Source: a virus. Taken from it: a stretch of 64,000 nucleotides of DNA. Positions 1-64,000 of the stretch are shown here, piece by piece. Within the stretch, counting starts at the first letter, position 1. Every line of letters starts with the position of its first letter. Position numbers and translations under genes: made by a program. The notes below the pieces were generated by a model. It ran no database searches. It saw only the letters and a program-made list of their open reading frames with translations, and had not been told where the DNA came from. Where the stretch lies: positions 96,001 to 160,000 of the IMG/VR virus record IMGVR_UViG_3300046744_000223, one strand, 5' to 3'.

Positions 1-752
1 TTTGGGTTGTTTAGGATAACGTCAACTCTACCATTCATTCCTTTTGGTAGTGCTCGTGTAACTAATGACCAAACTGTATTTGAAGCACCTTCATGTGTTT
101 TTAGAAGAATATCTTCAGGTACCATACGTTCTCTATTTTTATTGTTTTCCATTGCTGTTACATAATTTGTAAGAACCCAAGTCAAGTGAATGTTCTTAGA
201 ATCATAACCTGCTTTTTTCAATAAAGGAAGTACATCAGTAATATCACTTAAATCTTTTGCCGTGATATCAAACATAATGTTAGGAAGTGTCTCTGGATTG
301 TTTGTAGCAGCCAACATATTCTCTAAAGACTTATCTTTAATACCCATGGCCTTTACCAAATAATGTAGTGTTGCCACGTGGTCTGGATCTTTTAGATTAA
401 GATTACGAAGAGTTTGCTTACCACCCCTTGGCAATTCGGTGTTAAATACCTTGTTAACAATCTCCATATCCTTTGGTTTTATCTTCTTACCATACTTTTT
501 TAGGATATCTGAAACTGTGAGTTTACCCATTCTATTTAAGACTTGGAGTTGTTTTTTCATTTCATCGACATCACGAACTTTAAATCCAGCTGAGTCTAAG
601 AAGTTGGAACTGGCAAATCCCTTACCACTTCCAGCACCACCTGCCAAGAATACTACTTGACCATATGGTTTTCTATTGTTATATGTAATGAGTTTCTCAT
701 CGAGTTGTTCCTCGGTGATTACTTCCTTTATCAACTTATTAATCAAATTCAT
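1..752 (-). CDS. P-loop kinase (zeta-toxin/AAA_33-like), 3' end outside window
   Basis: Manual translation from ATG at 752: MNLINKLIKEVITEEQLDEKLITYNNRKPYGQVVFLAGGAGSGKG (Walker A), RDVDE, IMFDIT, NKNRERMVPEDIL lid motif; open to window edge. Confidence 0.75.
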   Translation of the reverse strand, partial: MNLINKLIKEVITEEQLDEKLITYNNRKPYGQVVFLAGGAGSGKGFASSNFLDSAGFKVRDVDEMKKQLQVLNRMGKLTVSDILKKYGKKIKPKDMEIVNKVFNTELPRGGKQTLRNLNLKDPDHVATLHYLVKAMGIKDKSLENMLAATNNPETLPNIMFDITAKDLSDITDVLPLLKKAGYDSKNIHLTWVLTNYVTAMENNKNRERMVPEDILLKTHEGASNTVWSLVTRALPKGMNGRVDVILNNP

Positions 753-753
753 A

Positions 754-960
754 TTAGTCCTTTGTTGGAAAGTTTTTAGGGTCTCTACCAGTTTTGTATG
801 GAAACATTCTATTTAGCTTGGATTGTCTCGATTTACACCCACAATCATCCGCACCAACTGCATCAGCAATTGATTCTGCTAACTTGTCTAATTTAGTAGC
901 AGATGTTATTTTTGCAATTGTATCACCCAATCCTTGGGATTTAGTATCCTTCATAATCAT
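754..960 (-). CDS. Small conserved phage protein (GLGDT...DCGC..RQ..LN motif)
   Basis: ORF track; motif GLGDTIAKIT / DDCGCKSRQSKLNRMFPY. Confidence 0.6.
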   Translation of the reverse strand: MIMKDTKSQGLGDTIAKITSATKLDKLAESIADAVGADDCGCKSRQSKLNRMFPYKTGRDPKNFPTKD

Positions 961-1180
961 TTTCCAATCTTACGTTATAACCTTCTTTTACTAAAGCTTC
1001 TTTGACAAGTTCTAATGTAGAGAACTCACCTATCTTTATTTCACACTTACCAGTTCTATGTACTAATTCAGCAATAGATGCTCCATGTAAGTCTGAATAA
1101 CCTAAGTAACGTTTTAAAACAAACACTACGTCTTCAAACGAGTGGATATCATCATTTAATAAATATAGTCGGGAATCCAT
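941..1180 (-). CDS. clpS: ATP-dependent Clp protease adaptor ClpS-like protein
   Basis: LLNDDIHSFEDVV N-degron binding motif and AELVHRTGKCEI, typical ClpS core. Confidence 0.8.
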   Translation of the reverse strand: MDSRLYLLNDDIHSFEDVVFVLKRYLGYSDLHGASIAELVHRTGKCEIKIGEFSTLELVKEALVKEGYNVRLENDYEGY

Positions 1181-1368
1181 TAAAGGTCAAAATATATAAC
1201 TTGTTTTATATCGTATTCGGATTTTAGTATGTGTACGTAACTTGATACCTCTCCCTCGGAGCAAATTTCAGCCCTTACATTAGTACCATCTTCAGTTTGA
1301 ACATACATCAATGTATTACCATCTAAAGTTTCTACTTCACTACTAAGTCTTTTTATTATTAGATTCAT
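1180..1368 (-). CDS. Hypothetical protein
   Basis: ORF coupled to neighbours (overlapping stop/start). Confidence 0.5.
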   Translation of the reverse strand: MNLIIKRLSSEVETLDGNTLMYVQTEDGTNVRAEICSEGEVSSYVHILKSEYDIKQVIYFDL

Positions 1369-1549
1369 TTTCTCTCTCCATAACTAACCGTAACTCTTGT
1401 AAGTTTTTACACTTTTCATATTCTTCGATATTAGTGTAATACTCAAGTAGGTTATCTACTATGTTTAACTTCATTTCACTATGAACGTCCGGATTGTATA
1501 GTATAATATCATATACTTCGTCTATTGCCGATTGTTCGTAGTTAATCAT
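1343..1549 (-). CDS. Small protein with UVR-like (EEYEKC) motif
   Basis: IEEYEKCKNLQEL resembles UvrB/C coiled-coil motif; late motif upstream. Confidence 0.55.
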   Translation of the reverse strand: MINYEQSAIDEVYDIILYNPDVHSEMKLNIVDNLLEYYTNIEEYEKCKNLQELRLVMERENESNNKKT

Positions 1550-1582
1550 ATAATCATAAATAGTTTTGAGAAAGTTAGTAAA

Positions 1583-1960
1583 TCACATAAAGTTGGATTT
1601 TATAATGTATCCGAGTACACCTATCATTGAACCAAATAAAATCCATAGAGCTTTGGTAACACCATCCTTCCAATCTTTCATTTTTTCAAATTCGGTTAGT
1701 ACGCCATCATAGTACTCTTGTTTGTCTTCACGGTCATATCTATATACCGTGTTTTTATTGACACGTACTATTACACCATCTTCAGGATTTAAGAGTGTAA
1801 ATTTTATATCAGATACATCAGTCTTTAAGTCTGAATAATCTTCTTTCATCTCGTTAATACTCACTTCCATGCGTTTAAGTTCACCATTTGGTAACTTACC
1901 CTTCATTTCAGCAATTTCTACAAGAATTTCTTTAAGTATATCTTTTTGCGTATTAGCCAT
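1583..1960 (-). CDS. Coiled-coil protein with C-terminal transmembrane helix
   Basis: Heptad-like N-terminus; ALWILFGSMIGVLGYII C-terminal TM. Confidence 0.6.
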   Translation of the reverse strand: MANTQKDILKEILVEIAEMKGKLPNGELKRMEVSINEMKEDYSDLKTDVSDIKFTLLNPEDGVIVRVNKNTVYRYDREDKQEYYDGVLTEFEKMKDWKDGVTKALWILFGSMIGVLGYIIKSNFM

Positions 1961-1995
1961 TTACGTAGTCCTAATTGAATTAAGTAACTTATGGT

Positions 1996-2003
1996 TATAA
2001 ATA
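1996..2003 (-). promoter_or_regulatory. Putative late promoter TATTTATA (representative copy)
   Basis: Same or near-identical motif in intergenic gaps at 1556, 4988, 9933, 29151, 53651, 55924. Confidence 0.55.
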
Positions 2004-2005
2004 GT

Positions 2006-2575
2006 CTATATGATATCTAAGAATGTGTTAGATAGGTAATTTTCTATTAGTTCAGTCTTTTCATTAGAACTGAGATGTTCTACTGCGAGTACTGACTTAA
2101 CTCTGACATTAGGATATTTCTTTTGTAGATTGCCCACTGCTCTTACATTCTTAATGGAGTCATCCATAAATGCGATGTCAGTATATCCTTTTTTGATATG
2201 TTTTTCAATCCAATCTGCTTTGTCCTTTGGATTGTTAGATGCGAGTGCTACTGGATATACATCCATCCCATACTCGTCTTTAAAGAACTTTCGTATAGGG
2301 AAACCTAACTTACGTGCAGTTAAGATTGTTACCTTCTTAGAAGGGTTCTTTAACATACGCTGGAGTAGTTTGAAGTTCTTCTTAATAACTTGTGGTTTGT
2401 TCAACATACGATTGAAGTCACTAAAGTCATACTCGTCACCAGATTTTTCGGTATACTTTGCATATTCCTCTGGCGATAGTGTGGTCTTAGTCCCATCTTT
2501 GTGTTTTACATAGATGTACGACACTGTTGTTGCAAGTGTGTCATCAAAGTCAAAAACTCTTAATACTTTAGCCAT
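2006..2575 (-). CDS. HAD-superfamily phosphatase (PNKP/RNA-repair-like HAD)
   Basis: FDFDDTL motif I, LTAR motif II, K, FMDDS..N motif IV. Confidence 0.8.
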   Translation of the reverse strand: MAKVLRVFDFDDTLATTVSYIYVKHKDGTKTTLSPEEYAKYTEKSGDEYDFSDFNRMLNKPQVIKKNFKLLQRMLKNPSKKVTILTARKLGFPIRKFFKDEYGMDVYPVALASNNPKDKADWIEKHIKKGYTDIAFMDDSIKNVRAVGNLQKKYPNVRVKSVLAVEHLSSNEKTELIENYLSNTFLDII

Positions 2576-2576
2576 A

Positions 2577-3341
2577 TTACTTCAATTTAGGGAGTCCACC
2601 AATCTTTGGGATTCGTTTCTTCCACTTCTTATAAATTTCTTTTCTCTTCTCAATTGTGATTACATCATCATCAACCAACGAGTCTAAGTAATCATCAACC
2701 ACTTTTTGGTAGGGTTGTTTCATTGTCTTTGCTTTAGAGTACAATCCGTGGATGTTTGCATCTACCTCTTTTGGTAGTAAGAAGTATTTGTAATACAATT
2801 TAGGATTAGACCGAATCTTTCGTCTCATCGCAGTATCACCTCTCATCCTCTTACCAGACTTCTCTGCGCCGGAACCCTTACCATGTGTTAGGTGTTCTAT
2901 CTCATGTCTTACTAAATCTCTGAGTACTGGCTGTATCTTTGAAAATACACTACCATTAACATCATCGGAATGAATACCAATATTTACTTCCAACGATGGG
3001 AAATCCTCATCTGCTTCAGCTGAACCATCTATAAAGAACTTACCTGGCTCTACACCATCCTCAGTTACTGCGAGCTTGAGTTCAACCTCAACACTAACAC
3101 CACTAACTTTATCAGTGTAGTCACCAACATATAATGTTCTATTTTCACCTTGAAATAGGTTTTGCATTGTACCTACCATTGGCATTGGGTCTTTACGAAC
3201 ATCATACCCTTTAAACTTCTTTGGCTTCTCTTGAGTACCACTACCCTTAATAGCATTCTTGATAGTTTTGAATACGTCTTTATTGATTTCACCCGTGAGT
3301 TTATCGTACATTCCTTCTAATATGAGTTGTTTTAATTTCAT
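2577..3341 (-). CDS. HEXXH zincin-like protein
   Basis: VRHEIEHLTH followed by Y...EVDA third-ligand segment. Confidence 0.6.
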   Translation of the reverse strand: MKLKQLILEGMYDKLTGEINKDVFKTIKNAIKGSGTQEKPKKFKGYDVRKDPMPMVGTMQNLFQGENRTLYVGDYTDKVSGVSVEVELKLAVTEDGVEPGKFFIDGSAEADEDFPSLEVNIGIHSDDVNGSVFSKIQPVLRDLVRHEIEHLTHGKGSGAEKSGKRMRGDTAMRRKIRSNPKLYYKYFLLPKEVDANIHGLYSKAKTMKQPYQKVVDDYLDSLVDDDVITIEKRKEIYKKWKKRIPKIGGLPKLK

Positions 3342-3343
3342 TA

Positions 3344-3375
3344 CTAATATACGAATAATTTATTAAATATCCAAC
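3344..3375 (-). promoter_or_regulatory. Bacteroidota-type promoter (GTTG-N20-TATATTAG)
   Basis: Matches repeated motif; -33 element is GTTG variant. Confidence 0.55.
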
Positions 3376-4070
3376 TTTTTGTCGGAAGATTTGAAATCTT
3401 TTTTACGCATCACTGTTTTTGCGATTGCCTTGTTTGCCTGCTTCATAAATGGAATGTTAAGATTTGTTCTATCATCCACAGCCACCAATGAGTTATACTG
3501 ATTTAAAAACTCAACAAACTCTTTCTTCTTCTTACTCAATCGCTTAAAGAACCCTATGAGTTCTGCTTGTGATATCTCTTTACCATTACGGGGGTCGTTC
3601 AATCTATCAAAGAAATGTTTGTCAGTTAGAACTACATCTACTGGATTAAGTTTCTTATCTGCGAATTGGTCAATCTTCTGAAGGTCTCCCATTGGGATTT
3701 CGTTGATAGTTGATTCACCTACATTGAGTCGTTTATAACTCTTATCTGCTTTGTCGTATTTCTGATTGTCGTGACCACACTTATGACAAATGTATAAGTC
3801 ATCACCACCATCTTTTTTCATCCAAGTCCAACCACAATTGTCACACTCAATCTTATCAGCTAATACAGCTTCTTCTACCTTATCTATAATACGATACTTT
3901 AGGAGTGGTCTACCATTGATTGTGATGTCACCCTTTTCATTCTTACCGATTGACTTAACTACAATACGTTTGTTTTTGAATTTACCACCCAAAACAGTAT
4001 CACCTACTTTAATTGGTATTTTGATATCTTCGGTAATTCGAATGCCCATATGTTGTTTGTATAGTGACAT
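3363..4070 (-). CDS. Modular hypothetical protein (basic beta domain, CxxC-CxxC zinc ribbon, C-terminal domain)
   Basis: CDNCG...CHKCG zinc ribbon; HFFDRLNDPRN C-terminal domain. Confidence 0.6.
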   Translation of the reverse strand: MSLYKQHMGIRITEDIKIPIKVGDTVLGGKFKNKRIVVKSIGKNEKGDITINGRPLLKYRIIDKVEEAVLADKIECDNCGWTWMKKDGGDDLYICHKCGHDNQKYDKADKSYKRLNVGESTINEIPMGDLQKIDQFADKKLNPVDVVLTDKHFFDRLNDPRNGKEISQAELIGFFKRLSKKKKEFVEFLNQYNSLVAVDDRTNLNIPFMKQANKAIAKTVMRKKDFKSSDKKLDI

Positions 4071-4714
4071 TATAGTAGTTTTACTTTTTTTAAATACTTA
4101 AACATCTCGTTACCAAGTTTCTCACCAAACTTTGAGTCTGATGGGTAGTGAGCTCTTGCCACATTTCGTGAGTATGATATGTCTTTTGCCAAGTCCATCA
4201 AATTGTGCTGATGTTCCGGATACATATCACTCAAAACCGAACCAATTAACACACCTTGAGTTGAATGTCCACTTGGATATGAGGGAGTATTCATAGAATC
4301 TAACTCAGTATCCTTCATTGGTACATTTACCATTGAGTGTTTTGCCAATTGTTTGGGTCTTGGTCTATTATATAAGTATTTAAGTTTAGTTATGAAAATA
4401 CGAGAATCGTCAAGTAATATATCCACTAATCCTTTTGGATAATCGATTTCTACTGTATTACAATAGTCTTTGAATACGTTAGATATATCATCCATTTCTT
4501 TTACGAAGGAATTATCCATCGGAAGTTTAGCAAGTTGGTAAAGTTCCATCTTCGTTTTAGAATTATCATTACCATGTGGTGGTTGACCCGCGAATTGCTT
4601 CCATTCAAAGTCAGCCAACATAGATGGAGTTTCCCTCATCACCTTCAAGTGTTTAGGGTCAATCTCATCGGAGTACCCCATTGACTTGAGTTCTATTATA
4701 TCACTAAGTTTCAC
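4070..4714 (-). CDS. PAP2-superfamily phosphatase / vanadium haloperoxidase-like
   Basis: KYLYNRPRP, PSYPSGH, SRNVARAHYPSD = three PAP2 motifs. Confidence 0.85.
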   Translation of the reverse strand: MKLSDIIELKSMGYSDEIDPKHLKVMRETPSMLADFEWKQFAGQPPHGNDNSKTKMELYQLAKLPMDNSFVKEMDDISNVFKDYCNTVEIDYPKGLVDILLDDSRIFITKLKYLYNRPRPKQLAKHSMVNVPMKDTELDSMNTPSYPSGHSTQGVLIGSVLSDMYPEHQHNLMDLAKDISYSRNVARAHYPSDSKFGEKLGNEMFKYLKKVKLL

Positions 4715-4720
4715 TTTTTA

Positions 4721-4966
4721 CTATTTTTTAGCAAACTTTTCTAAGCCTGCGATGCCAAAACAACCAAGTGTTATAAACACAAATGAGTTGTATATGAATT
4801 CTTGAACTACCAAATCTTTACCTAAGTAACCAGTAATTAAATCGGCAGCTGCGAATATTACCATTACTGCAAATGATAGAAATCCTATTACATTTTTCTC
4901 GTTTACATCATTGTCATCTTTAAAAATGTCTTTAAAAGCCATAATCTTTCTCCAAATTGTTTTCAT
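4721..4966 (-). CDS. Small two-TM membrane protein (holin-like)
   Basis: Two hydrophobic helices, basic C-terminus EKFAKK. Confidence 0.55.
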   Translation of the reverse strand: MKTIWRKIMAFKDIFKDDNDVNEKNVIGFLSFAVMVIFAAADLITGYLGKDLVVQEFIYNSFVFITLGCFGIAGLEKFAKK

Positions 4967-5005
4967 GTAATGTAACTCCTTATTGATTATAAATATGTAT
5001 AGATA

Positions 5006-5335
5006 TTAAAACCCACTTAGTACAAGTTCATCTATTGCATCTTGTACTTCTTCTTTTGTAGCACTAAGTTTAAAACTCAAGTCAGCTTGATATCTTTTTT
5101 TAACTTCATCGTACTGAAGTATTACGATAGTAGGTACTACTACTACTTGATATTCTTTTTGTAGTTTGGGGTTTTTAGCGATATCAACGAGTTCTATATC
5201 ACAATCCTCTAAATCATTAATCCATTTAACTGAATTAGCTGAGTTCCAATCTGCATTAAAGTGTATTACAACTATCTGAGCATTTGATATAGTGGTCATG
5301 AATAGTAATGATAATATTAGTAGTATCTTTTTCAT
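5006..5335 (-). CDS. Secreted thioredoxin-fold protein lacking CXXC
   Basis: Signal peptide; FNADWNSAN in place of WCxxC; VVVVPTIV cis-Pro loop. Confidence 0.7.
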   Translation of the reverse strand: MKKILLILSLLFMTTISNAQIVVIHFNADWNSANSVKWINDLEDCDIELVDIAKNPKLQKEYQVVVVPTIVILQYDEVKKRYQADLSFKLSATKEEVQDAIDELVLSGF

Positions 5336-5336
5336 G

Positions 5337-5621
5337 TTACCTCAATTGGTCTATTTTTTCTTCAATACGTTTGATGTCTTCTTTTATCTCAGTAACATCA
5401 CCTTGTGTATTTAGAATTGTGTTACGAATCATCTGGTCTTTCATATCAAATTCCATCCGTGTTACCTCTGGATCGGGTGGTATTGGTAATTCTTTTGCAT
5501 CTTCTATATCAGATTGTAATGTAAACCACATACCTACAACAGTTGCAACAAAGAATAGAATAATTCCTATTGTTTTTAAATCTAAAGTAATTTGAGTTCC
5601 CTCATCTAACTTCTTAGCCAT
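5337..5621 (-). CDS. Single-TM coiled-coil protein (paralog of 5625-5858)
   Basis: TM helix; RMEFDMKDQMIRN motif. Confidence 0.65.
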   Translation of the reverse strand: MAKKLDEGTQITLDLKTIGIILFFVATVVGMWFTLQSDIEDAKELPIPPDPEVTRMEFDMKDQMIRNTILNTQGDVTEIKEDIKRIEEKIDQLR

Positions 5622-5624
5622 AAC

Positions 5625-5858
5625 TTACCTCGCCTCTTTTGTTTTTTCAATTTTTCTTTGAATTTCTATAATTTCACCATGGATGTTACGTATGTTATTT
5701 CTAATCATCTGGTCCTTTAAGTCATATTCAATCCGTGATATATAATTATCTGGAATCTTAGATTCTACATTTGATATCTTTAAATGTATAAATATTATAT
5801 GAAGTATTACTATGATACTCAATAATATTGTCCCTATATTTCTTTTTAGATTTTTCAT
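5625..5858 (-). CDS. Single-TM coiled-coil protein (paralog of 5337-5621)
   Basis: TM helix; RIEYDLKDQMIRN motif. Confidence 0.6.
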   Translation of the reverse strand: MKNLKRNIGTILLSIIVILHIIFIHLKISNVESKIPDNYISRIEYDLKDQMIRNNIRNIHGEIIEIQRKIEKTKEAR

Positions 5859-5862
5859 AATG

Positions 5863-6942
5863 TTATAGTATAATAAAGTTTATGCCGGTTGAGAATTCAT
5901 ACCAACTACGATTCCAATATTGATGATATCTACCTTCAGTAAATATACCCAATGACTTGTTGAATCGGTATCCAAGAATTAGTCCACCTGAATAATCTAT
6001 CCATTGCCCATTGTGAAATTTATGGTAACTATAATCATCGTCTAAGTCAAGGTGATATGGTAACAAGTTTGCCCACGAGTGTAACCAAAAGTTTTTAGAG
6101 TATTTGTAATAATCAAATCCTAATACCAATGAGTGTTCCCATTTGTTAGGTAACTGATTTCTTTGGTTATTAGCATACTCTGAAAGTATTTGTGGTACAA
6201 CCACTTCTTCGAATACTGCGGTACTATTAGCTACTATTTCACCATTAGGATTTGTATAAACATCACCCAACCCCAATGTATTCCAATTGTACCCCATATC
6301 GGTAGCTATTTTCATCCATGGGATACTACCATCAGGTCTTATACAATCGGCAAATGGGTCGAATCCATATGGTTCTGAGATACGTTGCATTGCACCTATA
6401 TTAATTGAAAACTTTCTATTGAACTTATGTCTAAGTCTTTCTGAAGACTCGAAATAACCAATATCAGCAAACCCATCCTCTAAGTATTCTACTTTAAATA
6501 CATAGTTGTCTGCAATGTATCTTACAAAGTGGTCTTGATTTAAGAACTGCTTACCTTGTTGTCTTCTATAATCAAATTCGAACAAATACTCGAATCCACG
6601 TGATTTACTTCCTATGGTTGCTGCATCTGAGAATGAGTTTTCAGTACCATTCTTAAACCTATTCTGAATATTTGGTTCATATCCAAATCTCTGAATCTTT
6701 CTCAATCCGAATACTGCTGAGTAATCGTAAGGAGTTACAGTTGTTGTCGTACTTAACCCATCCGTAACTGAGTATGTGGTAATATCCGAAATCGAATTAT
6801 TACCATTATATGCACCATAGAATGTAGCAAACTTAGTAATTTTATTTAAATTCTTTTTGAAATCACTAAGTGTTGATTTATCATCTTTAGTTTGTGCTGA
6901 CATTGTAAGAGGTAATATCAGTAATAACAATAACTTTTTCAT
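5863..6942 (-). CDS. Putative outer-membrane beta-barrel protein
   Basis: Signal peptide; alternating aromatic strands; C-terminal YEFSTGINFIIL beta-signal-like end. Confidence 0.65.
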   Translation of the reverse strand: MKKLLLLLILPLTMSAQTKDDKSTLSDFKKNLNKITKFATFYGAYNGNNSISDITTYSVTDGLSTTTTVTPYDYSAVFGLRKIQRFGYEPNIQNRFKNGTENSFSDAATIGSKSRGFEYLFEFDYRRQQGKQFLNQDHFVRYIADNYVFKVEYLEDGFADIGYFESSERLRHKFNRKFSINIGAMQRISEPYGFDPFADCIRPDGSIPWMKIATDMGYNWNTLGLGDVYTNPNGEIVANSTAVFEEVVVPQILSEYANNQRNQLPNKWEHSLVLGFDYYKYSKNFWLHSWANLLPYHLDLDDDYSYHKFHNGQWIDYSGGLILGYRFNKSLGIFTEGRYHQYWNRSWYEFSTGINFIIL

Positions 6943-6943
6943 A

Positions 6944-9901
6944 TTAATCTTCCTTTACAATTTTTTTATTAAATCGTGTACCATGGTGTTCAATTGATAG
7001 GAAATAAACACCATTTGCTAATGATGACATATCAATTGTTCGTTCTTTAGAATTTTCAACAATCAATTTACCCATAAAGTCGTATAAAGTATATGTAATA
7101 TCCAAGGTAGTTCTGATATTTAATGTATTTGTTGTTGGGTTAGGATACACAACAATATTTTTAAAGTCAATATCATCAATACTAAGAGTACCATTGACAG
7201 TAGCACAATAATCATACAGATATTGACAATCAGTGTCCCACGAATTAGTACAACAATACTCGTCTACATCAATTACCCAAGCGTAACATGGGTCATTTAA
7301 CCAATATGGGTTACCAGGCCCATCTATACACCCAGCATCATATAAACATGCCGTAGTGTCAGAAACATTAGCATTTGGGTTATAATTATGAGCATTTGGG
7401 TCAGTACAACCATATATTGGGGTAATACAACTACCATTATCAGTATTAGCTAATGGGTTGTAGTTAAGTGACGTTGAATCAGTACATCCATAGATAATTG
7501 GAATACATGGGTTTGAAAAATCAGTAGCCGATACTTGATTTGTATTAGCATCAGGATTATAGTTAAATGAGTTAACATCCATACACCCATAAATGTAAGG
7601 AACACAAGTTCCATTATCAGTATTAGCTAATGGGTCAAAGTTAAACGAAGTTGAATCAGTACAACCATACACTCTAGCGATACACGACCCGTCATCCGTG
7701 TTAGCTAATGAATCGTAATTATAAGATGTTGGGTCCGTACACCCATAAATTACAGGAACACATGAACCATCGTCCGTGTTAGCTAATGCATTATAATTAA
7801 ATGAGGATGGGTTTGTACAACCATAGATATAAGGAATACAAGTACCTGACGTATTTGCTAATGGGTCGTAATTCCACATTGTTGAATCCGTACAACCTAC
7901 TTTAATAGCTATACAAGTATCAGGCGTATTTGCATTAGGGTTGTAATTAAATGACAATGGATTCATACATCCTAAAATAACAGGAATACACCCACCATCA
8001 TCGGTATTAGCTAATGAATCGTAATTAATAGATGTTGAGTCGGTACATCCGAATACTTTTTCGATACAAACATCACCAAATGTTGGTTGTGAATCAACTC
8101 TTTGAATTATGGGGAATTGTAATGTAGTTGCTCCCCAAAACGGAACATCTACAATAGTATCACCTTCAGGACCATACAACGTATATGCTATCTGAGCGAT
8201 TGAGTTTTGAGATTGAGTCGTTGTAAATAGGTACAAATCAATTGGTTCATAGATGTTTAAAGGTACATCAAACGTTAATTCATAACCATCATTTGGTCCC
8301 ATTTTAAATTGAGGAGACAAGTTATCACCTTGTTTGATACCTAACCAAGTACCACCCCAACCATTTGAGGCGCCATCTTTTATTTTTAAGGTATAATCGC
8401 CAGTCATTATCTCACTGGTGTTAGCGGTATCTACATAGTTGAATGCTGACGTGTCAGTACATCCTACTATTCGGGCTGGCCCACACGTACCCGTGTCTAT
8501 TGTAGCACTTGGATTGTATGTGGTTGAGAATGGATTCATACACCCATAAACATCAGCTGCGCCGGAGGAACATATCCCTCCAGTACTAAATTGTGGGGTC
8601 GTAAATTGATAACCAAAGTTACCACTTGGAATTGTATCGGATAACGACCATAATAGATTACCTGAACAATCATATACTTTTAAATCACCATCTACTTGAC
8701 CACCAAATAAAGTACCATTTAAACCATCACCATAAGAATCGTTAATTACAATATCTACTAATACATTTGTATCAACACAAATGTAATGTGATATAGCTAT
8801 ACCTGGTGATGCGCCAGAATACGTCCCTTGAGATGCTGTATATACTGCTCCGTTATTGTCATAAAGAATCCAACTTGATTCACTACCATAGTTATCGGGA
8901 GTGAATTGTACGTCTAAGTAAGTTTCACTTGAAGAACAAGAAAGTGTATCTGCTGGATTCCCTATACACTTCCCATCACTTATTGTAGCCCATGGGTTGT
9001 ATTCGGCAGAAGTGGTATCAGTACATCCTATAATATCAGCACAATCTAAACACTTTTCCCAACAATTAGTATCTAATACTACTGATGTTCCATCTACAAT
9101 AAGATTTCTATTTGTAAACCCTGCGGCATCTAATAAGAAACAAGTAGCGTATGGGTTTTGATTGTTTTGCATATTTGGTGGTAACTCTTGGTCAACCCAG
9201 TTATCAACTGAGTACTTCCATAACCAACCTGGATTGTTTAGTATATCAATAGTACCTGTCCAAATACCATCACCATCTGAATCAGATAAAGAATCCGCTA
9301 TACCACTCCAACTATTAAACTGCCCACTTACATAAACTTGAGAGAACGTGTCATTATAAGAGTTCATATCTACTGCAAAAGTTACAGGATATTTACATTG
9401 ACCATTATTAATATTAGCATTAGAGTCGTAAGTTGAAGATAATGTATCCATACAACCTGCAAATGGTGGTGGTTGTGATAGGAGATTGACAGTTGTATCG
9501 TATGAGTAAACTGAGTTTGAACCACTAAATAACCCTAATGTCATTGGGTCTATATTTACAAATGTATCTTGAGTTGCGTTTCGTAACCATACAACCGGAG
9601 GTACACCTTGGTTATCCCACCATCTAGTTCTATTAGAGTTAAGTATTATCTTAACATCACCAGTATCACAATTTAAAATAGTGTAGTTGTAAGTACTTGG
9701 ATTAGTTAAGGAAACGTAGTCTTTGTAGTATAATGTATCGTTACCTTGCTTTATTAAAATTGACTGGTCGTTTGAATATACATTTCCACTGGTGAATATG
9801 TATCTACCAAATTCTACTCTTAACTCAAACCAACTTGTACCTTGTGCTAATGTTACAGTTGGTAATAACAATAGTAATAAATTAATTAAATACTTTTTCA
9901 T
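6944..9901 (-). CDS. Secreted Cys-repeat protein with T9SS type A C-terminal sorting domain
   Basis: Signal peptide; CBM48-like segment (VYVSGQFNSW..DSDGDGIW); GC(T/M)(D/N)..NY.P.AN.DDGSC repeats; C-terminal VYPNPTTNTLNI...NGVYFL...KKIVKED. Confidence 0.85.
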   Translation of the reverse strand: MKKYLINLLLLLLPTVTLAQGTSWFELRVEFGRYIFTSGNVYSNDQSILIKQGNDTLYYKDYVSLTNPSTYNYTILNCDTGDVKIILNSNRTRWWDNQGVPPVVWLRNATQDTFVNIDPMTLGLFSGSNSVYSYDTTVNLLSQPPPFAGCMDTLSSTYDSNANINNGQCKYPVTFAVDMNSYNDTFSQVYVSGQFNSWSGIADSLSDSDGDGIWTGTIDILNNPGWLWKYSVDNWVDQELPPNMQNNQNPYATCFLLDAAGFTNRNLIVDGTSVVLDTNCWEKCLDCADIIGCTDTTSAEYNPWATISDGKCIGNPADTLSCSSSETYLDVQFTPDNYGSESSWILYDNNGAVYTASQGTYSGASPGIAISHYICVDTNVLVDIVINDSYGDGLNGTLFGGQVDGDLKVYDCSGNLLWSLSDTIPSGNFGYQFTTPQFSTGGICSSGAADVYGCMNPFSTTYNPSATIDTGTCGPARIVGCTDTSAFNYVDTANTSEIMTGDYTLKIKDGASNGWGGTWLGIKQGDNLSPQFKMGPNDGYELTFDVPLNIYEPIDLYLFTTTQSQNSIAQIAYTLYGPEGDTIVDVPFWGATTLQFPIIQRVDSQPTFGDVCIEKVFGCTDSTSINYDSLANTDDGGCIPVILGCMNPLSFNYNPNANTPDTCIAIKVGCTDSTMWNYDPLANTSGTCIPYIYGCTNPSSFNYNALANTDDGSCVPVIYGCTDPTSYNYDSLANTDDGSCIARVYGCTDSTSFNFDPLANTDNGTCVPYIYGCMDVNSFNYNPDANTNQVSATDFSNPCIPIIYGCTDSTSLNYNPLANTDNGSCITPIYGCTDPNAHNYNPNANVSDTTACLYDAGCIDGPGNPYWLNDPCYAWVIDVDEYCCTNSWDTDCQYLYDYCATVNGTLSIDDIDFKNIVVYPNPTTNTLNIRTTLDITYTLYDFMGKLIVENSKERTIDMSSLANGVYFLSIEHHGTRFNKKIVKED
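7340..8050 (-). repeat. Nine tandem ~25-33 aa GCTD...NY...AN...C repeats (coding)
   Basis: Visible in translation; four further dispersed copies upstream in the same ORF. Confidence 0.85.
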
Positions 9902-9950
9902 AATAAATTCCGTGGATGATTTACGTTACTGTTATAACTATGTAATATTA

Positions 9951-10832
9951 CTATAAAGAGATTAACATATCTAATAGTTCTTGTTGTGGGAACATATCAA
10001 ACTTATCTTTACGTGTATTAGTATGAGTCCACATACCCTTTACTCTACCATAGTATGCATCTTCATTGAATTCAAATCCACCTGCACCTTTTTTCTTTAC
10101 TTCTTCTACTAATCCGTTTCTTACATCAATGTTATCTCTCTCACCAATCCATAGAATCCACTTTCTAAGTGCTTCGATTTGGTCATCGGAATATTTGTGC
10201 CAAGTTTTGAATCCTCTAAATGGGGTGTCTAACTCAACCAACTGAGATTCATGAACTCGTGTACCGGCATATGTTTTACCATCTTTAATCCAGCCAAAGT
10301 TACACACTTCAATTCCTACTGAATGTGTGTGCATATGTTGTGACCCATTTTTACCTAAGTGCCACCCATAACCACCTTGAGGAAATGCTTGTACCATTAC
10401 ACCATCATAGTCTTCATTGTTACCTTTTACTGATGGACCACCTAATACAAATTCAGTTGCTACTGCACCACGAGAATCTCTACCCCATTGGTCGATACAA
10501 TTGAATGGGTTGTGCCACCCTGCAGTATGATGTAAGAATATATACTCTTTATTGGTTGGGCCTGATTTATACTCACCATTAGGTAAGTAATGTCTATTAA
10601 CGATTAGACAATTTTCCGTTTCGAATGTCTTTTCTGAGTCATCAGTAGTAGCCAAACCCATACAATCCCAAGTGGAAGAACCAACAATACCATCAGCAAC
10701 CAAACCATTGATTTTTTGGAATTCTTTAACTGATTTCTCAGTTCCTTTACCGAATATACCATCTGCGCCAATTTCTAAAAACTCTTGTAATAATTTAACT
10801 TCGTTTCCTTTTGAACCTACTTTTAGTAACAT
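9951..10832 (-). CDS. Endolysin: peptidoglycan-binding domain plus N-acetylmuramoyl-L-alanine amidase
   Basis: LKVGSKG..V.LLQ..L...ADGIFG..T...VK.FQ...GL.ADGIVG PG-binding domain; LHHTAG, SVGIEVCN, HTNTRKDKFD amidase_2 motifs; likely start MLLKVG at 10832. Confidence 0.88.
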   Translation of the reverse strand: MLLKVGSKGNEVKLLQEFLEIGADGIFGKGTEKSVKEFQKINGLVADGIVGSSTWDCMGLATTDDSEKTFETENCLIVNRHYLPNGEYKSGPTNKEYIFLHHTAGWHNPFNCIDQWGRDSRGAVATEFVLGGPSVKGNNEDYDGVMVQAFPQGGYGWHLGKNGSQHMHTHSVGIEVCNFGWIKDGKTYAGTRVHESQLVELDTPFRGFKTWHKYSDDQIEALRKWILWIGERDNIDVRNGLVEEVKKKGAGGFEFNEDAYYGRVKGMWTHTNTRKDKFDMFPQQELLDMLISL

Positions 10833-10833
10833 A

Positions 10834-10989
10834 CTATTTTCCTTTTTTACGGCCGGCACAATGTGCTTTTTGACTAAAGCCTTTTGGGTTATTACAATCT
10901 ATGGATTTTTTATATGAAGCTGACCACTTCTCATCAACCGATTTGATTAAACGTTCAAGTGCTTCTTCATATCTACTCAATCCACTCAT
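10834..10989 (-). CDS. Small conserved phage protein (KWS..YKKSIDCNNPKGFSQKAHC motif)
   Basis: Manual translation, 51 aa: MSGLSRYEEALERLIKSVDEKWSASYKKSIDCNNPKGFSQKAHCAGRKKGK; below ORF-track cutoff. Confidence 0.7.
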   Translation of the reverse strand: MSGLSRYEEALERLIKSVDEKWSASYKKSIDCNNPKGFSQKAHCAGRKKGK

Positions 10990-11064
10990 ATTACATATCC
11001 TTATATATAAGTATCTACAAATTCCAAAGGAATTATCCAGTCACTTCCGAATGGGTCTGATACT

Positions 11065-11250
11065 CTAAGTTCTTGCTTTTGTTCGTTGACCGATATAAGT
11101 GTCAGTCGTTCTCCCCCCAACAGACTTCCCTTGTGATTGGAGAAAGTTTTCTTCATTATTAGCTTTCTTCCTATTTGATTTTGTAAATTTTTCATATCGC
11201 TCATGACTATCTACATAGTCTTCTAATTTATTAAGGTCTATTTTACCCAT
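11065..11250 (-). CDS. Hypothetical protein
   Basis: Start overlaps stop of upstream gene; competes with overlapping ORF 11001-11204. Confidence 0.45.
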   Translation of the reverse strand: MGKIDLNKLEDYVDSHERYEKFTKSNRKKANNEENFLQSQGKSVGGRTTDTYIGQRTKART

Positions 11251-11488
11251 TTTGGATTACCTTTAACTTTTTAATTTTGTCCAAGAATTCTTCTACGGAA
11301 TAAGATTTAGATTGTTCGTCTTTGATTGTCACTTCAGATAAAGTGTCCGGATACTTTTCTACCAATCTTACTAATATCTCAAACCCTTGGTCTGCCCAAA
11401 AGTTTTTGAATGAAATTTCACCTAAGACATTAGTTGAGAAATCAACTGATTCTTCGGTGTCTCCTGGTAGTAATATAAAGTATCTCAT
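11243..11488 (-). CDS. Hypothetical protein
   Basis: ORF translationally coupled to upstream GT2. Confidence 0.65.
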   Translation of the reverse strand: MRYFILLPGDTEESVDFSTNVLGEISFKNFWADQGFEILVRLVEKYPDTLSEVTIKDEQSKSYSVEEFLDKIKKLKVIQNG

Positions 11489-12690
11489 AGATTAATTAAC
11501 TCAGAATCGTAATGTTTTACACGATTCACATTTATATTAAATATGTCTAATTCATACTCACCATTAGAAAAATCGTTAAAATCTAATATTTCTGATAATT
11601 GTTGGATGTAATTAAATGCGTTTTGTGTAAATTTATTTGCATCAAATCTAACAATTATATCTGAATCTACTTCTTGGTTGATTCTATCACTCAAGTTGAA
11701 TTGAGTATTTGGTTGTTCTAATTTGATGTATTCATCGATTTTTTCTTGTGGTATGTCCACATGGATGTTACTACACCAAGGTTCTAACATACTCAACAAT
11801 TGTTCGTTAGCATTGAAAACTCTGAACTCCACGTTGTATTTGTGAGGAACGATGGGTTTCATTAACTTATCGTGTTTACAAAAGTGTCCCCACTTTCTTA
11901 GAAAGTTACGAGTAGAACGTTCGTTTTGTGTTAACCACTCGCCAGTCTCTCTATTCTTCATAAAGACCTCACCATTTGGATTACGCTTTGCCCCATCTGC
12001 AAATCTACTGCCTCTACAAGTCATATGATATACAAACCCATCCCAAGTCTGAATAAACTTATATCCATTCAGATGGAATCGATTAAAGATATCAGTATCT
12101 TCTTTTGATTGGGGTGCAAATAACGGGTCGTGCCCACCAATAGAAGTAAAGTCTTCTTTAAATAAGAACCATGGGGCAAATATACCCTCAGTAGTTTTAC
12201 CTTGTTTTAACGATGGTAATTGTTCTAATAGATTATCTTCTAAATCAACAAACTCTTCCGGCTCAATACCAAAGTCCAAAAGAATCTTTTCAGGACCATC
12301 CGGATGTAATGGTGGTTCGATACGAGTAAGTGATACCACACTTAGAGGTTTAATGTGTTCTAATACTGATTCAAGAGCGCCAGGACATAAATACATATCA
12401 GCATGATATATACCTACAATTGGCGTGGTAGCTACTTCGTTGATTAATCTATCGTATAGAATAGTATGACCCAATCGCGTTGGTCCTTCGTTTCGTATTG
12501 CCTTGAAGTTTGGGTCCGTGTCCATCATTTCTTGACACCACTCCCAAGTTCCATCGTTACTGAAATCATCAGCAACACATATTGTTGGCTCTGACCCACC
12601 ATTCTTTCTGATTGAATCGTATGACCACTTTAGGTACTTTAAATTATTACGAGATGGTTGGATAAATGATATATCTGATTTATTTAACAT
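11485..12690 (-). CDS. Glycosyltransferase family 2
   Basis: ADDFSNDGT, HADM (DxD-like), IGGHD..F...EDTD motifs. Confidence 0.85.
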   Translation of the reverse strand: MLNKSDISFIQPSRNNLKYLKWSYDSIRKNGGSEPTICVADDFSNDGTWEWCQEMMDTDPNFKAIRNEGPTRLGHTILYDRLINEVATTPIVGIYHADMYLCPGALESVLEHIKPLSVVSLTRIEPPLHPDGPEKILLDFGIEPEEFVDLEDNLLEQLPSLKQGKTTEGIFAPWFLFKEDFTSIGGHDPLFAPQSKEDTDIFNRFHLNGYKFIQTWDGFVYHMTCRGSRFADGAKRNPNGEVFMKNRETGEWLTQNERSTRNFLRKWGHFCKHDKLMKPIVPHKYNVEFRVFNANEQLLSMLEPWCSNIHVDIPQEKIDEYIKLEQPNTQFNLSDRINQEVDSDIIVRFDANKFTQNAFNYIQQLSEILDFNDFSNGEYELDIFNINVNRVKHYDSELINL

Positions 12691-13631
12691 AATATTTTAT
12701 TCATTTTAGTTAAAAACACATTCTCATGGAAGTGTTTGTTGTAATTATTTAGAGCCGATTTGGAACATTCATTATAGAAGCCCTCATCATCTCTAAGTTG
12801 TTTTGCTAAACTTCGTGCACTTTCTAAATCAAATCTATCAACCGATAGCATGGGTTGAGATAATCGTTGTGTATCAGCATCAACATAACCTATACATGGT
12901 ATACCAAGAAAAGAACAATTCAATGAAAACGTACCTGCAGTGATGTTAGGCATTAGATGCACCGCGTACTTATAACTTGATAGGAGTTTCATCCACTCTG
13001 AAAATGTAACGTGTGGTAATACCTCTACCAATTGGCTTTCGTTTGCAACTGTTCTCATTTTAGGTACTGATATTGGTTTGTTAAACTCACTCGATACCAA
13101 GTAAGAATCAAACCCACCATACCAAGAAGTGAAATTACCACCCATCATAACCTTTTCTTCTTTTGTAGTATCTTTTAAATATACAAAATTATCTTCAATA
13201 ATCAAAGTGGGGATTGTGTGAATTTCTTTATCAGAAGAGGTTATACCTTTAAAATAGTTAAAATCCGTTACATTTTCAGTAAAGATACCATCTACTTCTT
13301 GTAATAAATTATAATGCCAAATCTGATGATGAAGTTCTTTTGTTTGATATATTTGCGCGGTTGCCTCTTGCATAAACCAAATCTTCTTACCAAACTCCCT
13401 CAAATCTGATACCAACTTTTCTTTTTGGTATACAAAATCTCTGAGTTTATCAGTCTTACTAATGAGTAGAATGATATGGTCGTATTCAGATTGTAATTGC
13501 TCCATCTGATAGAAACAATAATGGTCTGCGTTTAGAGCACAAAATTGAGCAAACTCAGTTCTCATATGTGGGTGGTCTCTACCCACCTTACCAGTAAATG
13601 GTAACTCCGATATAAATGCTATTCTCCCCAT
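12684..13631 (-). CDS. Putative GT-B glycosyltransferase
   Basis: C-terminal AGTFSLNCSFLGIPCIG GT-B-like segment; context. Confidence 0.6.
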   Translation of the reverse strand: MGRIAFISELPFTGKVGRDHPHMRTEFAQFCALNADHYCFYQMEQLQSEYDHIILLISKTDKLRDFVYQKEKLVSDLREFGKKIWFMQEATAQIYQTKELHHQIWHYNLLQEVDGIFTENVTDFNYFKGITSSDKEIHTIPTLIIEDNFVYLKDTTKEEKVMMGGNFTSWYGGFDSYLVSSEFNKPISVPKMRTVANESQLVEVLPHVTFSEWMKLLSSYKYAVHLMPNITAGTFSLNCSFLGIPCIGYVDADTQRLSQPMLSVDRFDLESARSLAKQLRDDEGFYNECSKSALNNYNKHFHENVFLTKMNKILC

Positions 13632-14386
13632 AATTCCTCGTATGCTCTTTTTATAAAGTATGATGAGTTTCTATTCAATCCATTTTTAGGAATTGCATTA
13701 AAATGATATACCCATGCTTGTTCGTATAGATTATCCATACCATCACCCCACCATGATTGGCCAAAGTTAAGTAGGTTCTTACTCGACATATGGTGTAGAT
13801 TGAATGTGGCAGGTAACATCTTCAAATCAATTCCTTGAGTTTGTATCAGATAGTTTATAACAGTTTGGTCAGTACCCAATCCTGCTTTTTGCTTTTCTAC
13901 CAAAGTATCTTGATTTTTAAAATAAAAGTCTAATACGTAATCAAAGAATTCTCTATGGGATTCGTTTACAATTTGAAATCCACCATTGAAATACATACCC
14001 CTATCCAACTTGTAGTCATCAAACATATCTTTGTAGTGTCTTAATGACCTACCAGTCCATTCCCAACATCCCAAATCAAGAACGCCCGTGTATTTACGTT
14101 CGTTCATTTCAAAGAAATTAGGTGTATCCGGATGGACTATTGTATCAGAATCAACCATTAGAACTTGGTCAAACTCTATATCATTATGGTCAAGTATTTT
14201 AAATAAGTGATATCGTTGCCATGGGATAGTCATCTCTTCCCAAGTATATAACGCAGTATCCCAAATTACAACTTCAGCATTATTTTTCTCGGCCCACTTC
14301 TGCCAAGATTGAATACTGTAATTGTATGCGTGGTGCCTTCCACGACCTGCATCAATTGCCGGTATGAATATTATGTTCTTTTTCAT
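13619..14386 (-). CDS. GT-A glycosyltransferase (GT8-like)
   Basis: MVDSDTIV DxD, YFNGG, TDQTVIN, VYHF motifs. Confidence 0.8.
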   Translation of the reverse strand: MKKNIIFIPAIDAGRGRHHAYNYSIQSWQKWAEKNNAEVVIWDTALYTWEEMTIPWQRYHLFKILDHNDIEFDQVLMVDSDTIVHPDTPNFFEMNERKYTGVLDLGCWEWTGRSLRHYKDMFDDYKLDRGMYFNGGFQIVNESHREFFDYVLDFYFKNQDTLVEKQKAGLGTDQTVINYLIQTQGIDLKMLPATFNLHHMSSKNLLNFGQSWWGDGMDNLYEQAWVYHFNAIPKNGLNRNSSYFIKRAYEELWGE

Positions 14387-15218
14387 TTATATAACTTGTT
14401 ATGTAATTATCTATATCCTTAGTTGGCATCCAACCAAGTATTTCATTAGCAAGTGTATCTTCACAAAGAGTTACCAATGCTTCACCTGGCTTATCATCTT
14501 CATAAACAATATCATCATAGTTGAACATATCTGCTATGTCTTTAACAGAGTAGTTTTTACCTCTACCAAGTTCAAAGTCATACCCATATGCCCCTTGTTC
14601 CATAATCTTTACTAATGCGTCTACGATATCGTCAATATGAGTAAAGTCTCTACGTTTAGTTCCATCACCAAAAATAGTAAGCGACTTCCCATCTTCAATT
14701 GCCTTTTCCCATTTACCAATTAAAGTACAATACCCACCATCTTTTAGATGATGTGGTCCATATACATTGTAAAATCGTGTAATTGATGATTTCAACTCAT
14801 AATGTTTCTGATAAAGTGAAATGATGTCTTCACCCACATCTTTTGAGAATGTGTATGGATTCTTAAATCTACCACTATGTTTTGATGATGAACCAGCGTA
14901 TATGATTGGTACGTTATTATTAGCACACCAATCTACCAAGTTCAGAGTTCCATTTGCATTGGTAGTAAAATATTCTTTGGGTAATTTGAATGATGGTTGG
15001 ATACGGGCAATTGCTGCCAAGTGAAATACAACATCAACATCCATAAACTCAGTAATGTTTCTGAGGTCGTGGTTTAGATACTTACATCCTTTTTGATGAT
15101 TTTGTACATTACCAGTATAATAATTGTCGATAGATACTACATTGTGTCCATCTTTCAATAATCTTTTGATGAGGTTTGTTCCTACAAAACCTGCACCACC
15201 TGTAACTAATATTTTCAT
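14352..15218 (-). CDS. NAD-dependent sugar-nucleotide epimerase/dehydratase
   Basis: GGAGFVG, HLAA, PYTFSK (YxxxK), RFYNVYGP, RDFTHI; start MKILVTGG. Confidence 0.9.
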   Translation of the reverse strand: MKILVTGGAGFVGTNLIKRLLKDGHNVVSIDNYYTGNVQNHQKGCKYLNHDLRNITEFMDVDVVFHLAAIARIQPSFKLPKEYFTTNANGTLNLVDWCANNNVPIIYAGSSSKHSGRFKNPYTFSKDVGEDIISLYQKHYELKSSITRFYNVYGPHHLKDGGYCTLIGKWEKAIEDGKSLTIFGDGTKRRDFTHIDDIVDALVKIMEQGAYGYDFELGRGKNYSVKDIADMFNYDDIVYEDDKPGEALVTLCEDTLANEILGWMPTKDIDNYITSYINEKEHNIHTGN

Positions 15219-15853
15219 TATCCTAATCCTTTCCAAGTTGCACCATTACCAGTATAGTAGTGATTTACTTCAACTTTTGGTGTATATAAATATGATTTAC
15301 CATCTTTTAAAATATCAATTGCCCAATATCTATCTTCTTTTGTAGATAATTCCTCATCAAACGGAGTTTCTATCAAATCAGACTTATTGTAGAAACAAAA
15401 CGCATTATGTAAAAATGGTCTATCTTCAATAGTAGAATGCATATTAACCACCTCACTATCTACAAAATGAGACCATATATATCTCTTGTTAATTTTCTTT
15501 CCACGATATATTGGAATTTGATTACCAAATACTGCTGAATGAAACTTTAGTAATGATTGGACCGATTTCAAATCCATCTTAGTAATTTGAGAGTGTGCTG
15601 ATAGTATCAATATAATATCATTACTACACATATTGACTGCCACATTCAACGATTTACCTGGTGTATAGTTTTCTATATTAGAGGTTATTATATTGAGTCG
15701 TGTATTGAATAGTGTAACTACATCCATAGAATCATCAGTAGAGTTGTTATCCATCACAATCACCTCTGCATTAGGAATGTGGTCACATATAGATTGTAGT
15801 GTAAACCCAATATATTCACCCTCATTTCTATTTCTAACTATGATACTTATCAT
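15218..15853 (-). CDS. Glycosyltransferase family 2
   Basis: [23 protein letters not shown]...ED motifs. Confidence 0.8.
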
Positions 15854-16656
15854 TTAAATATCCTCGATAATGTTGTATAATCAATAGCTTGTGCTGGGTC
15901 ACTTATAGACATATCTGGATTGGGGTGTGATTCTATAATCAACCCATCAGCACCAATGGCCATTGCAGCTTTAGATACCGGCTCTACAAAATTACGATAT
16001 CCAGTTGAATGACTTGGGTCATATATGATTGGGATGTTAGTAAACTCTTTCAAAGCAGGAATCATCATAAGGTCAGGTGCCCAACGTGTTGTTGGGTGTA
16101 TGTGTCTATAAGATGGCATTCCAACTACACCTCTAAGACATATAGCAACATTTCTATTACCACCTACTAAGATTCGTTCAACTGCGCCTAAGATTTCATC
16201 AAGAGTTCCCCAAGTACCTCGTTTGAGTAATACTGGAGTATCTTGCTTTCCAAGAGCGTCTAATAGTGTATAGTTCTGAAAATTACGAGTTCCTATTTGA
16301 AATACATCGGCAACCTCACCAACTTCATCAATCATACTCGCATCCATTACTTCAGTAACAATTGGGAGTCCAGATTCCTTCTTAGCAATCGCCAACAACT
16401 CAAGACCTTCTTTACGAAGACCCTCTTTCCACCCATTAGTTTCTTTTGTGATTGGGAATGTACATGGTTTGTAAGCACCTGCTCTTAGAGCATCCGCGCC
16501 ACATCTTTTCATATCTTTTGCAATCTCAATGATTGACTCACCCTCAACTGAACAAGGACCTGCAATCTTGAAGTAATCCCAATTGAAGGTTTCGTTTGGG
16601 TCGATTGAAATGTTTAACTTACCTTGGTCTTTTAGTGACTGAATGTATTCGTTCAT
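15850..16656 (-). CDS. DAHP synthase class I-beta-like aldolase (variant KPCT motif)
   Basis: [43 protein letters not shown]; lacks regulatory domain. Confidence 0.85.
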
Positions 16657-17195
16657 TTGTAATATTGTTTTACTTTTTCTAAATCATCTTCAGTATGGAT
16701 ATCAGTAGCAGTTTCCTTTACACATCCGATTCGGTAACTAACTTTACCTTGTTTGAGTAAGTCGTACTTGAATAATCTCATTGCACCACTCCTACGATAT
16801 GTGTCATCTACCGTAATGATATCATCATACTTATTGTCAATCATATAGTCAAGACACTCATCAAGAGTGTTGACTCGATTGGGGTTATCTGGTTGTAATC
16901 CAACTACAATATCATACTCTTCTTTGATTTCATTGATGATGTGTTCATACACATCTACGACCTCAACATCCCCACACAAATCAGCAGGCCTCTTGTGGAA
17001 TCTTACTTCGTATTTATTACAAATCTCCTCAACAACATCACTCTCAGATGATACGATAACCTCTACATGGTATTGACTTGCGTTTGCGTAATCAACTGAA
17101 TGTAGGAACATGGGTTTACCATCAATCTCTCTAATGTTCTTGTGTTTTAGTCTTTTAGAATCCAGCTTTGCTGGAATTATTGCTAGTACTCTCAT
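16653..17195 (-). CDS. CMP-ulosonate synthetase (NeuA/KdsB-like cytidylyltransferase)
   Basis: [29 protein letters not shown]. Confidence 0.85.
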
Positions 17196-18115
17196 AATTT
17201 ATCTATACTCCATTTATATGCTTTGGTCTGACCTTGTATGGTCATTCCTCCTGTATGTGGTGTAAATATACAATTTAATTTTGAATTTTCCAAATTAAAG
17301 AATGGTGATTTAGATGGGTCACCAAACTCATTTTCGATAACATCAGTACCATACCCCCACAACTTACACTCGTGTAGTGCCTTTATGATATCAGTTTCAT
17401 TTACAATCTCACCACGGGATGTATTTACCAAGAACTTAACACCACGTGAAAGTAAATCATAATCAATCATATGTCGTGTTTCGTTTGTGACGTGTACGTG
17501 AAGTGATACTGCGTCACATATGTCAAACAACTCTTCCAATGTGTCAATATTAGACTCATCTGAATATGGGTCGTGGATGTAAACCTCAGCATCAAACGCT
17601 CTACAAAACTTAGCCATCATCTTACCCAATCTACCATAACCAACGATGCCAACTTTGTAGTCTTTCATTTGCTGGCCTACAAATGGTAGGTAATCCCAAC
17701 TTTTATCTCGTTTGGTCACATTGTTTGACATTGTGATGTTTCTCATCAAGTCAAGGAGTATCCCAAACGCCAATTCTGAGGTAGATGGTAGTTGATTGAT
17801 TAGTTCGAAGTCGTTTTTATGACATTGGATTTCAATACCCACCGATTCACAATATTCTAAGTCAATGTGATTTAGTCCGGTAGATGCGGTATTGATAATA
17901 CGAACCATAGTATTCCGTAACAACCCCTCATCAATTTTGTAACTTTGTTGATTTGGATTGCAGAATATAGTATCAATTGGGTTGTTAAGTAATAATTCTC
18001 TAACTTGGTGCCGTGTCCCATATTCTAACATAAAAACATCACCTTTTGAATCTAACAACTCAACTACCCCATCCAAATGGGTTACGGGAGTAACAACTGC
18101 AATCTTATTTTTCAT
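17192..18115 (-). CDS. D-isomer-specific 2-hydroxyacid dehydrogenase
   Basis: GIVGYGRLG, SLHVH, VNTSRG, TDV..E, TPHTGG. Confidence 0.88.
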   Translation of the reverse strand: MKNKIAVVTPVTHLDGVVELLDSKGDVFMLEYGTRHQVRELLLNNPIDTIFCNPNQQSYKIDEGLLRNTMVRIINTASTGLNHIDLEYCESVGIEIQCHKNDFELINQLPSTSELAFGILLDLMRNITMSNNVTKRDKSWDYLPFVGQQMKDYKVGIVGYGRLGKMMAKFCRAFDAEVYIHDPYSDESNIDTLEELFDICDAVSLHVHVTNETRHMIDYDLLSRGVKFLVNTSRGEIVNETDIIKALHECKLWGYGTDVIENEFGDPSKSPFFNLENSKLNCIFTPHTGGMTIQGQTKAYKWSIDKL

Positions 18116-18768
18116 TACATTGATTGTAAATCTTTCTCAAATAACTCAATACCCGTTGTAGTCAATGCGTGTTCGAACATTTGTTCAAGTACTTTCAATG
18201 GTACTGTGATTACATCAGCTCCTGCTTTTGCTGCTTTGACAACGTGCATTGGATGTCTTACACTTGAAACCATAATGTTAGTGTCAAACGAATATCTCTC
18301 GTTAAAGGTTTTTACCAACTCACCAATAAACAACATAGCATCATGACCCGTGTCATCAAGTCTACCAACTAACGGACAAATGTAAGTGGAATTAACATTA
18401 GCACATAGTATAGCCTGATTATGTGAGAATATCAGATGCATATTTGTTTTATCACCATTACGTGTTGCAGAATTACAGGCGTCAATACCTGCAGGTGAGA
18501 ATGGAATTTTAAAAACCAAATCAATGTCATTTGATTTTGCTTTTAATCGTTCGATATTAGATAAGATTTCATCCTTAGTAGTACCCCATGCTTCAACGTG
18601 AATTTCACCAACTGGCATAACTCCTCTGATTTTTTTAATCATATCGATGTCGTCATCCATACCATGTCGTTTCGCCAAAGTAGGGTTCGTAGTAACTCCG
18701 GCTAATATACCCATATCTGAGTATTTTTGAATTGAACTTAATTCTAAAGTGTCTAAAAATACTTTCAT
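18115..18768 (-). CDS. tal: Transaldolase (TalC/FSA family)
   Basis: FLDT, GVTTNPTL, VFKIP Schiff-base Lys, PLVGRLDD, SVRHP. Confidence 0.88.
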   Translation of the reverse strand: MKVFLDTLELSSIQKYSDMGILAGVTTNPTLAKRHGMDDDIDMIKKIRGVMPVGEIHVEAWGTTKDEILSNIERLKAKSNDIDLVFKIPFSPAGIDACNSATRNGDKTNMHLIFSHNQAILCANVNSTYICPLVGRLDDTGHDAMLFIGELVKTFNERYSFDTNIMVSSVRHPMHVVKAAKAGADVITVPLKVLEQMFEHALTTTGIELFEKDLQSM

Positions 18769-18779
18769 AATTTTACGTT

Positions 18780-19250
18780 TTATTTAATTGATTTTAATGT
18801 TACTTTTAACTGACCTTTACGTCTATCCGTAGTAAACTTTTGAGATACCATCTCGTAGTTACAGGTTATGCCATACGTATGTGCTATTCTATAATGATTT
18901 GATTTACCATTGATTCCACCATGCCACTTTGAACAAAAGTAACCAAACGACTCCTCATTAAAAACTCGCTTGTGTGTTGGGTCTGCTAATGCCATTGCAG
19001 ATGCTTCATGAGGTACTACGATATCTATCGTACCACCTGGTTTTAGGATTCGCCACAACTCATTCATAACAAAAATAATATTATCAATGTGTTCTAATAT
19101 CATAATTGCTTTGATTTCACTAACCGTATTATCATCGAGTGGAATTCCCTTTTCGATATCACAACAAATATCTGGATTTACTGATGGGTCAATATCAACA
19201 TTTAAGAATCCTGGAAACTTTTCTTTGTATGAACCTAAGTTTAATTTCAT
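18780..19250 (-). CDS. SAM-dependent methyltransferase (type 11-like)
   Basis: KLNLGS, NVDI, ILEHI, RILKPGG, DPTH. Confidence 0.8.
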   Translation of the reverse strand: MKLNLGSYKEKFPGFLNVDIDPSVNPDICCDIEKGIPLDDNTVSEIKAIMILEHIDNIIFVMNELWRILKPGGTIDIVVPHEASAMALADPTHKRVFNEESFGYFCSKWHGGINGKSNHYRIAHTYGITCNYEMVSQKFTTDRRKGQLKVTLKSIK

Positions 19251-19846
19251 AATTTTATTTTTTTTAGTGATAACAAATGATATGGATTACTATGTGCTTT
19301 TCTACCTGGCTGATACCACTCATCTACAACGTCAAATCCATTCTCGATTAGTTGACTACTGAGTAACTCTCCATCAATTTCCCAATGTTTATGATGTTCA
19401 CCTTTTAGACTTTTTGGTGTTTTTTGCATATGTGGGTGTGAAACTATCAAATGACCACCTAACTCTAATAACTCATAAAACTTCATACAAGTTTCAATTA
19501 GAGGATTCTCTAAGTGTTCTAATGTTTCTAAACTAACGATGACATCAAACTTACCATTCACATTATTCTGAAAATCAGATTCTAAATCAATTACATCGTA
19601 TGTTATATTTTCAGCACCCCAATACGTTCTACAATATTCTAATGCTTCTTCTGAGTTATCCAATGATAATACTGACTTGGCACTTTGTGCTAAAATATTA
19701 GAACCATACCCAATCCCACAAGCTGCATCTAATACGACATCACCATCACTAACAAACTTATTAGCAAACCGATACCTTTCTACGTGTTTTGGTTCAATTT
19801 CTTGAATATTTTTACCTATTTGGCGTTCGCCATTGAATCCATCCAT
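19247..19846 (-). CDS. Class I SAM-dependent methyltransferase
   Basis: H..RY, VLDAACGIGYG, FDVIVSLETLEH. Confidence 0.88.
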   Translation of the reverse strand: MDGFNGERQIGKNIQEIEPKHVERYRFANKFVSDGDVVLDAACGIGYGSNILAQSAKSVLSLDNSEEALEYCRTYWGAENITYDVIDLESDFQNNVNGKFDVIVSLETLEHLENPLIETCMKFYELLELGGHLIVSHPHMQKTPKSLKGEHHKHWEIDGELLSSQLIENGFDVVDEWYQPGRKAHSNPYHLLSLKKIKL

Positions 19847-19855
19847 AATTTTATT

Positions 19856-20164
19856 TTATATTTCTTCTATTCTTTTTGTTTTGTCACAAATCAATAAGTC
19901 GTATGGTGGTTTCTCACCTACACTCAGGTGGTGATATTTACATCCCCAATCATCCAATTGCTTCTTAGTTACATCATACCAATCAATTCCCGTAGTACTT
20001 CCACGAGCGGTCCAATAGGTTATAGTATGACCTTCATCATACAATATACGAATTTTTTCTATATTTTCCAAATTTGGAATAGCTTCTGAGTAATCTGGAT
20101 TTATATAAGTTCTATTTTCATAAAAACATATGGTCTCATCTATATCAACGTATATATTCATCAT
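19856..20164 (-). CDS. Minimal HAD phosphatase (capsule-biosynthesis type; candidate ulosonate-phosphate phosphatase)
   Basis: VDIDETI, WTARG, KPPYDLLICDK. Confidence 0.8.
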   Translation of the reverse strand: MMNIYVDIDETICFYENRTYINPDYSEAIPNLENIEKIRILYDEGHTITYWTARGSTTGIDWYDVTKKQLDDWGCKYHHLSVGEKPPYDLLICDKTKRIEEI

Positions 20165-20973
20165 CTAATAACTTTACATATATTATTTAACATTGTTTCA
20201 AAATCACTTAATTTAATTGAGCTTGTTCCATCCGATAGTGCGTTATCTGGATCATCATGTACTTCTAAGAACATACCATCTACACCTACGGCTGCAGCAG
20301 CCTTTGCTAATGGTTCTATAAAATGTTTATTAGACCCACTGCTACCACCAGAACACCCTTTTTGAACTGCATGAGTTGCATCAAATATAACGGGAGCGTA
20401 TTCTCTCATAGTTACTAAGTTTCTCATGTCCACTACATAGTCACCATACCCAAAGGTATTTCCACGTTCGGTTAGAACAACTTTGTTATTATCAGATGAT
20501 ACTACTTTATCAACCACCCTCTCCATATCCAATCCATTTACAAATTGTGCTTTTTTAATATTTACTGGAAGGTTTGTTTTTGCAGAAGCCACCAATAAAT
20601 CAGTTTGTCTACATAAAAATGCTGGTATTTGTATTAGGTCAATTGAATCTTTTAATACATCAGCTTGCCATGGTTCGTGTATGTCAGTAGTTACTGGAAT
20701 ATCTAATTCAGTACGGATTTTATTAAATATACGAGATGCTTCTTCAATAGAAACTCCTCTGTAGTTTTGTAACCGAGTTCGATTTGCTTTATCAAAAGAT
20801 GCTTTAAAAATAAAAGGAATACCCAACTTAGAAGTAATACGTTTTAACTCACGTGCCATATGTAAGGTATGTTCTTCACTTTCTATGACACATGGGCCGG
20901 ATATCAATACAAATGGCAATGATTCGCCAAATGTTATACCATCTCTTATTGTAACTGATTTAATTTTTTTCAT
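20161..20973 (-). CDS. kdsA: 3-deoxy-D-manno-octulosonate 8-phosphate synthase
   Basis: GPCVIES, KASFDKANRT, QIPAFLCRQTDL, ERG, DATH, EVH..P..ALSDG. Confidence 0.9.
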   Translation of the reverse strand: MKKIKSVTIRDGITFGESLPFVLISGPCVIESEEHTLHMARELKRITSKLGIPFIFKASFDKANRTRLQNYRGVSIEEASRIFNKIRTELDIPVTTDIHEPWQADVLKDSIDLIQIPAFLCRQTDLLVASAKTNLPVNIKKAQFVNGLDMERVVDKVVSSDNNKVVLTERGNTFGYGDYVVDMRNLVTMREYAPVIFDATHAVQKGCSGGSSGSNKHFIEPLAKAAAAVGVDGMFLEVHDDPDNALSDGTSSIKLSDFETMLNNICKVIR

Positions 20974-21613
20974 TTGCTAAACATTCTGCTATTTTAAAAT
21001 CACTTGGTGTATCAATGTCCCATGCTTCCAACATATCAACTGTTTTAATATATGGGTTGAAGCCAATTCTTCTTTTGTGTTTCTTATACATATCCTTCGA
21101 GAATATATATAATCCGGAGTTTTCAACAATAATTGGCTTTAAGTCTTGAGTACGACTAATAGTTGAAGACATATTATAATTTAAGGGATTACCATCATAC
21201 CAACAAAAATTGTTTACTTCATATGCTAAAAATGCCGAATCGTATTCGTTTGACTTTATTTTGTCTATCATATCTACTATGGTAGATTGTTTTACGAATG
21301 GGGAAGTTACTGATAAAAATACAATATAGTCTGTATTTATATCATCTATAACCGAATCCAATATATCGTTAAATGTAACATAGTCCCCATCAAACTTGGT
21401 ATCTCTTTTTAAGAATGTATAGTCTAAACTTGGATTTATGTAATCCACAACAGTGTCATCACTACAATACAAAAGTGTATCACTAATATCAGAAATTCCT
21501 GCTGCCTTGTCCACGCATATATTAACTAACGGATTACTATTAAGTGTCTTTATACTTTTTTGTGGTAATCGCTTACTATTTAGTCTAACTGTTATGTATG
21601 CTGTAAACTTCAT
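20960..21613 (-). CDS. Second CMP-ulosonate synthetase (NeuA-like)
   Basis: VRLNSKRLPQK, TSPF, RTQDL..ENSGLYI, DIDTPSDF. Confidence 0.85.
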   Translation of the reverse strand: MKFTAYITVRLNSKRLPQKSIKTLNSNPLVNICVDKAAGISDISDTLLYCSDDTVVDYINPSLDYTFLKRDTKFDGDYVTFNDILDSVIDDINTDYIVFLSVTSPFVKQSTIVDMIDKIKSNEYDSAFLAYEVNNFCWYDGNPLNYNMSSTISRTQDLKPIIVENSGLYIFSKDMYKKHKRRIGFNPYIKTVDMLEAWDIDTPSDFKIAECLANEKN

Positions 21614-22326
21614 TTTTTTCTTGTTCTTAGGTTATCATATTCGAATGGATTTAGAAGCATTATTTTATTTTCAGAAATCCAGTTTTGTACAAAGTCCATT
21701 TGTCTAAATCTATGCTTATCACCTTTAAAGTAATCTTTTCGATTCTTTTTGTGTTCAGCATCTTCTTCTTTATTGTAAAAGTTTAAAGCCCTGTCATCCT
21801 CACCACCTTCTAGGTAAAAGGTATGTCCTATAATTGTTATTTTAGAAAAGTTAATAATTGCCCTATCTAATGTAATTAAACCAGTACCAACTCCTATGAA
21901 CTTTCCTAAAGCTTGATTTTTTTTATACTTATGTCTGAACTCCTTACCACCATAGTGTTTCGTTAAAAACCCCCAAGTATCACTATGTACATTTACATTA
22001 TCAAACTCATGGTATCTATGACTCATCTCGTGACCTACATCATCTTTTCTTGGCCAAATTGTAAGCGGTTCGGATTTGATTGGATGAAAATAATCCCATC
22101 TATAATTGCCAGTAGTAGACCAAATATCTATTTTCCTACCTGTGTGTTGATACATACCATCGAAAAAACATTTATTTACTCTAATTACAGTTTTAAACTT
22201 ATCAATATATTTACCAAAATTATAACAATTCAAAGATGGGCTTGTACCAACTACTATTACATCGGTTTGTGGTTCAAATGTCTCAAAGTAGTTGTCTAAC
22301 TTTTTAATATTGTCCAAAATCACCAC
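21610..22326 (-). CDS. GT29 (sialyltransferase)-like glycosyltransferase
   Basis: Sialylmotif-L-like VVGTSPSL..FG..ID.F..VIRVN....G...TGRK; motif-S-like GTGL. Confidence 0.65.
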   Translation of the reverse strand: MVILDNIKKLDNYFETFEPQTDVIVVGTSPSLNCYNFGKYIDKFKTVIRVNKCFFDGMYQHTGRKIDIWSTTGNYRWDYFHPIKSEPLTIWPRKDDVGHEMSHRYHEFDNVNVHSDTWGFLTKHYGGKEFRHKYKKNQALGKFIGVGTGLITLDRAIINFSKITIIGHTFYLEGGEDDRALNFYNKEEDAEHKKNRKDYFKGDKHRFRQMDFVQNWISENKIMLLNPFEYDNLRTRKK

Positions 22327-22862
22327 ACCATTACTTTGTTATTCTCAATAAGGGTATTTACATAATCTATTTCAAGATTCCAACTATGATTGCCAGGTAT
22401 ATCTGATGACCCCTCTACTCCCCAATAATGATTAGTCTTTCCAAAATCAAATCCAACCAAGTTTAACACCTCATATGTATCTAACAAATAGTTAATTGTT
22501 AGAATGCCAGTAGACATTTTTTTAGAACCTAATTTGAAATCGGATATGTGGTAATCAAATCCATCATAGTTACTCTTTATATCCTCCAATCTACCAACTC
22601 GCTTATCAGTATTAGTAATCGTGGTAGTTTTAATTAAGTTTGGGTGTTGGTTTTTTATACTCTCTATGTTATTTACATAGTAGTTTCTACTATCGGTAGT
22701 AAGTGCATTGTTAAGTATCCAATGAGTACATTTGTTACCTATATAATCTTCAAATCCACGTACTCTGAATCTATTGAATCTATAAACGTGGTCGTATGAA
22801 TCAATCAGACTACCATGCTTTTGGGTTGTGTCGGCATTACCTACTAAGATACATTTATTCAT
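22320..22862 (-). CDS. GT29 (sialyltransferase)-like glycosyltransferase
   Basis: CILVGN..G.LIDSYD.VYRFN....G...IG.K (motif L), STG...GFDF (motif S), HY, H....E (motif VS). Confidence 0.75.
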   Translation of the reverse strand: MNKCILVGNADTTQKHGSLIDSYDHVYRFNRFRVRGFEDYIGNKCTHWILNNALTTDSRNYYVNNIESIKNQHPNLIKTTTITNTDKRVGRLEDIKSNYDGFDYHISDFKLGSKKMSTGILTINYLLDTYEVLNLVGFDFGKTNHYWGVEGSSDIPGNHSWNLEIDYVNTLIENNKVMVW

Positions 22863-23539
22863 TTCTTACCTGTGTGCTTTCCGGTTTGTAAAAAATATTC
22901 ATTGTCTCTACTATCACCTTTCAAAAAGTGATACTCAAATCCAAGTTTCCACATAACATAGTCAAAACTTAATTGGTCTCTACGTGAGTTATACTTTATT
23001 TCATCCCACCATGCTTCCATAGATTCAATGACGTGTTCATCATTATGATTTCTTAATATAATTGGATTTGTAGCTAACCCATTATTTTGTGGATATCCCT
23101 CATCTAAGTATCTCTGAACTTGGGTATACATGGTTTGTGGATTGTCCTTGTAATTACCACCATTAGACTTACCCAAACTCATTATTGCCTCATACTCTTT
23201 GTAAATACAATCTCGTGGGTCCAGTCTTGTTTGATTATGGTCAAATACCTGATACGGGTGTTTGTTTACCAATGGTGTAAAATCTTTTCTAACCAATATA
23301 TTACCATCAATCCATAACGAACAATCGTATTCTGATAAATATCTATGTGGTAATATTTTGTATTTTTTAGCGTTACGATTTGGGTCTGAATATATTGGTG
23401 TAGATTTAATAATCTTCCAAGTATCCGATTTTATATCCATATCAGTAAAGCATATATAATCAACACCATCTATTATTTGTTGATTTTCATGTAGATTATC
23501 ATACCCACCAAAGATTGAAGTATAAACGGCTATTTTCAT
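22859..23539 (-). CDS. DUF616 (TOD1/MUCI70-like) glycosyltransferase
   Basis: VYTSIFGGYD, CFTD, KILPHRYL, WIDGN, RDQLSF. Confidence 0.8.
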   Translation of the reverse strand: MKIAVYTSIFGGYDNLHENQQIIDGVDYICFTDMDIKSDTWKIIKSTPIYSDPNRNAKKYKILPHRYLSEYDCSLWIDGNILVRKDFTPLVNKHPYQVFDHNQTRLDPRDCIYKEYEAIMSLGKSNGGNYKDNPQTMYTQVQRYLDEGYPQNNGLATNPIILRNHNDEHVIESMEAWWDEIKYNSRRDQLSFDYVMWKLGFEYHFLKGDSRDNEYFLQTGKHTGKK

Positions 23540-24384
23540 ATGTAATGCTCACTTCTTACTAAGTTAGAGCCAAGATTGGGTCTAGCTACTGTGTATGTTG
23601 GTGTATAATTTGCAATCGTATCATTAACACCGGTCTGATTACCAACGTTAAATTTAGCCTTGCTTTTGATATATAATTGAATACGTGTGTCAACGTGTCT
23701 GAGGTCTAAACACTTTTTATATTTCAATCCAAATTGATTTTTTGTAGTCCAATAAAACATTGGTAATTTATATTCATTGATTTTTGATTGGATTTTCTCA
23801 ACTCCAGTGCCATCAAATCTATTTGATATCAATAGAGTACCAAAATCACCATTAACGTGTTCTCTAATAATAGAATTACCCAACTCTCTTTCAGAATCAG
23901 ACCAATAAACTTCCGGCTCAATATCGTCAAAAGAATCAAATTGCCAAAACTTTAATATTTCTTCCATAAGTGGGATTTTATAAACACCTAAGTCATCATA
24001 TATTCTATAATGGTCATTGAATACCTCCCCTTCAAATGAATCTACAAATCCATCTATATATGGGTTGTTGTCAAAAATAGTATGAACCACTTGAAACGGG
24101 TCTGACCATGATGACCAATTTTGCTCTAAGTGACCAAATAACTCTCTTAACAATTTTGGTGATGGTATCCAAACCTTACAATCAGGATATTTTTCTTTTA
24201 ATTTACGTGGAAACGCAGAGATAATTCCCCAATCCCCAACACCAAAACAAGTTCTTAGGATTACAAAGTTTTTACCTTCCAAGTATTCATCAGGAATATA
24301 GGAAGGGTCACTTAAAGGAAACCCTAACTTATCAACCTCTTGTATAGGAAGTACTTTATTATCGAATGTTCTCCAAAATACCAT
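23536..24384 (-). CDS. Putative GT9-like glycosyltransferase
   Basis: GVGDW...PRKLKEKYPDCKV, NNPYID, VGNQTG; start MVFW coupled to upstream stop. Confidence 0.6.
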   Translation of the reverse strand: MVFWRTFDNKVLPIQEVDKLGFPLSDPSYIPDEYLEGKNFVILRTCFGVGDWGIISAFPRKLKEKYPDCKVWIPSPKLLRELFGHLEQNWSSWSDPFQVVHTIFDNNPYIDGFVDSFEGEVFNDHYRIYDDLGVYKIPLMEEILKFWQFDSFDDIEPEVYWSDSERELGNSIIREHVNGDFGTLLISNRFDGTGVEKIQSKINEYKLPMFYWTTKNQFGLKYKKCLDLRHVDTRIQLYIKSKAKFNVGNQTGVNDTIANYTPTYTVARPNLGSNLVRSEHYI

Positions 24385-25220
24385 TATGAAACTGCCCTTC
24401 CTTCCATACCTTCCCAATCCTTATCAGTTCTAACCTCTTGATTAGTTTTCTCAGTAGCCGATAGGACATTGTTTGTTGTGTTTAATAATTCCGTAAGTTT
24501 CAACATAGCTGATAAATCTTTAGGGAAACAATGTCCACCAAATCCTAAATCACCATCAGGACCAGGAACAGCCCAATGTGATTTACCTAACCTATCATCA
24601 TATGTCGCATATTCTACAACCTTATCATAGTCCAATGATAGTTTATCACATACTTGATAAATCTCATTTGCAAAAGAAACTTTTGTAGCTAAGAACGTAT
24701 TAGTTACATACTTTACCATTTCTGCGTGTGTAGAGCCAGTCTTTATGATTGGTGTGGTAGGAAAAACTAAACGATAGATTTGTTTAAGTGGAGTGGTTCC
24801 TTTACGTGGGCCCCCTAAGATAATCTTTGATTGGTTCTCAAAGTCTTGTACTGCGTTTGCTTCGGTTAAGAATTCCGGATTGAACACAATTGTGATACTC
24901 TTAAAGTTATTGTTAAACATCTCGGTTGTAGTTGGTGGAATTGTAGATTTGATAACCACAACAACATCCTTACCTACGTTATTGATTTGAGACAATACCG
25001 ATTCCACAATTGAAATGTCACACGACCCATCAACTCTCTTCATTGGAGTGGGTACACATACAAATACAACATCCGAAGCTTCGACTACCTCTTTTAGGGT
25101 ATCCGTAGTTCTTTTAGACCCATCAAGGTCATAGGTTAAAACGCTAAAATAGTTTTTAAACTTTTGGTAAATGGCATTTCCTACAAAGCCTTGACCCACT
25201 ATTCCAATATTATATTTCAT
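24384..25220 (-). CDS. ugd: UDP-glucose/GDP-mannose dehydrogenase family (no C-terminal domain)
   Basis: GQGFVG, VCVPTP, KSTIPP, NPEFL, AEMVKY..N, GFGGHCFPKD. Confidence 0.88.
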   Translation of the reverse strand: MKYNIGIVGQGFVGNAIYQKFKNYFSVLTYDLDGSKRTTDTLKEVVEASDVVFVCVPTPMKRVDGSCDISIVESVLSQINNVGKDVVVVIKSTIPPTTTEMFNNNFKSITIVFNPEFLTEANAVQDFENQSKIILGGPRKGTTPLKQIYRLVFPTTPIIKTGSTHAEMVKYVTNTFLATKVSFANEIYQVCDKLSLDYDKVVEYATYDDRLGKSHWAVPGPDGDLGFGGHCFPKDLSAMLKLTELLNTTNNVLSATEKTNQEVRTDKDWEGMEGRAVS

Positions 25221-25271
25221 AGATAAATTGTAAAATTTTCTTGTGACACACGATTCGTTTCCAAAATGGAA

Positions 25272-25898
25272 TTACACGAGGGTGTCGTAATATTCGTTTT
25301 GCTTTTCTTGTCGTTCGATTTGCTTTGGGTGATATAGGGAAAGTTCTTCCATCCAAGGTAAGTTTGATATAGTATCATACCCAACGAGTTTCTCGTGTAC
25401 CTTATTTTCCCAACGAATGTTATCTGAGTTTTTGTAGATTCTCCATTGAGGGTCTGGAAAGTTTACCCAACCCTTATCATCCACTCTCCAACCCCACTTC
25501 TGAATGTGTTCTGATGTAAGTCCTTCTACCGTGTTTACACGTGGTACGAGAATCACATCTACATCATTTGCTTCTAAGATTGCGTGGATATTGTCCATGA
25601 GGGTCTCATTAGGATACTCATCTGCGTCAATCTGAAAAATGTAATCACCATCACAATGTTTGGTAAGTTCATTCTTTAGATTTGCGAAGTGTCCATCGAA
25701 CTCATATGGATGCCATAGGAATAGAGTCTTCTCTGCATTCATCTTACGGAGATATGTTTCTACCATTGGGTCACCATTCTTAGAGTCCCATAGAACCACA
25801 ATCTCATCATGAGGTTGTTTTAGTGTGATTAACTTTTGTAGTAAGGTTTGAATCTCTAAGAACTCATTACATACTGTGACTGCGTAACTGATTTTCAT
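25272..25898 (-). CDS. Glycosyltransferase family 2
   Basis: SYAVTVCNE, FQIDADE, VHE motifs. Confidence 0.85.
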   Translation of the reverse strand: MKISYAVTVCNEFLEIQTLLQKLITLKQPHDEIVVLWDSKNGDPMVETYLRKMNAEKTLFLWHPYEFDGHFANLKNELTKHCDGDYIFQIDADEYPNETLMDNIHAILEANDVDVILVPRVNTVEGLTSEHIQKWGWRVDDKGWVNFPDPQWRIYKNSDNIRWENKVHEKLVGYDTISNLPWMEELSLYHPKQIERQEKQNEYYDTLV

Positions 25899-25901
25899 AT
25901 C

Positions 25902-26399
25902 TTATATTCCTTTTAAGAAGTCCGGAGTGTCATCCTTTTCAAGACTATCTTCTTGTCTACGTTTTGCTTTAGTATCTATCTTATCGAAGATACCATAATC
26001 ATAGTTATATACCATAACAGTTGATATATTCTTTTCAACTAATGTACGATAACCACCCTTTAACTTCTTATTTCTAATCTCATTAAGGTAAAATTGTTTA
26101 GAGTTTACATCAAGATTTAATTTAGTCAAATCCAACTTTTTTACTTTCGAGGTTGAACTGATTACTTCATTTAATGAAGATGCCATTTTTAGCATTTGTG
26201 GTGGTGCGATGTGTTTTAAGTCTAAACAATGAAAGTATGTTTTAAACTTTGGCTGTAACACGAATACATAATAATCTCGAGCCTCACCAGATACTTTCTT
26301 GTATCTGATTTTAGCTACCATACCTTTCTCTAATTTTGACTTAGGTATACGAGTAGCGTCAGCAATTCGATTTCTATGCATTGTCGTGTAATCAGGCAT
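25902..26399 (-). CDS. Hypothetical basic protein
   Basis: ORF track; coupled to upstream gene. Confidence 0.65.
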   Translation of the reverse strand: MPDYTTMHRNRIADATRIPKSKLEKGMVAKIRYKKVSGEARDYYVFVLQPKFKTYFHCLDLKHIAPPQMLKMASSLNEVISSTSKVKKLDLTKLNLDVNSKQFYLNEIRNKKLKGGYRTLVEKNISTVMVYNYDYGIFDKIDTKAKRRQEDSLEKDDTPDFLKGI

Positions 26400-27718
26400 T
26401 ACTCACCTACTTTCTTTAGTTTTGGTAATTTTAATTCAGTTGGCGTGTCTTTCTTTTTCAAAGTTGGTAACGTTAATCCAACTTGTTGTGGACCATCACC
26501 TACTTTGTAAATGTCAAGTATTTCGGACAATTTACTTGACATATTATCAAGTGTAAAGTTGTCTTTTACATACTTACGATTCTTACGAGACTTCTCAACT
26601 GCTTTCTTATAATTATCGTAGATTGTTTTTAAAGTATGAGCTGCGTCATTATAATTAATTGTAAACCACTTGGACTCTTTCCTAATCCAATTGTTTGATG
26701 CTGATTTGTCTACATTTTGAAGTTCACCACCAACTAAGAAATTAAAATCTGAATTCAAGAAATCTATATGACCACTCCAATTTGATGCAATTATTGGTTT
26801 ACCACTAACACAAGCTTCTAATAATGGTCTACCAAATCCCTCACCACGTGTAAATGATACGTGTGCCTTTACCTTTGGGTGATTATACAATGAATTCATC
26901 TCCTCATCTGAAAGGTCACCATCGAGAATATAGATGTTTGGTAGTATCTTTGAATCAATCATACCTTTAATCATTTCGATTCTCTTTCTCAACTCATGTA
27001 CATTTGTGATGCCAGGCGCCGTGAGAGATGTCTTTAGAATAAGTGCTGGTGTATTCTTTTTGTTTTTAAACGTATTTAGGAATGTGTGAATCAAACCACT
27101 TACGTTTTTTCTATCATGACCTATGTTACCTTGTAACCAATGACCAACAAATAGATATGTAAAAGATTCTTTCACATTACTTAGTACATCATTAACAGAT
27201 TGATGAACTTCAGATTTATTATCGTAAATCTTAGGGTCAAATCCTTCGAATAAAACTTCAACCGGCTTTGTTAGAGATGTTTGACCTACCTTTTCTTTGG
27301 TTTTTTCATTTATTTTATCATAAACCACTTCGAGTGTTTTCTTAGAGTGTTCTGATGAAACCAATGTAAGGTCCATACGATTACACCCATCAATAAATTC
27401 AGCAGATGCATCGGTAGTTTCAATAACAGCCGATACCCCAATGTTAAAGTGACCAACGGGTTGGAACTCACTTGGAATTGTAATCTGCATCCACACGTCT
27501 GGCTTCTGATTTATATTACCACTAATGAGCCTTGATGTTAAGTCTACATCTTCCGTTGTGAGTGCATTTTGAGGTGTATTACCCCATCGTTGTGGTAAGA
27601 TTTTTATATCCCACTCTTCACCTTTGGTTTGAATTAACGAACGGACTAAATCTCTCGAACGGGCACCATACCCACTTCTCGTTGCAATAGGGCAACTAAC
27701 TACACATAACTTTTTCAT
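26399..27718 (-). CDS. Glycosyltransferase family 4
   Basis: SGYG, RKN, RGEGFGRPLLEA..GKPII. Confidence 0.88.
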   Translation of the reverse strand: MKKLCVVSCPIATRSGYGARSRDLVRSLIQTKGEEWDIKILPQRWGNTPQNALTTEDVDLTSRLISGNINQKPDVWMQITIPSEFQPVGHFNIGVSAVIETTDASAEFIDGCNRMDLTLVSSEHSKKTLEVVYDKINEKTKEKVGQTSLTKPVEVLFEGFDPKIYDNKSEVHQSVNDVLSNVKESFTYLFVGHWLQGNIGHDRKNVSGLIHTFLNTFKNKKNTPALILKTSLTAPGITNVHELRKRIEMIKGMIDSKILPNIYILDGDLSDEEMNSLYNHPKVKAHVSFTRGEGFGRPLLEACVSGKPIIASNWSGHIDFLNSDFNFLVGGELQNVDKSASNNWIRKESKWFTINYNDAAHTLKTIYDNYKKAVEKSRKNRKYVKDNFTLDNMSSKLSEILDIYKVGDGPQQVGLTLPTLKKKDTPTELKLPKLKKVGE

Positions 27719-29124
27719 ACTGAATAAATCTCAAATCTTTTACGAGGTGTCCAATTTTCAAGACAACCATCAATTGCGTCAATAAACTTACCACCCATAT
27801 TTTCGGATGCCATCCCACTCTCACCTTGAACCCACTCATGTCCAATATGTCCCACGTATTCTAAGTGGTCTCTACCATCTTCAAGAGCGTTTCCTAACTT
27901 CTCAGCTACATCCATAAAGTCACATCTATCATCGAATATGTATGGTGTTTGTGGTGAACCTTGTAGTGACCTATTAGATGGCCATACAGGATAAACCCAA
28001 CTACCACGTCCTAATAATTCATACTTAGACCATTTTCTTCTATCATGTAGTGACCCAATCTCAACATAATCTTCAGCAGTTAGAATTTCACCTTCCAAAT
28101 CAAAACCACATTGGTCTTGAAGACCACCTGTTACGTTGACTATAATTGGTGTACCAGCTCTCAATGCTTCACAAGAGGCGAGTCCGAAACCTTCATTAGA
28201 AGCTATGTTTAGAATGATATCACCTGAATTGTAATATAGGTTTAAATCTTCGGTAGTGAATTTAGCATCAGTAAATTTATAATCACCATAGTGACCATTG
28301 TGTTTGATTACCTCATTCAAGTCAGTTCCATTGTCATCACTTCGTTGAGTATGGAAGAATAAACATACCTTCTTATCCTCATGTTGTTTTGCAAACTCAT
28401 TGAATGCAAGAACTACATCACCTGGTACTTTTCTACGAATATTTCTATTGTTCCATAGAACTACAAAGTCGTATTCGTTTAATCCAAATCTGTTTTTGAA
28501 TTCCACTAACTTTGCGTCATCCGATGGTAATGGTTTGAAGTGTTTGGATACTCCATGTGGGATATATTTGTATGCCCAATCGTCCTTCGCCATACCATAC
28601 TTCTCAAGAGTTCTCTTGTTTATACCATAGGTTTGTTTTGAGATTGACAATAACATATCACACGATGCATAAAATGGTGCATTCCACATTGGGTCTGGTA
28701 ATGAGTCCCAAATATTGTAATACATAATAGGAACGAACTCTCTTACTTCATGCTCCATATCGTACAACCACTTCCAAAAACGTGGGTCAGTGAAGTGTAA
28801 GATTGCATCAGGTTTCTCAATGTTAATAAGTTGCCTTAATATTTCAGGATTCCCATATCCGCTACTTGCGTATATTTTGAGTGATGCATCTTCTACACCA
28901 GTTTCCTTTTGTGTATCAGCTGAAACATCAAACATCTTACCCTCTTCGGGATGTTTTAGTGCTGCCCCAAGTTGAACCCAATCATACTTATGAATTGTTG
29001 AAAAAACAATCTCTTTTGATTGTGTTGCTATACCACTATGTAATCTGAGGTCATCCGAAAGAAGTAGAATCTTTTTCTTCTTCGGTTTAGTTGGGTCTAC
29101 TTTTCGTAGTTTTGGTAATTCCAT
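27715..29124 (-). CDS. Glycosyltransferase family 4
   Basis: IPHG, RNIRRK, NEGFGLASCEALRAGTPII. Confidence 0.88.
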   Translation of the reverse strand: MELPKLRKVDPTKPKKKKILLLSDDLRLHSGIATQSKEIVFSTIHKYDWVQLGAALKHPEEGKMFDVSADTQKETGVEDASLKIYASSGYGNPEILRQLINIEKPDAILHFTDPRFWKWLYDMEHEVREFVPIMYYNIWDSLPDPMWNAPFYASCDMLLSISKQTYGINKRTLEKYGMAKDDWAYKYIPHGVSKHFKPLPSDDAKLVEFKNRFGLNEYDFVVLWNNRNIRRKVPGDVVLAFNEFAKQHEDKKVCLFFHTQRSDDNGTDLNEVIKHNGHYGDYKFTDAKFTTEDLNLYYNSGDIILNIASNEGFGLASCEALRAGTPIIVNVTGGLQDQCGFDLEGEILTAEDYVEIGSLHDRRKWSKYELLGRGSWVYPVWPSNRSLQGSPQTPYIFDDRCDFMDVAEKLGNALEDGRDHLEYVGHIGHEWVQGESGMASENMGGKFIDAIDGCLENWTPRKRFEIYSV

Positions 29125-29180
29125 TCGTAACTATTTCCTTTTTATTTAGTTATAAATATACAAAATATATTTATTAAATC

Positions 29181-31016
29181 CTAATTTTTAAAATACATCA
29201 TATCGTTGATTACTAATATATCAACATCAGACTCATCAAATAATTTCATTGCATCTTCGGGCGTTTCCACAATAGGTTCACCTTTTACATTCAGTGAAGT
29301 ATTTAGTACAACTGGCACACCAGTTATGTCCTTAAATTTAGAAATCAAATCGTAAAATATAGGGTTATGGTCTCTTGTTAAAGTCTGAACACGTGATGTA
29401 TTGTCTATATGAACTGCTGATGGTATTTCTTGTGGCTTTCTACATGGTACAGTATGTAACATAAATGGTGACTCAAAATCCATATTGAACCACTCCTCCT
29501 TATCTTCGGTTAACACTACTGGCGCAAATGGTCTAAACCATTCTCTGAATTTAACTCTTGAGTTTAGAATATCCTTCATCTCTTTATTACGAGGGTCACT
29601 TATAAAAGAACGATTACCCAATGCACGTGGACCTACTTCAGAGTGACCTTGATACCAACACACAATTTTACCATCAGCAATATTTTGAGCAACTACATCC
29701 AAATCTAATGGAACTGCATTTGTGTCAGTTTCAGGTTGGTGGTCATATGTAACACCTAAATAAGCAAGTTCATTTGTAGTGTAGTTAACACGTTTACCAC
29801 CTAAATTAAAGTGATAGTAAAACAATGCCGAACCAGCTGGTATCCCATCATCACCACACGCTGGGAAAAAGTGTATATTCTTAAATTTTGTTTCTTTTAA
29901 TATCTTATAATTTGCGTTACAATTTAAAAATGTACCACCGGCTAAACACAAATTACCATCGTTGAAATTTTTAGTATCTTCATATAATTCATTGATATAC
30001 TTAATAAGAGCACGTTCTAATAAATATTGAATACTTGCAGCAATATCCATGACTTCTTGAGAATCTGATTCTTCTTTTGAATACACTGTTTGGTATATTC
30101 TATTTATAAACTGATAACCTGGTTCTTTATTTACGTACTCTTTACGTGCTGTACTTATGAATGGGTATCTACCACTGATTTCTGAAAATAACCAATCACT
30201 ATATCGGTGATATTCAGTACTAATTTGATTAAATGGGAGACACCACTTTTCCCACTGCTCCATGGTCTTACCATTTACATTACCGAATGAAGATAATCCC
30301 ATTAATGTACCTGCTTTTAATGTTCCCGGCCCTAACCCACAAAACTCAGTAGCTACATCATAGAAGTTCCCCAACATAAATTCAGGAGATTTAAAAGATT
30401 GTAGTATACTACCATTACCAACCATTGAGGTACTACAATTTTTTGGAGTATGCATCGAAGCGTCGGCCGTAAATACAGCTGCCCTTGGAAATGGTGATGT
30501 ATAAAATGCAGCTGCAGCATGGGCAGTATGATGTCTTACAAAGCAACCATTAATTGGTCGGGTGTACCCCTCTATATCAATTATCAATGGAAATGATTCA
30601 CTATGTTGTATCACTTCAGGCCCAAATGGAGGGTCGATGTTGTCTATAAATTCCGGCAGAGATATCCCAAGCCCATCAACATATTCTGGTTTGTATGGAA
30701 ACTCATCCAAGTGGTTGAGTATTCTCGTGTCTTGTCGTTGTGCGCCAAATGTATTAAGTGGATAAACGGAATTGGTTGGGCTGTATAGTTTTATCCAATT
30801 ACAATTATTATAGTTCCAAAATGCCATTGTGATACAATCTATATCATCAATAGTCATTTCGTTTACTTGTAGAAAGTGGTTAAAGAACTCTCTACTTAAT
30901 ACTTCATCTTTCTTTACCCTACTGTATCTTTCAACGCTTAATGATGATACTAATTTGCCATTACGTACTAACGATAATGATGCATCATGGCCGGTGTGCA
31001 TTCCTATTATATTCAT
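29181..31016 (-). CDS. Carbamoyltransferase (NodU/CmcH/TobZ family)
   Basis: GHDAS, ERYSRVK, HHTAHA, LMGL, LAGG..LN, GDDG, EVGPRALGNRS, KFREWFRPFAP, LNTSLN. Confidence 0.92.
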   Translation of the reverse strand: MNIIGMHTGHDASLSLVRNGKLVSSLSVERYSRVKKDEVLSREFFNHFLQVNEMTIDDIDCITMAFWNYNNCNWIKLYSPTNSVYPLNTFGAQRQDTRILNHLDEFPYKPEYVDGLGISLPEFIDNIDPPFGPEVIQHSESFPLIIDIEGYTRPINGCFVRHHTAHAAAAFYTSPFPRAAVFTADASMHTPKNCSTSMVGNGSILQSFKSPEFMLGNFYDVATEFCGLGPGTLKAGTLMGLSSFGNVNGKTMEQWEKWCLPFNQISTEYHRYSDWLFSEISGRYPFISTARKEYVNKEPGYQFINRIYQTVYSKEESDSQEVMDIAASIQYLLERALIKYINELYEDTKNFNDGNLCLAGGTFLNCNANYKILKETKFKNIHFFPACGDDGIPAGSALFYYHFNLGGKRVNYTTNELAYLGVTYDHQPETDTNAVPLDLDVVAQNIADGKIVCWYQGHSEVGPRALGNRSFISDPRNKEMKDILNSRVKFREWFRPFAPVVLTEDKEEWFNMDFESPFMLHTVPCRKPQEIPSAVHIDNTSRVQTLTRDHNPIFYDLISKFKDITGVPVVLNTSLNVKGEPIVETPEDAMKLFDESDVDILVINDMMYFKN

Positions 31017-31408
31017 TGTATAAATTTAGCAGTTTTACCATTACGACTTAATACTCGTTTAAAATGGTTGAATTCATTTTTTTTAATTTCCCCAAAGAAG
31101 TATAACTTATCTGAACCTCTGACTACACAATCATATTGATGTAAAGGCTGAGTTGGGTGATATGGCTTACCATAATATTCAGATTCCATGCCACTATATA
31201 ATGACATTATAGTATGTGCTGGATTATACTCTATATACTTAACACCTAATTCTAATGAGAACTTACGTACCCATTTTTCTATACCATCAGTGTTTCCACG
31301 TGTTACTAGTATTAATTCTTCTCCAAATTTTTGTTTTAGATTCCAAACGAGTTCTTTTACTTCACCCCTATTCTCATACGTTGGACTCCCCAGCAGTGCT
31401 ATTCTCAT
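31013..31408 (-). CDS. SLOG/YspA-like (DUF2493-like) protein
   Basis: MRIALLGS.TY.N, LVTRG..DG motif; likely start MRIALL at 31408. Confidence 0.6.
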   Translation of the reverse strand: MRIALLGSPTYENRGEVKELVWNLKQKFGEELILVTRGNTDGIEKWVRKFSLELGVKYIEYNPAHTIMSLYSGMESEYYGKPYHPTQPLHQYDCVVRGSDKLYFFGEIKKNEFNHFKRVLSRNGKTAKFIQ

Positions 31409-31904
31409 ATTTTTTGAGTCTTTTTTGAACCTTCCTCCAATACTTCTTGGTTTGTTTTTTTTGTAATCCCTTCGGACCACCATTCCAACACCTAGCGATT
31501 TTTTCATATGAACTTGTTTCGTGATAATAATTTGCAACTATGTTAAACATTTGAATAGATTTATCTCTACTCCATCGGTCTTCTAATGTAAATATGTAAT
31601 CTGAACCTTTTAAATCCAAAATTCGGTTAACTTCTTTTAACATTATTGGTCTAATTTGAAGAACACCAACAGCATCTTCTTTTTTACAATATGCAGACGT
31701 GTCACCACGACTTTCTACCCAAATGATTGCTTCTACTAAATCGTTTAGGTTTCTTAACGAAACGGGTGCTAATTGTACATTTGGGGGTGTTACTTCGATT
31801 TGGTTAATTTCTTTTAAAGGAATATTAATTAAAGATTCCTTTTTTTTAATCATGTAGGTAGATGAAATTAATAAAATAGCAGGTACTAATAGTAACTTTC
31901 TCAT
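31374..31904 (-). CDS. Lytic transglycosylase-like (lysozyme fold) with N-terminal anchor
   Basis: AIIWVESRG, AVGVLQI, ARCWNGG. Confidence 0.8.
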   Translation of the reverse strand: MRKLLLVPAILLISSTYMIKKKESLINIPLKEINQIEVTPPNVQLAPVSLRNLNDLVEAIIWVESRGDTSAYCKKEDAVGVLQIRPIMLKEVNRILDLKGSDYIFTLEDRWSRDKSIQMFNIVANYYHETSSYEKIARCWNGGPKGLQKKQTKKYWRKVQKRLKKYENSTAGESNV

Positions 31905-31907
31905 ATA

Positions 31908-32843
31908 TTAGGATTTGATTCTTTCCTTACGATTACACAACTCACTTTTCTTGAAAGGACAATACTTACAATTCTTGGAGTTCTTACCTGCGATAGCAGG
32001 AAACTCACCTTCAGTATTATATGACCCATCTTCATTGAATGATTTAGATATAAAATCATCGAATGATGTTGATACGTTTCTCATTGTAATACTACCATGA
32101 GCAGGTACAAACTCTTGAACTCTCTTCTGAGCAAACATTGCTTCTTCCCACAACTTACGTTTTACAATAAAGTATCTGACTTGAATCTTGTCGATAGGCC
32201 ATCCGTATTGTTCTGAGAAGAACTTCTTATATAAAACTAATTGAGCAGTCTTGGTTTTATCTTTCTTCTGATACTCATTCCATCCTCTTGTAGATGTCTT
32301 GATATCCCAAATCTCTATGATACCATCTTGGTCTTCAAACACTAAATCGATGAATCCCTTCATCATAATGTTTTTGTTTGAGGTCTCGTGGAAGATTGGT
32401 AACTCTACACCCCTCAAGCTTAACTTCTTAGTTGAGAAGTAATCAGTACGATTCTTTTTGATGTAGTCAATGATTTGAATACCATCATCATAGAACTCGT
32501 TCATCTCAGCTTTGGTTGTGAATGAACCATATCGTTCTGACATTGATTTGTACTCATTAGCCATTGAAGTTAATAACAACTGACCCAAGTCGAGTTTATC
32601 TGCTTCAGTAGGCCCATCCTTATACAAGACTTGTAACCACTCTTGGAGAGTCTCGTGCATGGCAGTCCCAAAGACAAGGTGAATGGATGGGTCAAAGTCT
32701 TTGTGACCATCCATATAGGTTAACTTCCATTGTTTAGGGCAGTTTGCCCACATTGTATATTGGGAGTATGATACTTTGGAAACCCCACCTACGTCTTCTC
32801 GTATGGAGAGGTTAAACACATTTGATACTTCTGACTTTTTCAT
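31908..32843 (-). CDS. PD-(D/E)XK nuclease (Cas4/RecB-like) with Cys cluster
   Basis: SYSQ...CP, GTAMHE, GFIDL, DIKT, QLVLY, CKYCPF..LC. Confidence 0.85.
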   Translation of the reverse strand: MKKSEVSNVFNLSIREDVGGVSKVSYSQYTMWANCPKQWKLTYMDGHKDFDPSIHLVFGTAMHETLQEWLQVLYKDGPTEADKLDLGQLLLTSMANEYKSMSERYGSFTTKAEMNEFYDDGIQIIDYIKKNRTDYFSTKKLSLRGVELPIFHETSNKNIMMKGFIDLVFEDQDGIIEIWDIKTSTRGWNEYQKKDKTKTAQLVLYKKFFSEQYGWPIDKIQVRYFIVKRKLWEEAMFAQKRVQEFVPAHGSITMRNVSTSFDDFISKSFNEDGSYNTEGEFPAIAGKNSKNCKYCPFKKSELCNRKERIKS

Positions 32844-32848
32844 ATACT

Positions 32849-32903
32849 CTAATATACGAAATTATAGTGAAACCACCAAATTTCTATGTTAAATAATTGT
32901 TAA
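32849..32903 (-). promoter_or_regulatory. TTTG-N20-TATATTAG promoter plus upstream TTAACA-N5-TTAACA box
   Basis: Promoter 32849-32880; direct repeat 32887-32903. Confidence 0.75.
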
Positions 32904-33067
32904 GATTGTGACTCTACACCTGCTTGATAAGCAAGTCTGAGACCATATCCGATGAGGATTCCACCAAGAAACGACAATAGGACTGAGTTGTAGGTATTAG
33001 AAAACCATATACCAAACACACTCATCCATATTGCGTGACCATACTTGGTCAGTTTTACTTTGCCCAT
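32900..33067 (-). CDS. Small membrane protein (55 aa)
   Basis: Manual translation MGKVKLTKYGHAIWMSVFGIWFSNTYNSVLLSFLGGILIGYGLRLAYQAGVESQS; fills gap. Confidence 0.55.
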   Translation of the reverse strand: MGKVKLTKYGHAIWMSVFGIWFSNTYNSVLLSFLGGILIGYGLRLAYQAGVESQS

Positions 33068-33465
33068 TTTCCGTTTTGGACTAATTGAGCAATGATACCA
33101 TATACTGATAAATCTGCATAGGTATCTTGTAGTGATTCACCAACCTCATCGGGTTGACCTAATACTACGAGTTGTTTTAGTCTCTGAACCTTATCGTTCA
33201 TTCTGAACCACAATCCAGTTAGTGATAGTTTCACATCATCTTTTGTCTCTAAAGTAGTTCCAACTGAGATGTTACCTGGTCCGTAGTTTCGTTGCTTCTT
33301 ACAAAAGGTTTCGTATTGTTCCCACATGATTCTTTTGTACTCTTCCATCATTTCAGGATAAGTATCCTCACAAAATTCTATTGCGGTCATCTCACCATAT
33401 ATGGGTCTTTCTTCTTCGTTAACCCACTCAACTTTAGTCTTTGCTTCTTTTATTATTTCAGCCAT
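33055..33465 (-). CDS. DUF1599-like nucleotide-modification-associated protein
   Basis: KKQRNYG, RMNDKVQRL, ESLQDT..DL..YGII. Confidence 0.75.
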   Translation of the reverse strand: MAEIIKEAKTKVEWVNEEERPIYGEMTAIEFCEDTYPEMMEEYKRIMWEQYETFCKKQRNYGPGNISVGTTLETKDDVKLSLTGLWFRMNDKVQRLKQLVVLGQPDEVGESLQDTYADLSVYGIIAQLVQNGKWAK

Positions 33466-33893
33466 TTTTTTATGTCTTTTTTATCTACACCAAACTTTTG
33501 AATAATCTCAATTACTTCATCTTTTGATAAAATTTCAAGATAATCCTTAACTTCACGTTCTGATACTTCGAAGTATCGTGTCAAGTAACTCAATACCTTA
33601 TCATTATACTTGTCACCACCCTTTGCTTTTATATACTTGTCGAATGACTTTTTCTTAGGTAAGACATCCAAGTATAACTTGTATACATCTTTCGGTGAGA
33701 GTTGGCCAACGGTATATTGTTGTAACTCATTGACCAACTCAAGAAGACCCATATTCATAGATAGAAATCTATTTACCATATATGGTTCGAAACTCTTTTT
33801 GTCCATAACTGAAAGGGACTCCCAAGATGTTTTCTTCTCCTTTATTCCCGAAAGGTGTTGAAATAAGGTCTTAGCTTTCTTTGCTTCCGCCAT
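33453..33893 (-). CDS. Clamp loader small subunit (T4 gp62-like)
   Basis: FEPYMVNRFLS, L..YFEVS.RE..DYL.IL; context. Confidence 0.7.
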   Translation of the reverse strand: MAEAKKAKTLFQHLSGIKEKKTSWESLSVMDKKSFEPYMVNRFLSMNMGLLELVNELQQYTVGQLSPKDVYKLYLDVLPKKKSFDKYIKAKGGDKYNDKVLSYLTRYFEVSEREVKDYLEILSKDEVIEIIQKFGVDKKDIKKWLK

Positions 33894-34161
33894 CTTCAAA
33901 AAACTCTTTTGGAGTGAACTTTGGATGTACTGTCCCACATTCATTACAAATGACTACGGGAATGGGTAACATGGATGCTTGACCTGATGGTGACTGAACT
34001 GCTGGCACTTCCTTGTACATGGAAACTTCCGTAAAAAATATACCATCACAATTAGGACAAGTTACTGTTGGTAACTTGAATGGGTCTAATTGTATTTGCG
34101 GTGCTGTTTGTGCATTAGGTGGACCACCCATACTTACTACTTTACCTTTTTTCTTAGCCAT
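33871..34161 (-). CDS. Zinc-ribbon protein
   Basis: CPNC...CNECG. Confidence 0.7.
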   Translation of the reverse strand: MAKKKGKVVSMGGPPNAQTAPQIQLDPFKLPTVTCPNCDGIFFTEVSMYKEVPAVQSPSGQASMLPIPVVICNECGTVHPKFTPKEFFEDGGSKES

Positions 34162-34164
34162 AAC

Positions 34165-34335
34165 TTACTTGTTTTCTTCTACCGAAGCCTTACGATACTC
34201 AGTAACTAATTTCTTCAACTCACCAATTGCTTTTCTAGCTTGGGTAGCAGATTTCTTGGTTGTTCCGTTGTGAGACTCCGTGAAGTCTGCAAACAACTCA
34301 GTCATTTGCTCGAATAATTCGTTTGAATTTGCCAT
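34165..34335 (-). CDS. Histone H1-like (Hc1-type) small DNA-binding protein
   Basis: Manual translation 56 aa ...KKSATQARKAIGELKKLVTEYRKASVEENK, like Bacteroidota Hc1-family proteins. Confidence 0.7.
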   Translation of the reverse strand: MANSNELFEQMTELFADFTESHNGTTKKSATQARKAIGELKKLVTEYRKASVEENK

Positions 34336-34338
34336 AAT

Positions 34339-35259
34339 TTACTTTCCTATTGTTATTAATATATTTAACATCATCGCCATTACGTTGATTTCCTTATCAA
34401 CTACCATTGCGTCTTTGTACTGACCATCTGCGATGTTTAAGATAGTCTGACCCACTTTACCACTTGCGTAGTTATCTACCTCGTCATAAAGAGAACGATA
34501 CAATGGTGTAAAATCCTTTAATTTTGAATCATTGATGATTTGTCTGATTTCCGTGAATTGTTCTTTGATGTCACCACTCTTTTGTAAAACCTTAATTACA
34601 TTATCGGTGTAATTAGCTTGTACAGTAGATGTGGTATCAATCTTTAACTCACCCTTGACAACTTGACGTTGTGCTGCGTTCAGTACTCTACGAATATCAG
34701 GATATCCACTATTCACCAACACAGCAAGGTCTTCGTTGTTAAACGTAACACTTTCTTCATTTAAGATTTGGTGTAAACGTTTAGCTACTTCCTTCTTTGA
34801 TGGAGGTGCGATAGCAAATGTCTGACATCTTGATTGGATAGGGTCAATGACCTTCTCCACGTAATTACACGTTAATATGAATCGTGTTGATTTACTGAAA
34901 GTCTCCATTAAGTTACGGAGTGCTGCTTGTGCGTTTGGTGTCAAATAATCAGACTCATCTAAGATTACAACTTTCCACTTACGGAATCCCATAGATGATG
35001 CGAACCCACGAATCTTATCACGAACTGCATCAACCGAGTTTTCATCCGAAGCGTTGATGTACATAACATCACAATCAATTTGGTTTGTAATGATTTTAGC
35101 GAGAGTGGTTTTACCAGTACCTGCTACTCCATAAAGTAATAGATGTGGTACATCATCATTCTCGATGTAAATCTTTACCTTCTCAAGGATATGGTCGTTA
35201 CCTACATAACCTTCTAATGTGTCTGGTCGATACTTCTCAACCCATAGTGAATTACTCAT
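34339..35259 (-). CDS. Clamp loader AAA+ subunit (RFC/gp44-like)
   Basis: WVEKYRP, GVAGTGKT, NASD, LDESD, SRC. Confidence 0.92.
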   Translation of the reverse strand: MSNSLWVEKYRPDTLEGYVGNDHILEKVKIYIENDDVPHLLLYGVAGTGKTTLAKIITNQIDCDVMYINASDENSVDAVRDKIRGFASSMGFRKWKVVILDESDYLTPNAQAALRNLMETFSKSTRFILTCNYVEKVIDPIQSRCQTFAIAPPSKKEVAKRLHQILNEESVTFNNEDLAVLVNSGYPDIRRVLNAAQRQVVKGELKIDTTSTVQANYTDNVIKVLQKSGDIKEQFTEIRQIINDSKLKDFTPLYRSLYDEVDNYASGKVGQTILNIADGQYKDAMVVDKEINVMAMMLNILITIGK

Positions 35260-36446
35260 CGTCCTACTTCTTTTAAGTATTGTTTTTTTGCTTCTTCCCA
35301 AGACATACCAATGATGTCAAGATAAAATAATGGTTCTGGTTTAATACGACCCTCATCAAATAGTTTAGAGTATCGTTTAATAGCCTTCTTCTTCCACCAC
35401 CTCATAGTGTAATCATCACCTTCCTCAAACTTCTTCTTTAGTTTCAATTCACTTTCGTCAATCTCATTACGAAGAAACTCATTTCCATTATCATACATCA
35501 TAGCGAAGTATACACCTCGTTTGAATCCATGCATATAATGACTTTGTTTAATACCCAATTCTTTGAATATCATTGATAGAATGCGTTGCTTTACACCTGA
35601 TACAGGTCCAGCAATCCCATCTTTCTGAGTTGTGTGTCTAGCATACTCATCTGGCTGGTTTTCTTTTAACCATTGATGCCATACATCATAAACTGAATCA
35701 TCTGGCTTGGTAGCAACTTTACCAGCTGACTCACCCAATGTTTTGAAATGTGGAATACCATTATATTGGGAGTGGATACCATATAGTGAAGTAGTACCTA
35801 CTGCAATAAGTTCTTGTCCGTACTTTTCTTTCCAATGTTCACGAACGACTGGAGATGTAGTCATACAGGCTACTAACTTACCACCTAAGAAGTTATATCC
35901 TAATGGTTGAGTACACACAATAGTACTTGCTATTGTAGTGTGATTCAATCTACCATCTTGGAATTTATTCTCCTTAGTCCATCCTATATAGTTATCCCTA
36001 ACTCCCAATGAAGTGACATCAGAACCCAAAGAAACCAACCCCAACATCTTACCACTTACTCGGTCTTTAATGTACATCTTTACATTACGACCTGGATTAG
36101 CAGTGAATGACATTGTATGGATTAACTTACGGATTTCAGTCCAACGAGTGGATTCTTTGGAGTCAGTTACAATCTCAACGTATGGGTCAAGGTCCTCAAT
36201 CTCTTTGATTGTTTGGTCCTTGTTCGTAATGTCAGTAGGTGACCATAGTTGGTCAATATACTGAGCCATTGCGGCTTTCCGTTTCATTGAAGTTGGTAAG
36301 TCTGAATTCCACTCATCCCACTTTTTGTAAAGCGTCTGCTCTTCTACTGACATTGATGAAAGGTAGTCCATATTCTCAATGAACTTTTCTTTCTCAACAT
36401 TATAGTCAAACACCGGCTTCGTTGGTTCTGTGTCCCAAAACTGCAT
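35256..36446 (-). CDS. DUF4338 / Druantia DruA-like protein
   Basis: PGR, LGVRDNYIGW, PLGYNFLGGKL, TTSLYG..SQYN motifs. Confidence 0.7.
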   Translation of the reverse strand: MQFWDTEPTKPVFDYNVEKEKFIENMDYLSSMSVEEQTLYKKWDEWNSDLPTSMKRKAAMAQYIDQLWSPTDITNKDQTIKEIEDLDPYVEIVTDSKESTRWTEIRKLIHTMSFTANPGRNVKMYIKDRVSGKMLGLVSLGSDVTSLGVRDNYIGWTKENKFQDGRLNHTTIASTIVCTQPLGYNFLGGKLVACMTTSPVVREHWKEKYGQELIAVGTTSLYGIHSQYNGIPHFKTLGESAGKVATKPDDSVYDVWHQWLKENQPDEYARHTTQKDGIAGPVSGVKQRILSMIFKELGIKQSHYMHGFKRGVYFAMMYDNGNEFLRNEIDESELKLKKKFEEGDDYTMRWWKKKAIKRYSKLFDEGRIKPEPLFYLDIIGMSWEEAKKQYLKEVGR

Positions 36447-36447
36447 A

Positions 36448-37143
36448 TTACTTAATCTCTACTAAATAGTAATTAGACTTGAATCCATCATGCTCAAATG
36501 CAACGTGAGCAAGACCTTGTGGTGAAATCTTCAAAGAAGATGACTTAGCACCACGATTAGCACTTAGAATCTCTTTCAAGTACTTAGCTGAGAATGAAAT
36601 TGGTTCAACATCACTTTCACACGTACACTCGACATTCATAGAGATTCGGTTAGAGTTGATTTTAGAGTAACCTAAAATTACCTCACCTTTGTTTTCTTTA
36701 CACGTAAATGTAAACGTGTCTGAATCAGACATAGCACCCTTAGCTTTTGTAAAGGTAGCGATGAAATCACCATCCATAGTTACATTAGATGTAAATGGTG
36801 GAAGTTGTTTTAGTTCAGGTACTACTGGAATAACTGAGAGGTCAGCCAACATATAGTTTACTGAAGTTTTACCATCAGAGAATACCAATGCAGCCGTACC
36901 TTCGGATACATCAACTTGACTACCCAATACACCAAGTAGACCTTTTAATTGAGATGTGGTATAAACCCCATACTCTCCATTTGGAAAACCAGTCTCTTCA
37001 CTCTCAACAGTACCCAATAGAGTTTTGTCATCAGAGATGAATGAAACTTGCATTCCGGCGTCAGTAGAATTAACTTTTACTGACTCCACTTCACCACCCA
37101 AGTTGTAACGAGAGATGAAACCTTCAATAGAATTCTTTTTCAT
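36448..37143 (-). CDS. DNA sliding clamp (gp45/PCNA-like)
   Basis: Size, FSAKYL, NYYLV end; between PolB and clamp loader. Confidence 0.75.
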   Translation of the reverse strand: MKKNSIEGFISRYNLGGEVESVKVNSTDAGMQVSFISDDKTLLGTVESEETGFPNGEYGVYTTSQLKGLLGVLGSQVDVSEGTAALVFSDGKTSVNYMLADLSVIPVVPELKQLPPFTSNVTMDGDFIATFTKAKGAMSDSDTFTFTCKENKGEVILGYSKINSNRISMNVECTCESDVEPISFSAKYLKEILSANRGAKSSSLKISPQGLAHVAFEHDGFKSNYYLVEIK

Positions 37144-37167
37144 TGTTATTATTTGTTATTTATTATA

Positions 37168-37199
37168 CTAATATACGAAATTAAATTGGACTATCCAAA
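37168..37199 (-). promoter_or_regulatory. TTTG-N20-TATATTAG promoter
   Basis: Exact motif upstream of clamp gene. Confidence 0.75.
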
Positions 37200-39716
37200 T
37201 TAAAATGAGAAAAATTGTGCTGCGTGAGCAAGGTTAGGATTTGGCTTCTCCCAATTCATTGCTTTATAGAAATCATCTAACTTATTGTTCAACTCCTTCT
37301 CCCAAATCAAATCATAGTCAATGTATTGTTCAATGAATGCGTTTATCTCAGGTGGGTCGGAGTGACCAGTAAATCCGGTAGTCTGAAGTCCAAGTGGATT
37401 CTTCTTTAGATATACCCATTTAATCTTATCACCATCCTTCATTGGTTCATATTTGTAAGGAGCATCAAACTTCTTCAATAGTTGGTTGTAAGTAAGTGCA
37501 GCCTTTACGTGAGCAGGTGTCCCCTTCATGAACTCACCAAGTGCTTGGTCCTTAAACCTATACTTAGACATATCCTTTACAGCTGAGTTCTTTGCGATAT
37601 TCACAAATGGTTGGTCAGTCATCCCATCCTTATAGTTTAGGATTTTATCGTCCAACTTCTTCTTGTCCTCATCCTTTAGGATATCCATCAGTACAGTAGA
37701 CATTACCTCTTTGAAGTATACTGGAAATGATGAACGTTTTACATCTAACCCCTTCACATCCAACTTATCACAATCAACGGTATTATCATTTATAATCCAT
37801 TGAGCGTATCTCTTCTTCGATACCCAAAAACCACCCTTAGCGATAGTCTCTTGTTTGATGTCGAATCGGTGAGTGTCTACGTTGAACAATTTAAATGCCA
37901 TCATATCATACACCTTGTTGATATGTTCCTCAACCTCTTTAGCGACTGATAGAATTGCTGGAATCATTTGTTCATCCGAGTTCTCATCGATTTCAGGATT
38001 ACGAGCTTTTACAAGTGGTGCTGCCTGATAGAATACGGAATCCGTATCAGTATACACATTATAATCTGCTTCCTTACCAATGTTCTTTGTGTAGTATTGG
38101 TTAGCAATCAACTCGGTAGTCTTAATTACAGTCTGGCCAGTGATTGTAGTTGCCTCAGCGTTATCCACATCATAGAATCTGAATGATGGTAACCCAAGTA
38201 CTCCATATAAGGAGTTCAACATAATCTTTTGTACCAACTGACGTTGAGAGTAGAACTTATACAACTCATCATTACCTTCCTTACCATACTTCTTCATAAG
38301 GTCTTTGTATTCCACGCGTTTGTCAAACCAAACATTAAGAATCTCAGGAATCACACCTACCTTATCTCTACGATATAGAACACCATTAGCAGCAACTGAG
38401 TAGTTTGACTTTTCGATAAAGTTCATAAACTTATCCTTAGCTAATGGAGGAAACTCATTACCATCGTCATCGATAATTGAATATGTTTCAATCTTACCCT
38501 TCATATGGTCTTCAGCCACATAGTTCTTTAACTTACCAATCTTTGTCTCTGGCGAGATATTGATGGTCATAATGATAGATGGATATAGTGATGTTAAATC
38601 CAAATCATATACCCATTTGTAAAGACCAGGTTTAGGTTCTTTTACATATGCGCCGGTAAACTTACCTTCAGCCTCAGTTCCATCATCATTACGTGCTCTT
38701 CGTCTTGGTTTGTTTGGAGCAACACGACCACTCCTACGTAGGAATGTTAACATTGCACCCTCTAACCACTTTGATGAGAATAAGAAGTCTTCATAGAATA
38801 CGTGACCTGCGTGACATATTGCTCTAGCCAAATCAATGAATTGAAGTTTCTTATCCATATCAACAACCAATTCAACATCCACCAAGTTATACTCAATAAA
38901 CGTTTCCAAGTCATCTCTGAACAATTGGTCAAGGTTTCCCTCATACTCAATCTTACCTCTACCCAATTCTAACTTAGCGATAGTGTCTAATCGGTAGTTT
39001 GGATATTCAGTATATGTAAAGTTCTTAAATAAAGCGATGTAGTCCAATGCAGACACACCAGCAATCAAATAACGATTACGATACTTATTCCAATGAACTT
39101 TACCAATAGGTGATAGTTGGTTTGCCATAGACTCACCCAACACTCTCTTCATTCGGTTGTATAGATACGTGACATCAAAGAAGTCAATGTTCCAACCAGT
39201 AATAATAGTTGGATTGATTTCTTTCCATTTGTTTAGGAACGCAACTAACATACCCTCTTCAGTATCAAACGATTCTACCGTAGCACCTTTGATGGTCTTA
39301 TTAATCTTCTCACCTTTATTTACAACATATACAAAGTAATCACCACTCACCGAATCATGACCTGCGACTGAAGTCATAGCATTCTTAGCTTCGGTTGTAT
39401 CAGGTAGACCACTATTCATCTCTACCTCAATATCAAAGGTAAGTACAGTATGTCCATTCGATACCTCATCTGAATCACCATATTGGTCAATCAGAAAACG
39501 TGTCATCTCGTTTACATCACTTTCATATAATTCAAGACCATCGTCTTGCTTCCAAAAGTTGATTTTCTTTAACCTCTCTCCATGAATAGAAGTATGAGCA
39601 CCATTCCCATCTCTAACGTAAGCATATCTACGGTATTTAGATGTGAAGTAACCTTTCTCATCATCCCAACAATGGATGAGGTTGTTTTCTTTTTCGAAGT
39701 ATACATTTTGATACAT
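37200..39716 (-). CDS. Family B DNA polymerase
   Basis: FDIE, GWN..FFD, YNLVD exonuclease motifs; DLTSLYPS, KIMLNSLYG, YTDTDS. Confidence 0.95.
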   Translation of the reverse strand: MYQNVYFEKENNLIHCWDDEKGYFTSKYRRYAYVRDGNGAHTSIHGERLKKINFWKQDDGLELYESDVNEMTRFLIDQYGDSDEVSNGHTVLTFDIEVEMNSGLPDTTEAKNAMTSVAGHDSVSGDYFVYVVNKGEKINKTIKGATVESFDTEEGMLVAFLNKWKEINPTIITGWNIDFFDVTYLYNRMKRVLGESMANQLSPIGKVHWNKYRNRYLIAGVSALDYIALFKNFTYTEYPNYRLDTIAKLELGRGKIEYEGNLDQLFRDDLETFIEYNLVDVELVVDMDKKLQFIDLARAICHAGHVFYEDFLFSSKWLEGAMLTFLRRSGRVAPNKPRRRARNDDGTEAEGKFTGAYVKEPKPGLYKWVYDLDLTSLYPSIIMTINISPETKIGKLKNYVAEDHMKGKIETYSIIDDDGNEFPPLAKDKFMNFIEKSNYSVAANGVLYRRDKVGVIPEILNVWFDKRVEYKDLMKKYGKEGNDELYKFYSQRQLVQKIMLNSLYGVLGLPSFRFYDVDNAEATTITGQTVIKTTELIANQYYTKNIGKEADYNVYTDTDSVFYQAAPLVKARNPEIDENSDEQMIPAILSVAKEVEEHINKVYDMMAFKLFNVDTHRFDIKQETIAKGGFWVSKKRYAQWIINDNTVDCDKLDVKGLDVKRSSFPVYFKEVMSTVLMDILKDEDKKKLDDKILNYKDGMTDQPFVNIAKNSAVKDMSKYRFKDQALGEFMKGTPAHVKAALTYNQLLKKFDAPYKYEPMKDGDKIKWVYLKKNPLGLQTTGFTGHSDPPEINAFIEQYIDYDLIWEKELNNKLDDFYKAMNWEKPNPNLAHAAQFFSF

Positions 39717-40834
39717 TAATTAAAGTCTTTTCTAGCCATATTAATAAAGTTGTTCTCTACATCCCAACTTTTAAGTTGAGATTCCCATAGTAAAGACTCC
39801 GCGATATGAGTTACATCAGGACGTTCGATTTCACCATCCAATAACTTAACAACCATTTCTTTAAATTCATCTTTACCATTATAAAGTAATGGATACTCTT
39901 CACCAACCATTTCGGGATAACAAAAATCGTTTGGAAGTAAGTAAGGTACACCTCGACTTAACCCATCAGTAGCCGACATTGACCAAGCCGAATATCCTTG
40001 GAATGTACCTACGCCAAAATGTGCTTTAGACATTTGATTCATATACACATCTCTATCAGCGTGTCCAATATACTTGGTATATGATTTACCCATATCTTTT
40101 AATGAAGTCCATACTTGGAAGTCTTTACGAGTTTCCCATAGCTCATCCATCGCCTCGAAGAACCACTCAGCCCCAGTATACACTCCCCATCTATGATTAA
40201 ATAGAATAGTTTTAGGTTCATATGTGGATGTTGGTGTAGCTGAATCACATCCCAAATACCAAGGTTGGATAATTTCCTCTAATTTATCAGTAATATGTGG
40301 TTGGAATGTTTCTGATGCTCGTTTAATAACTAAATCCTTTACCCATTGTGAGTTTACACCACAAACTTTCATTTGTAACATACCTTTGACATTTTTCCAA
40401 AATGAGTTAACGTCTCTAGCTCCATTGTCTTTGATTTCCCACCAATGACAATACCCAATAATAGGTTGTGATTTATTATATATTCTTGATACTTTGAATT
40501 CGTTTGTCCATTCCGGCAAATGTGACCATATGAGATTAAACTCACCATTGTATTTTTCAATCAGTCTATTGAAAAACTTATGTGGATAGTCTACTCTCAT
40601 TTTAGGTGGAAAGCAATCTAAACTATCCATTGATACCAACTCAACATTTGGATGTTCAAATTTATTGATGATACCAGGATGATTATCAAAATCAGGATAT
40701 GGTAGAATCCACTCCCACTCTTTTCCGATTTCAGTATTCTCTATAAAGGACTTGAATACCAATAGGAACGAGTCCCTATTGATGTCCTTAACAGACCCGA
40801 AATTTGTATAATTTGGTATTACTAAAACTCTCAT
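39716..40834 (-). CDS. GT-B glycosyltransferase (candidate DNA base glycosyltransferase)
   Basis: LFNHR, WSMSATDGL..GVPYLLP...YPE GT-B motifs; coupled to PolB, away from glycan island. Confidence 0.65.
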   Translation of the reverse strand: MRVLVIPNYTNFGSVKDINRDSFLLVFKSFIENTEIGKEWEWILPYPDFDNHPGIINKFEHPNVELVSMDSLDCFPPKMRVDYPHKFFNRLIEKYNGEFNLIWSHLPEWTNEFKVSRIYNKSQPIIGYCHWWEIKDNGARDVNSFWKNVKGMLQMKVCGVNSQWVKDLVIKRASETFQPHITDKLEEIIQPWYLGCDSATPTSTYEPKTILFNHRWGVYTGAEWFFEAMDELWETRKDFQVWTSLKDMGKSYTKYIGHADRDVYMNQMSKAHFGVGTFQGYSAWSMSATDGLSRGVPYLLPNDFCYPEMVGEEYPLLYNGKDEFKEMVVKLLDGEIERPDVTHIAESLLWESQLKSWDVENNFINMARKDFN

Positions 40835-40835
40835 A

Positions 40836-42632
40836 TTATGCTCCGAAATTTAAACCCGTTTCAAGGATTTGGTAAATTATATTGATTGATGAAGTGACAA
40901 CTCGGGTTTCAATTAAACTCAAATTAGTAGACATCTTCTCGTTATGGTCAGCGAGCATCTCCCAATACTCATTTGGTGTACAATTCCAATTCTTGAATTT
41001 CTGATTACCTGTTAGATTATCATCAGTCATACCCAAAAACCCATCTTTGGCATCACCACCGGTTGAGTTGGGTGATTTGTGTAACCATTGAACACCCTCA
41101 CCAGTCTTAAAGTTCACAACACTTAACACATCAGTAGACAGTGGGTATAGTTTCAATCGTTGAGGCATCCCCTCCGACTCAAGGAAGGATGTGATTCGTG
41201 TCAGAGATTGGTCACGATATTCAGCTTGAAGGTTACGGTCTTTTGAACCAGCCTTCAGGTTAGATTCAACATTCTGAAAGACATACTTGAATATCTTTTC
41301 AAACCTACTATTTGCGTTCGTTGATGAGTGAATCGAAGATTGTGTTCCAAAATACTCCCACACGTTAATTTGATTACCCTCATGGTCAACATTACCATTC
41401 AGCAATTTAGAATACTCATTGACTACTTTGGATGTTAACTTTGATAAACCAACCGACTTCTTGGTTCGTTTGAAGTATAAAACAAAGGTGAATAACAAAA
41501 TTCCGGTATGATACTTTTTAATGTGAAGGTCTTCCATTGCTTTGATTCTCTTCCCATTTAGATGGTTGGTTACAATTTTGTTAATAGTAGTCGTTATTGT
41601 CTTCCAATCATCCGATTCAAATACCTTTACATATACACTCTCATACCACGTGGTTAACTCACCATAACTAATTTCCGAAATAACACGTTTGAACATAGAT
41701 TGCCAGTATTCGGTTTCATTACCATCGGATGTTCCGTTTTCAAAACTAACGACCATATCGTTAAACTTTTTAAACTCATCAATGGTATCACAATAGTGAG
41801 AACCGATGTACGCCTGAATGATGGGAATCATCTTTGCTATTTTGTGTTTCTCTGCGTATTTTTTATGACCAGACATCAACCCACCTCGTGTAAATTCAGC
41901 AGCACCGGCTTTATTAGTGAAATATTCTAAAAGTTGGTCACCACAAAAATAAGTTTTGTACTCATCAGTTCGTTTCAAAGGAGTCATATAATAGTTGTAA
42001 GCCAACCAAGGATGTGGTTGTCGGTTACAATTAATCATGTCCTTCTCAAATTGTTTTACAGTATGTAGATTAACAACAAATGCAATTTCACTATTGTCAA
42101 AGAATTCACTAAATTCATCAGACCCATCTACCAAATCTTTTAAAGAATACTTAATATCAAGTTCTTGTGGTGTCTTGGTATTGAAATAGTCCATAATCAT
42201 ATTGATTACACACTTGTCATCCTCATTCGTGATGTCATAATATTTAATAATGTCTTCACACATTATTAACCATTCATTACCTGTTAAAACACGACTATCA
42301 TAGTATTTACCAAACAATAAGGAAAACAATGTACCATTGTCACGAATATAACCAACTTCACCTACCTTATCCTTTAAGACAGATACCAATAACTGACCTT
42401 TCTCTGAAATACCACTTATATAACGAATTAAATGATGTAGTTTACCCCAATACTTTTTGACATTATCCAAATCCTCATCTCGGTTAGCCTCATTATCAAG
42501 AGCACCACCCTCAATCAACTCACGACACATTTGAAATGTGACAACACCCATTGTCTTAACAAAAATAGCAGGCTTTGATTTGTTCTTACCAACCCACACA
42601 AGTGCTTCTTTTAAATTCTTCATATCTTTCAT
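40836..42632 (-). CDS. Large hypothetical protein, possibly divergent GmrSD-like (DUF262 + HNH)
   Basis: IRDNG and F...INCNRQPHPW N-terminal segments; C-terminal HKSPNSTGG...N HNH-like segment. Confidence 0.4.
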   Translation of the reverse strand: MKDMKNLKEALVWVGKNKSKPAIFVKTMGVVTFQMCRELIEGGALDNEANRDEDLDNVKKYWGKLHHLIRYISGISEKGQLLVSVLKDKVGEVGYIRDNGTLFSLLFGKYYDSRVLTGNEWLIMCEDIIKYYDITNEDDKCVINMIMDYFNTKTPQELDIKYSLKDLVDGSDEFSEFFDNSEIAFVVNLHTVKQFEKDMINCNRQPHPWLAYNYYMTPLKRTDEYKTYFCGDQLLEYFTNKAGAAEFTRGGLMSGHKKYAEKHKIAKMIPIIQAYIGSHYCDTIDEFKKFNDMVVSFENGTSDGNETEYWQSMFKRVISEISYGELTTWYESVYVKVFESDDWKTITTTINKIVTNHLNGKRIKAMEDLHIKKYHTGILLFTFVLYFKRTKKSVGLSKLTSKVVNEYSKLLNGNVDHEGNQINVWEYFGTQSSIHSSTNANSRFEKIFKYVFQNVESNLKAGSKDRNLQAEYRDQSLTRITSFLESEGMPQRLKLYPLSTDVLSVVNFKTGEGVQWLHKSPNSTGGDAKDGFLGMTDDNLTGNQKFKNWNCTPNEYWEMLADHNEKMSTNLSLIETRVVTSSINIIYQILETGLNFGA

Positions 42633-42647
42633 TTCTTATTTCTTATA

Positions 42648-42702
42648 CTAATATACAACGATTTTCTTAACTTACCAAATTATAATGTTAAGAAATCGTT
42701 AA
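42648..42702 (-). promoter_or_regulatory. TTTG-N20-TATATTAG promoter plus TTAACG-N5-TTAACA box
   Basis: Promoter 42648-42679; repeat 42686-42702. Confidence 0.75.
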
Positions 42703-42704
42703 AC

Positions 42705-43499
42705 TTACCAAAAACTTACTTTATTTTCTGGCTCGAATGTTTCGTGTCTGACTACCTCTGATAGGAACTCACTTGCGTCTTTAGGATATGGGCTGACTTT
42801 GTGTTTGAGTTGTTTAGTCAACTTACGTTTCTCTGATTTGTTCTGACCCAATACTTGGATGTATCGGTGTTTAGCAGACTCCTTCTTTCTCCAAAACTCT
42901 TTTATGTTCTCCTTACCCATTTGAGTTTTTAGATGGTCTAAATTATGAGACCCCCAACGTGAGAATACAGTCCGTGAGTGTATCCACTTATGTGGGTTAT
43001 CTTGGATTGATATAGAATAGTTTGGCATCAGTTGAATATCACGACAATCTTGGTATAACCAATTTGTTGCTTGGTAGATACCACCTAAATGTAATTGTTC
43101 GGGGTCAGCGTAACTGAGTAACATCTTGATATTAGGAGCATTCTCCTTAATCCATTGGAATGATTGACCCATAGCGTATGACTCGATATTAGACCCATAC
43201 CCATCGTGTATAAACAATCGTGTCAACTCCAAACATTGGTCTTTCTCTAACCCATCAATAACTGACTTGATTGCTGACCTACCTACTGGATACCCATATA
43301 CTAAACATCCAATTAGTTGTTCTGAATTACCTAATACGTCTTTCTTATTAGTTTCATAGAATATCCCAAGAGCGTATCTACACATCGTCCAAGCATGAGA
43401 ATAGTGGTAAGTAACAATCATCTCTTTTGCGGTTGCCTTACCAATCTCACGAATTGTAACACGTGACGTGTCTACGTATATTTTATTTGCTTCTTTCAA
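42705..43499 (-). CDS. Mom-family adenine-modification acyltransferase (GNAT fold)
   Basis: YHYS, ELTRL, NIES, SYADP..H.G.IYQATNW.Y, KHRY. Confidence 0.85.
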   Translation of the reverse strand: MKEANKIYVDTSRVTIREIGKATAKEMIVTYHYSHAWTMCRYALGIFYETNKKDVLGNSEQLIGCLVYGYPVGRSAIKSVIDGLEKDQCLELTRLFIHDGYGSNIESYAMGQSFQWIKENAPNIKMLLSYADPEQLHLGGIYQATNWLYQDCRDIQLMPNYSISIQDNPHKWIHSRTVFSRWGSHNLDHLKTQMGKENIKEFWRKKESAKHRYIQVLGQNKSEKRKLTKQLKHKVSPYPKDASEFLSEVVRHETFEPENKVSFW

Positions 43500-44244
43500 T
43501 TGGGTCTAATTTGTATATCTCTTCTTTAAATTCCTCATTTTCCGTTGGATATGGTAATGATGGGTATTTCAATGACTTCAATATACGACTTTTTTTTGAC
43601 TTATCCAAAATGTAAACGTATCTATGTTTCCTCAACTCCTTTTTAATCCAAAATGGCGTTGATGTCATTTCTTGTATTTTGGTAGGGTTGTTAGTACCAA
43701 ACTTTACGAACGATGTACGTGAATGAGTCCATTCACCACCATCTTCCCATCTAAATAACCACGAATCGTTTGGTCTGATACGATTACCTTGATAAATCCA
43801 ATTTGTAGACATATAAATTGTTCCCTTATGGCCTACTTTAGGGTCGGAGTATGAGATAAGTGCTTTAATATGGGGAGTATTTTTGCGTAACCACTTGAAG
43901 GTCTGACCTACAAACCAACTTTCTATATTACACCCATATCCATCAAATACAAATAATCTGGTAAGTTCAAATACCTCAGTTCGGTCAATATGTTCAGAAA
44001 TAGAAGCGCCAGAATGCCTACCTATGGGGTCGCCATACGTAGCCACTCCGACTAACTTCTCATTTACACCACTAAAAAACTGATGTTCTTCATCGGATTC
44101 ATAAAACAAACCCAATGCATAAGATACTTTTGTCCAAATTCCAGCATAATGGTGATTTACCACTATGTCTTTTGCAACTGATTTTGAAATCGGTCTTACT
44201 GAAAATTTAGATGGATTAAAATATATCTTACCTTCTACTTTCAT
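43483..44244 (-). CDS. Mom-family adenine-modification acyltransferase (second paralog)
   Basis: HHY, ELTRL, NIES, SYSDP..H.GTIY..TNW.Y.G, KHRY. Confidence 0.85.
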   Translation of the reverse strand: MKVEGKIYFNPSKFSVRPISKSVAKDIVVNHHYAGIWTKVSYALGLFYESDEEHQFFSGVNEKLVGVATYGDPIGRHSGASISEHIDRTEVFELTRLFVFDGYGCNIESWFVGQTFKWLRKNTPHIKALISYSDPKVGHKGTIYMSTNWIYQGNRIRPNDSWLFRWEDGGEWTHSRTSFVKFGTNNPTKIQEMTSTPFWIKKELRKHRYVYILDKSKKSRILKSLKYPSLPYPTENEEFKEEIYKLDPIERSK

Positions 44245-44444
44245 TGATAATCATTAAATTCTCCAAAAAGAATATGTGTCCAAGTTTCTCCCCTTACTAT
44301 TCTACGAATGTTAGCGGGTGATACACCATTGTTTCGTGCTAAAACTCTTGTATTTCTATGACCAACAGCCCACAACTGGCGAATAGACTTTACTTGGTCC
44401 TCCGTAAGTTTATGTTGTGGATGTGATTCACCTCGTAGTGCCAT
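44241..44444 (-). CDS. Stand-alone HTH DNA-binding protein (HNH endonuclease C-terminal type)
   Basis: GESHPQHKLTEDQV..IR...LAR..GVS...I..IV.G.TW.HI. Confidence 0.7.
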   Translation of the reverse strand: MALRGESHPQHKLTEDQVKSIRQLWAVGHRNTRVLARNNGVSPANIRRIVRGETWTHILFGEFNDYQ

Positions 44445-44445
44445 C

Positions 44446-44865
44446 TTAAACTTTCTCATTAAAAGGAAGTTCAATTTGAGTAGTATCGGCTAAGAATTGA
44501 GATAGATTTGGTTTTGAAAAATTAGGCCCTTTTAATACTTTACCATCCTCACGATAAATAGGTTTACCATCCTCACCTAACTTTGACATATTAGAGCGAT
44601 GGACCTCATCAAAGACATCCTCGATGATATCACCCATACCATGAGCAACCATAGTACCTAATAAGATATATAGTTGGTCAGCAAGTGCATCTGTAACTTC
44701 CACAATGTCATCGTTATTACAAGCCTCTAAATACTCCACCAACTCTTCTTTACCCAAACGATACCTTAAATAGTAATCATCTGGCTCAATTAATGTAGGT
44801 GTTGTATTCCGTGTTTGGTCATATATACTTTGGAAGTCCCAAAGTTGTTGTAACTGCTTTTTCAT
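44446..44865 (-). CDS. MazG-like NTP pyrophosphohydrolase
   Basis: EELVEY, DALADQLY, EVHRSNMSK, REDGKVLKG. Confidence 0.85.
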   Translation of the reverse strand: MKKQLQQLWDFQSIYDQTRNTTPTLIEPDDYYLRYRLGKEELVEYLEACNNDDIVEVTDALADQLYILLGTMVAHGMGDIIEDVFDEVHRSNMSKLGEDGKPIYREDGKVLKGPNFSKPNLSQFLADTTQIELPFNEKV

Positions 44866-44869
44866 ATTA

Positions 44870-44901
44870 CTAATATACAAAAATTATTTTATTTTTCCAA
44901 A
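44870..44901 (-). promoter_or_regulatory. TTTG-N20-TATATTAG promoter
   Basis: Exact motif 4 nt upstream of MazG-like ATG. Confidence 0.7.
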
Positions 44902-45467
44902 ATTATTTCACCATTTTCTACACCACTTGGCGCAGATGCCCATAGGTTTATTGCGATTGCGCTACGATTACCCTTTGTAACTTCAGTAACCCTATGTTTG
45001 TATTGGCCGGCTGGAAATATGACTAACCTATTATGTTTAGCTTTAATACGTTCCGGTTCGTTATCGTCACCACCACTAAATATTTCCAAATACCCACCTT
45101 CAATATCCATTGGGACTGGATAGTAAACTGTACCAATAATTGGTGTTACTAATTTACCTTCAGTATTCCATAGATTCTCGTCTTTGTCAAAATGCATATT
45201 TAGTTCATGCAGTTTATCATCGTCAGCCGAGTATTGGCCTGTCCAATACTCAAAACCTTCCAATTGGATTGAATTATATCTTGGAAAATCCCATGGTGAG
45301 TTTTTAATCCAAAGTTCTTCTATCAACCTTTGTTTAAGAGTTGATGCCTTGGAATTCCAAGGACCACCCCACCACATATATTGACCATTATTCTCAAAAA
45401 ACTGAGTGTCTTCTTGGAGTTCCTTTAAAAGGGACTCGTCTTTGATAAAGTCATCAACGATTATCAT
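44889..45467 (-). CDS. 2OG-Fe(II) oxygenase
   Basis: HFD...GG.L...NRLVIF...H.V...R.....N.W. Confidence 0.8.
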   Translation of the reverse strand: MIIVDDFIKDESLLKELQEDTQFFENNGQYMWWGGPWNSKASTLKQRLIEELWIKNSPWDFPRYNSIQLEGFEYWTGQYSADDDKLHELNMHFDKDENLWNTEGKLVTPIIGTVYYPVPMDIEGGYLEIFSGGDDNEPERIKAKHNRLVIFPAGQYKHRVTEVTKGNRSAIAINLWASAPSGVENGEIILEK

Positions 45468-45700
45468 ACGCTTAAATATTCTGCTTTTTGTTTTACACCA
45501 ATCATTCGTTTGACTTCTTGACCATTCTCCAATAGAACAACTGTTGGAATACTACGAACGTTGTATTGTTGAGCAGTAGCTGAATCTTCATCAATGTTTA
45601 CTTTTTGTACTGGGATTGTGTTACTAACCTCTGACATAATTGGTCCTAGCATTCTACACGGACCACACCAAGGTGCTGAGAAATAAAGATATTGTTTCAT
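45464..45700 (-). CDS. trxA: Thioredoxin
   Basis: WCGPC, VRSIPT. Confidence 0.92.
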   Translation of the reverse strand: MKQYLYFSAPWCGPCRMLGPIMSEVSNTIPVQKVNIDEDSATAQQYNVRSIPTVVLLENGQEVKRMIGVKQKAEYLSV

Positions 45701-45733
45701 ATTAACTTTTTTTAATTTACATTCACTTTTAAT

Positions 45734-45816
45734 GGTGAGGGGGGTAGCGAACTCCCCCCACCGATTTCCGAGAACTATCTCGGTCCTAAGATGTGGTCTT
45801 CAAACCACACTTCGGT
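45734..45816 (-). ncRNA. GC-rich structured intergenic element (three-way junction plus hairpin)
   Basis: Minus strand ACCGA-AG-[TGTGGT/ACCACA]-TCTTAGGA-[CCGAGA/TCTCGG]-AAA-TCGGT, overlapping hairpin GGTGGGGGGAG...CCCCCCTCACC. Confidence 0.45.
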
Positions 45817-47600
45817 TACCCATCACATGAGACACAATCGGGGTCAGTAGCTCTCATAGCGATATCACCGCGGAGTACTGATTCAGTTCTCATATAATAT
45901 AGGGTTTTGATTCCTTCCTTCCAAGCTTCCATATGGACTTGATTAATCCACTTAGGACTTGCTTGAGATGGAAATGCAAGATTTAGGGAAACTGCTTGGT
46001 CGACATATTGTTGTCTGATACCTGCTTGTTTTACTAATTCCAACTGATTGATTTCTTTGAATGTTTTAAATACATCTTTCATCCAATCAACTTGCTTATT
46101 GTCGATATCAATTTGCTCGATACTTTCTTTATGTGTGAGTTTACCATTAACGTATCCCCAATTGTCCAACTCATTCAAGTCTTGGACTGAACCACCATCT
46201 TCGAGGATTTTACCCCAAGTATCTTTGTTGTTGATACCAACTTTACGTAGCGCTCTCTCCAACTCTTGATTCTTACGAATAAATGTACCCTTTGCGGTTT
46301 GTTCAGTAAATACGTTTGCAGCCCATGGTTCTATACCGGCCGAAACGTTACCACTTAACTTAGAGTTAGATACCGTTGGAGCGATAGCTCTCAAGTGAGT
46401 ATTTCTCAACCCACTACCAACACACCATAAAGGTTCTCCGTACTCATTAGCCAAATCTCTCGATGCTCTCTCAGACTCAATTTTGATTTGAGAGAATATC
46501 TTACGAGTTTCGAATTGAGCAGGTAGTCCTTCGAATGACATACCCTTTTGTTGTAAGTATGTGTGCCATCCAAGAACACCAAGTCCTAAAGCACGTCCCT
46601 TTTCAGCTGAACGTACTGAGTTCTCAAAACCTCTCATATTCTTAGCTCTCTGAATGAACTCTTCGAGTACACCATCCAAGAACCATGTTGCTGTATAGAT
46701 TAAATCGGTGTGTTTCCACTCATCGTACTTAGATAAGTTCAATGATGATAAACAACATACAAAGGAGTGTGACTCATCGGTATGTAATGTAATTTCAGAA
46801 CATATGTTAGTCATATGAACCTTCAACCCATTGTTTTTGTACATCTCAGGATTTTGTTTGTTAACATTACCCTTATACATTATATATGGCTGACCAGTTG
46901 CCTTACGTTTCTGAAGTACCTTACCCCATTTACTACGTGCTTCGGGATTACCATCTTCTAACTTTCTCATAAACTTATCACCAACGATTACACATTGATT
47001 TAAGTTCAAACATTGACGATTTACATCACCCTTTGGTTCACGAATTTCAATCCACTCATCAAAGTCATCGTGTTCAATGTTTAGATTCACCGATGCAGCA
47101 CCTCTACGTACAGCTCCTTGGTTTGTTGCAAGGATTGTAGAGTCGTAAATCTTAGCGAATGGTACTACACCATCAGATGTTCCGTTTTGAGTGATTTTAG
47201 CACCTGCTGGTCTAATCATATTGATACCAACACCTACACCACCACCATGTTTAGCAAGTAACATCAATTCAAGGTTCTTTGACCCAATCTCTTGGATAGA
47301 GTCACCTACATCAATACCAAAACAACTGATTGGTAATCCTCTATCAGTTCCGGTGTTCGATAATACAGGTGATGCTAGATTTAACCAACCCTTCCATATG
47401 TAATCAAAAAACTTTGACGCCATTTGTGGTTTGTCAAGTCTACGTGCTACTGCCGTAGCAACTCTCCAATAAGCATCTTTTGGCTTTTCACCTGATAGTA
47501 GATACCCTTTGGATATAGTCTTAACATATATTTCAGTATTTGCCCATGTTGGGAAGTCTACTCCAAGCTCCCAACCTAATTCTTCTCCGTAATTCTTCAT
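45816..47600 (-). CDS. nrdA: Ribonucleotide reductase class I alpha subunit
   Basis: SPVLSN, ISCF, TNICSEI, CCLSS, IAPT, TLYY, C-terminal CxxC. Confidence 0.95.
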   Translation of the reverse strand: MKNYGEELGWELGVDFPTWANTEIYVKTISKGYLLSGEKPKDAYWRVATAVARRLDKPQMASKFFDYIWKGWLNLASPVLSNTGTDRGLPISCFGIDVGDSIQEIGSKNLELMLLAKHGGGVGVGINMIRPAGAKITQNGTSDGVVPFAKIYDSTILATNQGAVRRGAASVNLNIEHDDFDEWIEIREPKGDVNRQCLNLNQCVIVGDKFMRKLEDGNPEARSKWGKVLQKRKATGQPYIMYKGNVNKQNPEMYKNNGLKVHMTNICSEITLHTDESHSFVCCLSSLNLSKYDEWKHTDLIYTATWFLDGVLEEFIQRAKNMRGFENSVRSAEKGRALGLGVLGWHTYLQQKGMSFEGLPAQFETRKIFSQIKIESERASRDLANEYGEPLWCVGSGLRNTHLRAIAPTVSNSKLSGNVSAGIEPWAANVFTEQTAKGTFIRKNQELERALRKVGINNKDTWGKILEDGGSVQDLNELDNWGYVNGKLTHKESIEQIDIDNKQVDWMKDVFKTFKEINQLELVKQAGIRQQYVDQAVSLNLAFPSQASPKWINQVHMEAWKEGIKTLYYMRTESVLRGDIAMRATDPDCVSCDG

Positions 47601-47606
47601 AACTTA

Positions 47607-48599
47607 TTAAAATATATCGTCCCAATCTTCACCTTCATTTGCCTTACTATAATCAGTAGGTCTCAAAGCGAAGAAGTCCGTATGTGTATGTCCACCAGTT
47701 AAGTGATAGAACCATTCTAATTGTGCTGCTGAGTCTTCATCGTATGTAAACGTTGATTCGTAACCCAACTCATTTAATTTTTCATTTAATCTTTGATTGA
47801 TAAAGTTCTTTAGGTCTTCTTTTTTAAGATTCTCTAAATCACCCATCTCAAACATCTTATCAATGTATTTGTGTTCCAATACTTGAATCAACTTTGCAGC
47901 CTCTTCGATTGAATCCTTACAATCATCTAATAGTTCAGGATATTCATTACACATATGTTTGAATAACTGACACCCCATTCTTGAGTGTAGTGACTCATCA
48001 CGTACTGACCACTTCATTTGTTGACCAATACCCTTCAACTTGTTTCTCATTTGGAATGAGTACAATACTGCAAATGATGAGTAAAGTGCAACCCCTTCGG
48101 TAAATGCTGAGAATATAGCGAGTGACCTTGCTACCTCTTTACGAGCTTCTGAATTATTCTTCAAATCTTCGGAAGTGTAATTGTTTGTAACTTCAGCCAA
48201 GTTCTCAAAACGTTCAGCAGTAGCAGGTTCGTGTAAGAATGCCTCAAAGTCTTCCAATCCAAGTGACTCATTCAAATATGAATATGCAGTTGCATGAATG
48301 GTCTCTTGTGAACCGAACATCATAGCCATTTGCTTAATCTCATGCTTTGGAAACCAATTAGTGACCATAGTAGTCCAATAATCAGATACAGCACATTCCG
48401 TTTGTGCAAATCCAAGTAGGATATTACCCACTAAGTTCTTTTCTTCGGCGGTTAGATTTTCATTCCAATCCTTAATATCACCTTGCATTGGTATTTCGGT
48501 ATGTAACCAAAAAGCTTGTGCTTGTTTCAACCAACCTTCGGTGTAATATTCTGGATATTCAAATGGTTTGAATGGTACTCGATTATCAAATAGACCCAT
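47607..48599 (-). CDS. nrdB: Ribonucleotide reductase class I beta subunit
   Basis: FW, QETIH..AY, EG..LYSSF, RDESLH, DFF...TDY. Confidence 0.95.
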   Translation of the reverse strand: MGLFDNRVPFKPFEYPEYYTEGWLKQAQAFWLHTEIPMQGDIKDWNENLTAEEKNLVGNILLGFAQTECAVSDYWTTMVTNWFPKHEIKQMAMMFGSQETIHATAYSYLNESLGLEDFEAFLHEPATAERFENLAEVTNNYTSEDLKNNSEARKEVARSLAIFSAFTEGVALYSSFAVLYSFQMRNKLKGIGQQMKWSVRDESLHSRMGCQLFKHMCNEYPELLDDCKDSIEEAAKLIQVLEHKYIDKMFEMGDLENLKKEDLKNFINQRLNEKLNELGYESTFTYDEDSAAQLEWFYHLTGGHTHTDFFALRPTDYSKANEGEDWDDIF

Positions 48600-48657
48600 A
48601 GGGATTCCTTGTTAAATTGTTAGACATTATGTTAATTGGGGTGGTAATATATAGTCT

Positions 48658-50016
48658 CTAAAAACCGATATCACCACTCATTTCTTTATATTTTTGTGCC
48701 AATTCTTTTCTTACTAAACTCTCCCCTTGTTTCATATCTTTTTGAGTTTGTCTACCATTTATAGAATCCTCATTATATATGTGAATTTGGCCAGTTGAGA
48801 AGTTTGCTTTGGATGGGAATGTCATACCATCAGGTCCAAATCTATTCTTAATTACGTGCCATCTACCAGTTCCAGCGAGTTTATCTTCAATCTTACGAGA
48901 TAATGATACCACAAAATCAGCAGTCATCATCTTGGAGAATGACCCAGCAATCTTAGTACCTGTAATGATGTCATCTTCTGCACCACTTCTATTAATCTGA
49001 GATGCTGTAAAGACTGGAACTTCATACTCACCTGCCAAACCTCGTAGGTCTTCAATAATTTCTTCCAACTCCTCGTGTCTTTTTTCTTTTTGTGGCCCTC
49101 TTAAAAGGTCAGCGTAATCCACGATAACCAAATCCGGCTTCTTACCTTGTAAGGTCATCTTATCCATATGTGCTTTTAACGAAGTTACACCAGCTGTTTT
49201 AGTTGGATAGTGTTTGATTACCAAGTCACCTTTTACATTTTCAACTGCCTTTTGGACATCCTCCATATTATACTTTAGGTTAGCAACTGCTACACCACTC
49301 AAAACAGCATCATATCGCTGACCCGTATATCCTTCATTTAATTCCAACGTATAATGAGCTACTGTTTTACCGGCTTTCATAGCATTGACACCAATATTAA
49401 CTAATGCCCAAGACTTACCAATTCCAGGAGGAGCTGCGAATAAAATTAACTCACCTTTACCAAATCCACCTTGAGTTATTTCGTCAACGACATCCCATCC
49501 AGTCGAAACTACATTACGGACTGTATCTTCGTATCTATCCGTAATCATTATTTTATAGTCGTGTCCAATATCCGAATCCTGACCGGCTTTCATAGCAGTA
49601 TCAATGTTCTTCTTTATGGTCTCGTATCTTCCATCCTCTAATAGTGTTACCGAATCTAATATTGCATTCTTAATGGATTGGTTCTTACAAAAGTCTAAAA
49701 CTTGGTCTTTAACATACGAAAGGTCATCACTATCTAAGTGATTCCATGCATACTTTAAGGTGTCTACTACTGATGTTTTTAAAACATCTCGTTCAATGGA
49801 ATTGACTTTAACTTTTAAGACATCTAATGTTGGCATGGTCTCATACTCATCAAAGTGCTTCATGATGTTGGTTACCAACCATTCAGATGCTTCAGAGTCA
49901 AAGTATTCCGGCTTTAGTATATCGTAGATTTGACGTGTAAACGGCCTATCGGATATTATAGCAGATATTACCTTATTTTGAAATGATGTACTAAATTTAC
50001 TTCCTAACTTCTCCAT
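48658..50016 (-). CDS. Replicative DnaB-like helicase (gp41-like)
   Basis: APPGIGKS, TLE, VDYADL, TASQINR, KNRFG. Confidence 0.9.
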   Translation of the reverse strand: MEKLGSKFSTSFQNKVISAIISDRPFTRQIYDILKPEYFDSEASEWLVTNIMKHFDEYETMPTLDVLKVKVNSIERDVLKTSVVDTLKYAWNHLDSDDLSYVKDQVLDFCKNQSIKNAILDSVTLLEDGRYETIKKNIDTAMKAGQDSDIGHDYKIMITDRYEDTVRNVVSTGWDVVDEITQGGFGKGELILFAAPPGIGKSWALVNIGVNAMKAGKTVAHYTLELNEGYTGQRYDAVLSGVAVANLKYNMEDVQKAVENVKGDLVIKHYPTKTAGVTSLKAHMDKMTLQGKKPDLVIVDYADLLRGPQKEKRHEELEEIIEDLRGLAGEYEVPVFTASQINRSGAEDDIITGTKIAGSFSKMMTADFVVSLSRKIEDKLAGTGRWHVIKNRFGPDGMTFPSKANFSTGQIHIYNEDSINGRQTQKDMKQGESLVRKELAQKYKEMSGDIGF

Positions 50017-50023
50017 ATAGTTA

Positions 50024-50055
50024 CTAATATACGACTTTAATTTGAACTATCCAAA
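50024..50055 (-). promoter_or_regulatory. TTTG-N20-TATATTAG promoter
   Basis: Exact motif upstream of helicase. Confidence 0.75.
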
Positions 50056-50056
50056 C

Positions 50057-50599
50057 TTAATTTAGTAAAAGAGGGGCTTTATGTATGTAACCCTCTTCAC
50101 GCCTCGTAATATGTTTTTGAAATGGATAGTGTATGGTATGCATATACAGCCCATCTACTTCTACAAGATTACTTAAATCCTGTGGATTACCATTGTTTTT
50201 AAAATTATTACTAAGTCTATAACAATCATGATACTCTTCATAACCCCCATATTTTGAATACAAATGTACAGGCCATAATTTTCTTTGAAAATGAAAATCA
50301 ACAAAAACTCTAAGTTCAAATGAAATTTTCATAACTGTTTCGGCAATTTCCTTAATTTTAACAGGATCATATTCTCCTATAATAGCAAGGTCAATATCCC
50401 AAGATACCCACTCTTCTAATAAACCACCAACTACATATAGCTGATATTCTGATATATATTTTGATTCCGATAAACTCCTATCTATTAATGTTTTAAATAG
50501 AGGGTGTTCGGGACCACCTATACCATACCAACCAACTTCTTTAAGGTTATGATACTCAATAGTACCTTCCCATACTTCAGTTCTTAAATCAGGATTCAT
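50057..50599 (-). CDS. Putative Pol-beta-superfamily nucleotidyltransferase
   Basis: YVVGG......WDIDL..., third acid VDF. Confidence 0.55.
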   Translation of the reverse strand: MNPDLRTEVWEGTIEYHNLKEVGWYGIGGPEHPLFKTLIDRSLSESKYISEYQLYVVGGLLEEWVSWDIDLAIIGEYDPVKIKEIAETVMKISFELRVFVDFHFQRKLWPVHLYSKYGGYEEYHDCYRLSNNFKNNGNPQDLSNLVEVDGLYMHTIHYPFQKHITRREEGYIHKAPLLLN

Positions 50600-51638
50600 T
50601 AACATGGTTTTTTAAATAACCATCTAATAAAGTAAATGAATTACGTAACCATGAATCTACGTTTGAAAATGCAGTATATAATTTGTCATACATAAACATC
50701 TTCTTAAATTCTGGCACATCCAAAGTTGCCTCTTGTTCATCCATAATCTCTCTAACCTTAGATTTGATTGAAGATGAGATTTCAGGATCTTTAAGTTGCA
50801 TTAGATTGTAATTCATTTCGAGAGTTGTTACATTCTCAATCAACTTTTGTGATAGTTTATCATCACACTCAGTTTTGATTTTAGATATGAATGTGTCCAT
50901 TTCAAGAACCTCATCATTTAGGAATGTCATCTTATTAAGAATGGTTTTAGGACCAACACCACGGACACCCTCAATGTTATCAGATTTATCACCCTCAATC
51001 ATACGATAAAATACAAGATTTTGTGGTTTAACACCATAATCCTTCATTACAAGTTCTTCGTCATACATTTTCTTCTTAGTTGGAGCGTATACCTTGATTC
51101 GGTGATTTACCAATTGTAAAAAGTCTTTGTCTGATGAGATGATTGTAACGTTTTTCTTAAAGTAGTGATTTGCGAGATATGCCATGATATCATCAGCTTC
51201 TACATAATCAATATAGGTAAGAGAGATAGGTAAGACTTGGAGATACTCAATCAATCGTGTGAATTGATTTCTCATTGACACTTGTTGGTCCTCCAAATCT
51301 TCGTATCCAGCCAATCTATTGATTTTAGTCAGACCAGTACGACCTTCCTTATAACCCTTATACATTGACTTTCTACGATTAGACCCACCTTTACCATCAA
51401 ACACGATAACGACACGTGTAGGTTTCAATCTTCGGATGGTTGCAGCGGTGGACAAGAGAAATCCTGTCACACCACCACAATGTTCTCCATCATCATTCAA
51501 CGCAGGTACTGCCCCAAATACTCTGATAAATTGATTTAATCCATCTATGATTAGAACGTTATCATTTAGACTTTCGTCTTTAACTTCACTATGTTCTTTA
51601 CTCACCTCATTGAGGAGTTCTGCGTATCTACTATGCAT
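50589..51638 (-). CDS. 5'-3' exonuclease / flap endonuclease (T4 RNase H-like)
   Basis: IIDG.N, VFDG, YK..R, EADD, SSDKDF.QL, GDKSDNI.GV.GVGPKT. Confidence 0.92.
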   Translation of the reverse strand: MHSRYAELLNEVSKEHSEVKDESLNDNVLIIDGLNQFIRVFGAVPALNDDGEHCGGVTGFLLSTAATIRRLKPTRVVIVFDGKGGSNRRKSMYKGYKEGRTGLTKINRLAGYEDLEDQQVSMRNQFTRLIEYLQVLPISLTYIDYVEADDIMAYLANHYFKKNVTIISSDKDFLQLVNHRIKVYAPTKKKMYDEELVMKDYGVKPQNLVFYRMIEGDKSDNIEGVRGVGPKTILNKMTFLNDEVLEMDTFISKIKTECDDKLSQKLIENVTTLEMNYNLMQLKDPEISSSIKSKVREIMDEQEATLDVPEFKKMFMYDKLYTAFSNVDSWLRNSFTLLDGYLKNHVNES

Positions 51639-52761
51639 CGAAATCTTCTACTTCTACGTTATCTATATTTGCCTCTTCACTTGATTTTTTGTAAGACATA
51701 ATATATGCATCACAAATTTGAGAATAAATTGACTCTTTTAGTTCGGGTCTCTCTTGTAGGAGGTCTTCGAAATTCTTGGCTTGGAACTTAATCTCCTCAC
51801 CAGTCTCTTTATCCGCGTAAGTGTACCAAGCACCACTTTGGTCAATCAGTTTATAACTCTTCATCATTTGTAACCAAGAACCATAATTATCGATACCCCT
51901 ATCAAAGTAAATATCGTAATCTACCGAACGAAGTGGTGGCCCCATTCTATTCTTAACTACTTGAGCACGAGTCTTAATACCAACCACTTGGTCTACACCA
52001 CCTACTTTGGATTTTAACTGACCCATTTGTTTCAGTCTCAATCTACACGATGAGTGGAAAGCAATTGCCTTACCACCACTCGTTGTCCAAGGGTCACCAA
52101 ATGATACACCTAAACGTGTTCTCAATTGATTGGTGAAGATTAGTGAAATTCGTTCTCGTCCAATAAGATTAGTTACCTTTCTCATTGCCTTCGAGATGAT
52201 GATAGCTTTCTGAGTTGCGTAACCTGCTTGGTCATAATCTGCTGATATCTCAACTTTAGTAGATGCACCTGCTACGGAGTCAACTACGATTGTAACCAAT
52301 TTCTTCTTATCAGAAGAACGTACTGATTCAATAATTGAATCAATTGCTTCAAAGATGTCTTCCACTGTTTCTAATGGAACATATAACATCTTTTTGACAT
52401 CAACACCAATTGCTTCTAAGAACTCTTGATTCATTGCGTTCTCGGTATCTATATAGACTCCAAGACCACCTTTCTTCTGAGTGTCTGCAATTGAGTGAGC
52501 TGCCAATAGTGATTTACCACTACCTTCTAATCCTGTAATCTCAGTGATACGACCTACTGGTAATCCACCATTTGGTCGGTTTGAGATTGCTAAATCCAAC
52601 ATAGGGGAGCCAGTCGATACCCACTCATCTAAGTCGGTAGGAGTTGTCTCCGCCCCATCCAAGAAGAAAGCCACCTTATTGGCGGACTTAAACTTCTTGT
52701 TTAGGTTGGTAGCGAGGATAGAAGATAGCTCATCACGTGAACTTGCCTTCTTCTTAGCCAT
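51631..52761 (-). CDS. recA: RecA/UvsX recombinase
   Basis: GLEGSGKS, IDTE, VDSV, NQLR, TTSGG.A..F, KNR. Confidence 0.92.
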   Translation of the reverse strand: MAKKKASSRDELSSILATNLNKKFKSANKVAFFLDGAETTPTDLDEWVSTGSPMLDLAISNRPNGGLPVGRITEITGLEGSGKSLLAAHSIADTQKKGGLGVYIDTENAMNQEFLEAIGVDVKKMLYVPLETVEDIFEAIDSIIESVRSSDKKKLVTIVVDSVAGASTKVEISADYDQAGYATQKAIIISKAMRKVTNLIGRERISLIFTNQLRTRLGVSFGDPWTTSGGKAIAFHSSCRLRLKQMGQLKSKVGGVDQVVGIKTRAQVVKNRMGPPLRSVDYDIYFDRGIDNYGSWLQMMKSYKLIDQSGAWYTYADKETGEEIKFQAKNFEDLLQERPELKESIYSQICDAYIMSYKKSSEEANIDNVEVEDFDA

Positions 52762-52766
52762 ACTGA

Positions 52767-53528
52767 TTAGTCGTTAAATAAATCGTCAAATGCATCTTTT
52801 ACATTAGATGCGGGAGAAGTTGATTGAGTTGGTTGAGATGTTTCAGCAACTGGCTGTTCTTTAGTATCTGATACTTCACCAGTTTCTAACCATTCTTTCA
52901 ACATACCTTCCATTTCTTCATATGTTACTTTTTTGAACATACCTGGAAGTTCAATCTGCTCTTTAGATGATTCAATAATGTTTGAATCCTCAGAAATTGC
53001 AGTTGTGTTTGGTTTTACACGGATGTAGGTCTCAGGATAAGACTTACCCAATTCAGCAGCTGTTTTGAATTCTACTGTTACATCACGACCATTTACAGGA
53101 TCGGTCAAATCACCATAATCAGGATCTGCGAAGAACCCTAATAGTTCTTGGTAAACGTTTTTACCAAATCCCCAAAACTTAACACCTTCAGACTCTTCAC
53201 CACGAACCAATACTGGTACGTATGTTCTCATCTTAGGAGTTAATTTACGAGACAATTGGTAATCATCACGATTTCCAGTTGCTTTCAACTTTTCAGCGAA
53301 TTCCAATAAAGGGTCAGCCTCACCAAATGAACTTGGAGAGATGATGTTTTTACCACCAAAACCAAAGTGGAAGTAAAGTTCAATAAACGGATTCGAAGCG
53401 TTGTGGGTGTAAGGTAAAATACGGATTTGTTGTTTACCTGGTTGTGGTTTCCAAAGATTATCAGTCTTTGTTACTTTTGTTTGAAGCGTGTTCAAACGAT
53501 TGCGGATTGCATTTAAATCAATAGCCAT
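52767..53528 (-). CDS. Single-stranded DNA-binding protein (gp32-like)
   Basis: IRILP, DYGDLTDP..GRD, acidic tail DAFDDLFND. Confidence 0.8.
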   Translation of the reverse strand: MAIDLNAIRNRLNTLQTKVTKTDNLWKPQPGKQQIRILPYTHNASNPFIELYFHFGFGGKNIISPSSFGEADPLLEFAEKLKATGNRDDYQLSRKLTPKMRTYVPVLVRGEESEGVKFWGFGKNVYQELLGFFADPDYGDLTDPVNGRDVTVEFKTAAELGKSYPETYIRVKPNTTAISEDSNIIESSKEQIELPGMFKKVTYEEMEGMLKEWLETGEVSDTKEQPVAETSQPTQSTSPASNVKDAFDDLFND

Positions 53529-53567
53529 AATACTACTCTTTTTAATTATTAATTGTTAACTATGTCA

Positions 53568-53599
53568 CTAATATACAACATTTGGGTGACAAAACCAAA
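53568..53599 (-). promoter_or_regulatory. TTTG-N20-TATATTAG promoter
   Basis: Exact motif upstream of SSB. Confidence 0.75.
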
Positions 53600-53669
53600 T
53601 GTATTCTAAAATATTTTATTTTTTATTTTGTTGTTGTACTTTCGTACTCATATAAATATGGCGCTGGAG

Positions 53670-54056
53670 TTAATTAACGTCAATAATTCGGAATAAACTC
53701 GTCTTCATTACCTTAAACCCATCACCATCTGTAAGTATAAGTGAATTCCTATATTTGTTCCAATCTACTTGATACGATTTATCTAAATACCCACCATTTT
53801 CAGATGTTATTAATGTATTCAGTGAATTTATTGTGTACATGGTATTCGATTCCTTCTTTCTATGTACCATAATCGTAGCTGGTAAAAATTTAACACCATT
53901 TGGTACTATATTATAACTTATTACCAACTCATTTGATGGTTTTAATTTTAGAACAAATATCTTACGGCTAAATATTTCATATGCCGATAATATATGTTTT
54001 ACCATATCTTCGAATTCACTCTCAGTTGAAAATGTACATAATAATTGTGTTCTCAC
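53670..54056 (-). CDS. Conserved hypothetical phage protein
   Basis: QLLCTF, HRKKESNTMYTIN.LN motifs. Confidence 0.7.
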   Translation of the reverse strand: MRTQLLCTFSTESEFEDMVKHILSAYEIFSRKIFVLKLKPSNELVISYNIVPNGVKFLPATIMVHRKKESNTMYTINSLNTLITSENGGYLDKSYQVDWNKYRNSLILTDGDGFKVMKTSLFRIIDVN

Positions 54057-54066
54057 CCATATCTCC

Positions 54067-55920
54067 TTATTTGCCGTATACTTCGGATTGTGCTTGTTCT
54101 AATCGTTTTGCAAATGATTTTTGATTTAATTGCATTTCAAATTTAAACTGGCCACCATATCCTCGACCATCTTCTCTAATGACAATATCTGCAATTGCAA
54201 ATACTTCACCAGACTTTTCTACTTTATAGCCAATGAATGGGGGTGGCCCATCTTCAGCAACTAAGTTTTCTTTTAGTTTACTATAATCACTCGTTCCGAA
54301 TATAGTTTCCATTGTTGACTTATCCAATGAATTTGGACCGATAGCCATAGTCTCTTCACCATCACTTACAGCTTTTAACGGAAACTCATTTTTAATGGTA
54401 TTCAACATACCCTCTTTCATTTTTGGATTCTCAGTAATAGCCGTTATTGAATCAGCTTGAAATTTTCTATGTTCTTTATCATCAGCATCCACAGTAGATT
54501 GAGCGCTTTTGTTTCCGTTTTTAGCTAATTGATTAATAGCAGTCCATAGAACTTTTTGTTTAGCTCTGGAGTTACCCTGTAATGCCTCATCCAAATTCAT
54601 CTTTTTGGATTTAAGTAAATCATTTAACAATGTACCTTCGGGTGATTTTAATAACTTTTCAATTTCAGCTCTATTTTCATTAACAACTGATATATTACGA
54701 GCTCTAGCCTTATCTCTATATACGGATTGGTTAATTTCATCTGGTAGGTTTTTATCCCATTTTGAAAATTCACCAGCTCCTGAGTTTAAGAAGTTTACTT
54801 TAGTAGATTTTTTCAATGAGACCTCATCCATTACTTCAGTACCATCTGGCTTTCTAACCTTCAGATACATATCGGTTGAAAATCCTTTATTCTTTCCATA
54901 ATCCGACAATCCCATTGCTTCTACATCAGATTGTGTATCCCAAGCACCGGCTACGATTTCAACACCATCACCATATTGTTTAGTTAACCTATCCTTAATT
55001 GCTTTTCTACTTTGTGTTGCAGCCTTTACCCAAGATTTATCAACTATTTTATTTTTAGCATTTTTCAATTTTGGGTTAGCTTCATTGAATGCATCATCGT
55101 GTTTAAGGATTGAGTTAGAGAATTCATCCCACTCTTCATCACTCATAGTTGAACCCATCATAGTCATAAGTTCACCAGCTTGAGCGGATATCTGCCCAGC
55201 GCCACCTTCTATATCAGAAAAATGCCCCCATTTAGTTGCATCACCCTTTGGTTGTGTATTAAGCATACGTTCTAATGCTTTAGTGTATTTCTTAGGGAAC
55301 TTTGGATTGTCATTTAAGAAATCCGGCATTTTATATGGTTCAGGTGGGTTTGGATTTGCAAACTTTTTGTTTTTTTCCTCAAATTCAACATCATCCGGTG
55401 GTAATTCCATTTGATAAACTTCAGATTCTCGTGGGTCACCTTGTTTTAGTGCTTTATCTTTATCACCTACATACCCATTTGCTTGTTCTTTTGATTGGGA
55501 TTCGTTATCATCGGTATTAGCTTGAGCATCTTTTTCTATCTGAGTCATCATACCAATTTGGTCGGATTTTGAAAACTTAGCATCGTCTTCTTTTTCTTCC
55601 GGCGTATCATTGGTATTTCTGAGGGTATCTGCTGCTTTGTATTGAGGGGATTCTTTATCGGATGATATCGCAGTTTTATAAGTCGTGGTTTTCTTTTCAC
55701 CATCCTTATTCTTATAAGTTACTTCAGTATCAGGATCGACTTTATCATCTTTAGCTTCTAATAAGTTGATAAGTAACTCTTCTGCAATAGATTCACCTAG
55801 TATGTCTGAAACTACTTTGTATGTAGCTTTCAGTGACTCTTTGGTATGTATACCTTCATTTAAGGATACACCCACTTCGTTCCACACTTTTTTTGCTATG
55901 TAATTGATAAGTTTCTTCAT
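54067..55920 (-). CDS. Large protein with PD-(D/E)XK-like nuclease motif
   Basis: AGE...STDMYL...EVSLKK; acidic low-complexity N-terminal region. Confidence 0.5.
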   Translation of the reverse strand: MKKLINYIAKKVWNEVGVSLNEGIHTKESLKATYKVVSDILGESIAEELLINLLEAKDDKVDPDTEVTYKNKDGEKKTTTYKTAISSDKESPQYKAADTLRNTNDTPEEKEDDAKFSKSDQIGMMTQIEKDAQANTDDNESQSKEQANGYVGDKDKALKQGDPRESEVYQMELPPDDVEFEEKNKKFANPNPPEPYKMPDFLNDNPKFPKKYTKALERMLNTQPKGDATKWGHFSDIEGGAGQISAQAGELMTMMGSTMSDEEWDEFSNSILKHDDAFNEANPKLKNAKNKIVDKSWVKAATQSRKAIKDRLTKQYGDGVEIVAGAWDTQSDVEAMGLSDYGKNKGFSTDMYLKVRKPDGTEVMDEVSLKKSTKVNFLNSGAGEFSKWDKNLPDEINQSVYRDKARARNISVVNENRAEIEKLLKSPEGTLLNDLLKSKKMNLDEALQGNSRAKQKVLWTAINQLAKNGNKSAQSTVDADDKEHRKFQADSITAITENPKMKEGMLNTIKNEFPLKAVSDGEETMAIGPNSLDKSTMETIFGTSDYSKLKENLVAEDGPPPFIGYKVEKSGEVFAIADIVIREDGRGYGGQFKFEMQLNQKSFAKRLEQAQSEVYGK

Positions 55921-55932
55921 AAACATAAATAT

Positions 55933-57159
55933 CTAAAGATTGACCTTAACCATATCTTTGTAATTATCTCCAATTTCAATGTCAGTTGGAAACCCACCGG
56001 ACTCCATAACTTTTTTTATTTCTAAAATATATTCAATACCATCATCAGAATCCACATCAAACAATATTGAGTCATATGTGTATAATATAGGTAGTGATTT
56101 TTGAGAGCTTTTCATATTAGAGAGTTTCTCCAATATAAGTATGTTTCTTTCAGTCTCAACCGATTGTAAGATGTAATTAAATAACTTATTTTTATTCAAA
56201 TCCGTACTGAATGTCAGTTTTCTTTTAAGTAATGGTGTATAAATTGTCTTATTGATTAAGAACTCACTCCAAAGCGACTCTATATACTCTGAGGTCTTAC
56301 TAAAGAATGGGATGTGTTTGTATTCATCTTGAACCCCACCATACAATTGTCTAAATGTGATTGCTTTTGCGTCTTTGAGGTCTGCCCCATATTGGTCTGC
56401 TAACCACTTATGTGCTTTAATGTCCAATGGTATTTCTACACCAATCAAACTACCAATAAGTCGTAAGTGGTATCCATCAAAATCTAATTGATACAATTTA
56501 CCACCCTCAAATCGTGATATGAACCTCTTACGAACATCACCATCTTTTGGAAGTGCTGCATAGTTAATACCACCAAAGGTGTTTGATGGTCGGGATGTGG
56601 TAGTGAACATATTATATTGACTATACTCCATACCACCTTGTGTATACAACCCACTTTGCTCTATCCAATTAAGACATTTAGGATACAACTTACTAAATTT
56701 ACTTGAGGTCGGATTTTGAGACCACATAACTTTCCAATCTTGGAATTGTTCATAGTGTTTCCAAATTGGAATGAGGTCATTTGCTTTGGGAGCTTTACGT
56801 CTTCTAAAGATTGTATATATAGGTCGTTCTTCTACATCGAAATCCTTCGCCTGATGGAATAACTCCATTTCAAGGTCGGACATTGTAGGTAGGTAGTCGT
56901 AATGGTGTAAGAACTCTTTTAAACCAACCACACATACCTCTTCGAATTGACTGAAGTCTATTGGGTCAGTTACATAACCTGCGTCTATATTATTGTAGTT
57001 TACAAAAATGTCAATATCACCATCAGATATCAAAATAGACGATATACGGGAAAGATGAGGGTGTTTCACCAAACTTGTTAGAATGGGAAACACCAACACC
57101 TTACTTGACAGGGCAGAGATGCGTTTATGTAATCGTTCGTTTGTATCTACTATCTTCAC
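55933..57159 (-). CDS. Compact family A DNA polymerase-like protein
   Basis: TTTSRPS, motif A LDFDGYHLR, motif B AKAITFRQLYG, motif C YTYDSILF. Confidence 0.75.
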   Translation of the reverse strand: MKIVDTNERLHKRISALSSKVLVFPILTSLVKHPHLSRISSILISDGDIDIFVNYNNIDAGYVTDPIDFSQFEEVCVVGLKEFLHHYDYLPTMSDLEMELFHQAKDFDVEERPIYTIFRRRKAPKANDLIPIWKHYEQFQDWKVMWSQNPTSSKFSKLYPKCLNWIEQSGLYTQGGMEYSQYNMFTTTSRPSNTFGGINYAALPKDGDVRKRFISRFEGGKLYQLDFDGYHLRLIGSLIGVEIPLDIKAHKWLADQYGADLKDAKAITFRQLYGGVQDEYKHIPFFSKTSEYIESLWSEFLINKTIYTPLLKRKLTFSTDLNKNKLFNYILQSVETERNILILEKLSNMKSSQKSLPILYTYDSILFDVDSDDGIEYILEIKKVMESGGFPTDIEIGDNYKDMVKVNL

Positions 57160-57164
57160 AAAGA

Positions 57165-57196
57165 CTAATATACGAAATTATTCGTTAGTATCCAAA
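57165..57196 (-). promoter_or_regulatory. TTTG-N20-TATATTAG promoter
   Basis: Exact motif 5 nt upstream of PolA-like GTG. Confidence 0.75.
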
Positions 57197-57367
57197 CTTT
57201 TTTGAACATCGTGTTGAACCTAAGTCGTAATGGTTTGGATTTTTACCCTTACCAATCAACATCTTTTTGCGAAGTTCCACCATGGTCTCCCACTCTTGGG
57301 AATTTAACCCCTCCCATTGAAGTTTGTTGGCCATTTTTAACCATTGTTCTTTTTCTACTTGTGTCAT
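57185..57367 (-). CDS. Hypothetical protein
   Basis: ORF in early small-gene cluster. Confidence 0.5.
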   Translation of the reverse strand: MTQVEKEQWLKMANKLQWEGLNSQEWETMVELRKKMLIGKGKNPNHYDLGSTRCSKKFGY

Positions 57368-57370
57368 ATC

Positions 57371-57586
57371 CTAACGATAAAGGGTTACTACACTACCGAA
57401 GTAGTGGTCAAATACTTTGATTAAGTTTTCATAGTCACCATTCTTCATTTCATTCAAAATGAAACTCTCATTGAAATCGAGTTGGCGAGCCAGTTTCTTA
57501 GCAGTCCCAAGAAGGAAAAATGCGTTACCTTGAGGACCTGTTAGGTCAATTGTGATACCTTGACTTTTTGGTTTCTGAACTATCAT
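57371..57586 (-). CDS. Conserved small phage protein (IDLTGPQGNAF motif)
   Basis: DL.GP.GNAF.LLG...M..GDYE.L...F motif. Confidence 0.7.
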   Translation of the reverse strand: MIVQKPKSQGITIDLTGPQGNAFFLLGTAKKLARQLDFNESFILNEMKNGDYENLIKVFDHYFGSVVTLYR

Positions 57587-57589
57587 ATC

Positions 57590-57862
57590 TTACTTGTTTA
57601 CTTCAATCATATTCATAGGAACTGTGTAAGTCCCATACCCATTCAACACTTTTAGAACGGCCTTAGTTCGGTTGATTTTCTCAACTCGGAGTTGTTTACC
57701 CTTTAACTTAGGGTGGTTAACACTCACATTAGCACCAATGTAAAGTTCTTCTTTAATACTAAGTGCATTTTCACTTTTTTTCATCTTAATCACTTCAACT
57801 ACTTTGTTGTTTAACACTCGTAGTTGTTCGATACTCAACTGATTTAATTCTTGATAGGTCAT
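57590..57862 (-). CDS. Hypothetical protein (SH3/KOW-like C-terminus)
   Basis: IGANV...VEKINRTKAV. Confidence 0.6.
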   Translation of the reverse strand: MTYQELNQLSIEQLRVLNNKVVEVIKMKKSENALSIKEELYIGANVSVNHPKLKGKQLRVEKINRTKAVLKVLNGYGTYTVPMNMIEVNK

Positions 57863-57915
57863 AATTTTTATTTTTTATTTTTTATTATCGTGGTAACATC
57901 CCCACATCAACAGTA

Positions 57916-57971
57916 CTAATATAGTGATTAATATTGAAATCACCAAACTTTTAATGTTAAGAAATTGTTAA
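57916..57971 (-). promoter_or_regulatory. TTTG-N20-TATATTAG promoter plus TTAACA-N5-TTAACA box
   Basis: Promoter 57916-57947; repeat 57955-57971. Confidence 0.75.
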
Positions 57972-57974
57972 AGT

Positions 57975-58310
57975 TTAGTAACCTATGAATTCAAGTTCAA
58001 CTGAAGGAACTATACCTTTTGTTACTCCATAGGGGTACTCTTCGTTTAACCAATAGTTTTCAACCATCCCTAACTCTCTAAGAGACTCATTGTAGATGTC
58101 TTCCATCTCAAACCCAATACCATATCCACTTGGACAAATCACTGAAGCAACGTCTCTTAGAAGTTCCTCGTTTTCAGTTTTCATAGCATTGTTCAAAGCC
58201 AACCTCAACTCAGCTTTCATCAAGTCGGATACTTTGTCATTGTGGTCGTACATTTCAACATTCCATGGTTTCGTGATTTCGATACCATATTTAATTTCTT
58301 TTACTTTCAT
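57975..58310 (-). CDS. Hypothetical protein
   Basis: ORF with own promoter. Confidence 0.6.
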   Translation of the reverse strand: MKVKEIKYGIEITKPWNVEMYDHNDKVSDLMKAELRLALNNAMKTENEELLRDVASVICPSGYGIGFEMEDIYNESLRELGMVENYWLNEEYPYGVTKGIVPSVELEFIGY

Positions 58311-58332
58311 AACTTATCTATCTTTTACATAG

Positions 58333-58387
58333 TAAAGATACGAAAATTATTTGGATATACCAAATTTTAATGTTAAGAAATTGTTAT
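58333..58387 (-). promoter_or_regulatory. TTTG-N20-TATCTTTA promoter plus ATAACA-N5-TTAACA box
   Basis: Promoter 58333-58364; repeat 58371-58387. Confidence 0.7.
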
Positions 58388-58923
58388 TATTTTAAGAATT
58401 CTGAATAGTTAGTGATGTAGTTTGAAAGTCCTTTTATGGTTTCATTACCTAACTCTATCTGCTTGCGATTTACAAAGTCAGCGTTGTCTACCAATTTCCA
58501 TCTAACTTCTGTTTTTTTATAGAACTCGGTACTAATAGTAGAATAAACATCTTTATTAACTTCAGTGATTACATCATTAAAATGACGTTTTACAAAATAA
58601 CGAATAAAGTAACCATTTACATAATCCGATTCTATTGGTGTTGAAATACCATACACAGCAAAGTTGAAACTAACATCAAGCTTATTTAGAGAATCGTATT
58701 TAAATTTTTCAGAATTATCTATAAGTGATAGGTCAACATACTTTATTAATTTTTCAGATACACCTTTTAAGTAAGCTCCTTTAGTAAAAACCTCACCAGT
58801 ACTATATGTATGGTAATCGCCAATATATTCAGTACCATCAGGTGACATCCACTCCTTACCTTGAGTGTAAAGTCCGTTTTGAATTTGACCTTTGGGATAA
58901 TATACTTTTAATCGTTTAGCCAT
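58387..58923 (-). CDS. Hypothetical virion-associated protein
   Basis: LYT.G.E....G.EY.G.YH motif; downstream of baseplate genes. Confidence 0.6.
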   Translation of the reverse strand: MAKRLKVYYPKGQIQNGLYTQGKEWMSPDGTEYIGDYHTYSTGEVFTKGAYLKGVSEKLIKYVDLSLIDNSEKFKYDSLNKLDVSFNFAVYGISTPIESDYVNGYFIRYFVKRHFNDVITEVNKDVYSTISTEFYKKTEVRWKLVDNADFVNRKQIELGNETIKGLSNYITNYSEFLK

Positions 58924-60779
58924 TATTGAGCATCCAATTTTAAGAATCCAGTAAAGCTTGTTTCCCAATTACCTTGTCCATCAAAGCTATGTTCCATTTT
59001 ACCTACACAAAAATATTTACCTGCGCCGATGTATTTTGTAGGTAACCCATCGAAACTAAATGTATCACCAATATTTGTACCCCATACACCATAACAAGTT
59101 ACAGATAAGTCAATCATGTATCTGTAACCGGTATCAGTACCAGTTGGAGCTGGTTTATTACTTATGTATGACTTCATAATATCTTTAAGTCCTTGAGAAC
59201 GTTCCGCTGATAACCCTGTACCTAATTCTTCTTTTTTCTTTTGAATGTCATCTAATGTTATTTGTACAGGTGGTGCGTTTGTTTCAAGATTAGGACCACA
59301 ATCGTTATATAGATTATCAAACGCGCCTTTAGGTATCTCCCCCCCACGATTTGATACCAATGCTGCTGCGGCCATATCAGAATCCATATTTGATGATAAG
59401 TTGACTGATTTTAAAACAGAACCTAAGTCGTGAGTTTTAAACGTATAAGCGGCACTGATACCCTTTTGGTGTTCTGCTCTTTCATTTACTATTAAAAATT
59501 TATTAGAGTTCTTAAACCCATCATTGTATATTGTTAATGGATATAACCCACCAGTTAAATCTTTAATTGTTGCGCACAAAACTCTTAGGAAATTATTTAC
59601 ACTACTCTCACCCTTTGCATCTTTATCTTCCTTTGCTCTTTCAACCAATCGGTCTATGGTAGCGTTTATCAAATCCAACGATATCAGCATATCTTTTGCA
59701 TTACCATCAAAGCCAGTTCCGGTTGCTAAATTATTTTTAATACCATCATTGAAGGTTGTAGCCGCGGTTTCACCATAAGTTGCCATATCACCATCTAATA
59801 ATAATTTCGATGGGTCAGCTGATGCAAATTGTGGTATGAATTTTCCTTTTGCATCTCCAAACCCCCATTTGAATCCACTATTAGAATGTGCGGTATTGAT
59901 GACATCAATCAATTCACTAAATTTTACGTATTTAACAAACATATCATCAAAGTCTACGTTTACCATCCCCAATATTTTAAAATCTGCGCCAGATTTTGTT
60001 TGTATATTAGCTACGGCATACCCACCACTAAGCTTTGCTTCACCATCCGGTACAAAGTCCTTGGTGCCCCCCTTTTGTATGACACTCGACTCCTCATACT
60101 CTGGAAAGGCAGTTATAAATCTATTGTTTAATTCACTTGGAATGTTAAATGCCGTGATATCGTTATCTTCCTCATCTTTAACTGTAGTACCTTTACCGGC
60201 TAATGTCTGGTCCATGGCTAAAACAGCAGAGAATCTATTTTTACCAGTTAGTTTCAGATTACATGAGTAAACGCCACTTGCATCCATTGAAAATCCAAAG
60301 TTATATACGTTTGCCGACATTGATGACCCAAAACCTAACCCCTTGTACCCAAATGATAAAAGAACACCATTACCTACTCGGAAAAATGCAGCTTCATATG
60401 TTGCAAATTGACTTTTTGAATAACACTTGAATGATACATCAATATCAAATAGAGCGGAATCTGAAACATCGTTTGAACCATCATTGTTTATTCTAACAGA
60501 TTCTAATAATGGTTTACTTGGTACATCACGTGAACCATCTCTACTTATTAAAGAATTATACTTTTCAGAAGAATTTAGTGGGTTATCACCAAGGGTTACA
60601 CCAGAAGCAGGAGAACATAAACCTGCATTGTTAGTACCATTGGTTTGTATACTAATATACGCGTATTTTCCATAATTCCATATTTTCGAATTATCATCTG
60701 CATTTGGATTTTTTATATATTCGGATATTTTACCTAAATTACCACTTGCGCCGAAACTTGCTCTTGAAAATACTCCCAT
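58923..60779 (-). CDS. Putative baseplate hub / tail protein
   Basis: Context; C-terminal LSVTCYGVWG..IGDTF...LP..Y...F.V....HS....WET typical of hub proteins. Confidence 0.55.
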   Translation of the reverse strand: MGVFSRASFGASGNLGKISEYIKNPNADDNSKIWNYGKYAYISIQTNGTNNAGLCSPASGVTLGDNPLNSSEKYNSLISRDGSRDVPSKPLLESVRINNDGSNDVSDSALFDIDVSFKCYSKSQFATYEAAFFRVGNGVLLSFGYKGLGFGSSMSANVYNFGFSMDASGVYSCNLKLTGKNRFSAVLAMDQTLAGKGTTVKDEEDNDITAFNIPSELNNRFITAFPEYEESSVIQKGGTKDFVPDGEAKLSGGYAVANIQTKSGADFKILGMVNVDFDDMFVKYVKFSELIDVINTAHSNSGFKWGFGDAKGKFIPQFASADPSKLLLDGDMATYGETAATTFNDGIKNNLATGTGFDGNAKDMLISLDLINATIDRLVERAKEDKDAKGESSVNNFLRVLCATIKDLTGGLYPLTIYNDGFKNSNKFLIVNERAEHQKGISAAYTFKTHDLGSVLKSVNLSSNMDSDMAAAALVSNRGGEIPKGAFDNLYNDCGPNLETNAPPVQITLDDIQKKKEELGTGLSAERSQGLKDIMKSYISNKPAPTGTDTGYRYMIDLSVTCYGVWGTNIGDTFSFDGLPTKYIGAGKYFCVGKMEHSFDGQGNWETSFTGFLKLDAQ

Positions 60780-60784
60780 AACTA

Positions 60785-61081
60785 TTAACTATTTAATTGG
60801 TTGTACGCATTTACTATTTGTTCTATACTTTGTGGTATTCTTAATTGTTTACCAATTGGTACTACAAAATCACCATTACCAATATTATTTGCTCTTGCTA
60901 TAATCCACCAATACGATGATTTATTATAATACTTATAAGCTAACGTATCCAATCTATCACCTACCATACCTATTATGTATATATCACTATTTTGTGGTTC
61001 TATAATAGGTAATTTTACAGTAGACTTAAATCTACGGCCGTTTTTATCTTTACGGAGTTCTATGTCATCATATCTATTCAT
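60785..61081 (-). CDS. LysM-like baseplate wedge protein
   Basis: GDRLDTLAYKYY....WWIIARAN.....G.QLRIP. Confidence 0.75.
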   Translation of the reverse strand: MNRYDDIELRKDKNGRRFKSTVKLPIIEPQNSDIYIIGMVGDRLDTLAYKYYNKSSYWWIIARANNIGNGDFVVPIGKQLRIPQSIEQIVNAYNQLNS

Positions 61082-63814
61082 TTATGCTATATTTGAAACA
61101 TTAGGGGTATCAATAGGAGCGCCAACACCTGTAATATCAAGTGGTGGTACAAAGTCGTATAAGTTAGGAGTACTGTTTTCACTGTGAACTGCGTCACCTA
61201 CTAATGTGAGTCCAACTGAAACGTCTACAAATCTTGGGATGGTTATATCTTTTCTAATGTCCCAAGATACTTCATCGGACATTGTATACGATAGTGATGT
61301 TAACAACGAATTGTGATTTTTCCATAAATCACCCAATGTAAAACTAAGAACTCTTCCACGATAACCAGTACTACTCCCATAAAATGGCATTGCGAAGGTT
61401 GCTAATTGTTTTAACTTTTCCCACATTGGGACTAATTCCGCTTTCGAGTACGCCATTACTTTAAAATTAAATGATAATGTTCTTTCGAATTCAGTCATCA
61501 TATAAGCTTTATCAGCTCTACCATTTGGCTTTTCACCATTCCACGATGGTGAGAATGTTTCGGTAATTCCACTAACAGTTCCTCTAAATTGACATAGATT
61601 ACTACTATTGGTTTTAAATACCAGCTTAACGATATCATCTAATTCAGCATCACCTACGTTTGCCGTACCAATCGTATCAAGTCGGGTCTCTGATAAACGT
61701 TCTGCATTTGTTTTGAAGGTTTGTCCGAGGCCGTATTTTGTTATTAGATTATTTGCGGTATAATCATCACCAGCTACCGTGGCAGAATCAATATTATAAT
61801 TACTATCTTTTAGATTTCTAAAATCACCTTTGTAATCTGATGGATTGTCACCATTTGCTATTTTAGCTATCGTACCATATGATATTGCTTCGTAATCTTT
61901 TATATCATTACCAGGACCTTTAGTTTTACCATCAGATTTATACAATCCTCTGTTTTCAAACTTTTCATCAATTGGAATTGGTGATGCTTTTTGGGTTTGT
62001 TTAGCCAATGTGGTTTTAGTACCATCATCATTTGCTCTAAGACTATCATTTATTTGGAATTCATAACGTTTTTTAGCAAAAAGAACCGGATTATCTTTTT
62101 TATTTTTGGCATATGGTGAAGTCGGTCCTATTGAGAATCGATTCTCCAATCCGATATATGCGGTTGTATTACCATATCGTGTACCACTATTATCAAATGT
62201 ATTAATGAATCGTCTGGTTCTGGTCGTACCAATCCCATAAATTGAGTCAAATCCACCTTTAAGGTCTTCGTTAAGTGGTAATACATCATTACCGGTTCTT
62301 AGTTTAAAAATATTATATATCGTACGTAATGGGCTTACGTTAATAGAAGAGTTTGGATTATATTTCCAACCCTGCTTACCTATTGGAATTAAGTCGGGTC
62401 GGTCAAACTTTAATCCTAAGTGTTGGCCACCAAGGGATGCAAGTAGATTTATTGGAGTCCAAGTTTTGCCATATTTCTGACTACGTTGTAATCCAATTTG
62501 TCGTACACCCCACAATAATCCTTTTGCTGATAAAAAGAATGACCCAATACGGGCAACATCTACCAATGCTCGTGTAGTAGATGCTACAATACCACCTCTA
62601 ATTAGACCATCATCTATACCAAGACCAAAGTCCCAAAATTGAGGTTCACCTTTTGATATTTTTTTACGTTGTATACCACGAAGTATGTAAGGTGCTTTTA
62701 TTATGTTTAATGAGTTTGGCGAATCATCTTTAAGATTAAACTTATGATACATCTTATCTAAAAATGATGGTGAATTACGTTGCTCCATCGTATCACCAAT
62801 ACTTTTATATACATCAGAGTATCGATTCCCATCAGGAGTGTATTTTTGAGTATCACCAGTTACACCACCAGTTCTAAATTGACCATAACCTGCTTCAAAA
62901 GACAACCCAAGATTTACTTTTTGGAAATCAGAATACTTTGACAACTCTACTACAAACTCAGTTTTTTTAGACTCTTCATTTGTTGTAAATCCGGTTTTAA
63001 AGTTAGAGAACTTTGAAGAGTTTTGGTTGAACTCTTTAGGAGATGTAATTCCTGTAAATTTACTATCATCCATACGATTAAACTCAGAAGTAAACCCCTT
63101 TGCATGAACATCGGTAATGTAGTTTACTTCAGTTGGTGTAGTCTCACCTAAAAACTTTTCACTCAAATCAAAATCAGCTGGCGTAGTCTCACCTAAAAAC
63201 TTCTCTTCTAAGTTAAACTCAGTAGGAGTTGTTTCACCTAAGAACTTCTCTTCTGAGTTAAACTCAGTAGGAGTTGTTTCACCTAAGAACTTTTCGGTTA
63301 AACTAAATTCACTTGGCGTAGTCTCACCTAAGAAGTTTTGAATGAATCTGAATTCGGATGGAGTGGTTTCACCTTTGAACTTTTCCTCATTGGAGTAGTC
63401 TTGAGGAGTCGTTTGACCCTTAAATCTATCTCCTTGAGTAATATTTTCCGTTTTGGTTTCACCTTTAAATTTATCGCCTTGATTTACTTCTTGTGTTTCA
63501 GTTTGTCCTAAGTATCGTTCTTCCAACGACATTTTAGATGGGGTCGTTTCTCCCAAATAGTTTGATGAGTTATCAAACTTAGATGGTGTGACTTCTCCTA
63601 AGTGTTTTGATGAGTTATCAAACTTGGTTGGAGTTACACCTTGCTTAGGTGTAGTTGTATTTGATTTAGCGGCAGATGGAGACTTGTCCACAAGTTGGGA
63701 CAATGGAGTCTGATTAGTAGACTTAGGAATATCCACTCTCTTCTTGTCAGAAAGCGGTTTCTCTGTTGGTCTTCTAAACTTTGATAAATCTGATTTTAAA
63801 TCTTTTAATGCCAT
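61082..63814 (-). CDS. Tail/baseplate protein with N-terminal 15-aa repeats
   Basis: C-terminal FRG.V.GITE.FSP.W.....GRAD..Y....FERTLSFNF tube-initiator-like domain; repeats. Confidence 0.6.
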   Translation of the reverse strand: MALKDLKSDLSKFRRPTEKPLSDKKRVDIPKSTNQTPLSQLVDKSPSAAKSNTTTPKQGVTPTKFDNSSKHLGEVTPSKFDNSSNYLGETTPSKMSLEERYLGQTETQEVNQGDKFKGETKTENITQGDRFKGQTTPQDYSNEEKFKGETTPSEFRFIQNFLGETTPSEFSLTEKFLGETTPTEFNSEEKFLGETTPTEFNLEEKFLGETTPADFDLSEKFLGETTPTEVNYITDVHAKGFTSEFNRMDDSKFTGITSPKEFNQNSSKFSNFKTGFTTNEESKKTEFVVELSKYSDFQKVNLGLSFEAGYGQFRTGGVTGDTQKYTPDGNRYSDVYKSIGDTMEQRNSPSFLDKMYHKFNLKDDSPNSLNIIKAPYILRGIQRKKISKGEPQFWDFGLGIDDGLIRGGIVASTTRALVDVARIGSFFLSAKGLLWGVRQIGLQRSQKYGKTWTPINLLASLGGQHLGLKFDRPDLIPIGKQGWKYNPNSSINVSPLRTIYNIFKLRTGNDVLPLNEDLKGGFDSIYGIGTTRTRRFINTFDNSGTRYGNTTAYIGLENRFSIGPTSPYAKNKKDNPVLFAKKRYEFQINDSLRANDDGTKTTLAKQTQKASPIPIDEKFENRGLYKSDGKTKGPGNDIKDYEAISYGTIAKIANGDNPSDYKGDFRNLKDSNYNIDSATVAGDDYTANNLITKYGLGQTFKTNAERLSETRLDTIGTANVGDAELDDIVKLVFKTNSSNLCQFRGTVSGITETFSPSWNGEKPNGRADKAYMMTEFERTLSFNFKVMAYSKAELVPMWEKLKQLATFAMPFYGSSTGYRGRVLSFTLGDLWKNHNSLLTSLSYTMSDEVSWDIRKDITIPRFVDVSVGLTLVGDAVHSENSTPNLYDFVPPLDITGVGAPIDTPNVSNIA
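63119..63640 (-). repeat. ~12 tandem 45-bp (15-aa) GETTP.EF...EKFL repeats
   Basis: Visible in translation and DNA. Confidence 0.85.
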
Positions 63815-63818
63815 CTAA

Positions 63819-64000
63819 TTATCCCATCTGTTTATTAAATGATTTATTCATCGATTGTTTCTTAGTAATTTCACTAATTACTCTACCATCTACTACAATT
63901 TGAAGAGGTTGATTACCCATTGCAGCTGCCAGCTTGTCGTAGTCTATACCACCACCAGCACTACCACCTGCTAATTTACCAGCCATTGCCGCTGGATTAG
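63819..64000 (-). CDS. C-terminus of probable tape measure protein (partial)
   Basis: Translation ...GGGIDYDKLAAAMGNQPLQIVVDGRVISE...; position upstream of baseplate genes. Confidence 0.55.
   Translation of the reverse strand, partial: NPAAMAGKLAGGSAGGGIDYDKLAAAMGNQPLQIVVDGRVISEITKKQSMNKSFNKQMG

What the first reader, a model, noticed from the sequence alone, without database searches (positions are those of the whole stretch)
15218..22862. Two parallel ulosonic-acid synthesis, CMP-activation and transfer modules in a phage glycan island
Seen: module B = HAD phosphatase + KdsA + NeuA-like cytidylyltransferase + two GT29-like transferases. Module A = transaldolase + 2-hydroxyacid dehydrogenase + a second cytidylyltransferase + DAHP-synthase-like aldolase + GT2. 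Two methyltransferases lie between them. Established: KdsA, a phosphatase and a CMP-transferase make CMP-Kdo, and GT29 enzymes use CMP-ulosonate donors. DAHP synthase normally feeds the shikimate pathway, but no other aro gene is present in this window. Inference: module A makes and CMP-activates a 7-carbon (or otherwise non-canonical) ulosonate, for example a 3-deoxy-heptulosonic/heptulosaric acid (Dha-type) sugar. Transaldolase would supply the tetrose and the dehydrogenase would adjust oxidation state. The phage would then decorate its virion or host surface with both Kdo and this second acid sugar, a pairing known from plant RG-II and green-algal scales.
Basis: partly seen in the sequence, partly recalled or inferred. 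Interest (0 to 1): 0.88.

Follow-up and report, generated by a model that had tools for sequence, protein, structure and literature searches.

The report
Second acid-sugar pathway in marine phage
A large marine phage carries an ordinary Kdo-making gene set and, next to it, a conserved four-gene cassette that most likely builds, CMP-activates and attaches a different, still unidentified Kdo-like acid sugar; the same enzyme trio also occurs in bacteria and has not been described.

Summary
The gene content is confirmed: twelve co-oriented, tightly packed minus-strand genes of the families named.

Supported:
- A cassette of 2-hydroxyacid dehydrogenase, short cytidylyltransferase, DAHP-synthase-like aldolase and GT2 recurs in the same order in 11 of 11 related viral contigs (GT2 in 10).
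- The aldolase keeps all metal and PEP residues. The Arg of the KPR(T/S) motif is Cys in 120 of 120 close homologs.
- It belongs to a non-Arg clade (support 0.958). Its members, in bacteria too, sit beside an orthologous cytidylyltransferase ("DIH" for "DID") and usually an orthologous GT2 whose DXD motif is replaced by S-A/G-H.
- One bacterial genome has this paralog plus canonical DAHP synthases and KdsA.
- The phage genome has no aroB, EPSP synthase or KdsD.

Not supported:
- The transaldolase belongs to the Kdo side. KdsA-phosphatase-transaldolase is a contiguous trio in seven other viral contigs that show no cassette gene in the stretches fetched.
- Nothing shows a 7-carbon or Dha-type product. 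Chain length is open.
- The GT29-like genes follow the cassette's island (5 of 11 loci), not KdsA (0 of 10).

Earlier scan notes cover this same genome only.

The parts
15218..15853 (-). GT2_211: small GT-A glycosyltransferase of family GT2 without a DXD motif; candidate transferase for the module A sugar
   Evidence: Pfam Glycos_transf_2, 62 bits. The AF2 model has pLDDT 89 and its best structural matches are AvpGT, TarS, TarP and SpsA. The DXD position reads S-A-H-S against TarS D-S-D-D. Orthologs next to non-Arg aldolases in phage and bacterial loci share (L/I)S(A/G)H, GxQ, FHNA, PFDE and EDRxWA. It follows the aldolase in 10 of 11 viral loci.
15850..16656 (-). DAHP-synthase class I-beta-like PEP aldolase, non-Arg (KPCT) subfamily
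   Evidence: Metal ligands C35, H216, E242 and D253 and the family-invariant Lys/Arg residues K63, R124, K145, R146, R175 and R191, which include the PEP ligands, are kept. R65C and S67F/Y are fixed. There are two 6-residue loop insertions. NCBIfam scores are below the cut-offs.
16653..17195 (-). CT180: minimal CMP-ulosonate-synthetase-like cytidylyltransferase
   Evidence: Pfam CTP_transf_3, 63.5 bits. The AF2 model has pLDDT 94, with TM 0.86-0.89 to CMP-Neu5Ac, CMP-Pse and CMP-Kdn synthetases, 0.73-0.81 to KdsB and about 0.70 to IspD. About 30 residues of the dimerisation arm are deleted, and the C-terminal motif is DIH instead of DID. It lies upstream of the aldolase, directly or with one ORF between, in 11 of 11 viral loci.
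17192..18115 (-). D-isomer 2-hydroxyacid dehydrogenase (short PGDH-like); first gene of the conserved cassette, role unresolved
   Evidence: The GxGxxG motif and the Arg/Glu/His triad are aligned with 1WWK. It is present upstream of CT180 in 11 of 11 viral loci and in L102.
18115..18768 (-). Small (subfamily 5) transaldolase; belongs with KdsA and HAD, not with module A
   Evidence: The Schiff-base Lys and the Tal-type Glu are kept. Leu sits at the Phe(Tal)/Tyr(FSA) position. KdsA-HAD-TAL is contiguous in seven other viral contigs and, in the order HAD-KdsA-TAL, in an eighth. TAL is absent from the 11 module A loci.
18780..19250 (-). MT156: methyltransferase-like ORF (only the C-terminal half of the domain matches)
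   Evidence: Methyltransf_11, 27.6 bits, profile positions 47-93.
19247..19846 (-). MT199: class I SAM methyltransferase, probable sugar tailoring
   Evidence: Methyltransferases also sit between the dehydrogenase and CT180 in three related loci (L007, L011/L012), and just downstream of the cassette in L003 and L004.
19856..20164 (-). HAD102: minimal HAD-like phosphatase, candidate Kdo-8-P phosphatase
   Evidence: Motifs DIDET, TARGS and K...CD. The Pfam HAD_PNKP hit is weak. It is adjacent to KdsA in 10 of 10 close KdsA loci.
20161..20973 (-). KdsA, Kdo-8-phosphate synthase (metal type)
   Evidence: NCBIfam NF003543, 355.9 bits against a cut-off of 242. KANRT motif and GPC Cys.
20960..21613 (-). 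CT217: full-length NeuA/PseF-type cytidylyltransferase, overlaps KdsA by 14 nt; candidate CMP-Kdo synthetase
   Evidence: The DIDTPSD motif is kept. The best solved relative is the PpNeuA CMP-Kdn synthetase (E 1e-10).
21610..22326 (-). GT29-like protein (238 aa)
   Evidence: Pfam Glyco_transf_29, 25.5 bits against a cut-off of 23, motif-L region only. Sequence shows VVGTSPS...VIRVN.
22320..22862 (-). GT29-like protein (180 aa)
   Evidence: Pfam Glyco_transf_29, 49.6 bits, profile positions 55-271. Sequence shows LVGNA...VYRFN. A 49%-identical homolog lies directly upstream of the dehydrogenase in L006.

Best explanation
The stretch holds three functional units rather than two symmetrical modules.

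(1) Kdo supply trio: KdsA, the HAD phosphatase and a transaldolase. KdsA makes Kdo-8-P from PEP and arabinose-5-P. The small HAD enzyme removes the phosphate. The transaldolase pushes hexose phosphates towards pentose phosphates. A5P itself must come from the host isomerase, because the phage has no SIS/KdsD gene.

(2) Activation and transfer set: CT217 and two GT29-like proteins. CT217 overlaps KdsA and most likely makes CMP-Kdo.

(3) Cassette: dehydrogenase, CT180, aldolase and GT2_211. I read this as a self-contained pathway for a second 3-deoxy-2-ulosonic acid that is not Kdo.
- A DAHP-synthase-derived aldolase has lost the Arg/Ser phosphate clamp. It condenses PEP with an aldehyde that is probably not phosphorylated, so no phosphatase is needed. 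This is the logic of NeuB.
- The minimal NeuA-like CT180 makes the CMP-sugar.
- The DXD-less GT2, possibly together with a GT29-like enzyme, transfers the sugar onto a glycan.
- Methyltransferases, and in relatives possible 2OG oxygenases (weak, sub-threshold matches), tailor it.

Shown: the family assignments, the motif changes, the conserved gene order, the clade, and the co-occurrence of the three subfamilies in phages and bacteria.

Inferred: the non-phosphorylated acceptor, CMP activation of this particular product, GT2 use of a CMP donor, the role of the dehydrogenase, and the target of glycosylation (virion or host surface).

The carbon number of the sugar is unknown.
For: - Conserved order dehydrogenase-CT180-aldolase-GT2 in 11 viral loci, plus L102 at 57% aldolase identity.
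- KPCT in 120 of 120 close homologs, against KPR(T/S) in nearly all of the other database representatives listed. All catalytic and PEP positions are kept. R65 and S67 are the only switches shared across the whole clade.
- The non-Arg clade has SH-like support 0.958 and excludes 98 canonical sequences.
- Every non-Arg member with readable context has CTP_transf_3 adjacent, and most have a small GT2: L014, P0129, L102, L103, P0233 and L111.
- The GT2s are orthologous with a shared S-A/G-H in place of DXD. The GT2 fold is confirmed.
- The cytidylyltransferases share DIH, and CT180 is structurally closest to CMP-nonulosonate synthetases.
- The bacterial genome G001 has two KPRT DAHP synthases, a KANRT KdsA and the KPLT paralog.
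- The phage genome lacks DHQ synthase, EPSP synthase and SIS.
- No HAD homolog is present in the 11 module A loci.
- The KdsA-HAD-TAL trio is conserved elsewhere.
- From established knowledge: the Arg of KPR(S/T) in DAHP synthases, and the Arg of KANRS in Kdo8P synthases, binds the phosphate of the aldose phosphate. Sialyltransferases that use CMP donors lack DXD and need no metal.
Against: - No biochemical data exist for any member.
- GT2 enzymes are not known to use CMP-sugar donors.
- The DIH variant replaces a metal-binding Asp of NeuA-type enzymes, and CT180 lacks the dimerisation arm that completes the active site in NeuA and KdsB, so its activity is not certain.
- Loss of the Arg does not prove loss of phosphate binding. 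The phage branch gains K71 and R161, which could bind an anion.
- The dehydrogenase has no assigned step.
- Several bacterial loci carry two cytidylyltransferases for one aldolase, which the simple three-step scheme does not explain.
- The contexts of the distant clade members are few (six).
Confidence: 0.55

Rival explanations
1. Module A makes and CMP-activates a 7-carbon acid sugar (DAH or Dha type). The transaldolase supplies the tetrose and the dehydrogenase sets the oxidation state.
For: - The aldolase scaffold is that of the E4P-using class I-beta enzymes and keeps the family-invariant Lys63, Pro64 and Asp253. A 4-carbon acceptor is therefore the smallest change.
- A nucleotide-sugar-dehydrogenase-like gene without its C-terminal domain lies nearby, and also in three related loci. 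It could in principle oxidise a terminal CH2OH.
- Dha exists in bacterial LPS (PMC4019464) and its biosynthesis is unknown (PMC12168206).
Against: - The transaldolase is absent from all 11 other module A loci and is linked to KdsA-HAD instead.
- No result addresses chain length.
- The clade-wide changes are to hydrophobic residues, not to a carboxylate-binding site.
- DAHP-synthase chemistry gives arabino stereochemistry, whereas Dha is lyxo.
- The dehydrogenase-like gene is present in only 4 of 12 loci.
Confidence: 0.13
2. Module A makes Kdo, or the same sugar as module B, by a phosphate-free route from a free pentose. The two modules would then be redundant or act at different times.
For: - From memory, the unregulated P. 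furiosus class I-beta enzyme, a close solved relative, accepts 5-carbon sugar phosphates.
- Module A occurs without a KdsA hit in 10 of 11 related loci, so it could be a stand-alone Kdo source.
Against: - This phage keeps both sets, each with its own cytidylyltransferase of a different subtype (DIH against DID).
- G001 has a true KdsA as well as the paralog.
- L004 has a KdsA directly after the aldolase.
Confidence: 0.1
3. The aldolase is an ordinary DAHP synthase carried as a metabolic gene to boost host aromatic amino acid synthesis. Its neighbours are coincidental.
For: - The best family matches are DAHP synthases.
- JGI annotates homologs as 3-deoxy-7-phosphoheptulonate synthase.
Against: - The invariant Arg is lost in all 120 homologs.
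- Scores are below the NCBIfam cut-offs, and the Pfam score is 171 bits against 243-276 for canonical enzymes.
- Synteny with the cytidylyltransferase and GT2 is fixed across phages and bacteria.
- There are no other aro genes.
- G001 has canonical copies as well.
Confidence: 0.05
4. The cassette does not feed a glycan. The cytidylyltransferase and the GT-A protein make a CMP- or CDP-linked small molecule, or modify something other than a polysaccharide or protein glycan.
For: - The GT2 lacks DXD, CT180 is atypical, and the dehydrogenase has no place in a simple sugar pathway.
- Radical SAM and B12-radical SAM genes accompany the triad in L014 and L103.
Against: - In phages the cassette always sits among glycosyltransferases, epimerases and sugar dehydrogenases.
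- The GT2 keeps the ED acceptor-base motif and the standard GT-A fold.
Confidence: 0.08

Closest known systems
Bacterial sialic/nonulosonic acid pathway (NeuB, NeuA, sialyltransferase)
   Same: It has the same three-step logic proposed for module A: a PEP aldolase acting on a non-phosphorylated aldose, CMP activation by a CTP_transf_3 enzyme, then transfer. CT180 is structurally closest to NeuA-type enzymes.
   Different: The aldolase descends from class I-beta DAHP synthase, not NeuB. The weak NeuB Pfam hit is shared by canonical DAHP synthases, so it is not informative. The conserved transferase is a GT2. No amino-sugar genes are present.
Class I-beta DAHP synthase, unregulated type (A. pernix 1VS1, P. 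furiosus 1ZCO)
   Same: Same TIM-barrel family, length, metal ligands and PEP site. E-values are 1e-54 to 1e-52.
   Different: KPR(T/S) reads KPCT, S67 is F/Y, and there are two 6-residue insertions. It forms a separate clade, has no shikimate context, and scores below the NCBIfam cut-offs.
Kdo pathway KdsD-KdsA-KdsC-KdsB-WaaA; phage kdsA/kdsB in cyanophage S-SCSM2R (PMC12801897)
   Same: KdsA is a true ortholog. A phosphatase and a cytidylyltransferase are adjacent.
   Different: There is no KdsD. The phosphatase is a 102-aa minimal HAD rather than KdsC. The cytidylyltransferase is NeuA/PseF-like rather than KdsB-like. GT29-like proteins stand where a GT30 WaaA would be expected (I ran no search for GT30). 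A transaldolase is fused into the unit.
Plant RG-II Kdo/Dha system (GT29-like RCKT1 and SIA2; PMC12168206)
   Same: GT29-like proteins sit next to Kdo synthesis genes. A TOD1/MUCI70-type domain, a UGDH-like gene and an epimerase are nearby.
   Different: This is a prokaryotic virus. No evidence for Dha was found. The plant Dha pathway is itself unknown, so no comparison is possible.
Cyanophage transaldolase TalC (auxiliary metabolic gene)
   Same: It is a small subfamily-5 transaldolase carried by marine phages.
   Different: It is only about 39% identical to cyanophage TalC. It is physically coupled to KdsA and a phosphatase rather than to photosynthesis or PPP genes. Leu stands at the conserved Phe position.

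Membership tests
DAHP synthase class I-beta (EC 2.5.1.54) | DAHP_synth_1 fold with Cys/His/Glu/Asp metal ligands and PEP-binding Lys/Arg residues | tested here: met
   C35, H216, E242, D253, K63, R124, K145, R146, R175 and R191 are all conserved.
DAHP synthase class I-beta (EC 2.5.1.54) | KPR(T/S) motif, whose Arg binds the phosphate of erythrose-4-P | tested here: not met
   KPCT in the window and in 120 of 120 close homologs. Canonical sequences have R at 100%.
DAHP synthase class I-beta (EC 2.5.1.54) | Score above the curated NCBIfam cut-off | tested here: not met
   264.5 < 335 (NF006421) and 235.7 < 267.75 (TIGR01361).
DAHP synthase class I-beta (EC 2.5.1.54) | Shikimate pathway context or partners in the genome | tested here: not met
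   No DHQ synthase or EPSP synthase in the 172.9-kb record. The record is about 90% complete.
Kdo-8-phosphate synthase (KdsA), for 20161-20973 | Equivalog score and KANR(S/T) motif | tested here: met
   355.9 bits against 242 and 345.3 against 314. FDKANRT motif.
CMP-ulosonate synthetase (CTP_transf_3), for CT180 | Pfam score, N-terminal CTP-binding motif and fold | tested here: met
   63.5 bits against 22.6. [15 protein letters not shown] aligns to the NeuA motif, with Lys for the first Arg. TM 0.86-0.89 to NeuA-type structures.
CMP-ulosonate synthetase (CTP_transf_3), for CT180 | C-terminal DID metal motif and dimerisation arm | tested here: not met
   The motif is DIH, and about 30 residues are deleted. 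CT217 keeps both features.
Glycosyltransferase family GT2, for GT2_211 | GT-A fold and Pfam score | tested here: met
   62 bits against 23.3. Foldseek probability 1.00 to TarS, TarP and SpsA.
Glycosyltransferase family GT2, for GT2_211 | DXD motif that binds the metal and the diphosphate of the NDP-sugar donor | tested here: not met
   SAHS aligns to TarS DSDD. S-A/G-H is conserved in 9 of the 10 aligned orthologs; the tenth (L014) reads N-A-H, and only the His is invariant.
Glycosyltransferase family GT29, for the two ORFs at 21610-22862 | Pfam gathering score; sialyl motifs | tested here: inconclusive
   Both pass the gathering score (25.5 and 49.6 against 23). Motif-L-like GN/TxPS...R(V/F)N is visible. 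The S, III and VS motifs and the fold were not examined.
Transaldolase (subfamily 5), for 18115-18768 | Schiff-base Lys, catalytic Glu, conserved Phe; equivalog score | tested here: inconclusive
   The Lys and Glu are aligned with TacTal K86 and E60. Leu stands at F132. TIGR00875 scores 181.9, below the cut-off of 245.95. There is no FSA-type Gln or Tyr.
D-isomer 2-hydroxyacid dehydrogenase, for 17192-18115 | NAD-binding GxGxxG and the Arg/Glu/His catalytic triad | tested here: met
   Alignment to 1WWK shows GIVGYGRLG, NTSRG, IENE and TPHTG. No equivalog cut-off is reached.

The most novel reading that the evidence does not exclude
Three subfamilies together define a previously unrecognised third product class of the DAHP/Kdo8P synthase family. 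They are the non-Arg aldolase, the DIH cytidylyltransferase and the DXD-less GT2. Under this reading they make a new CMP-activated ulosonic acid in marine phages and in several bacterial lineages. The GT2 would be the first member of its family to use a CMP-sugar donor. If the acceptor is a 4-carbon aldehyde, the cassette would give the first genetic handle on DAH- or Dha-type sugars.
Probability: 0.3. Interest if true: 0.85.

Novelty: new variant of a known kind. Interest (0 to 1): 0.64.

Why it matters
CMP-activated ulosonic acids (Kdo, sialic, pseudaminic and legionaminic acids) are key surface sugars for recognition by phages, grazers and immune systems. The known pathways use either KdsA or NeuB-type aldolases.

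A third aldolase lineage with its own dedicated activating enzyme and transferase would add a new sugar, or at least a new route, to this set. It would also widen the donor range of the largest glycosyltransferase family. The aldolase family is abundant in ocean metagenomes: the search returned at least 120 clusters at 75% identity or more.

It would also show that common marine phages carry complete pathways for acid-sugar decoration. The cassette has four small genes and can be tested directly by expression and mass spectrometry.

The linkage of a transaldolase to KdsA also suggests a new use for a classic phage metabolic gene.

Tried and rejected
- **NeuB likeness of the aldolase.** The 25-bit Pfam NeuB hit looked suggestive. 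Canonical KPRT enzymes hit NeuB as well or better (25-49 bits), so it is not evidence.
- **FSA-type aldolase making arabinose-5-P directly from glycolaldehyde and G3P.** Rejected as the leading reading. The enzyme has the Tal-type Glu and lacks the FSA Gln and Tyr.
- **Scan of bacterial genomes with the clade alignment.** One of the two patterns also matches canonical enzymes. Only L111 was useful, so the distribution in cellular genomes remains unmeasured.
- **DNA search of phage isolates.** It found no relative of the island. The closest isolate by DNA polymerase is Microcystis phage Mel-JY01 at 48.5%. The host is unknown.
- **Promoter and terminator scan.** Counts were no different from shuffles, so it gives no operon boundaries.
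- **Literature searches.** They found no description of the triad and no open paper on the KPR(S/T) motif. That point rests on my knowledge of the DAHP and Kdo8P synthase literature.
- **ESM Atlas look-up of the GT2.** It added only that similar clusters are viral or bacterial.
- **The two GT29-like ORFs as halves of one split gene.** They show no similarity to each other, and each has its own motif-L-like start.

Full report
**Setting.** The window is bases 96001-160000 of a 172,940-bp IMG/VR virus record estimated to be 90% complete. It has about 35% G+C, and nearly all genes lie on the minus strand. It encodes a T4-type family B DNA polymerase, ribonucleotide reductase and a DnaB-like helicase. 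The nearest isolate by polymerase is Microcystis phage Mel-JY01, at only 48.5% identity, so the host is unknown. Close homologs of the genes studied come mostly from marine metagenomes, including Tara samples.

**Observation.** Twelve minus-strand ORFs fill 15218-22862 with small overlaps or 9-11 nt gaps. KdsA is a true ortholog: 355.9 bits against a cut-off of 242, with a KANRT motif. The second member of the same Pfam family, at 15850-16656, matches class I-beta DAHP synthase models best but falls below their cut-offs. The genome holds exactly two DAHP_synth_1 genes, two CTP_transf_3 genes and one transaldolase. It has no SIS/KdsD, no DHQ synthase and no EPSP synthase. The 102-aa ORF has the HAD DxDxT motif and later motifs.

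**Module A is a conserved cassette, without the transaldolase.** A scan of viral contigs with the aldolase returned 11 loci at 62-84% identity. All 11 carry the dehydrogenase and the short cytidylyltransferase upstream. Ten carry the small GT2 at or shortly downstream of the aldolase, directly after it in nine. None carries the transaldolase or the HAD gene. Only one (L004) has a KdsA. Between the dehydrogenase and the cytidylyltransferase, or between the cytidylyltransferase and the aldolase, some loci hold extra ORFs. Three are methyltransferases and two are weakly 2OG-oxygenase-like; further methyltransferases, including FkbM and TylF types, lie just downstream of the cassette in L003 and L004. 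This points to variable tailoring. A more distant relative (57% identity, L102) shows the same four genes in the same order, preceded by methyltransferases.

**The transaldolase belongs with KdsA.**
- Scans with the transaldolase and with KdsA hit the same contigs.
- In seven other contigs the order is KdsA, HAD, transaldolase with no gaps, at 77-88% identity. L031 has HAD, KdsA, transaldolase at 44-64% identity.
- Of the ten close KdsA loci, all have the HAD gene and eight have the transaldolase next to it. One contig ends before that position.
- In L021 the trio sits among replication and nucleotide genes, with no cytidylyltransferase or glycosyltransferase nearby. The trio therefore moves as a unit of its own.
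- The enzyme has the Schiff-base Lys and the transaldolase-type Glu, with Leu at the position that is Phe in transaldolases and Tyr in fructose-6-phosphate aldolases. I read it as a transaldolase that raises pentose phosphate supply for Kdo-8-P synthesis.

**The aldolase.**
- Against solved class I-beta enzymes it aligns end to end (E 1e-54). KPRTSP is replaced by KPCTFP, and there are two 6-residue insertions.
- All 120 close database homologs have KPCT.
- In a column-by-column comparison with 98 canonical sequences, every metal and PEP position is kept. R65 and S67 are the only switches shared by all non-Arg relatives. The phage branch also changes F71K, Y161R and E174L.
- A tree places the phage family with four other short non-Arg sequences (KPAT, KPLT, KPCT) in one clade, with support 0.958 and no canonical sequence inside.
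- From established knowledge, this Arg binds the phosphate of the aldose phosphate in DAHP synthases, as the Arg of KANRS does in Kdo8P synthases. Its replacement by Cys, Leu or Ala, next to an aromatic residue, argues for an acceptor without a terminal phosphate. That would explain why the cassette has no phosphatase. This step is inference.

**The triad extends to bacteria.**
- Each non-Arg sequence with readable context sits beside a CTP_transf_3 gene, and most sit beside a small GT2.
- L014 is a marine MAG with Ldh_2, two radical SAM genes and a GT2-cytidylyltransferase fusion.
- The P0129 contig has two cytidylyltransferases, a Gfo/Idh/MocA oxidoreductase, a shikimate-dehydrogenase-like gene, NeuB and GT2 genes.
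- L103, L111 (an Acidobacteriota MAG) and the P0233 contig show the same association.
- The genome that holds L111 also has two canonical KPRT DAHP synthases and a KANRT KdsA. The paralog is therefore neither of those enzymes there.

**Partner enzymes.**
- The GT2s next to these aldolases are orthologous (29-55% identity). They share invariant His87, GxQ, FHNA, PFDE and EDRxWA motifs, and (L/I)S(A/G)H where GT2 enzymes have DXD.
- The model (pLDDT 89) has an ordinary GT-A fold closest to TarS, TarP, AvpGT and SpsA.
- Loss of the metal/diphosphate motif is what one would expect of an enzyme using a nucleoside monophosphate sugar. No GT2 is known to do so, and this remains a hypothesis.
- The cytidylyltransferases of these loci share a C-terminal DIH where NeuA-type enzymes, and CT217 of this phage, have DID.
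- The phage CT180 branch also lacks about 30 residues of the dimerisation arm. Its model (pLDDT 94) fits CMP-Neu5Ac, CMP-Pse and CMP-Kdn synthetases (TM 0.86-0.89) better than KdsB or IspD.

**GT29-like genes and CT217.** Both GT29-like ORFs pass the Pfam gathering score and are unrelated in sequence to each other. Homologs occur in 5 of the 11 module A loci, once directly upstream of the dehydrogenase. They occur in none of the ten close KdsA loci. They therefore follow the glycan island rather than KdsA and may serve either CMP-sugar. CT217 overlaps KdsA by 14 nt, so I assign it to Kdo by position only.

**What remains open.**
- The chain length and identity of the module A sugar are unknown.
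- The step catalysed by the dehydrogenase is unknown. Its catalytic triad is intact. It is conserved only in the phage branch, and other oxidoreductase families replace it in bacterial loci.
- It is not clear why several bacterial loci have two cytidylyltransferases.
- The target of glycosylation is unknown.
- Dha is a real bacterial and plant sugar with unknown biosynthesis (PMC4019464, PMC12168206), but nothing here singles it out.

**Verdict.** The Kdo part is a known kind; kdsA and kdsB have been reported in a cyanophage (PMC12801897). The cassette is a new variant of the aldolase, CMP-synthetase, transferase scheme. It is built from uncharacterised subfamilies and can be tested directly.

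Noticed in passing
L016-L022, L024-L031 (for example L021:6589-8341): KdsA, a 101-aa HAD phosphatase and a small transaldolase form a contiguous trio in seven other viral contigs (an eighth, L031, has the order HAD-KdsA-TAL). In L021 the trio lies among DNA polymerase, GTP cyclohydrolase I, MazG-like, chaperonin and clamp-loader genes, with no cytidylyltransferase or glycosyltransferase nearby. This linkage of a phage transaldolase to Kdo synthesis appears undescribed.
   Followed up: partly
window 24384-25220 (-): A nucleotide-sugar dehydrogenase-like gene of 278 aa matches only positions 66-296 of the 413-position family profile. It lacks the C-terminal nucleotide-sugar-binding domain. Homologs lie near the cassette in L005, L009 and L013. 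The next ORF (23536-24417) has no family match.
   Followed up: no
window 22859-23539 (-): A TOD1/MUCI70 glycosyltransferase-like domain (Pfam 59 bits), a family known mainly from plant pectin synthesis, is encoded by a phage next to GT29-like genes. Homologs are in L006 and L009.
   Followed up: no
L004:8001-9594: In one related viral contig the non-Arg aldolase is followed directly by a KdsA-like gene (43% identical to the window's KdsA) instead of the GT2. Methyltransferases (one of FkbM type) and a GT29-like gene follow.
   Followed up: no
L014:7317-8672: A marine MAG encodes a 451-aa fusion of the DXD-less GT2 with a CTP_transf_3 domain. It lies two genes from the non-Arg aldolase, flanked by a SPASM radical SAM gene and a B12-binding radical SAM gene.
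   Followed up: no
G001 (genome of L111): L187, L188, L189, L190: One Acidobacteriota MAG carries four DAHP_synth_1 paralogs: two class I-alpha KPRT enzymes, a KANRT KdsA and the KPLT variant. The variant's neighbours include two cytidylyltransferases, a GT4, a GT2 and a sulfotransferase.
   Followed up: partly
window 18780-19250 (-): MT156 matches only the second half of the methyltransferase domain (profile positions 47-93, starting at residue 28). It may lack a normal SAM-binding motif I.
   Followed up: no
window 19944-20068; Synechococcus phage Bellamy gene 212: The only DNA-level match of the region to an isolated phage is a 125-bp stretch of the HAD-like gene (74% identity). RefSeq annotates that gene as phosphoheptose isomerase and GenBank as hypothetical. 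The isomerase label looks doubtful.
   Followed up: no
window 29181-31016 (-): A Nol-like carbamoyltransferase (PHROG 1601, 407 bits) lies at the upstream edge of the glycan island. A homolog lies within the island of L006.
   Followed up: no

What the first reader, a model, noticed from the sequence alone, without database searches (positions are those of the whole stretch)
15850..16656. DAHP-synthase homolog with KPCT replacing the conserved KPR(T/S) substrate motif
Seen: GAYKPCTFP, and CLRG where the family has CERG. Metal ligands (Cys in GPCS, His in DPSH, Glu in IESH, Asp in SD) and PEP-binding residues are retained. Established: the Arg of KPR(S/T) binds the phosphate of erythrose-4-phosphate in class I-beta DAHP synthases. 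Inference: altered aldose specificity, possibly a non-phosphorylated or carboxylated acceptor. This would fit the absence of a phosphatase in module A and direct coupling to a cytidylyltransferase.
Basis: partly seen in the sequence, partly recalled or inferred. Interest (0 to 1): 0.75.

Follow-up and report, generated by a model that had tools for sequence, protein, structure and literature searches.

The report
Phage DAHP-synthase-like sugar-acid synthase
A marine T4-like phage carries a re-tooled copy of the first enzyme of aromatic amino-acid synthesis that has lost its sugar-phosphate pocket; it sits in a conserved four-gene kit that most likely makes and CMP-activates a still unidentified Kdo-like acidic sugar.

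Summary
ORF 15850-16656 (-) is an intact class I-beta DAHP-synthase-fold protein. All metal and PEP ligands are present. KPCT replaces KPR(T/S) and CLRG replaces CERG.

KPCT is not a one-off. It is invariant in 122 close homologues and in 15 further loci, and independent metagenomes carry the same codon. All Arg-less relatives (Cys, Leu, Met, Ile or Ala at that site) form one clade inside class I-beta DAHP synthases.

The gene lies in a conserved cassette: 2-hydroxyacid dehydrogenase, cytidylyltransferase, synthase, GT2. The cassette holds no phosphatase. Fusion proteins elsewhere link the cytidylyltransferase to the dehydrogenase and to a GT2. In the same window, KdsA keeps its Arg and has a HAD phosphatase next to it.

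The best reading is a PEP-dependent synthase of a non-phosphorylated 3-deoxy-2-ulosonic acid that is CMP-activated directly. The acceptor is unknown; Dha is only a possibility.

CLRG is not diagnostic. The transaldolase is not part of the conserved module.

This scan has already met the same clade on other DNA (bacterial cassettes and another phage kit). I found no paper describing it.

The parts
15850..16656 (-). DAHP-synthase-like (class I-beta fold) ulosonic-acid synthase, 268 aa, KPCT variant
   Evidence: It scores below every NCBIfam DAHPS/KDO8PS cut-off. AF2 model pLDDT 90.2; 1vs1 TM 0.82, rmsd 1.6.
16462..16464 (-). TGT codon of Cys65, at the position of the E4P-phosphate Arg of KPR(T/S)
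   Evidence: Invariant in 122/122 homologues and 15/15 loci. No listed difference at this codon in the four runs laid.
16426..16452 (-). Loop after the motif (residues 69-77) holding about 6 extra residues, with invariant G75 and W76; E78 next to it (just outside the range) is also invariant
   Evidence: Lower pLDDT (about 67-71) in the model.
16111..16128 (-). Six-residue insertion VVGMPS (residues 177-182) after CLRG
16653..17195 (-). Short (180 aa) CTP_transf_3 cytidylyltransferase; its stop overlaps the synthase start by 4 bases
   Evidence: Pfam 3e-17. KdsB and PseF models match below cut-off. It lies upstream of the synthase in 13 other loci and is fused to a 2-hydroxyacid dehydrogenase in L021. 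Sequence.
17192..18115 (-). D-2-hydroxyacid dehydrogenase family protein, 307 aa, with NAD motif and an Arg/Glu/His catalytic set
   Evidence: Conserved partner in the cassette.
15218..15853 (-). Small GT2 glycosyltransferase, 211 aa, overlapping the synthase stop
   Evidence: It lies directly downstream of the synthase in 11 of the other loci. Fused GT2-CTP_transf_3 in L022.
18115..18768 (-). Transaldolase/FSA-type gene. It is a neighbour here but not part of the conserved cassette
   Evidence: No homologue in any of the 20 other loci searched.
19856..21613 (-). Contrast module: HAD phosphatase (DIDET), genuine KdsA (KANRT, above the NCBIfam cut-off) and a second cytidylyltransferase

Best explanation
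The protein is a metal-dependent, PEP-using aldol-type synthase descended from class I-beta DAHP synthase. Its acceptor pocket has been rebuilt so that it no longer takes erythrose 4-phosphate.

Proposed pathway:
1. The synthase condenses PEP with a non-phosphorylated aldehyde. The aldehyde may carry a distal carboxylate. The product is a free 3-deoxy-2-ulosonic acid.
2. The product needs no phosphatase. The cytidylyltransferase encoded just upstream converts it directly into a CMP-sugar.
3. The adjacent GT2, and perhaps the nearby GT29-like enzymes, transfer the sugar.
4. The conserved 2-hydroxyacid dehydrogenase either prepares the acceptor or tailors an alpha-hydroxy/alpha-keto-acid end of the sugar.

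Shown here: the intact fold, the metal and PEP ligands, the loss of the phosphate ligands, the clade and the synteny. Inferred: the chemistry, the identity of the acceptor and the order of the steps.
For: - Fold and catalytic set are intact. C35, R58, K63, R124, K145, R175, H216 and D253 are invariant in 122 homologues and E242 is kept in 121 of them. These map to the ligand list of PMC6362186.
- Two of the three residues after KP are changed in the motif KPRTSP: Arg to Cys and Ser to Phe/Tyr. PMC6362186 names the Arg and the Thr as E4P ligands. The Thr is kept.
- All Arg-less relatives form one clade (support 0.95; 10 of 149 representatives). The bacterial sister branch reads KP[L/M/I]T in 118 of 118.
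- The order 2-hydroxyacid dehydrogenase > cytidylyltransferase > synthase > GT2 recurs in loci of 54-84% identity.
- Other Arg-less members also sit next to CTP_transf_3. A KPRT control in the same genome sample does not.
- Fusions link the partners: CTP_transf_3 with 2-Hacid_dh in a SAR11 single-cell genome, and GT2 with CTP_transf_3 in an Elusimicrobia MAG.
- No phosphatase was found in or between cassette genes.
- In the same window KdsA keeps KANRT and has a HAD phosphatase with DIDET beside it.
- The protein scores below every curated DAHPS and KDO8PS cut-off.
Against: - There is no biochemical evidence.
- Thr66 is retained, and new conserved basic residues (K77, R184) could form a relocated phosphate site.
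- The HAD phosphatase about 3 kb away, or a host phosphatase, could serve this module in this phage.
- The structure tool gives no coordinates, so the pocket could not be inspected.
- GT2 is not a family known for CMP-ulosonic acid donors.
- The cytidylyltransferase is unusually short (180 aa).
- The role of the dehydrogenase is unexplained.
Confidence: 0.7

Rival explanations
1. The enzyme still uses a phosphorylated acceptor (E4P, threose-4-P or a pentose-5-P). A relocated phosphate site (T66 plus K77 and/or R184) binds it. The product is dephosphorylated by the nearby HAD or a host phosphatase before CMP activation, as in the Kdo pathway.
For: T66 is invariant. K77 (93%) and R184 (100%) are conserved basic residues in the remodelled loops. 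A HAD phosphatase with DIDET lies at 19856-20164.
Against: Most cassette-bearing loci have no KdsA/HAD module within 6 kb. The genes inserted in the cassettes are methyltransferases or proteins of unknown function, not phosphatases. Arg and Ser are replaced by hydrophobic or aromatic residues across the whole clade.
Confidence: 0.15
2. It is an ordinary DAHP synthase carried as an auxiliary metabolic gene to boost host aromatic amino-acid synthesis. On this reading, KPCT is a tolerated variant.
For: About 45% identity to characterised class I-beta DAHP synthases and the same fold. Sources annotate the homologues as 3-deoxy-7-phosphoheptulonate synthase.
Against: The motif Arg is invariant (28/28) in the canonical members of A2 and present in 133 of the 135 representatives outside the Arg-less clade, yet absent from this entire clade. 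The protein is below all NCBIfam cut-offs. It is always embedded in glycan cassettes with a cytidylyltransferase. No other shikimate-pathway gene lies beside it in the window.
Confidence: 0.05
3. It is a catalytically dead or purely structural or regulatory paralogue.
For: None specific. Earlier notes of this scan say some partner genes in the bacterial cassettes have lost catalytic residues (untested here).
Against: Of the metal and PEP ligands, eight are invariant over 122 homologues and the ninth (E242) is kept in 121. Mean column conservation is 0.87, and the new loop residues are invariant too.
Confidence: 0.03

Closest known systems
Unregulated class I-beta DAHP synthases (Aeropyrum pernix 1VS1, Pyrococcus furiosus 1ZCO, catalytic barrel of Thermotoga maritima 1RZM)
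   Same: Same (beta/alpha)8 fold (TM 0.82, rmsd 1.6 A). About 44% identity to 1vs1. The same Cys/His/Glu/Asp metal site and the same PEP ligands. KP is retained rather than the KAN of KDO8PS. No regulatory domain.
   Different: The Arg and Ser of KPRTSP are replaced by Cys and Phe/Tyr. There are two 6-residue loop insertions, plus KRGTW and CLRG. The protein is below the curated family cut-offs. Its context is a glycan cassette, not aromatic biosynthesis.
Kdo pathway: KdsA (KDO8P synthase), KdsC phosphatase, KdsB (CMP-Kdo synthetase)
   Same: The pathway logic is the same: a PEP-aldol synthase of the DAHP_synth_1 family, followed by a CTP_transf_3 cytidylyltransferase and a glycosyltransferase. 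A genuine copy of this pathway lies 3.5 kb away in the same island.
   Different: There is no KANRS motif, no phosphatase and no sugar-phosphate isomerase. A 2-hydroxyacid dehydrogenase is the conserved extra partner. Only 20-24% identity to the window's KdsA.
Bacterial NeuB-type nonulosonic acid synthases with NeuA/PseF/LegF
   Same: They use a non-phosphorylated aldose with PEP, need no phosphatase, and are followed directly by CMP activation. This is the functional analogy proposed here. There is a weak Pfam NeuB match (25 bits).
   Different: They are a different branch of the TIM-barrel superfamily. This protein has no SAF domain and its sequence is far closer to DAHP synthase (171 against 25 bits).
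Arg-less DAHPS-like proteins of bacterial glycan cassettes (KP[L/M/I]T, CERG..PHTH, KRH[F/P]G); no paper found, met repeatedly by this scan
   Same: They are the sister branch in the same clade. They also lie next to CTP_transf_3 and GT2 and also lack the Arg.
   Different: The residue at the Arg site differs (Leu or Met against Cys). The loops differ. The oxidoreductase partners differ: Gfo/Idh/MocA and AroE-like there, a 2-hydroxyacid dehydrogenase here.

Membership tests
Class I-beta DAHP synthase (EC 2.5.1.54) | DAHP_synth_1 (beta/alpha)8 fold | tested here: met
   Pfam 3e-50. AF2 model against 1vs1: TM 0.82.
Class I-beta DAHP synthase (EC 2.5.1.54) | Cys/His/Glu/Asp metal site and PEP ligands (Arg, Lys, Arg, Lys, Arg) | tested here: met
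   C35, H216 and D253 (metal) and R58, K63, R124, K145 and R175 (PEP) are invariant in 122 homologues; the fourth metal ligand, E242, is kept in 121.
Class I-beta DAHP synthase (EC 2.5.1.54) | KPR(S/T) motif whose Arg and Thr bind E4P | tested here: not met
   The motif reads KPCT, and the following Ser is Phe/Tyr. The motif's role is taken from PMC6362186.
Class I-beta DAHP synthase (EC 2.5.1.54) | Score above curated family cut-offs (TIGR01361, NF006421) | tested here: not met
   235.7 against 267.75 bits, and 264.5 against 335 bits.
Class I-beta DAHP synthase (EC 2.5.1.54) | E4P + PEP to DAHP activity | not testable with these tools
   Needs an enzyme assay.
KDO8P synthase (KdsA) | KANRS motif and score above TIGR01362 / NF003543 | tested here: not met
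   KPCT is present instead. Scores are 88.6 against 314 bits and 91.5 against 242 bits. The window's real KdsA passes (355.9 bits, KANRT).
CMP-ulosonic acid biosynthesis cassette (synthase + CTP_transf_3 + glycosyltransferase) | PEP-condensing synthase adjacent to, and co-conserved with, a CTP_transf_3 cytidylyltransferase and a glycosyltransferase | tested here: met
   The genes overlap in the window. Synteny is conserved in viral, SAR11, Bacteroidetes-SAG and other loci. Fusion proteins link the partners.
CMP-ulosonic acid biosynthesis cassette (synthase + CTP_transf_3 + glycosyltransferase) | Formation of a CMP-linked alpha-keto acid sugar | not testable with these tools
   Needs LC-MS of nucleotide sugars or a coupled assay.
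Arg-less DAHPS-like clade | A non-basic residue at the Arg position, and placement inside the clade on a tree | tested here: met
   The clade holds 10 of 149 representatives, support 0.95, and P0001 lies inside it.

The most novel reading that the evidence does not exclude
The acceptor is a tetruronic acid (D-threuronate or erythruronate). The cassette would then make a CMP-activated 3-deoxy-hept-2-ulosaric acid, that is Dha or an isomer. Dha is the dicarboxylic sugar of plant rhamnogalacturonan-II, prasinophyte scales and Rhizobiaceae LPS. Its biosynthesis and activated form are still listed as unknown in a 2025 review (PMC12168206).

In favour:
- The partners are enzyme families that act on carboxylate-bearing substrates: a 2-hydroxyacid dehydrogenase everywhere, and an MR/MLE enolase-superfamily enzyme in the SAR11 version.
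- The island also holds a Kdo module, GT29-like and TOD1/MUCI70-like transferases and methyltransferases.

Against:
- From what I recall of the KDO8PS literature, retention of KP rather than KAN suggests an erythro-type (arabino) rather than a lyxo product.
- Hydrophobic Leu or Cys at the Arg site does not look like a carboxylate ligand.
- No plant or Rhizobiaceae homologue could be shown here.
Probability: 0.08. Interest if true: 0.85.

Novelty: new variant of a known kind. Interest (0 to 1): 0.66.

Why it matters
Annotation pipelines label these genes 3-deoxy-7-phosphoheptulonate synthase, so they would be counted as shikimate-pathway genes. The evidence instead points to a third branch of the DAHPS/KDO8PS family that feeds a CMP-sugar pathway.

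The branch occurs in marine T4-like phage contigs, a Pelagibacteraceae (SAR11) single-cell assembly and several other bacterial assemblies. The window's own version recurs in seawater and viral metagenomes of several studies.

If this is right:
- It defines a new acidic surface sugar, and with it a likely determinant of phage-host recognition in the ocean.
- It gives a natural example of how a sugar-phosphate aldolase is converted to a non-phosphorylated acceptor.
- It provides a compact four-gene kit that can be expressed and assayed directly.
- It is also one of the few candidate routes to dicarboxylic ulosaric acids such as Dha.

Tried and rejected
1. Transaldolase as part of the pathway. 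No other locus has a transaldolase homologue near the cassette. I treat it as a neighbouring auxiliary gene.
2. CLRG as a specificity marker. It occurs in 11 KPR(T/S) representatives. I guess that L174 is a structural change co-varying with Tyr161 to Arg, but this is not shown.
3. Sequencing error or one-off change. Rejected.
4. Literature. Searches for DAH7PS with KPRS, DAHP synthase with cytidylyltransferase or ulosonic or nonulosonic, and heptulosonic or heptulosaric acid found no description of this clade. They only confirmed that Dha synthesis is unknown.
5. Dha via Rhizobiaceae. A tblastn of P0130 against PLSDB plasmids gave no hit above 52% identity; the listed ones carry aroF or DAHP-synthase annotation where annotated.
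6. Pocket overlay. The AF2 model is confident, but no coordinates are returned. The remodelled loops have the lowest pLDDT. The requested overlay on E4P-bound 1RZM therefore could not be made.
7. RNA evidence. Two marine metatranscriptome runs of one study hold contigs of 91-94% identical relatives over the synthase and dehydrogenase. DNA carry-over cannot be excluded, so I do not claim expression.
8. ESM Atlas added nothing beyond the family label.
Contexts of the Nitrospirota-type members P0280 and P0281 could not be read.
10. Host. The DNA polymerase is 48% identical to Microcystis phage Mel-JY01. Near-relatives of the cassette lie in Bacteroidetes and Pelagibacteraceae single-cell assemblies. 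The host is not settled.

Full report
SETTING

The window is bases 96001-160000 of a 172,940-base IMG/VR virus record estimated about 90% complete. All sizeable ORFs lie on the minus strand. GC is 32-38%. It encodes T4-type replication genes: a phrog_262 DNA polymerase, a DnaB-like helicase and ribonucleotide reductase. The polymerase's nearest isolate is Microcystis phage Mel-JY01 at 48% identity. It is therefore a distant T4-like marine phage of unknown host. Near-identical DNA occurs in seawater and viral metagenomes of several studies.

THE OBSERVATION

It matches Pfam DAHP_synth_1 at 3e-50. Its best solved relatives are the class I-beta DAHP synthases of A. pernix, P. furiosus and T. maritima (E 1e-54 to 1e-49). 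KDO8P synthases follow at 1e-19.

- The printed alignments put Cys65 opposite the Arg of KPRT and Leu174 opposite the Glu of CERG.
- They also reveal two six-residue insertions, one after KPCTFP and one after CLRG.
- An AlphaFold model built on a 60-sequence alignment has mean pLDDT 90.2. It superposes on 1vs1 with TM 0.82 and rmsd 1.6 A. The two remodelled loops are the least confident parts.

PMC6362186 summarises the crystal work. In the motif VLRGGAFKPRT the first Arg and the Lys bind PEP. The second Arg and the Thr are the E4P ligands seen in the T. maritima complex. The metal ligands are Cys, His, Glu and Asp. In this protein all metal and PEP ligands are present and only the E4P Arg is changed. 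The Ser that follows in KPRTSP is also changed, to Phe here and Tyr in most homologues.

The protein scores below every curated NCBIfam cut-off for DAHP synthase and KDO8P synthase.

KPCT IS NOT A ONE-OFF

- The 120 best hits in the 5.8-billion-protein collection (75-94% identity, many from Tara and other marine samples) all read GAYKPCT, and all but one read AICLRG.
- In an alignment of 122 homologues, eight of the nine metal and PEP ligands (C35, R58, K63, R124, K145, R175, H216, D253) are invariant and E242 is kept in 121.
- Cys65, Thr66, Trp76, Glu78, Thr148, Trp149, Arg161, Leu174, Pro181, Tyr183, Arg184 and Trp192 are invariant too.
- Eleven viral contigs and four bacterial-assembly contigs found by back-translated patterns (58-84% identity) all carry KPCT, CLRG, KRG[T/S]W and both insertions.
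- Contigs of a 2019 viral metagenome and a 2021 marine metagenome cover the Cys codon (TGT, 16464-16462) with one and zero differences over 937 and 750 bases.

ONE CLADE OF ARG-LESS ENZYMES

A search of 1.84 billion cluster representatives collapses the family to one full-length representative (P0122, 57% identity, KPCT) plus fragments. Ordinary DAHP synthases at 43-53% identity follow.

- In 149 aligned domains, 133 have KPR(T/S). Two more keep the Arg in KART. Fourteen lack the Arg.
- On a FastTree tree rooted with the window's KdsA, ten of the fourteen form a single clade (support 0.95) nested among class I-beta enzymes. Five of these ten are the query and its close homologues, which I added to the tree by hand.
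- The clade has three parts:
  - P0125 (KPCT, CERG, no insertions).
  - The marine/phage branch (KPCT, CLRG, insertions).
  - A bacterial branch (KPLT, KPCT or KPAT, with CERG..PHTH and KRH[F/P]G).
- A profile search with the bacterial branch returned 118 further proteins. All have Leu, Met or Ile at the Arg position. Some lie on contigs over 1 Mb, and two carry Nitrospirota (Nitrospirae) names.
- The four KPST or KPTT proteins carry N-terminal domains and fall outside the clade.
- CLRG also occurs in 11 KPR(T/S) proteins, so it is not a marker of the change.

CONTEXT

In the window, four genes overlap head to tail:
- 2-hydroxyacid dehydrogenase (17192-18115)
- CTP_transf_3 cytidylyltransferase (16653-17195)
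- the synthase (15850-16656)
- a small GT2 (15218-15853)

I ran a tblastn of the window's island proteins against all fetched loci.
- The dehydrogenase lies upstream of the synthase in 13 loci and the cytidylyltransferase in 13. The GT2 lies directly downstream in 11.
- Some loci have a methyltransferase or genes of unknown function inserted.
- P0122's contig has exactly the same four genes.
- No locus has a transaldolase homologue, so the transaldolase at 18115-18768 is a neighbour and not part of the module.
- No phosphatase was detected in or between cassette genes.

More distant Arg-less members are also beside cytidylyltransferases:
- P0125 lies with a GT2 and two CTP_transf_3 genes.
- P0130 lies with two CTP_transf_3 genes, a Gfo/Idh/MocA oxidoreductase, an AroE-like gene, a NeuB-like gene and a GT2.
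- P0234 lies with one CTP_transf_3 gene.

In a 401-genome sample of the class that holds the SAR11 assembly, five genomes have an Arg-less member.
- One is the SAR11 assembly itself, which has the fused cytidylyltransferase upstream.
- Two more have a CTP_transf_3 match 1-2 kb from the synthase.
- The last two have no CTP_transf_3 match on the synthase's contig; at least one of these contigs ends within about 1 kb of the gene.
- A KPRT hit in the same sample has none on its contig.

Two fusion proteins tie the partners together. In the Pelagibacteraceae single-cell assembly the operon reads:
1. a CTP_transf_3 fused to a 2-Hacid_dh (570 aa)
2. an MR/MLE enolase-superfamily protein
3. a second 2-hydroxyacid dehydrogenase
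4. the synthase

It lies in an island with an ABC exporter and a NeuB gene. In an Elusimicrobia MAG a GT2 overlaps the synthase start, and a GT2 fused to a CTP_transf_3 follows.

INTERNAL CONTRAST

About 3.5 kb away the same island carries a real Kdo module.
- The KdsA scores above the NCBIfam cut-off (355.9 against 242 bits) and reads FDKANRT, so the phosphate-binding Arg is kept.
- A 102-aa HAD protein with the DIDET nucleophile motif precedes it.
- A second cytidylyltransferase and two GT29-like genes follow it.

The phage therefore holds one synthase with the Arg and a phosphatase, and one synthase with neither.

MECHANISM

The evidence best fits a PEP- and metal-dependent condensation with an aldehyde that carries no phosphate at the position where E4P does. 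That reaction would give a free 3-deoxy-2-ulosonic acid that is CMP-activated directly. This is the logic of bacterial NeuB pathways carried out on a DAHP-synthase scaffold.

Cys, Leu or Met together with Phe or Tyr at the former phosphate site suggest a closed or apolar sub-pocket. So do two new invariant Trp residues (W76, W149). This part is inference only.

The partner dehydrogenase has the NAD motif and the Arg/Glu/His set of its family. Its family acts on alpha-hydroxy and alpha-keto acids. The MR/MLE enzyme of the SAR11 version acts next to carboxylates. Together these hint that an intermediate carries a carboxylate apart from C1. That could be a uronic-type acceptor or an ulosaric product. 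I put a carboxylated acceptor at roughly one in three, and Dha itself below one in ten.

From what I recall of the KDO8PS literature (KANRS against KPR(S/T)), retention of KP rather than KAN favours an erythro-type acceptor. That counts against the lyxo configuration of Dha.

Dha biosynthesis is still listed as unknown in 2012 and 2025 reviews.

RIVALS

- A relocated phosphate site plus an external phosphatase cannot be excluded (0.15).
- An ordinary DAHP synthase (0.05) fits neither the clade-wide loss of the Arg nor the context.
- A dead paralogue (0.03) does not fit the conservation.

PRIOR NOTES AND LITERATURE

Notes of this scan show that the same clade was met many times before on other DNA, as bacterial cassettes with AroE-like and Gfo/Idh/MocA partners and as another phage kit. 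First readers also noted the two modules and a Dha-like idea on this genome. I used these as leads only. The clade, the synteny and the motif statistics above were computed here. I found no paper describing the clade.

LIMITS

- The structure tool returns no coordinates.
- Nothing here is biochemical.

VERDICT

The gene is a phage and marine variant of an undescribed DAHPS-derived ulosonic-acid synthase clade. Its product is unknown. I rate it a new variant of a known kind, interest about 0.66.

Noticed in passing
window 21610-23539: Two GT29 (sialyltransferase-fold) genes and a TOD1/MUCI70-like glycosyltransferase follow the Kdo module in a phage. By Pfam name (sialyltransferase GT29; plant TOD1/MUCI70) these are mainly eukaryotic families. 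GT29b-like genes also lie beside the KPCT cassette in other viral loci, for example L011 at 48% identity.
   Followed up: partly
L021 4213-8846 (Pelagibacteraceae single-cell assembly AG-333-D08): A cellular version of the cassette. It reads: a 570-aa fusion of CTP_transf_3 with a 2-hydroxyacid dehydrogenase, an MR/MLE enolase-superfamily protein, a second 2-hydroxyacid dehydrogenase, then the KPCT synthase. It lies beside an ABC exporter, a GT2, an epimerase and a NeuB gene.
   Followed up: partly
L022 6509-11057 (Elusimicrobia groundwater MAG): A 497-aa GT2 with an unassigned C-terminal half overlaps the start of a KPCT synthase (58% identity). A 502-aa GT2 fused to a CTP_transf_3 lies downstream.
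   Followed up: partly
proteins P0169, P0174, P0194, P0265: DAHP synthases with N-terminal domains that read KPST or KPTT in place of KPRT. They fall outside the Arg-less clade. Their context and meaning are unknown.
   Followed up: no
protein P0257: This protein keeps KPRT but combines CLRG and KRHPG, features otherwise seen in the Arg-less clade. It may be an intermediate form.
   Followed up: no
window 18115-18768: An FSA/TalC-type transaldolase overlaps the dehydrogenase start by one base, yet it is absent from all other cassette loci. It is probably an independent auxiliary metabolic gene.
   Followed up: yes
window 18780-19846: Two SAM methyltransferase genes lie between the two ulosonic-acid modules. 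Methyltransferases are also inserted in or next to the cassette in L003, L009 and L012, which hints at an O-methylated sugar.
   Followed up: no
window 24384-25220: The UDP-glucose/GDP-mannose dehydrogenase-like ORF is only 278 aa. Its N-domain match starts at profile position 64 and no C-terminal domain was detected. It may be truncated or split.
   Followed up: no
window 29181-31016: A 611-aa Nol-like carbamoyltransferase (phrog_1601, 3e-121) lies at the edge of the glycan island.
   Followed up: no
L004 3836-5976: The basal KPCT member P0125 sits with a GT2, two CTP_transf_3 genes, a radical-SAM enzyme and a methyltransferase. This is a third cassette flavour.
   Followed up: no

Follow-up and report, generated by a model that had tools for sequence, protein, structure and literature searches.

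In the genome of this large marine phage, Mom-1, Mom-2 and a DruA-family protein probably form a functional unit, rather than the whole list of genes packed around them in the replication module. A tRNA-dependent glycyl modification of DNA by these three GNATs, with a donor probably supplied by the phage, is the reading we favour at about even chances.

Gene neighbourhood and co-inheritance

The window, the whole 64,000-nt stretch of DNA analysed, holds the region's genes tightly packed and all on the minus strand within ~12 kb of the replication module:

33055..33465, minus strand: DUF1599-like protein; PF07659 21.4 bits, phrog_1485 1.5e-10
34339-35301, minus strand: AAA+ clamp loader; one flank of the DruA-like gene
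35256..36446, minus strand: DruA/DUF4338-family GNAT (DruA-like), 396 aa; PF14236 E 7.3e-24, PADLOC DruA 1.7e-25
36448-37143, minus strand: clamp; other flank of the DruA-like gene
37200..39716, minus strand: family B DNA polymerase (PolB); PF00136 E 3.3e-42; tree marker
39716..40834, minus strand: GT-B (GT4-like) glycosyltransferase, 372 aa; fold match only
40836..42632, minus strand: 598-aa ORF without family, between Mom-1 and GT-B; accessory gene
42705..43499, minus strand: Mom-1, Mom-family GNAT, 264 aa, TTG start; PF25680 E 1.4e-48
43483..44244, minus strand: Mom-2, Mom-family GNAT paralog, 253 aa; PF25680 E 4.4e-43
44241..44474, minus strand: small HTH protein, 77 aa, directly upstream of Mom-2 and overlapping its start; phrog_517 HTH E 3e-7
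44446..44880, minus strand: MazG-like all-alpha NTP pyrophosphatase (MazG/PRA-PH); PF01503 E 1.8e-14
44889..45467, minus strand: 2OG-Fe(II) oxygenase (2OG-FeII_Oxy_3); PF13640 E 5.5e-9

A sequence-only reading of this DNA had placed a DruA-like gene between clamp and clamp loader, tandem Mom paralogs, a MazG-like gene and a 2OG oxygenase in this region. The coordinates and the DUF4338 match confirm the first, and Pfam matches the others. The 598-aa ORF and the 77-aa HTH gene were absent from that reading. Immediately downstream of the region follows a 20-kb island of sugar-nucleotide and glycosyltransferase genes.

Among 44 related phage records, the DruA-like gene was carried by all Mom-positive records (25/25) and lacking in all Mom-negative ones (19/19). 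On the PolB tree, the Mom/DruA state changed at least 5-6 times, at least five of them independent, and the Mom and DruA-like genes agreed in five of five independent pairs (sign test only p = 0.0625). PolB and the clamp separate the two loci, and the insertions are distinct. Mom-1 orthologues occurred in every Mom-positive relative. No other listed gene of the region co-travelled with the Mom and DruA-like genes across the 44 records.

Mom paralogs and the DruA-like protein

Both paralogs match PF25680 far above its cut-off of 27.1 bits, Mom-1 with 165.7 and Mom-2 with 147.7 bits, and they are the only two matches in the whole genome. They share 41% identity, and their reading frames overlap by 17 nt. 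Mom-1 matches the structure of Mu Mom (8bv8) with an E value of 7e-9. In phage Mu, the glycyl product rearranges to N6-carbamoylmethyl-adenine, which blocks restriction enzymes. The preceding transfer of glycine from Gly-tRNAGly to adenine N6 of double-stranded DNA was shown only in 2026 (PMC13219725). Mu Mom activity needs H58, Y59, R111, S124, D149, Y159 and W181 (PMC13219725), all of which are kept in Mom-1, Mom-2 and the orthologues. R151 is also essential in Mu Mom; the position is occupied by glutamate in Mom-1 and lysine in Mom-2. It is not a family-wide residue, since the Mom of a Polaribacter phage has methionine there. With most of the residues that Mu Mom needs retained in the two paralogs, the Mom-type adenine modification suggested earlier is plausible. 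By homology with Mu Mom, the chemistry of Mom-1 and Mom-2 would most likely be a glycyl transfer from glycyl-tRNA to adenine N6 in double-stranded DNA. The earlier description of the modification as replication-coupled has gene position as its only basis and is unsupported; in Mu, Mom modifies double-stranded DNA once replication is over (PMC13219725).

The DruA-like protein matches PF14236 with 84.9 bits (cut-off 27), and the PADLOC DruA match (E 1.7e-25) spans profile positions 88-370 of 407. DUF4338 has been described as a GNAT domain (PMC10853773), and the AF2 model (pLDDT 92.9) has a GNAT core. In a VIA search, the best solved match of the model is Mu Mom (8bv8_A, Z 9.9, rmsd 4.2, 184 residues aligned); other GNATs reached Z ≤ 8.9 with ~150 residues aligned, and the margin of ~1 Z unit in favour of Mom is nearly a tie by the tool's own standard. 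Independent work likewise describes a homologous protein of a cyanophage as Mom-like in structure (PMC12801897). Profile–profile comparison detected no sequence homology between the DruA-like protein and Mom (probability 2.4%). By our own reading, a QPxGxNxxGGK stretch is located where GNATs bind the CoA pyrophosphate. Because of this CoA-type stretch, the protein may use acyl-CoA rather than tRNA. The MZB/DUF1998 signature of DruE (PF09369) had no match in the 173-kb genome, in a search that was positive in 8 control genomes. The phage gene thus encodes a DruA-family protein and is not a Druantia system. Owing to the shared fold and the joint gain and loss with the Mom genes, the DruA-like protein probably acts in the Mom process.

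tRNA-like RNAs and the proposed mechanism

Two tRNA-like RNAs are encoded ~63 kb from the enzyme genes, within a cluster of ordinary tRNAs:

G000:C1:70105-70176: tRNA-like RNA 1, 72-nt, outside the 64,000-nt window
G000:C1:70245-70316: tRNA-like RNA 2, 72-nt, outside the 64,000-nt window

Some members of the RNA family directly adjoin tRNA-Gly(GCC). The 17 distinct sequences were 98.9% paired, compared with at most 55% in slid controls. Compensatory changes occurred at 11 of 21 pairs, and all four stems are supported by covariation. The pairs G1-C72, C2-G71 and G3-C70 are invariant, as are U73, C35 and C36; this is the identity set of glycyl-tRNA synthetase (GlyRS) as given in PMC7826273. The elbow and core residues U8, G18-G19, T54-Psi55-C56 and A58 are missing and replaced alike throughout the family, with A8, a D loop UAARAGAA and a T loop GGCRG. 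In the minimum-energy fold, a cloverleaf, the anticodon loop has 5 nt instead of the usual 7 nt; a covarying pair of positions 32 and 38 (C-G or U-A) narrows it to this size. Many copies have A at position 33, and at position 34 either U or A occurs. Neither ARAGORN nor the Rfam tRNA model matched these RNAs, the latter even at E values up to 1. As the identity set is kept and the elbow and the 7-nt loop are lost, the RNAs should still accept glycine but be unsuited to the ribosome.

The tRNA-like RNAs were present in nine of nine near-complete genomes with Mom and DruA-like genes and in neither of two complete negative genomes; within this lineage, the association draws on these two negatives. 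Mosig and HTVC008M, Pelagibacter phages in culture, combine the DruA-like gene with the RNA and lack Mom. In Polaribacter phage P12002L, Mom occurs in the absence of the RNA, and three cyanophages encode a DruA-like protein of shorter length and gave no match to the RNA model.

Homologies, retained residues, fold, RNA covariation and co-inheritance were observed directly; from them we infer a chemistry, a role of the DruA-like protein and a donor function of the RNAs. The tRNA-like RNAs would be charged with glycine by GlyRS and kept off the ribosome, to serve as phage-supplied glycine donors for the three GNATs. Mom-1 and Mom-2 would place the glycine onto adenine N6 of the double-stranded phage DNA. 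The DruA-like protein would join the same process; it could transfer an additional aminoacyl or acyl group, or carry out identical chemistry at a different base or in a different sequence context.

An alternative is possible, but on balance unlikely. The Mom paralogs alone may modify DNA with host Gly-tRNAGly, and the DruA-like protein may have some other target, for instance a protein, metabolite or host defence factor, and be co-inherited through counter-defence. The tRNA-like RNAs may then be, for example, decoys for host toxins that attack Gly-tRNAGly (TacT is one) or for further defences directed at tRNA. The GNAT toxin TacT indeed acts on Gly-tRNAGly (PMC13219725), and neither Mu nor Polaribacter phage P12002L, both carriers of Mom, has DruA or the RNA. 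The CoA-type motif of the DruA-like protein, its lack of detectable sequence homology to Mom and the distance of the RNA genes from the enzyme genes, in a tRNA cluster, point in the same direction. The perfect co-inheritance through at least five independent changes and separate insertions speaks against this alternative. In addition, the DruA-like protein finds its best structural match in Mu Mom, which aligns over more residues than any other GNAT, and the RNA accompanies the DruA-like gene in pelagiphages even without Mom.

The RNAs could also be odd but working tRNA-Gly(UCC) molecules for translation, unrelated to the GNAT genes. Their location among ordinary phage tRNA genes, in part beside tRNA-Gly(GCC), would fit, and ARAGORN called no canonical tRNA-Gly(UCC) in the regions scanned. 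This explanation is improbable in view of the identical replacement of U8, G18-G19, T54-Psi55 and A58 across the family, the A33 of many copies, the variable position 34 next to constant C35 and C36, the covarying 32/38 pair and the lack of an Rfam match.

The favoured reading, a glycyl modification by three GNATs with phage-borne donors, can be extended. The DruA family, including the DruA of Druantia, may represent a second branch of Mom-like, aminoacyl-tRNA-dependent modifiers of nucleic acids, which T4-like marine phages run on private glycine carriers unfit for the ribosome. Together with a true Mom, as in this phage, this may yield an adduct on adenine that is larger than N6-carbamoylmethyl-adenine or differs from it, for instance with a second glycyl or acyl group on the first. 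We consider this extension doubtful.

Accessory genes and comparison with known systems

The GT-B gene named earlier and its junction with PolB were confirmed: the stop codon of the glycosyltransferase gene overlaps the PolB start (TAATG), and the AF2 model (pLDDT 89) has the two Rossmann domains of the GT-B fold. Foldseek matched it to MshA, PimB' and BshA (E ~1e-11, TM ≤ 0.75). No family in Pfam, PHROG or NCBIfam matched, so there is no curated GT4 profile behind the assignment, only language-model look-alikes. The 598-aa ORF had no match in Pfam, PHROG, NCBIfam, PADLOC or PDB, and its 43 homologue clusters are all hypothetical. The MazG-like protein matched 3nl9 and DR2231 in the PDB. The oxygenase is of the PKHD/prolyl-hydroxylase type; a TET/JBP base hydroxylase was rejected, since the matches were confined to PF13640 and weak PKHD/PiuC hits. 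A DUF1599 gene, also named earlier, is present, but its PF07659 match is weak and below the Pfam cut-off (21.4 bits, E 3.3e-4, cut-off 25). The sole ThyA homologue of the genome (G000:C1:74660-75517) exceeds both equivalog cut-offs for thymidylate synthase (348.9 vs 325 and 339 vs 108). It is a true thymidylate synthase and was rejected as a dCMP or dUMP hydroxymethylase; thus, no hydroxymethyl-pyrimidine acceptor is in sight.

The distribution of these genes differs from that of Mom. The glycosyltransferase is absent in relative G001 and only ~30% identical in G006 and G011. The 598-aa ORF is restricted to G000 and G009 among the mapped relatives and is absent in G001, and MazG occurs at the locus only in G000 and G011. 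The presence or absence of these three genes is independent of Mom. The close relative G030 lacks Mom and DruA, yet retains the oxygenase, the DUF1599-like gene and the HTH gene. Orthologues of the latter two are also present in the Mom-negative G046 and G043, and the HTH gene abuts PolB in G030. The DUF1599-like gene is a backbone gene of the lineage, and the HTH gene is a neighbour that is not specific to Mom.

A single replication-coupled pathway of all listed genes, with Mom acylation, 2OG hydroxylation and GT-B glycosylation helped by MazG, DUF1599 and DruA, is highly improbable: the genes are real, co-oriented and closely packed, the GT-B and PolB genes overlap and a glycosyltransferase island follows downstream, but the genes are not co-inherited (G001, G030, MazG in two genomes), the oxygenase is not of the TET/JBP type and ThyA is a true thymidylate synthase. 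From the sequence-only reading, the Mom-type modification and the link to DruA remain plausible, and the multi-step hydroxylation and glycosylation is without support.

If the glycyl modification by three GNATs is true, abundant marine phages have expanded Mom chemistry in three ways: by several paralogs, by an additional DruA-family enzyme with the shape of Mom and by dedicated donor RNAs that bypass translation. DruA, which belongs to a defence system, would gain a first clue to its function, tRNA mimics that do not serve translation would form a new class, and the reading would point to a so far unknown DNA base in ocean viruses. The idea is directly testable, as the DruA-like gene and the RNA occur together in two Pelagibacter phages that are in culture.

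The closest known system is Mom of phage Mu. Mom-1 and Mom-2 are clear family members that retain most catalytic residues, and the expected chemistry is the same glycyl transfer from tRNA to adenine N6. Mu has one gene, whereas the present lineage has two to three diverged paralogs, always accompanied by a DruA-family GNAT. The genes are located in an early replication neighbourhood and not in a late operon under the control of Com, the R151 position has diverged, and the host tRNAGly used in Mu is apparently replaced by phage-borne, glycine-specific tRNA mimics. The DruA of type I Druantia shares a significant match over the full DUF4338 domain; the present protein differs in being phage-encoded, inside a clamp and clamp-loader operon and without a DruE partner.

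In T4, the alpha- and beta-glucosyltransferases, both GT-B enzymes, add glucose to the hydroxymethylcytosine of the DNA. The present gene resembles them in its GT-B fold and its place within a T4-like replication module. Unlike T4, this phage has no dCMP or dUMP hydroxymethylase; its GT-B is structurally closest to GT4 enzymes acting on small molecules or glycans and is not conserved with Mom. For the RNAs, the non-proteogenic tRNAGly of Staphylococcus aureus, which feed Fem/FmhB transferases (PMC7826273), are the nearest counterpart. They share the glycine identity, the altered D and T arms, the exclusion from translation and, as predicted here, the function as aminoacyl donors for a GNAT-fold transferase. 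The S. aureus molecules are still recognisable as tRNAs and serve cell-wall synthesis, whereas the phage RNAs have a rewired elbow and anticodon loop, are missed by tRNA finders and have DNA as the presumed acceptor.

Mom and DruA-like genes as a co-inherited set

The region carries a Mom-type DNA modification set that is real and probably active. It is enlarged by a co-inherited GNAT of the DruA family.

42705-43499, minus strand: Mom-1, Mom family (PF25680), E 1.4e-48
43483-44244, minus strand: Mom-2, Mom family (PF25680), E 4.4e-43
35256-36446, minus strand: DruA/DUF4338 gene between clamp and clamp loader, 396 aa

The tandem Mom paralogs of the sequence-only reading were confirmed by these family matches, and the DruA-like gene at its position by gene mapping and family match. 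Mom-1 and Mom-2 share 41% identical amino acids. The Mu Mom residues H58, Y59, R111, S124, D149 and Y159 are kept in both and in a third, shorter paralog of some relatives; such conserved residues matter for the activity of Mu Mom (PMC13219725). Mu R151 is not retained in the paralogs. Mu W181 is retained in Mom-1 and Mom-2 and is missing in the third paralog. The latter (~205-215 aa) is located between clamp and PolB (L058:8941-9561 and L059:6455-7069 in G001 and G009; also in G034, G035 and G037) and is absent from the genome under study. Mu Mom transfers glycine from Gly-tRNAGly to N6 of adenine in double-stranded DNA; N6-carbamoylmethyl-adenine arises from this adduct by rearrangement (PMC13219725).

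The window proteins were mapped onto IMG/VR relatives, and Mom and DruA were scored in the 44 records holding the polymerase of the lineage. The DruA-like gene was present in all 25 Mom-positive records and absent from all 19 Mom-negative records. The PolB tree shows at least five to six switches of the Mom/DruA state. Independent pairs agreed in five of five cases (sign test, p = 0.0625, the best value attainable with five pairs). Both are separate insertions: Mom lies upstream of PolB, the DruA-like gene past the clamp. By these presence/absence patterns, Mom and DruA-like form the coherent set and the remaining genes are neighbourhood. A single replication-coupled pathway comprising all of them, as proposed initially, is not upheld: a GT-B glycosyltransferase and a MazG-like gene vary among relatives, and the close relative G030 (PolB ~82% identical) has neither Mom-1, Mom-2 nor the DruA-like gene and retains the 2OG-Fe(II) oxygenase, DUF1599 and a 77-aa HTH gene, which abuts PolB there.

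Genomic setting and neighbouring genes

The IMG/VR virus record has 172,940 bp and is ~90% complete; the window comprises its bases 96001-160000, with all genes on the minus strand. Its replication genes form a T4-like set: a DnaB-type helicase, a FEN-type exonuclease, RecA, gp32, ribonucleotide reductase, thioredoxin, a family B polymerase, the clamp and its loader. Among cultured phages, Microcystis phage Mel-JY01 has the closest polymerase (48.5% identity). A megablast search with the region as query yielded no match in the phage collection.

6944-9901, minus strand: 985-aa protein with a C-terminal type IX secretion (Por) sorting domain
9951-10859, minus strand: amidase-type lysin
11485-31016, minus strand: 20-kb glycan island
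31374-31904, minus strand: 176-aa protein with a weak lytic transglycosylase (SLT) domain, directly downstream of a PD-(D/E)XK nuclease gene
34165-34335, minus strand: 56-aa Hc1 (chlamydial histone H1-like) protein within the clamp-loader operon

The sorting domain of the 985-aa protein suggests a host among the Bacteroidota. Orthologues of the Hc1 protein adjoin the small subunit of ribonucleotide reductase in G006, G046 and G043. In G030, a gene 24% identical to the GT-B of the window (L143:16649-17524) occupies the position of the DruA-like gene, flanked by clamp and clamp loader. Large ORFs in a run at 53670-63814 (619, 408, 618 and 910 aa) had no Pfam match.

For the 372-aa ORF adjoining PolB, sequence searches matched no family; the structural model (pLDDT 89) revealed a GT-B fold near that of GT4 enzymes, among them MshA and PimB'. 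The stop of this gene and the start of PolB overlap (TAATG). The gene is missing in G001 and only ~30% identical in G006 and G011. Clear family matches were obtained for the MazG-like gene and the oxygenase; the DUF1599 match falls below the Pfam cut-off. MazG occurs among the mapped relatives only in the record under study and G011, and the protein resembles DR2231-type house-cleaning enzymes. The suggested hydroxylation followed by glycosylation finds no footing: the oxygenase is of the PF13640/PKHD type, not TET/JBP, and nothing ties the GT-B to Mom. The phage has a single ThyA homologue, a true thymidylate synthase, and hydroxymethyl-pyrimidines are therefore not expected. The GT-B may be linked to the downstream glycan island or act on another acceptor. 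The island encodes a NodU-like carbamoyltransferase, two GT4, several GT2 and two GT29-like sialyltransferase-type genes, two KdsA/DAHP-synthase-like genes, two CMP-sugar cytidylyltransferases, a truncated UDP-glucose dehydrogenase, an epimerase, a transaldolase-like gene, a 2-hydroxyacid dehydrogenase and two methyltransferases.

Two genes had not been mentioned before, the HTH gene (44241-44474) and a 598-aa ORF (40836-42632). The HTH gene was considered as a Com-like Mom regulator and rejected, as it is kept in Mom-negative relatives. The 598-aa ORF is present among the mapped relatives only in the record under study and G009. Pfam, PHROG, NCBIfam, PADLOC and PDB profiles gave no match, and a protein atlas provided a weak DUF2828/TROVE lead (0.85) with a poor stored model.

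Structure and placement of the DruA-like protein

DUF4338 was previously described as a GNAT domain (PMC10853773). In the model of the DruA-like protein (pLDDT 92.9), residues 82-328 form a GNAT core. Among solved structures, Mu Mom matches the model best (8bv8_A; Z 9.9, rmsd 4.2, 184 residues aligned), with ordinary GNATs a small margin behind (Z ≤8.9, ~150 residues aligned). Profile-profile comparison of DruA-like with Mom detected no sequence signal linking the families. The predicted complex with Mom-1 and Mom-2 scored 0.00, which weighs neither for nor against binding. Cyanophage DruA-like genes have been noted (bioRxiv 10.1101/2025.08.05.668817), and a cyanophage homologue was described as structurally Mom-like (PMC12801897). 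The T4-like cyanophages S-SSM7, S-PRM1 and S-SCSM2R (L231, L232, L233) carry a shorter DruA-like gene between the clamp-loader genes gp44 and gp62; thus, the embedding in the clamp/clamp-loader operon recurs across distant phages.

Glycine-identity tRNA-like RNAs

Two 72-nt cloverleaf RNAs are located in the tRNA cluster of the record, outside the window and ~63 kb from the enzymes.

G000:C1:70105-70176: tRNA-like RNA 1
G000:C1:70245-70316: tRNA-like RNA 2

Both escape detection by ARAGORN and by the Rfam tRNA model. A loop-based pattern search detected such RNAs in 27 IMG/VR contigs. The 17 distinct sequences are 98.9% paired, with compensatory changes in 11 of 21 pairs; with partners slid, pairing was ≤55%. 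G1-C72, C2-G71, G3-C70, U73, C35 and C36 are invariant and constitute the glycine identity set (PMC7826273). Positions 33 and 34 are variable, and 32 and 38 covary, which leaves a five-base anticodon loop. One fixed set of substitutions replaces U8, G18-G19 and the T-loop consensus. This profile is as expected for an RNA that would be chargeable with glycine and non-decoding.

A covariance model was built from the 17 sequences. The RNA is present in all nine near-complete genomes with Mom and DruA (G000, G001, G006, G010, G011, G020, G035, G037 and G057) and in G009 (70% complete). In G046 and Mel-JY01, the two negative genomes that are complete, the search detected none. The other records are fragments that do not cover the ~63 kb separating RNA and enzyme loci; those of Mom-negative close relatives end short of the tRNA cluster, so that the negatives compared for the RNA lie outside the near clade. 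Mom-negative clades include G029-G031, G025/G036 and G033. The model also matched two cultured phages outside the lineage.

MT647606.1:7782-7852 (L229:14742-14812): Pelagibacter phage Mosig EXVC030M, 50 bits, under the tiny annotated ORF Mosig_000011 ('hypothetical protein')
NC_020484.1:91140-91210 (L230:13944-14014): Pelagibacter phage HTVC008M, 46 bits, intergenic

Mosig_000011 is probably a mis-call over the RNA. Both pelagiphages lack Mom and carry the DruA-like gene at full length; hence, the RNA follows the DruA-like gene and not canonical Mom. Polaribacter phage P12002L has Mom without the RNA. The three cyanophages with the shorter DruA-like gene had no match to the RNA model, which is possibly too narrow for them. 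A one-to-one pairing of Moms with RNAs was rejected, as two or three Mom copies and one or two RNA copies show no correspondence.

The RNAs would probably act as private glycine carriers supplying the Mom/DruA-like set; this donor role, the chemistry and the role of the DruA-like protein are inferred. In Druantia, DruA is accompanied by DruE, whereas this phage genome has no DruE-type signature and the set is therefore not a Druantia system. A precedent for dedicated carriers are the non-proteogenic tRNAGly feeding Fem transferases, which the tRNA-like RNAs resemble in the profile expected of a chargeable but non-decoding RNA.
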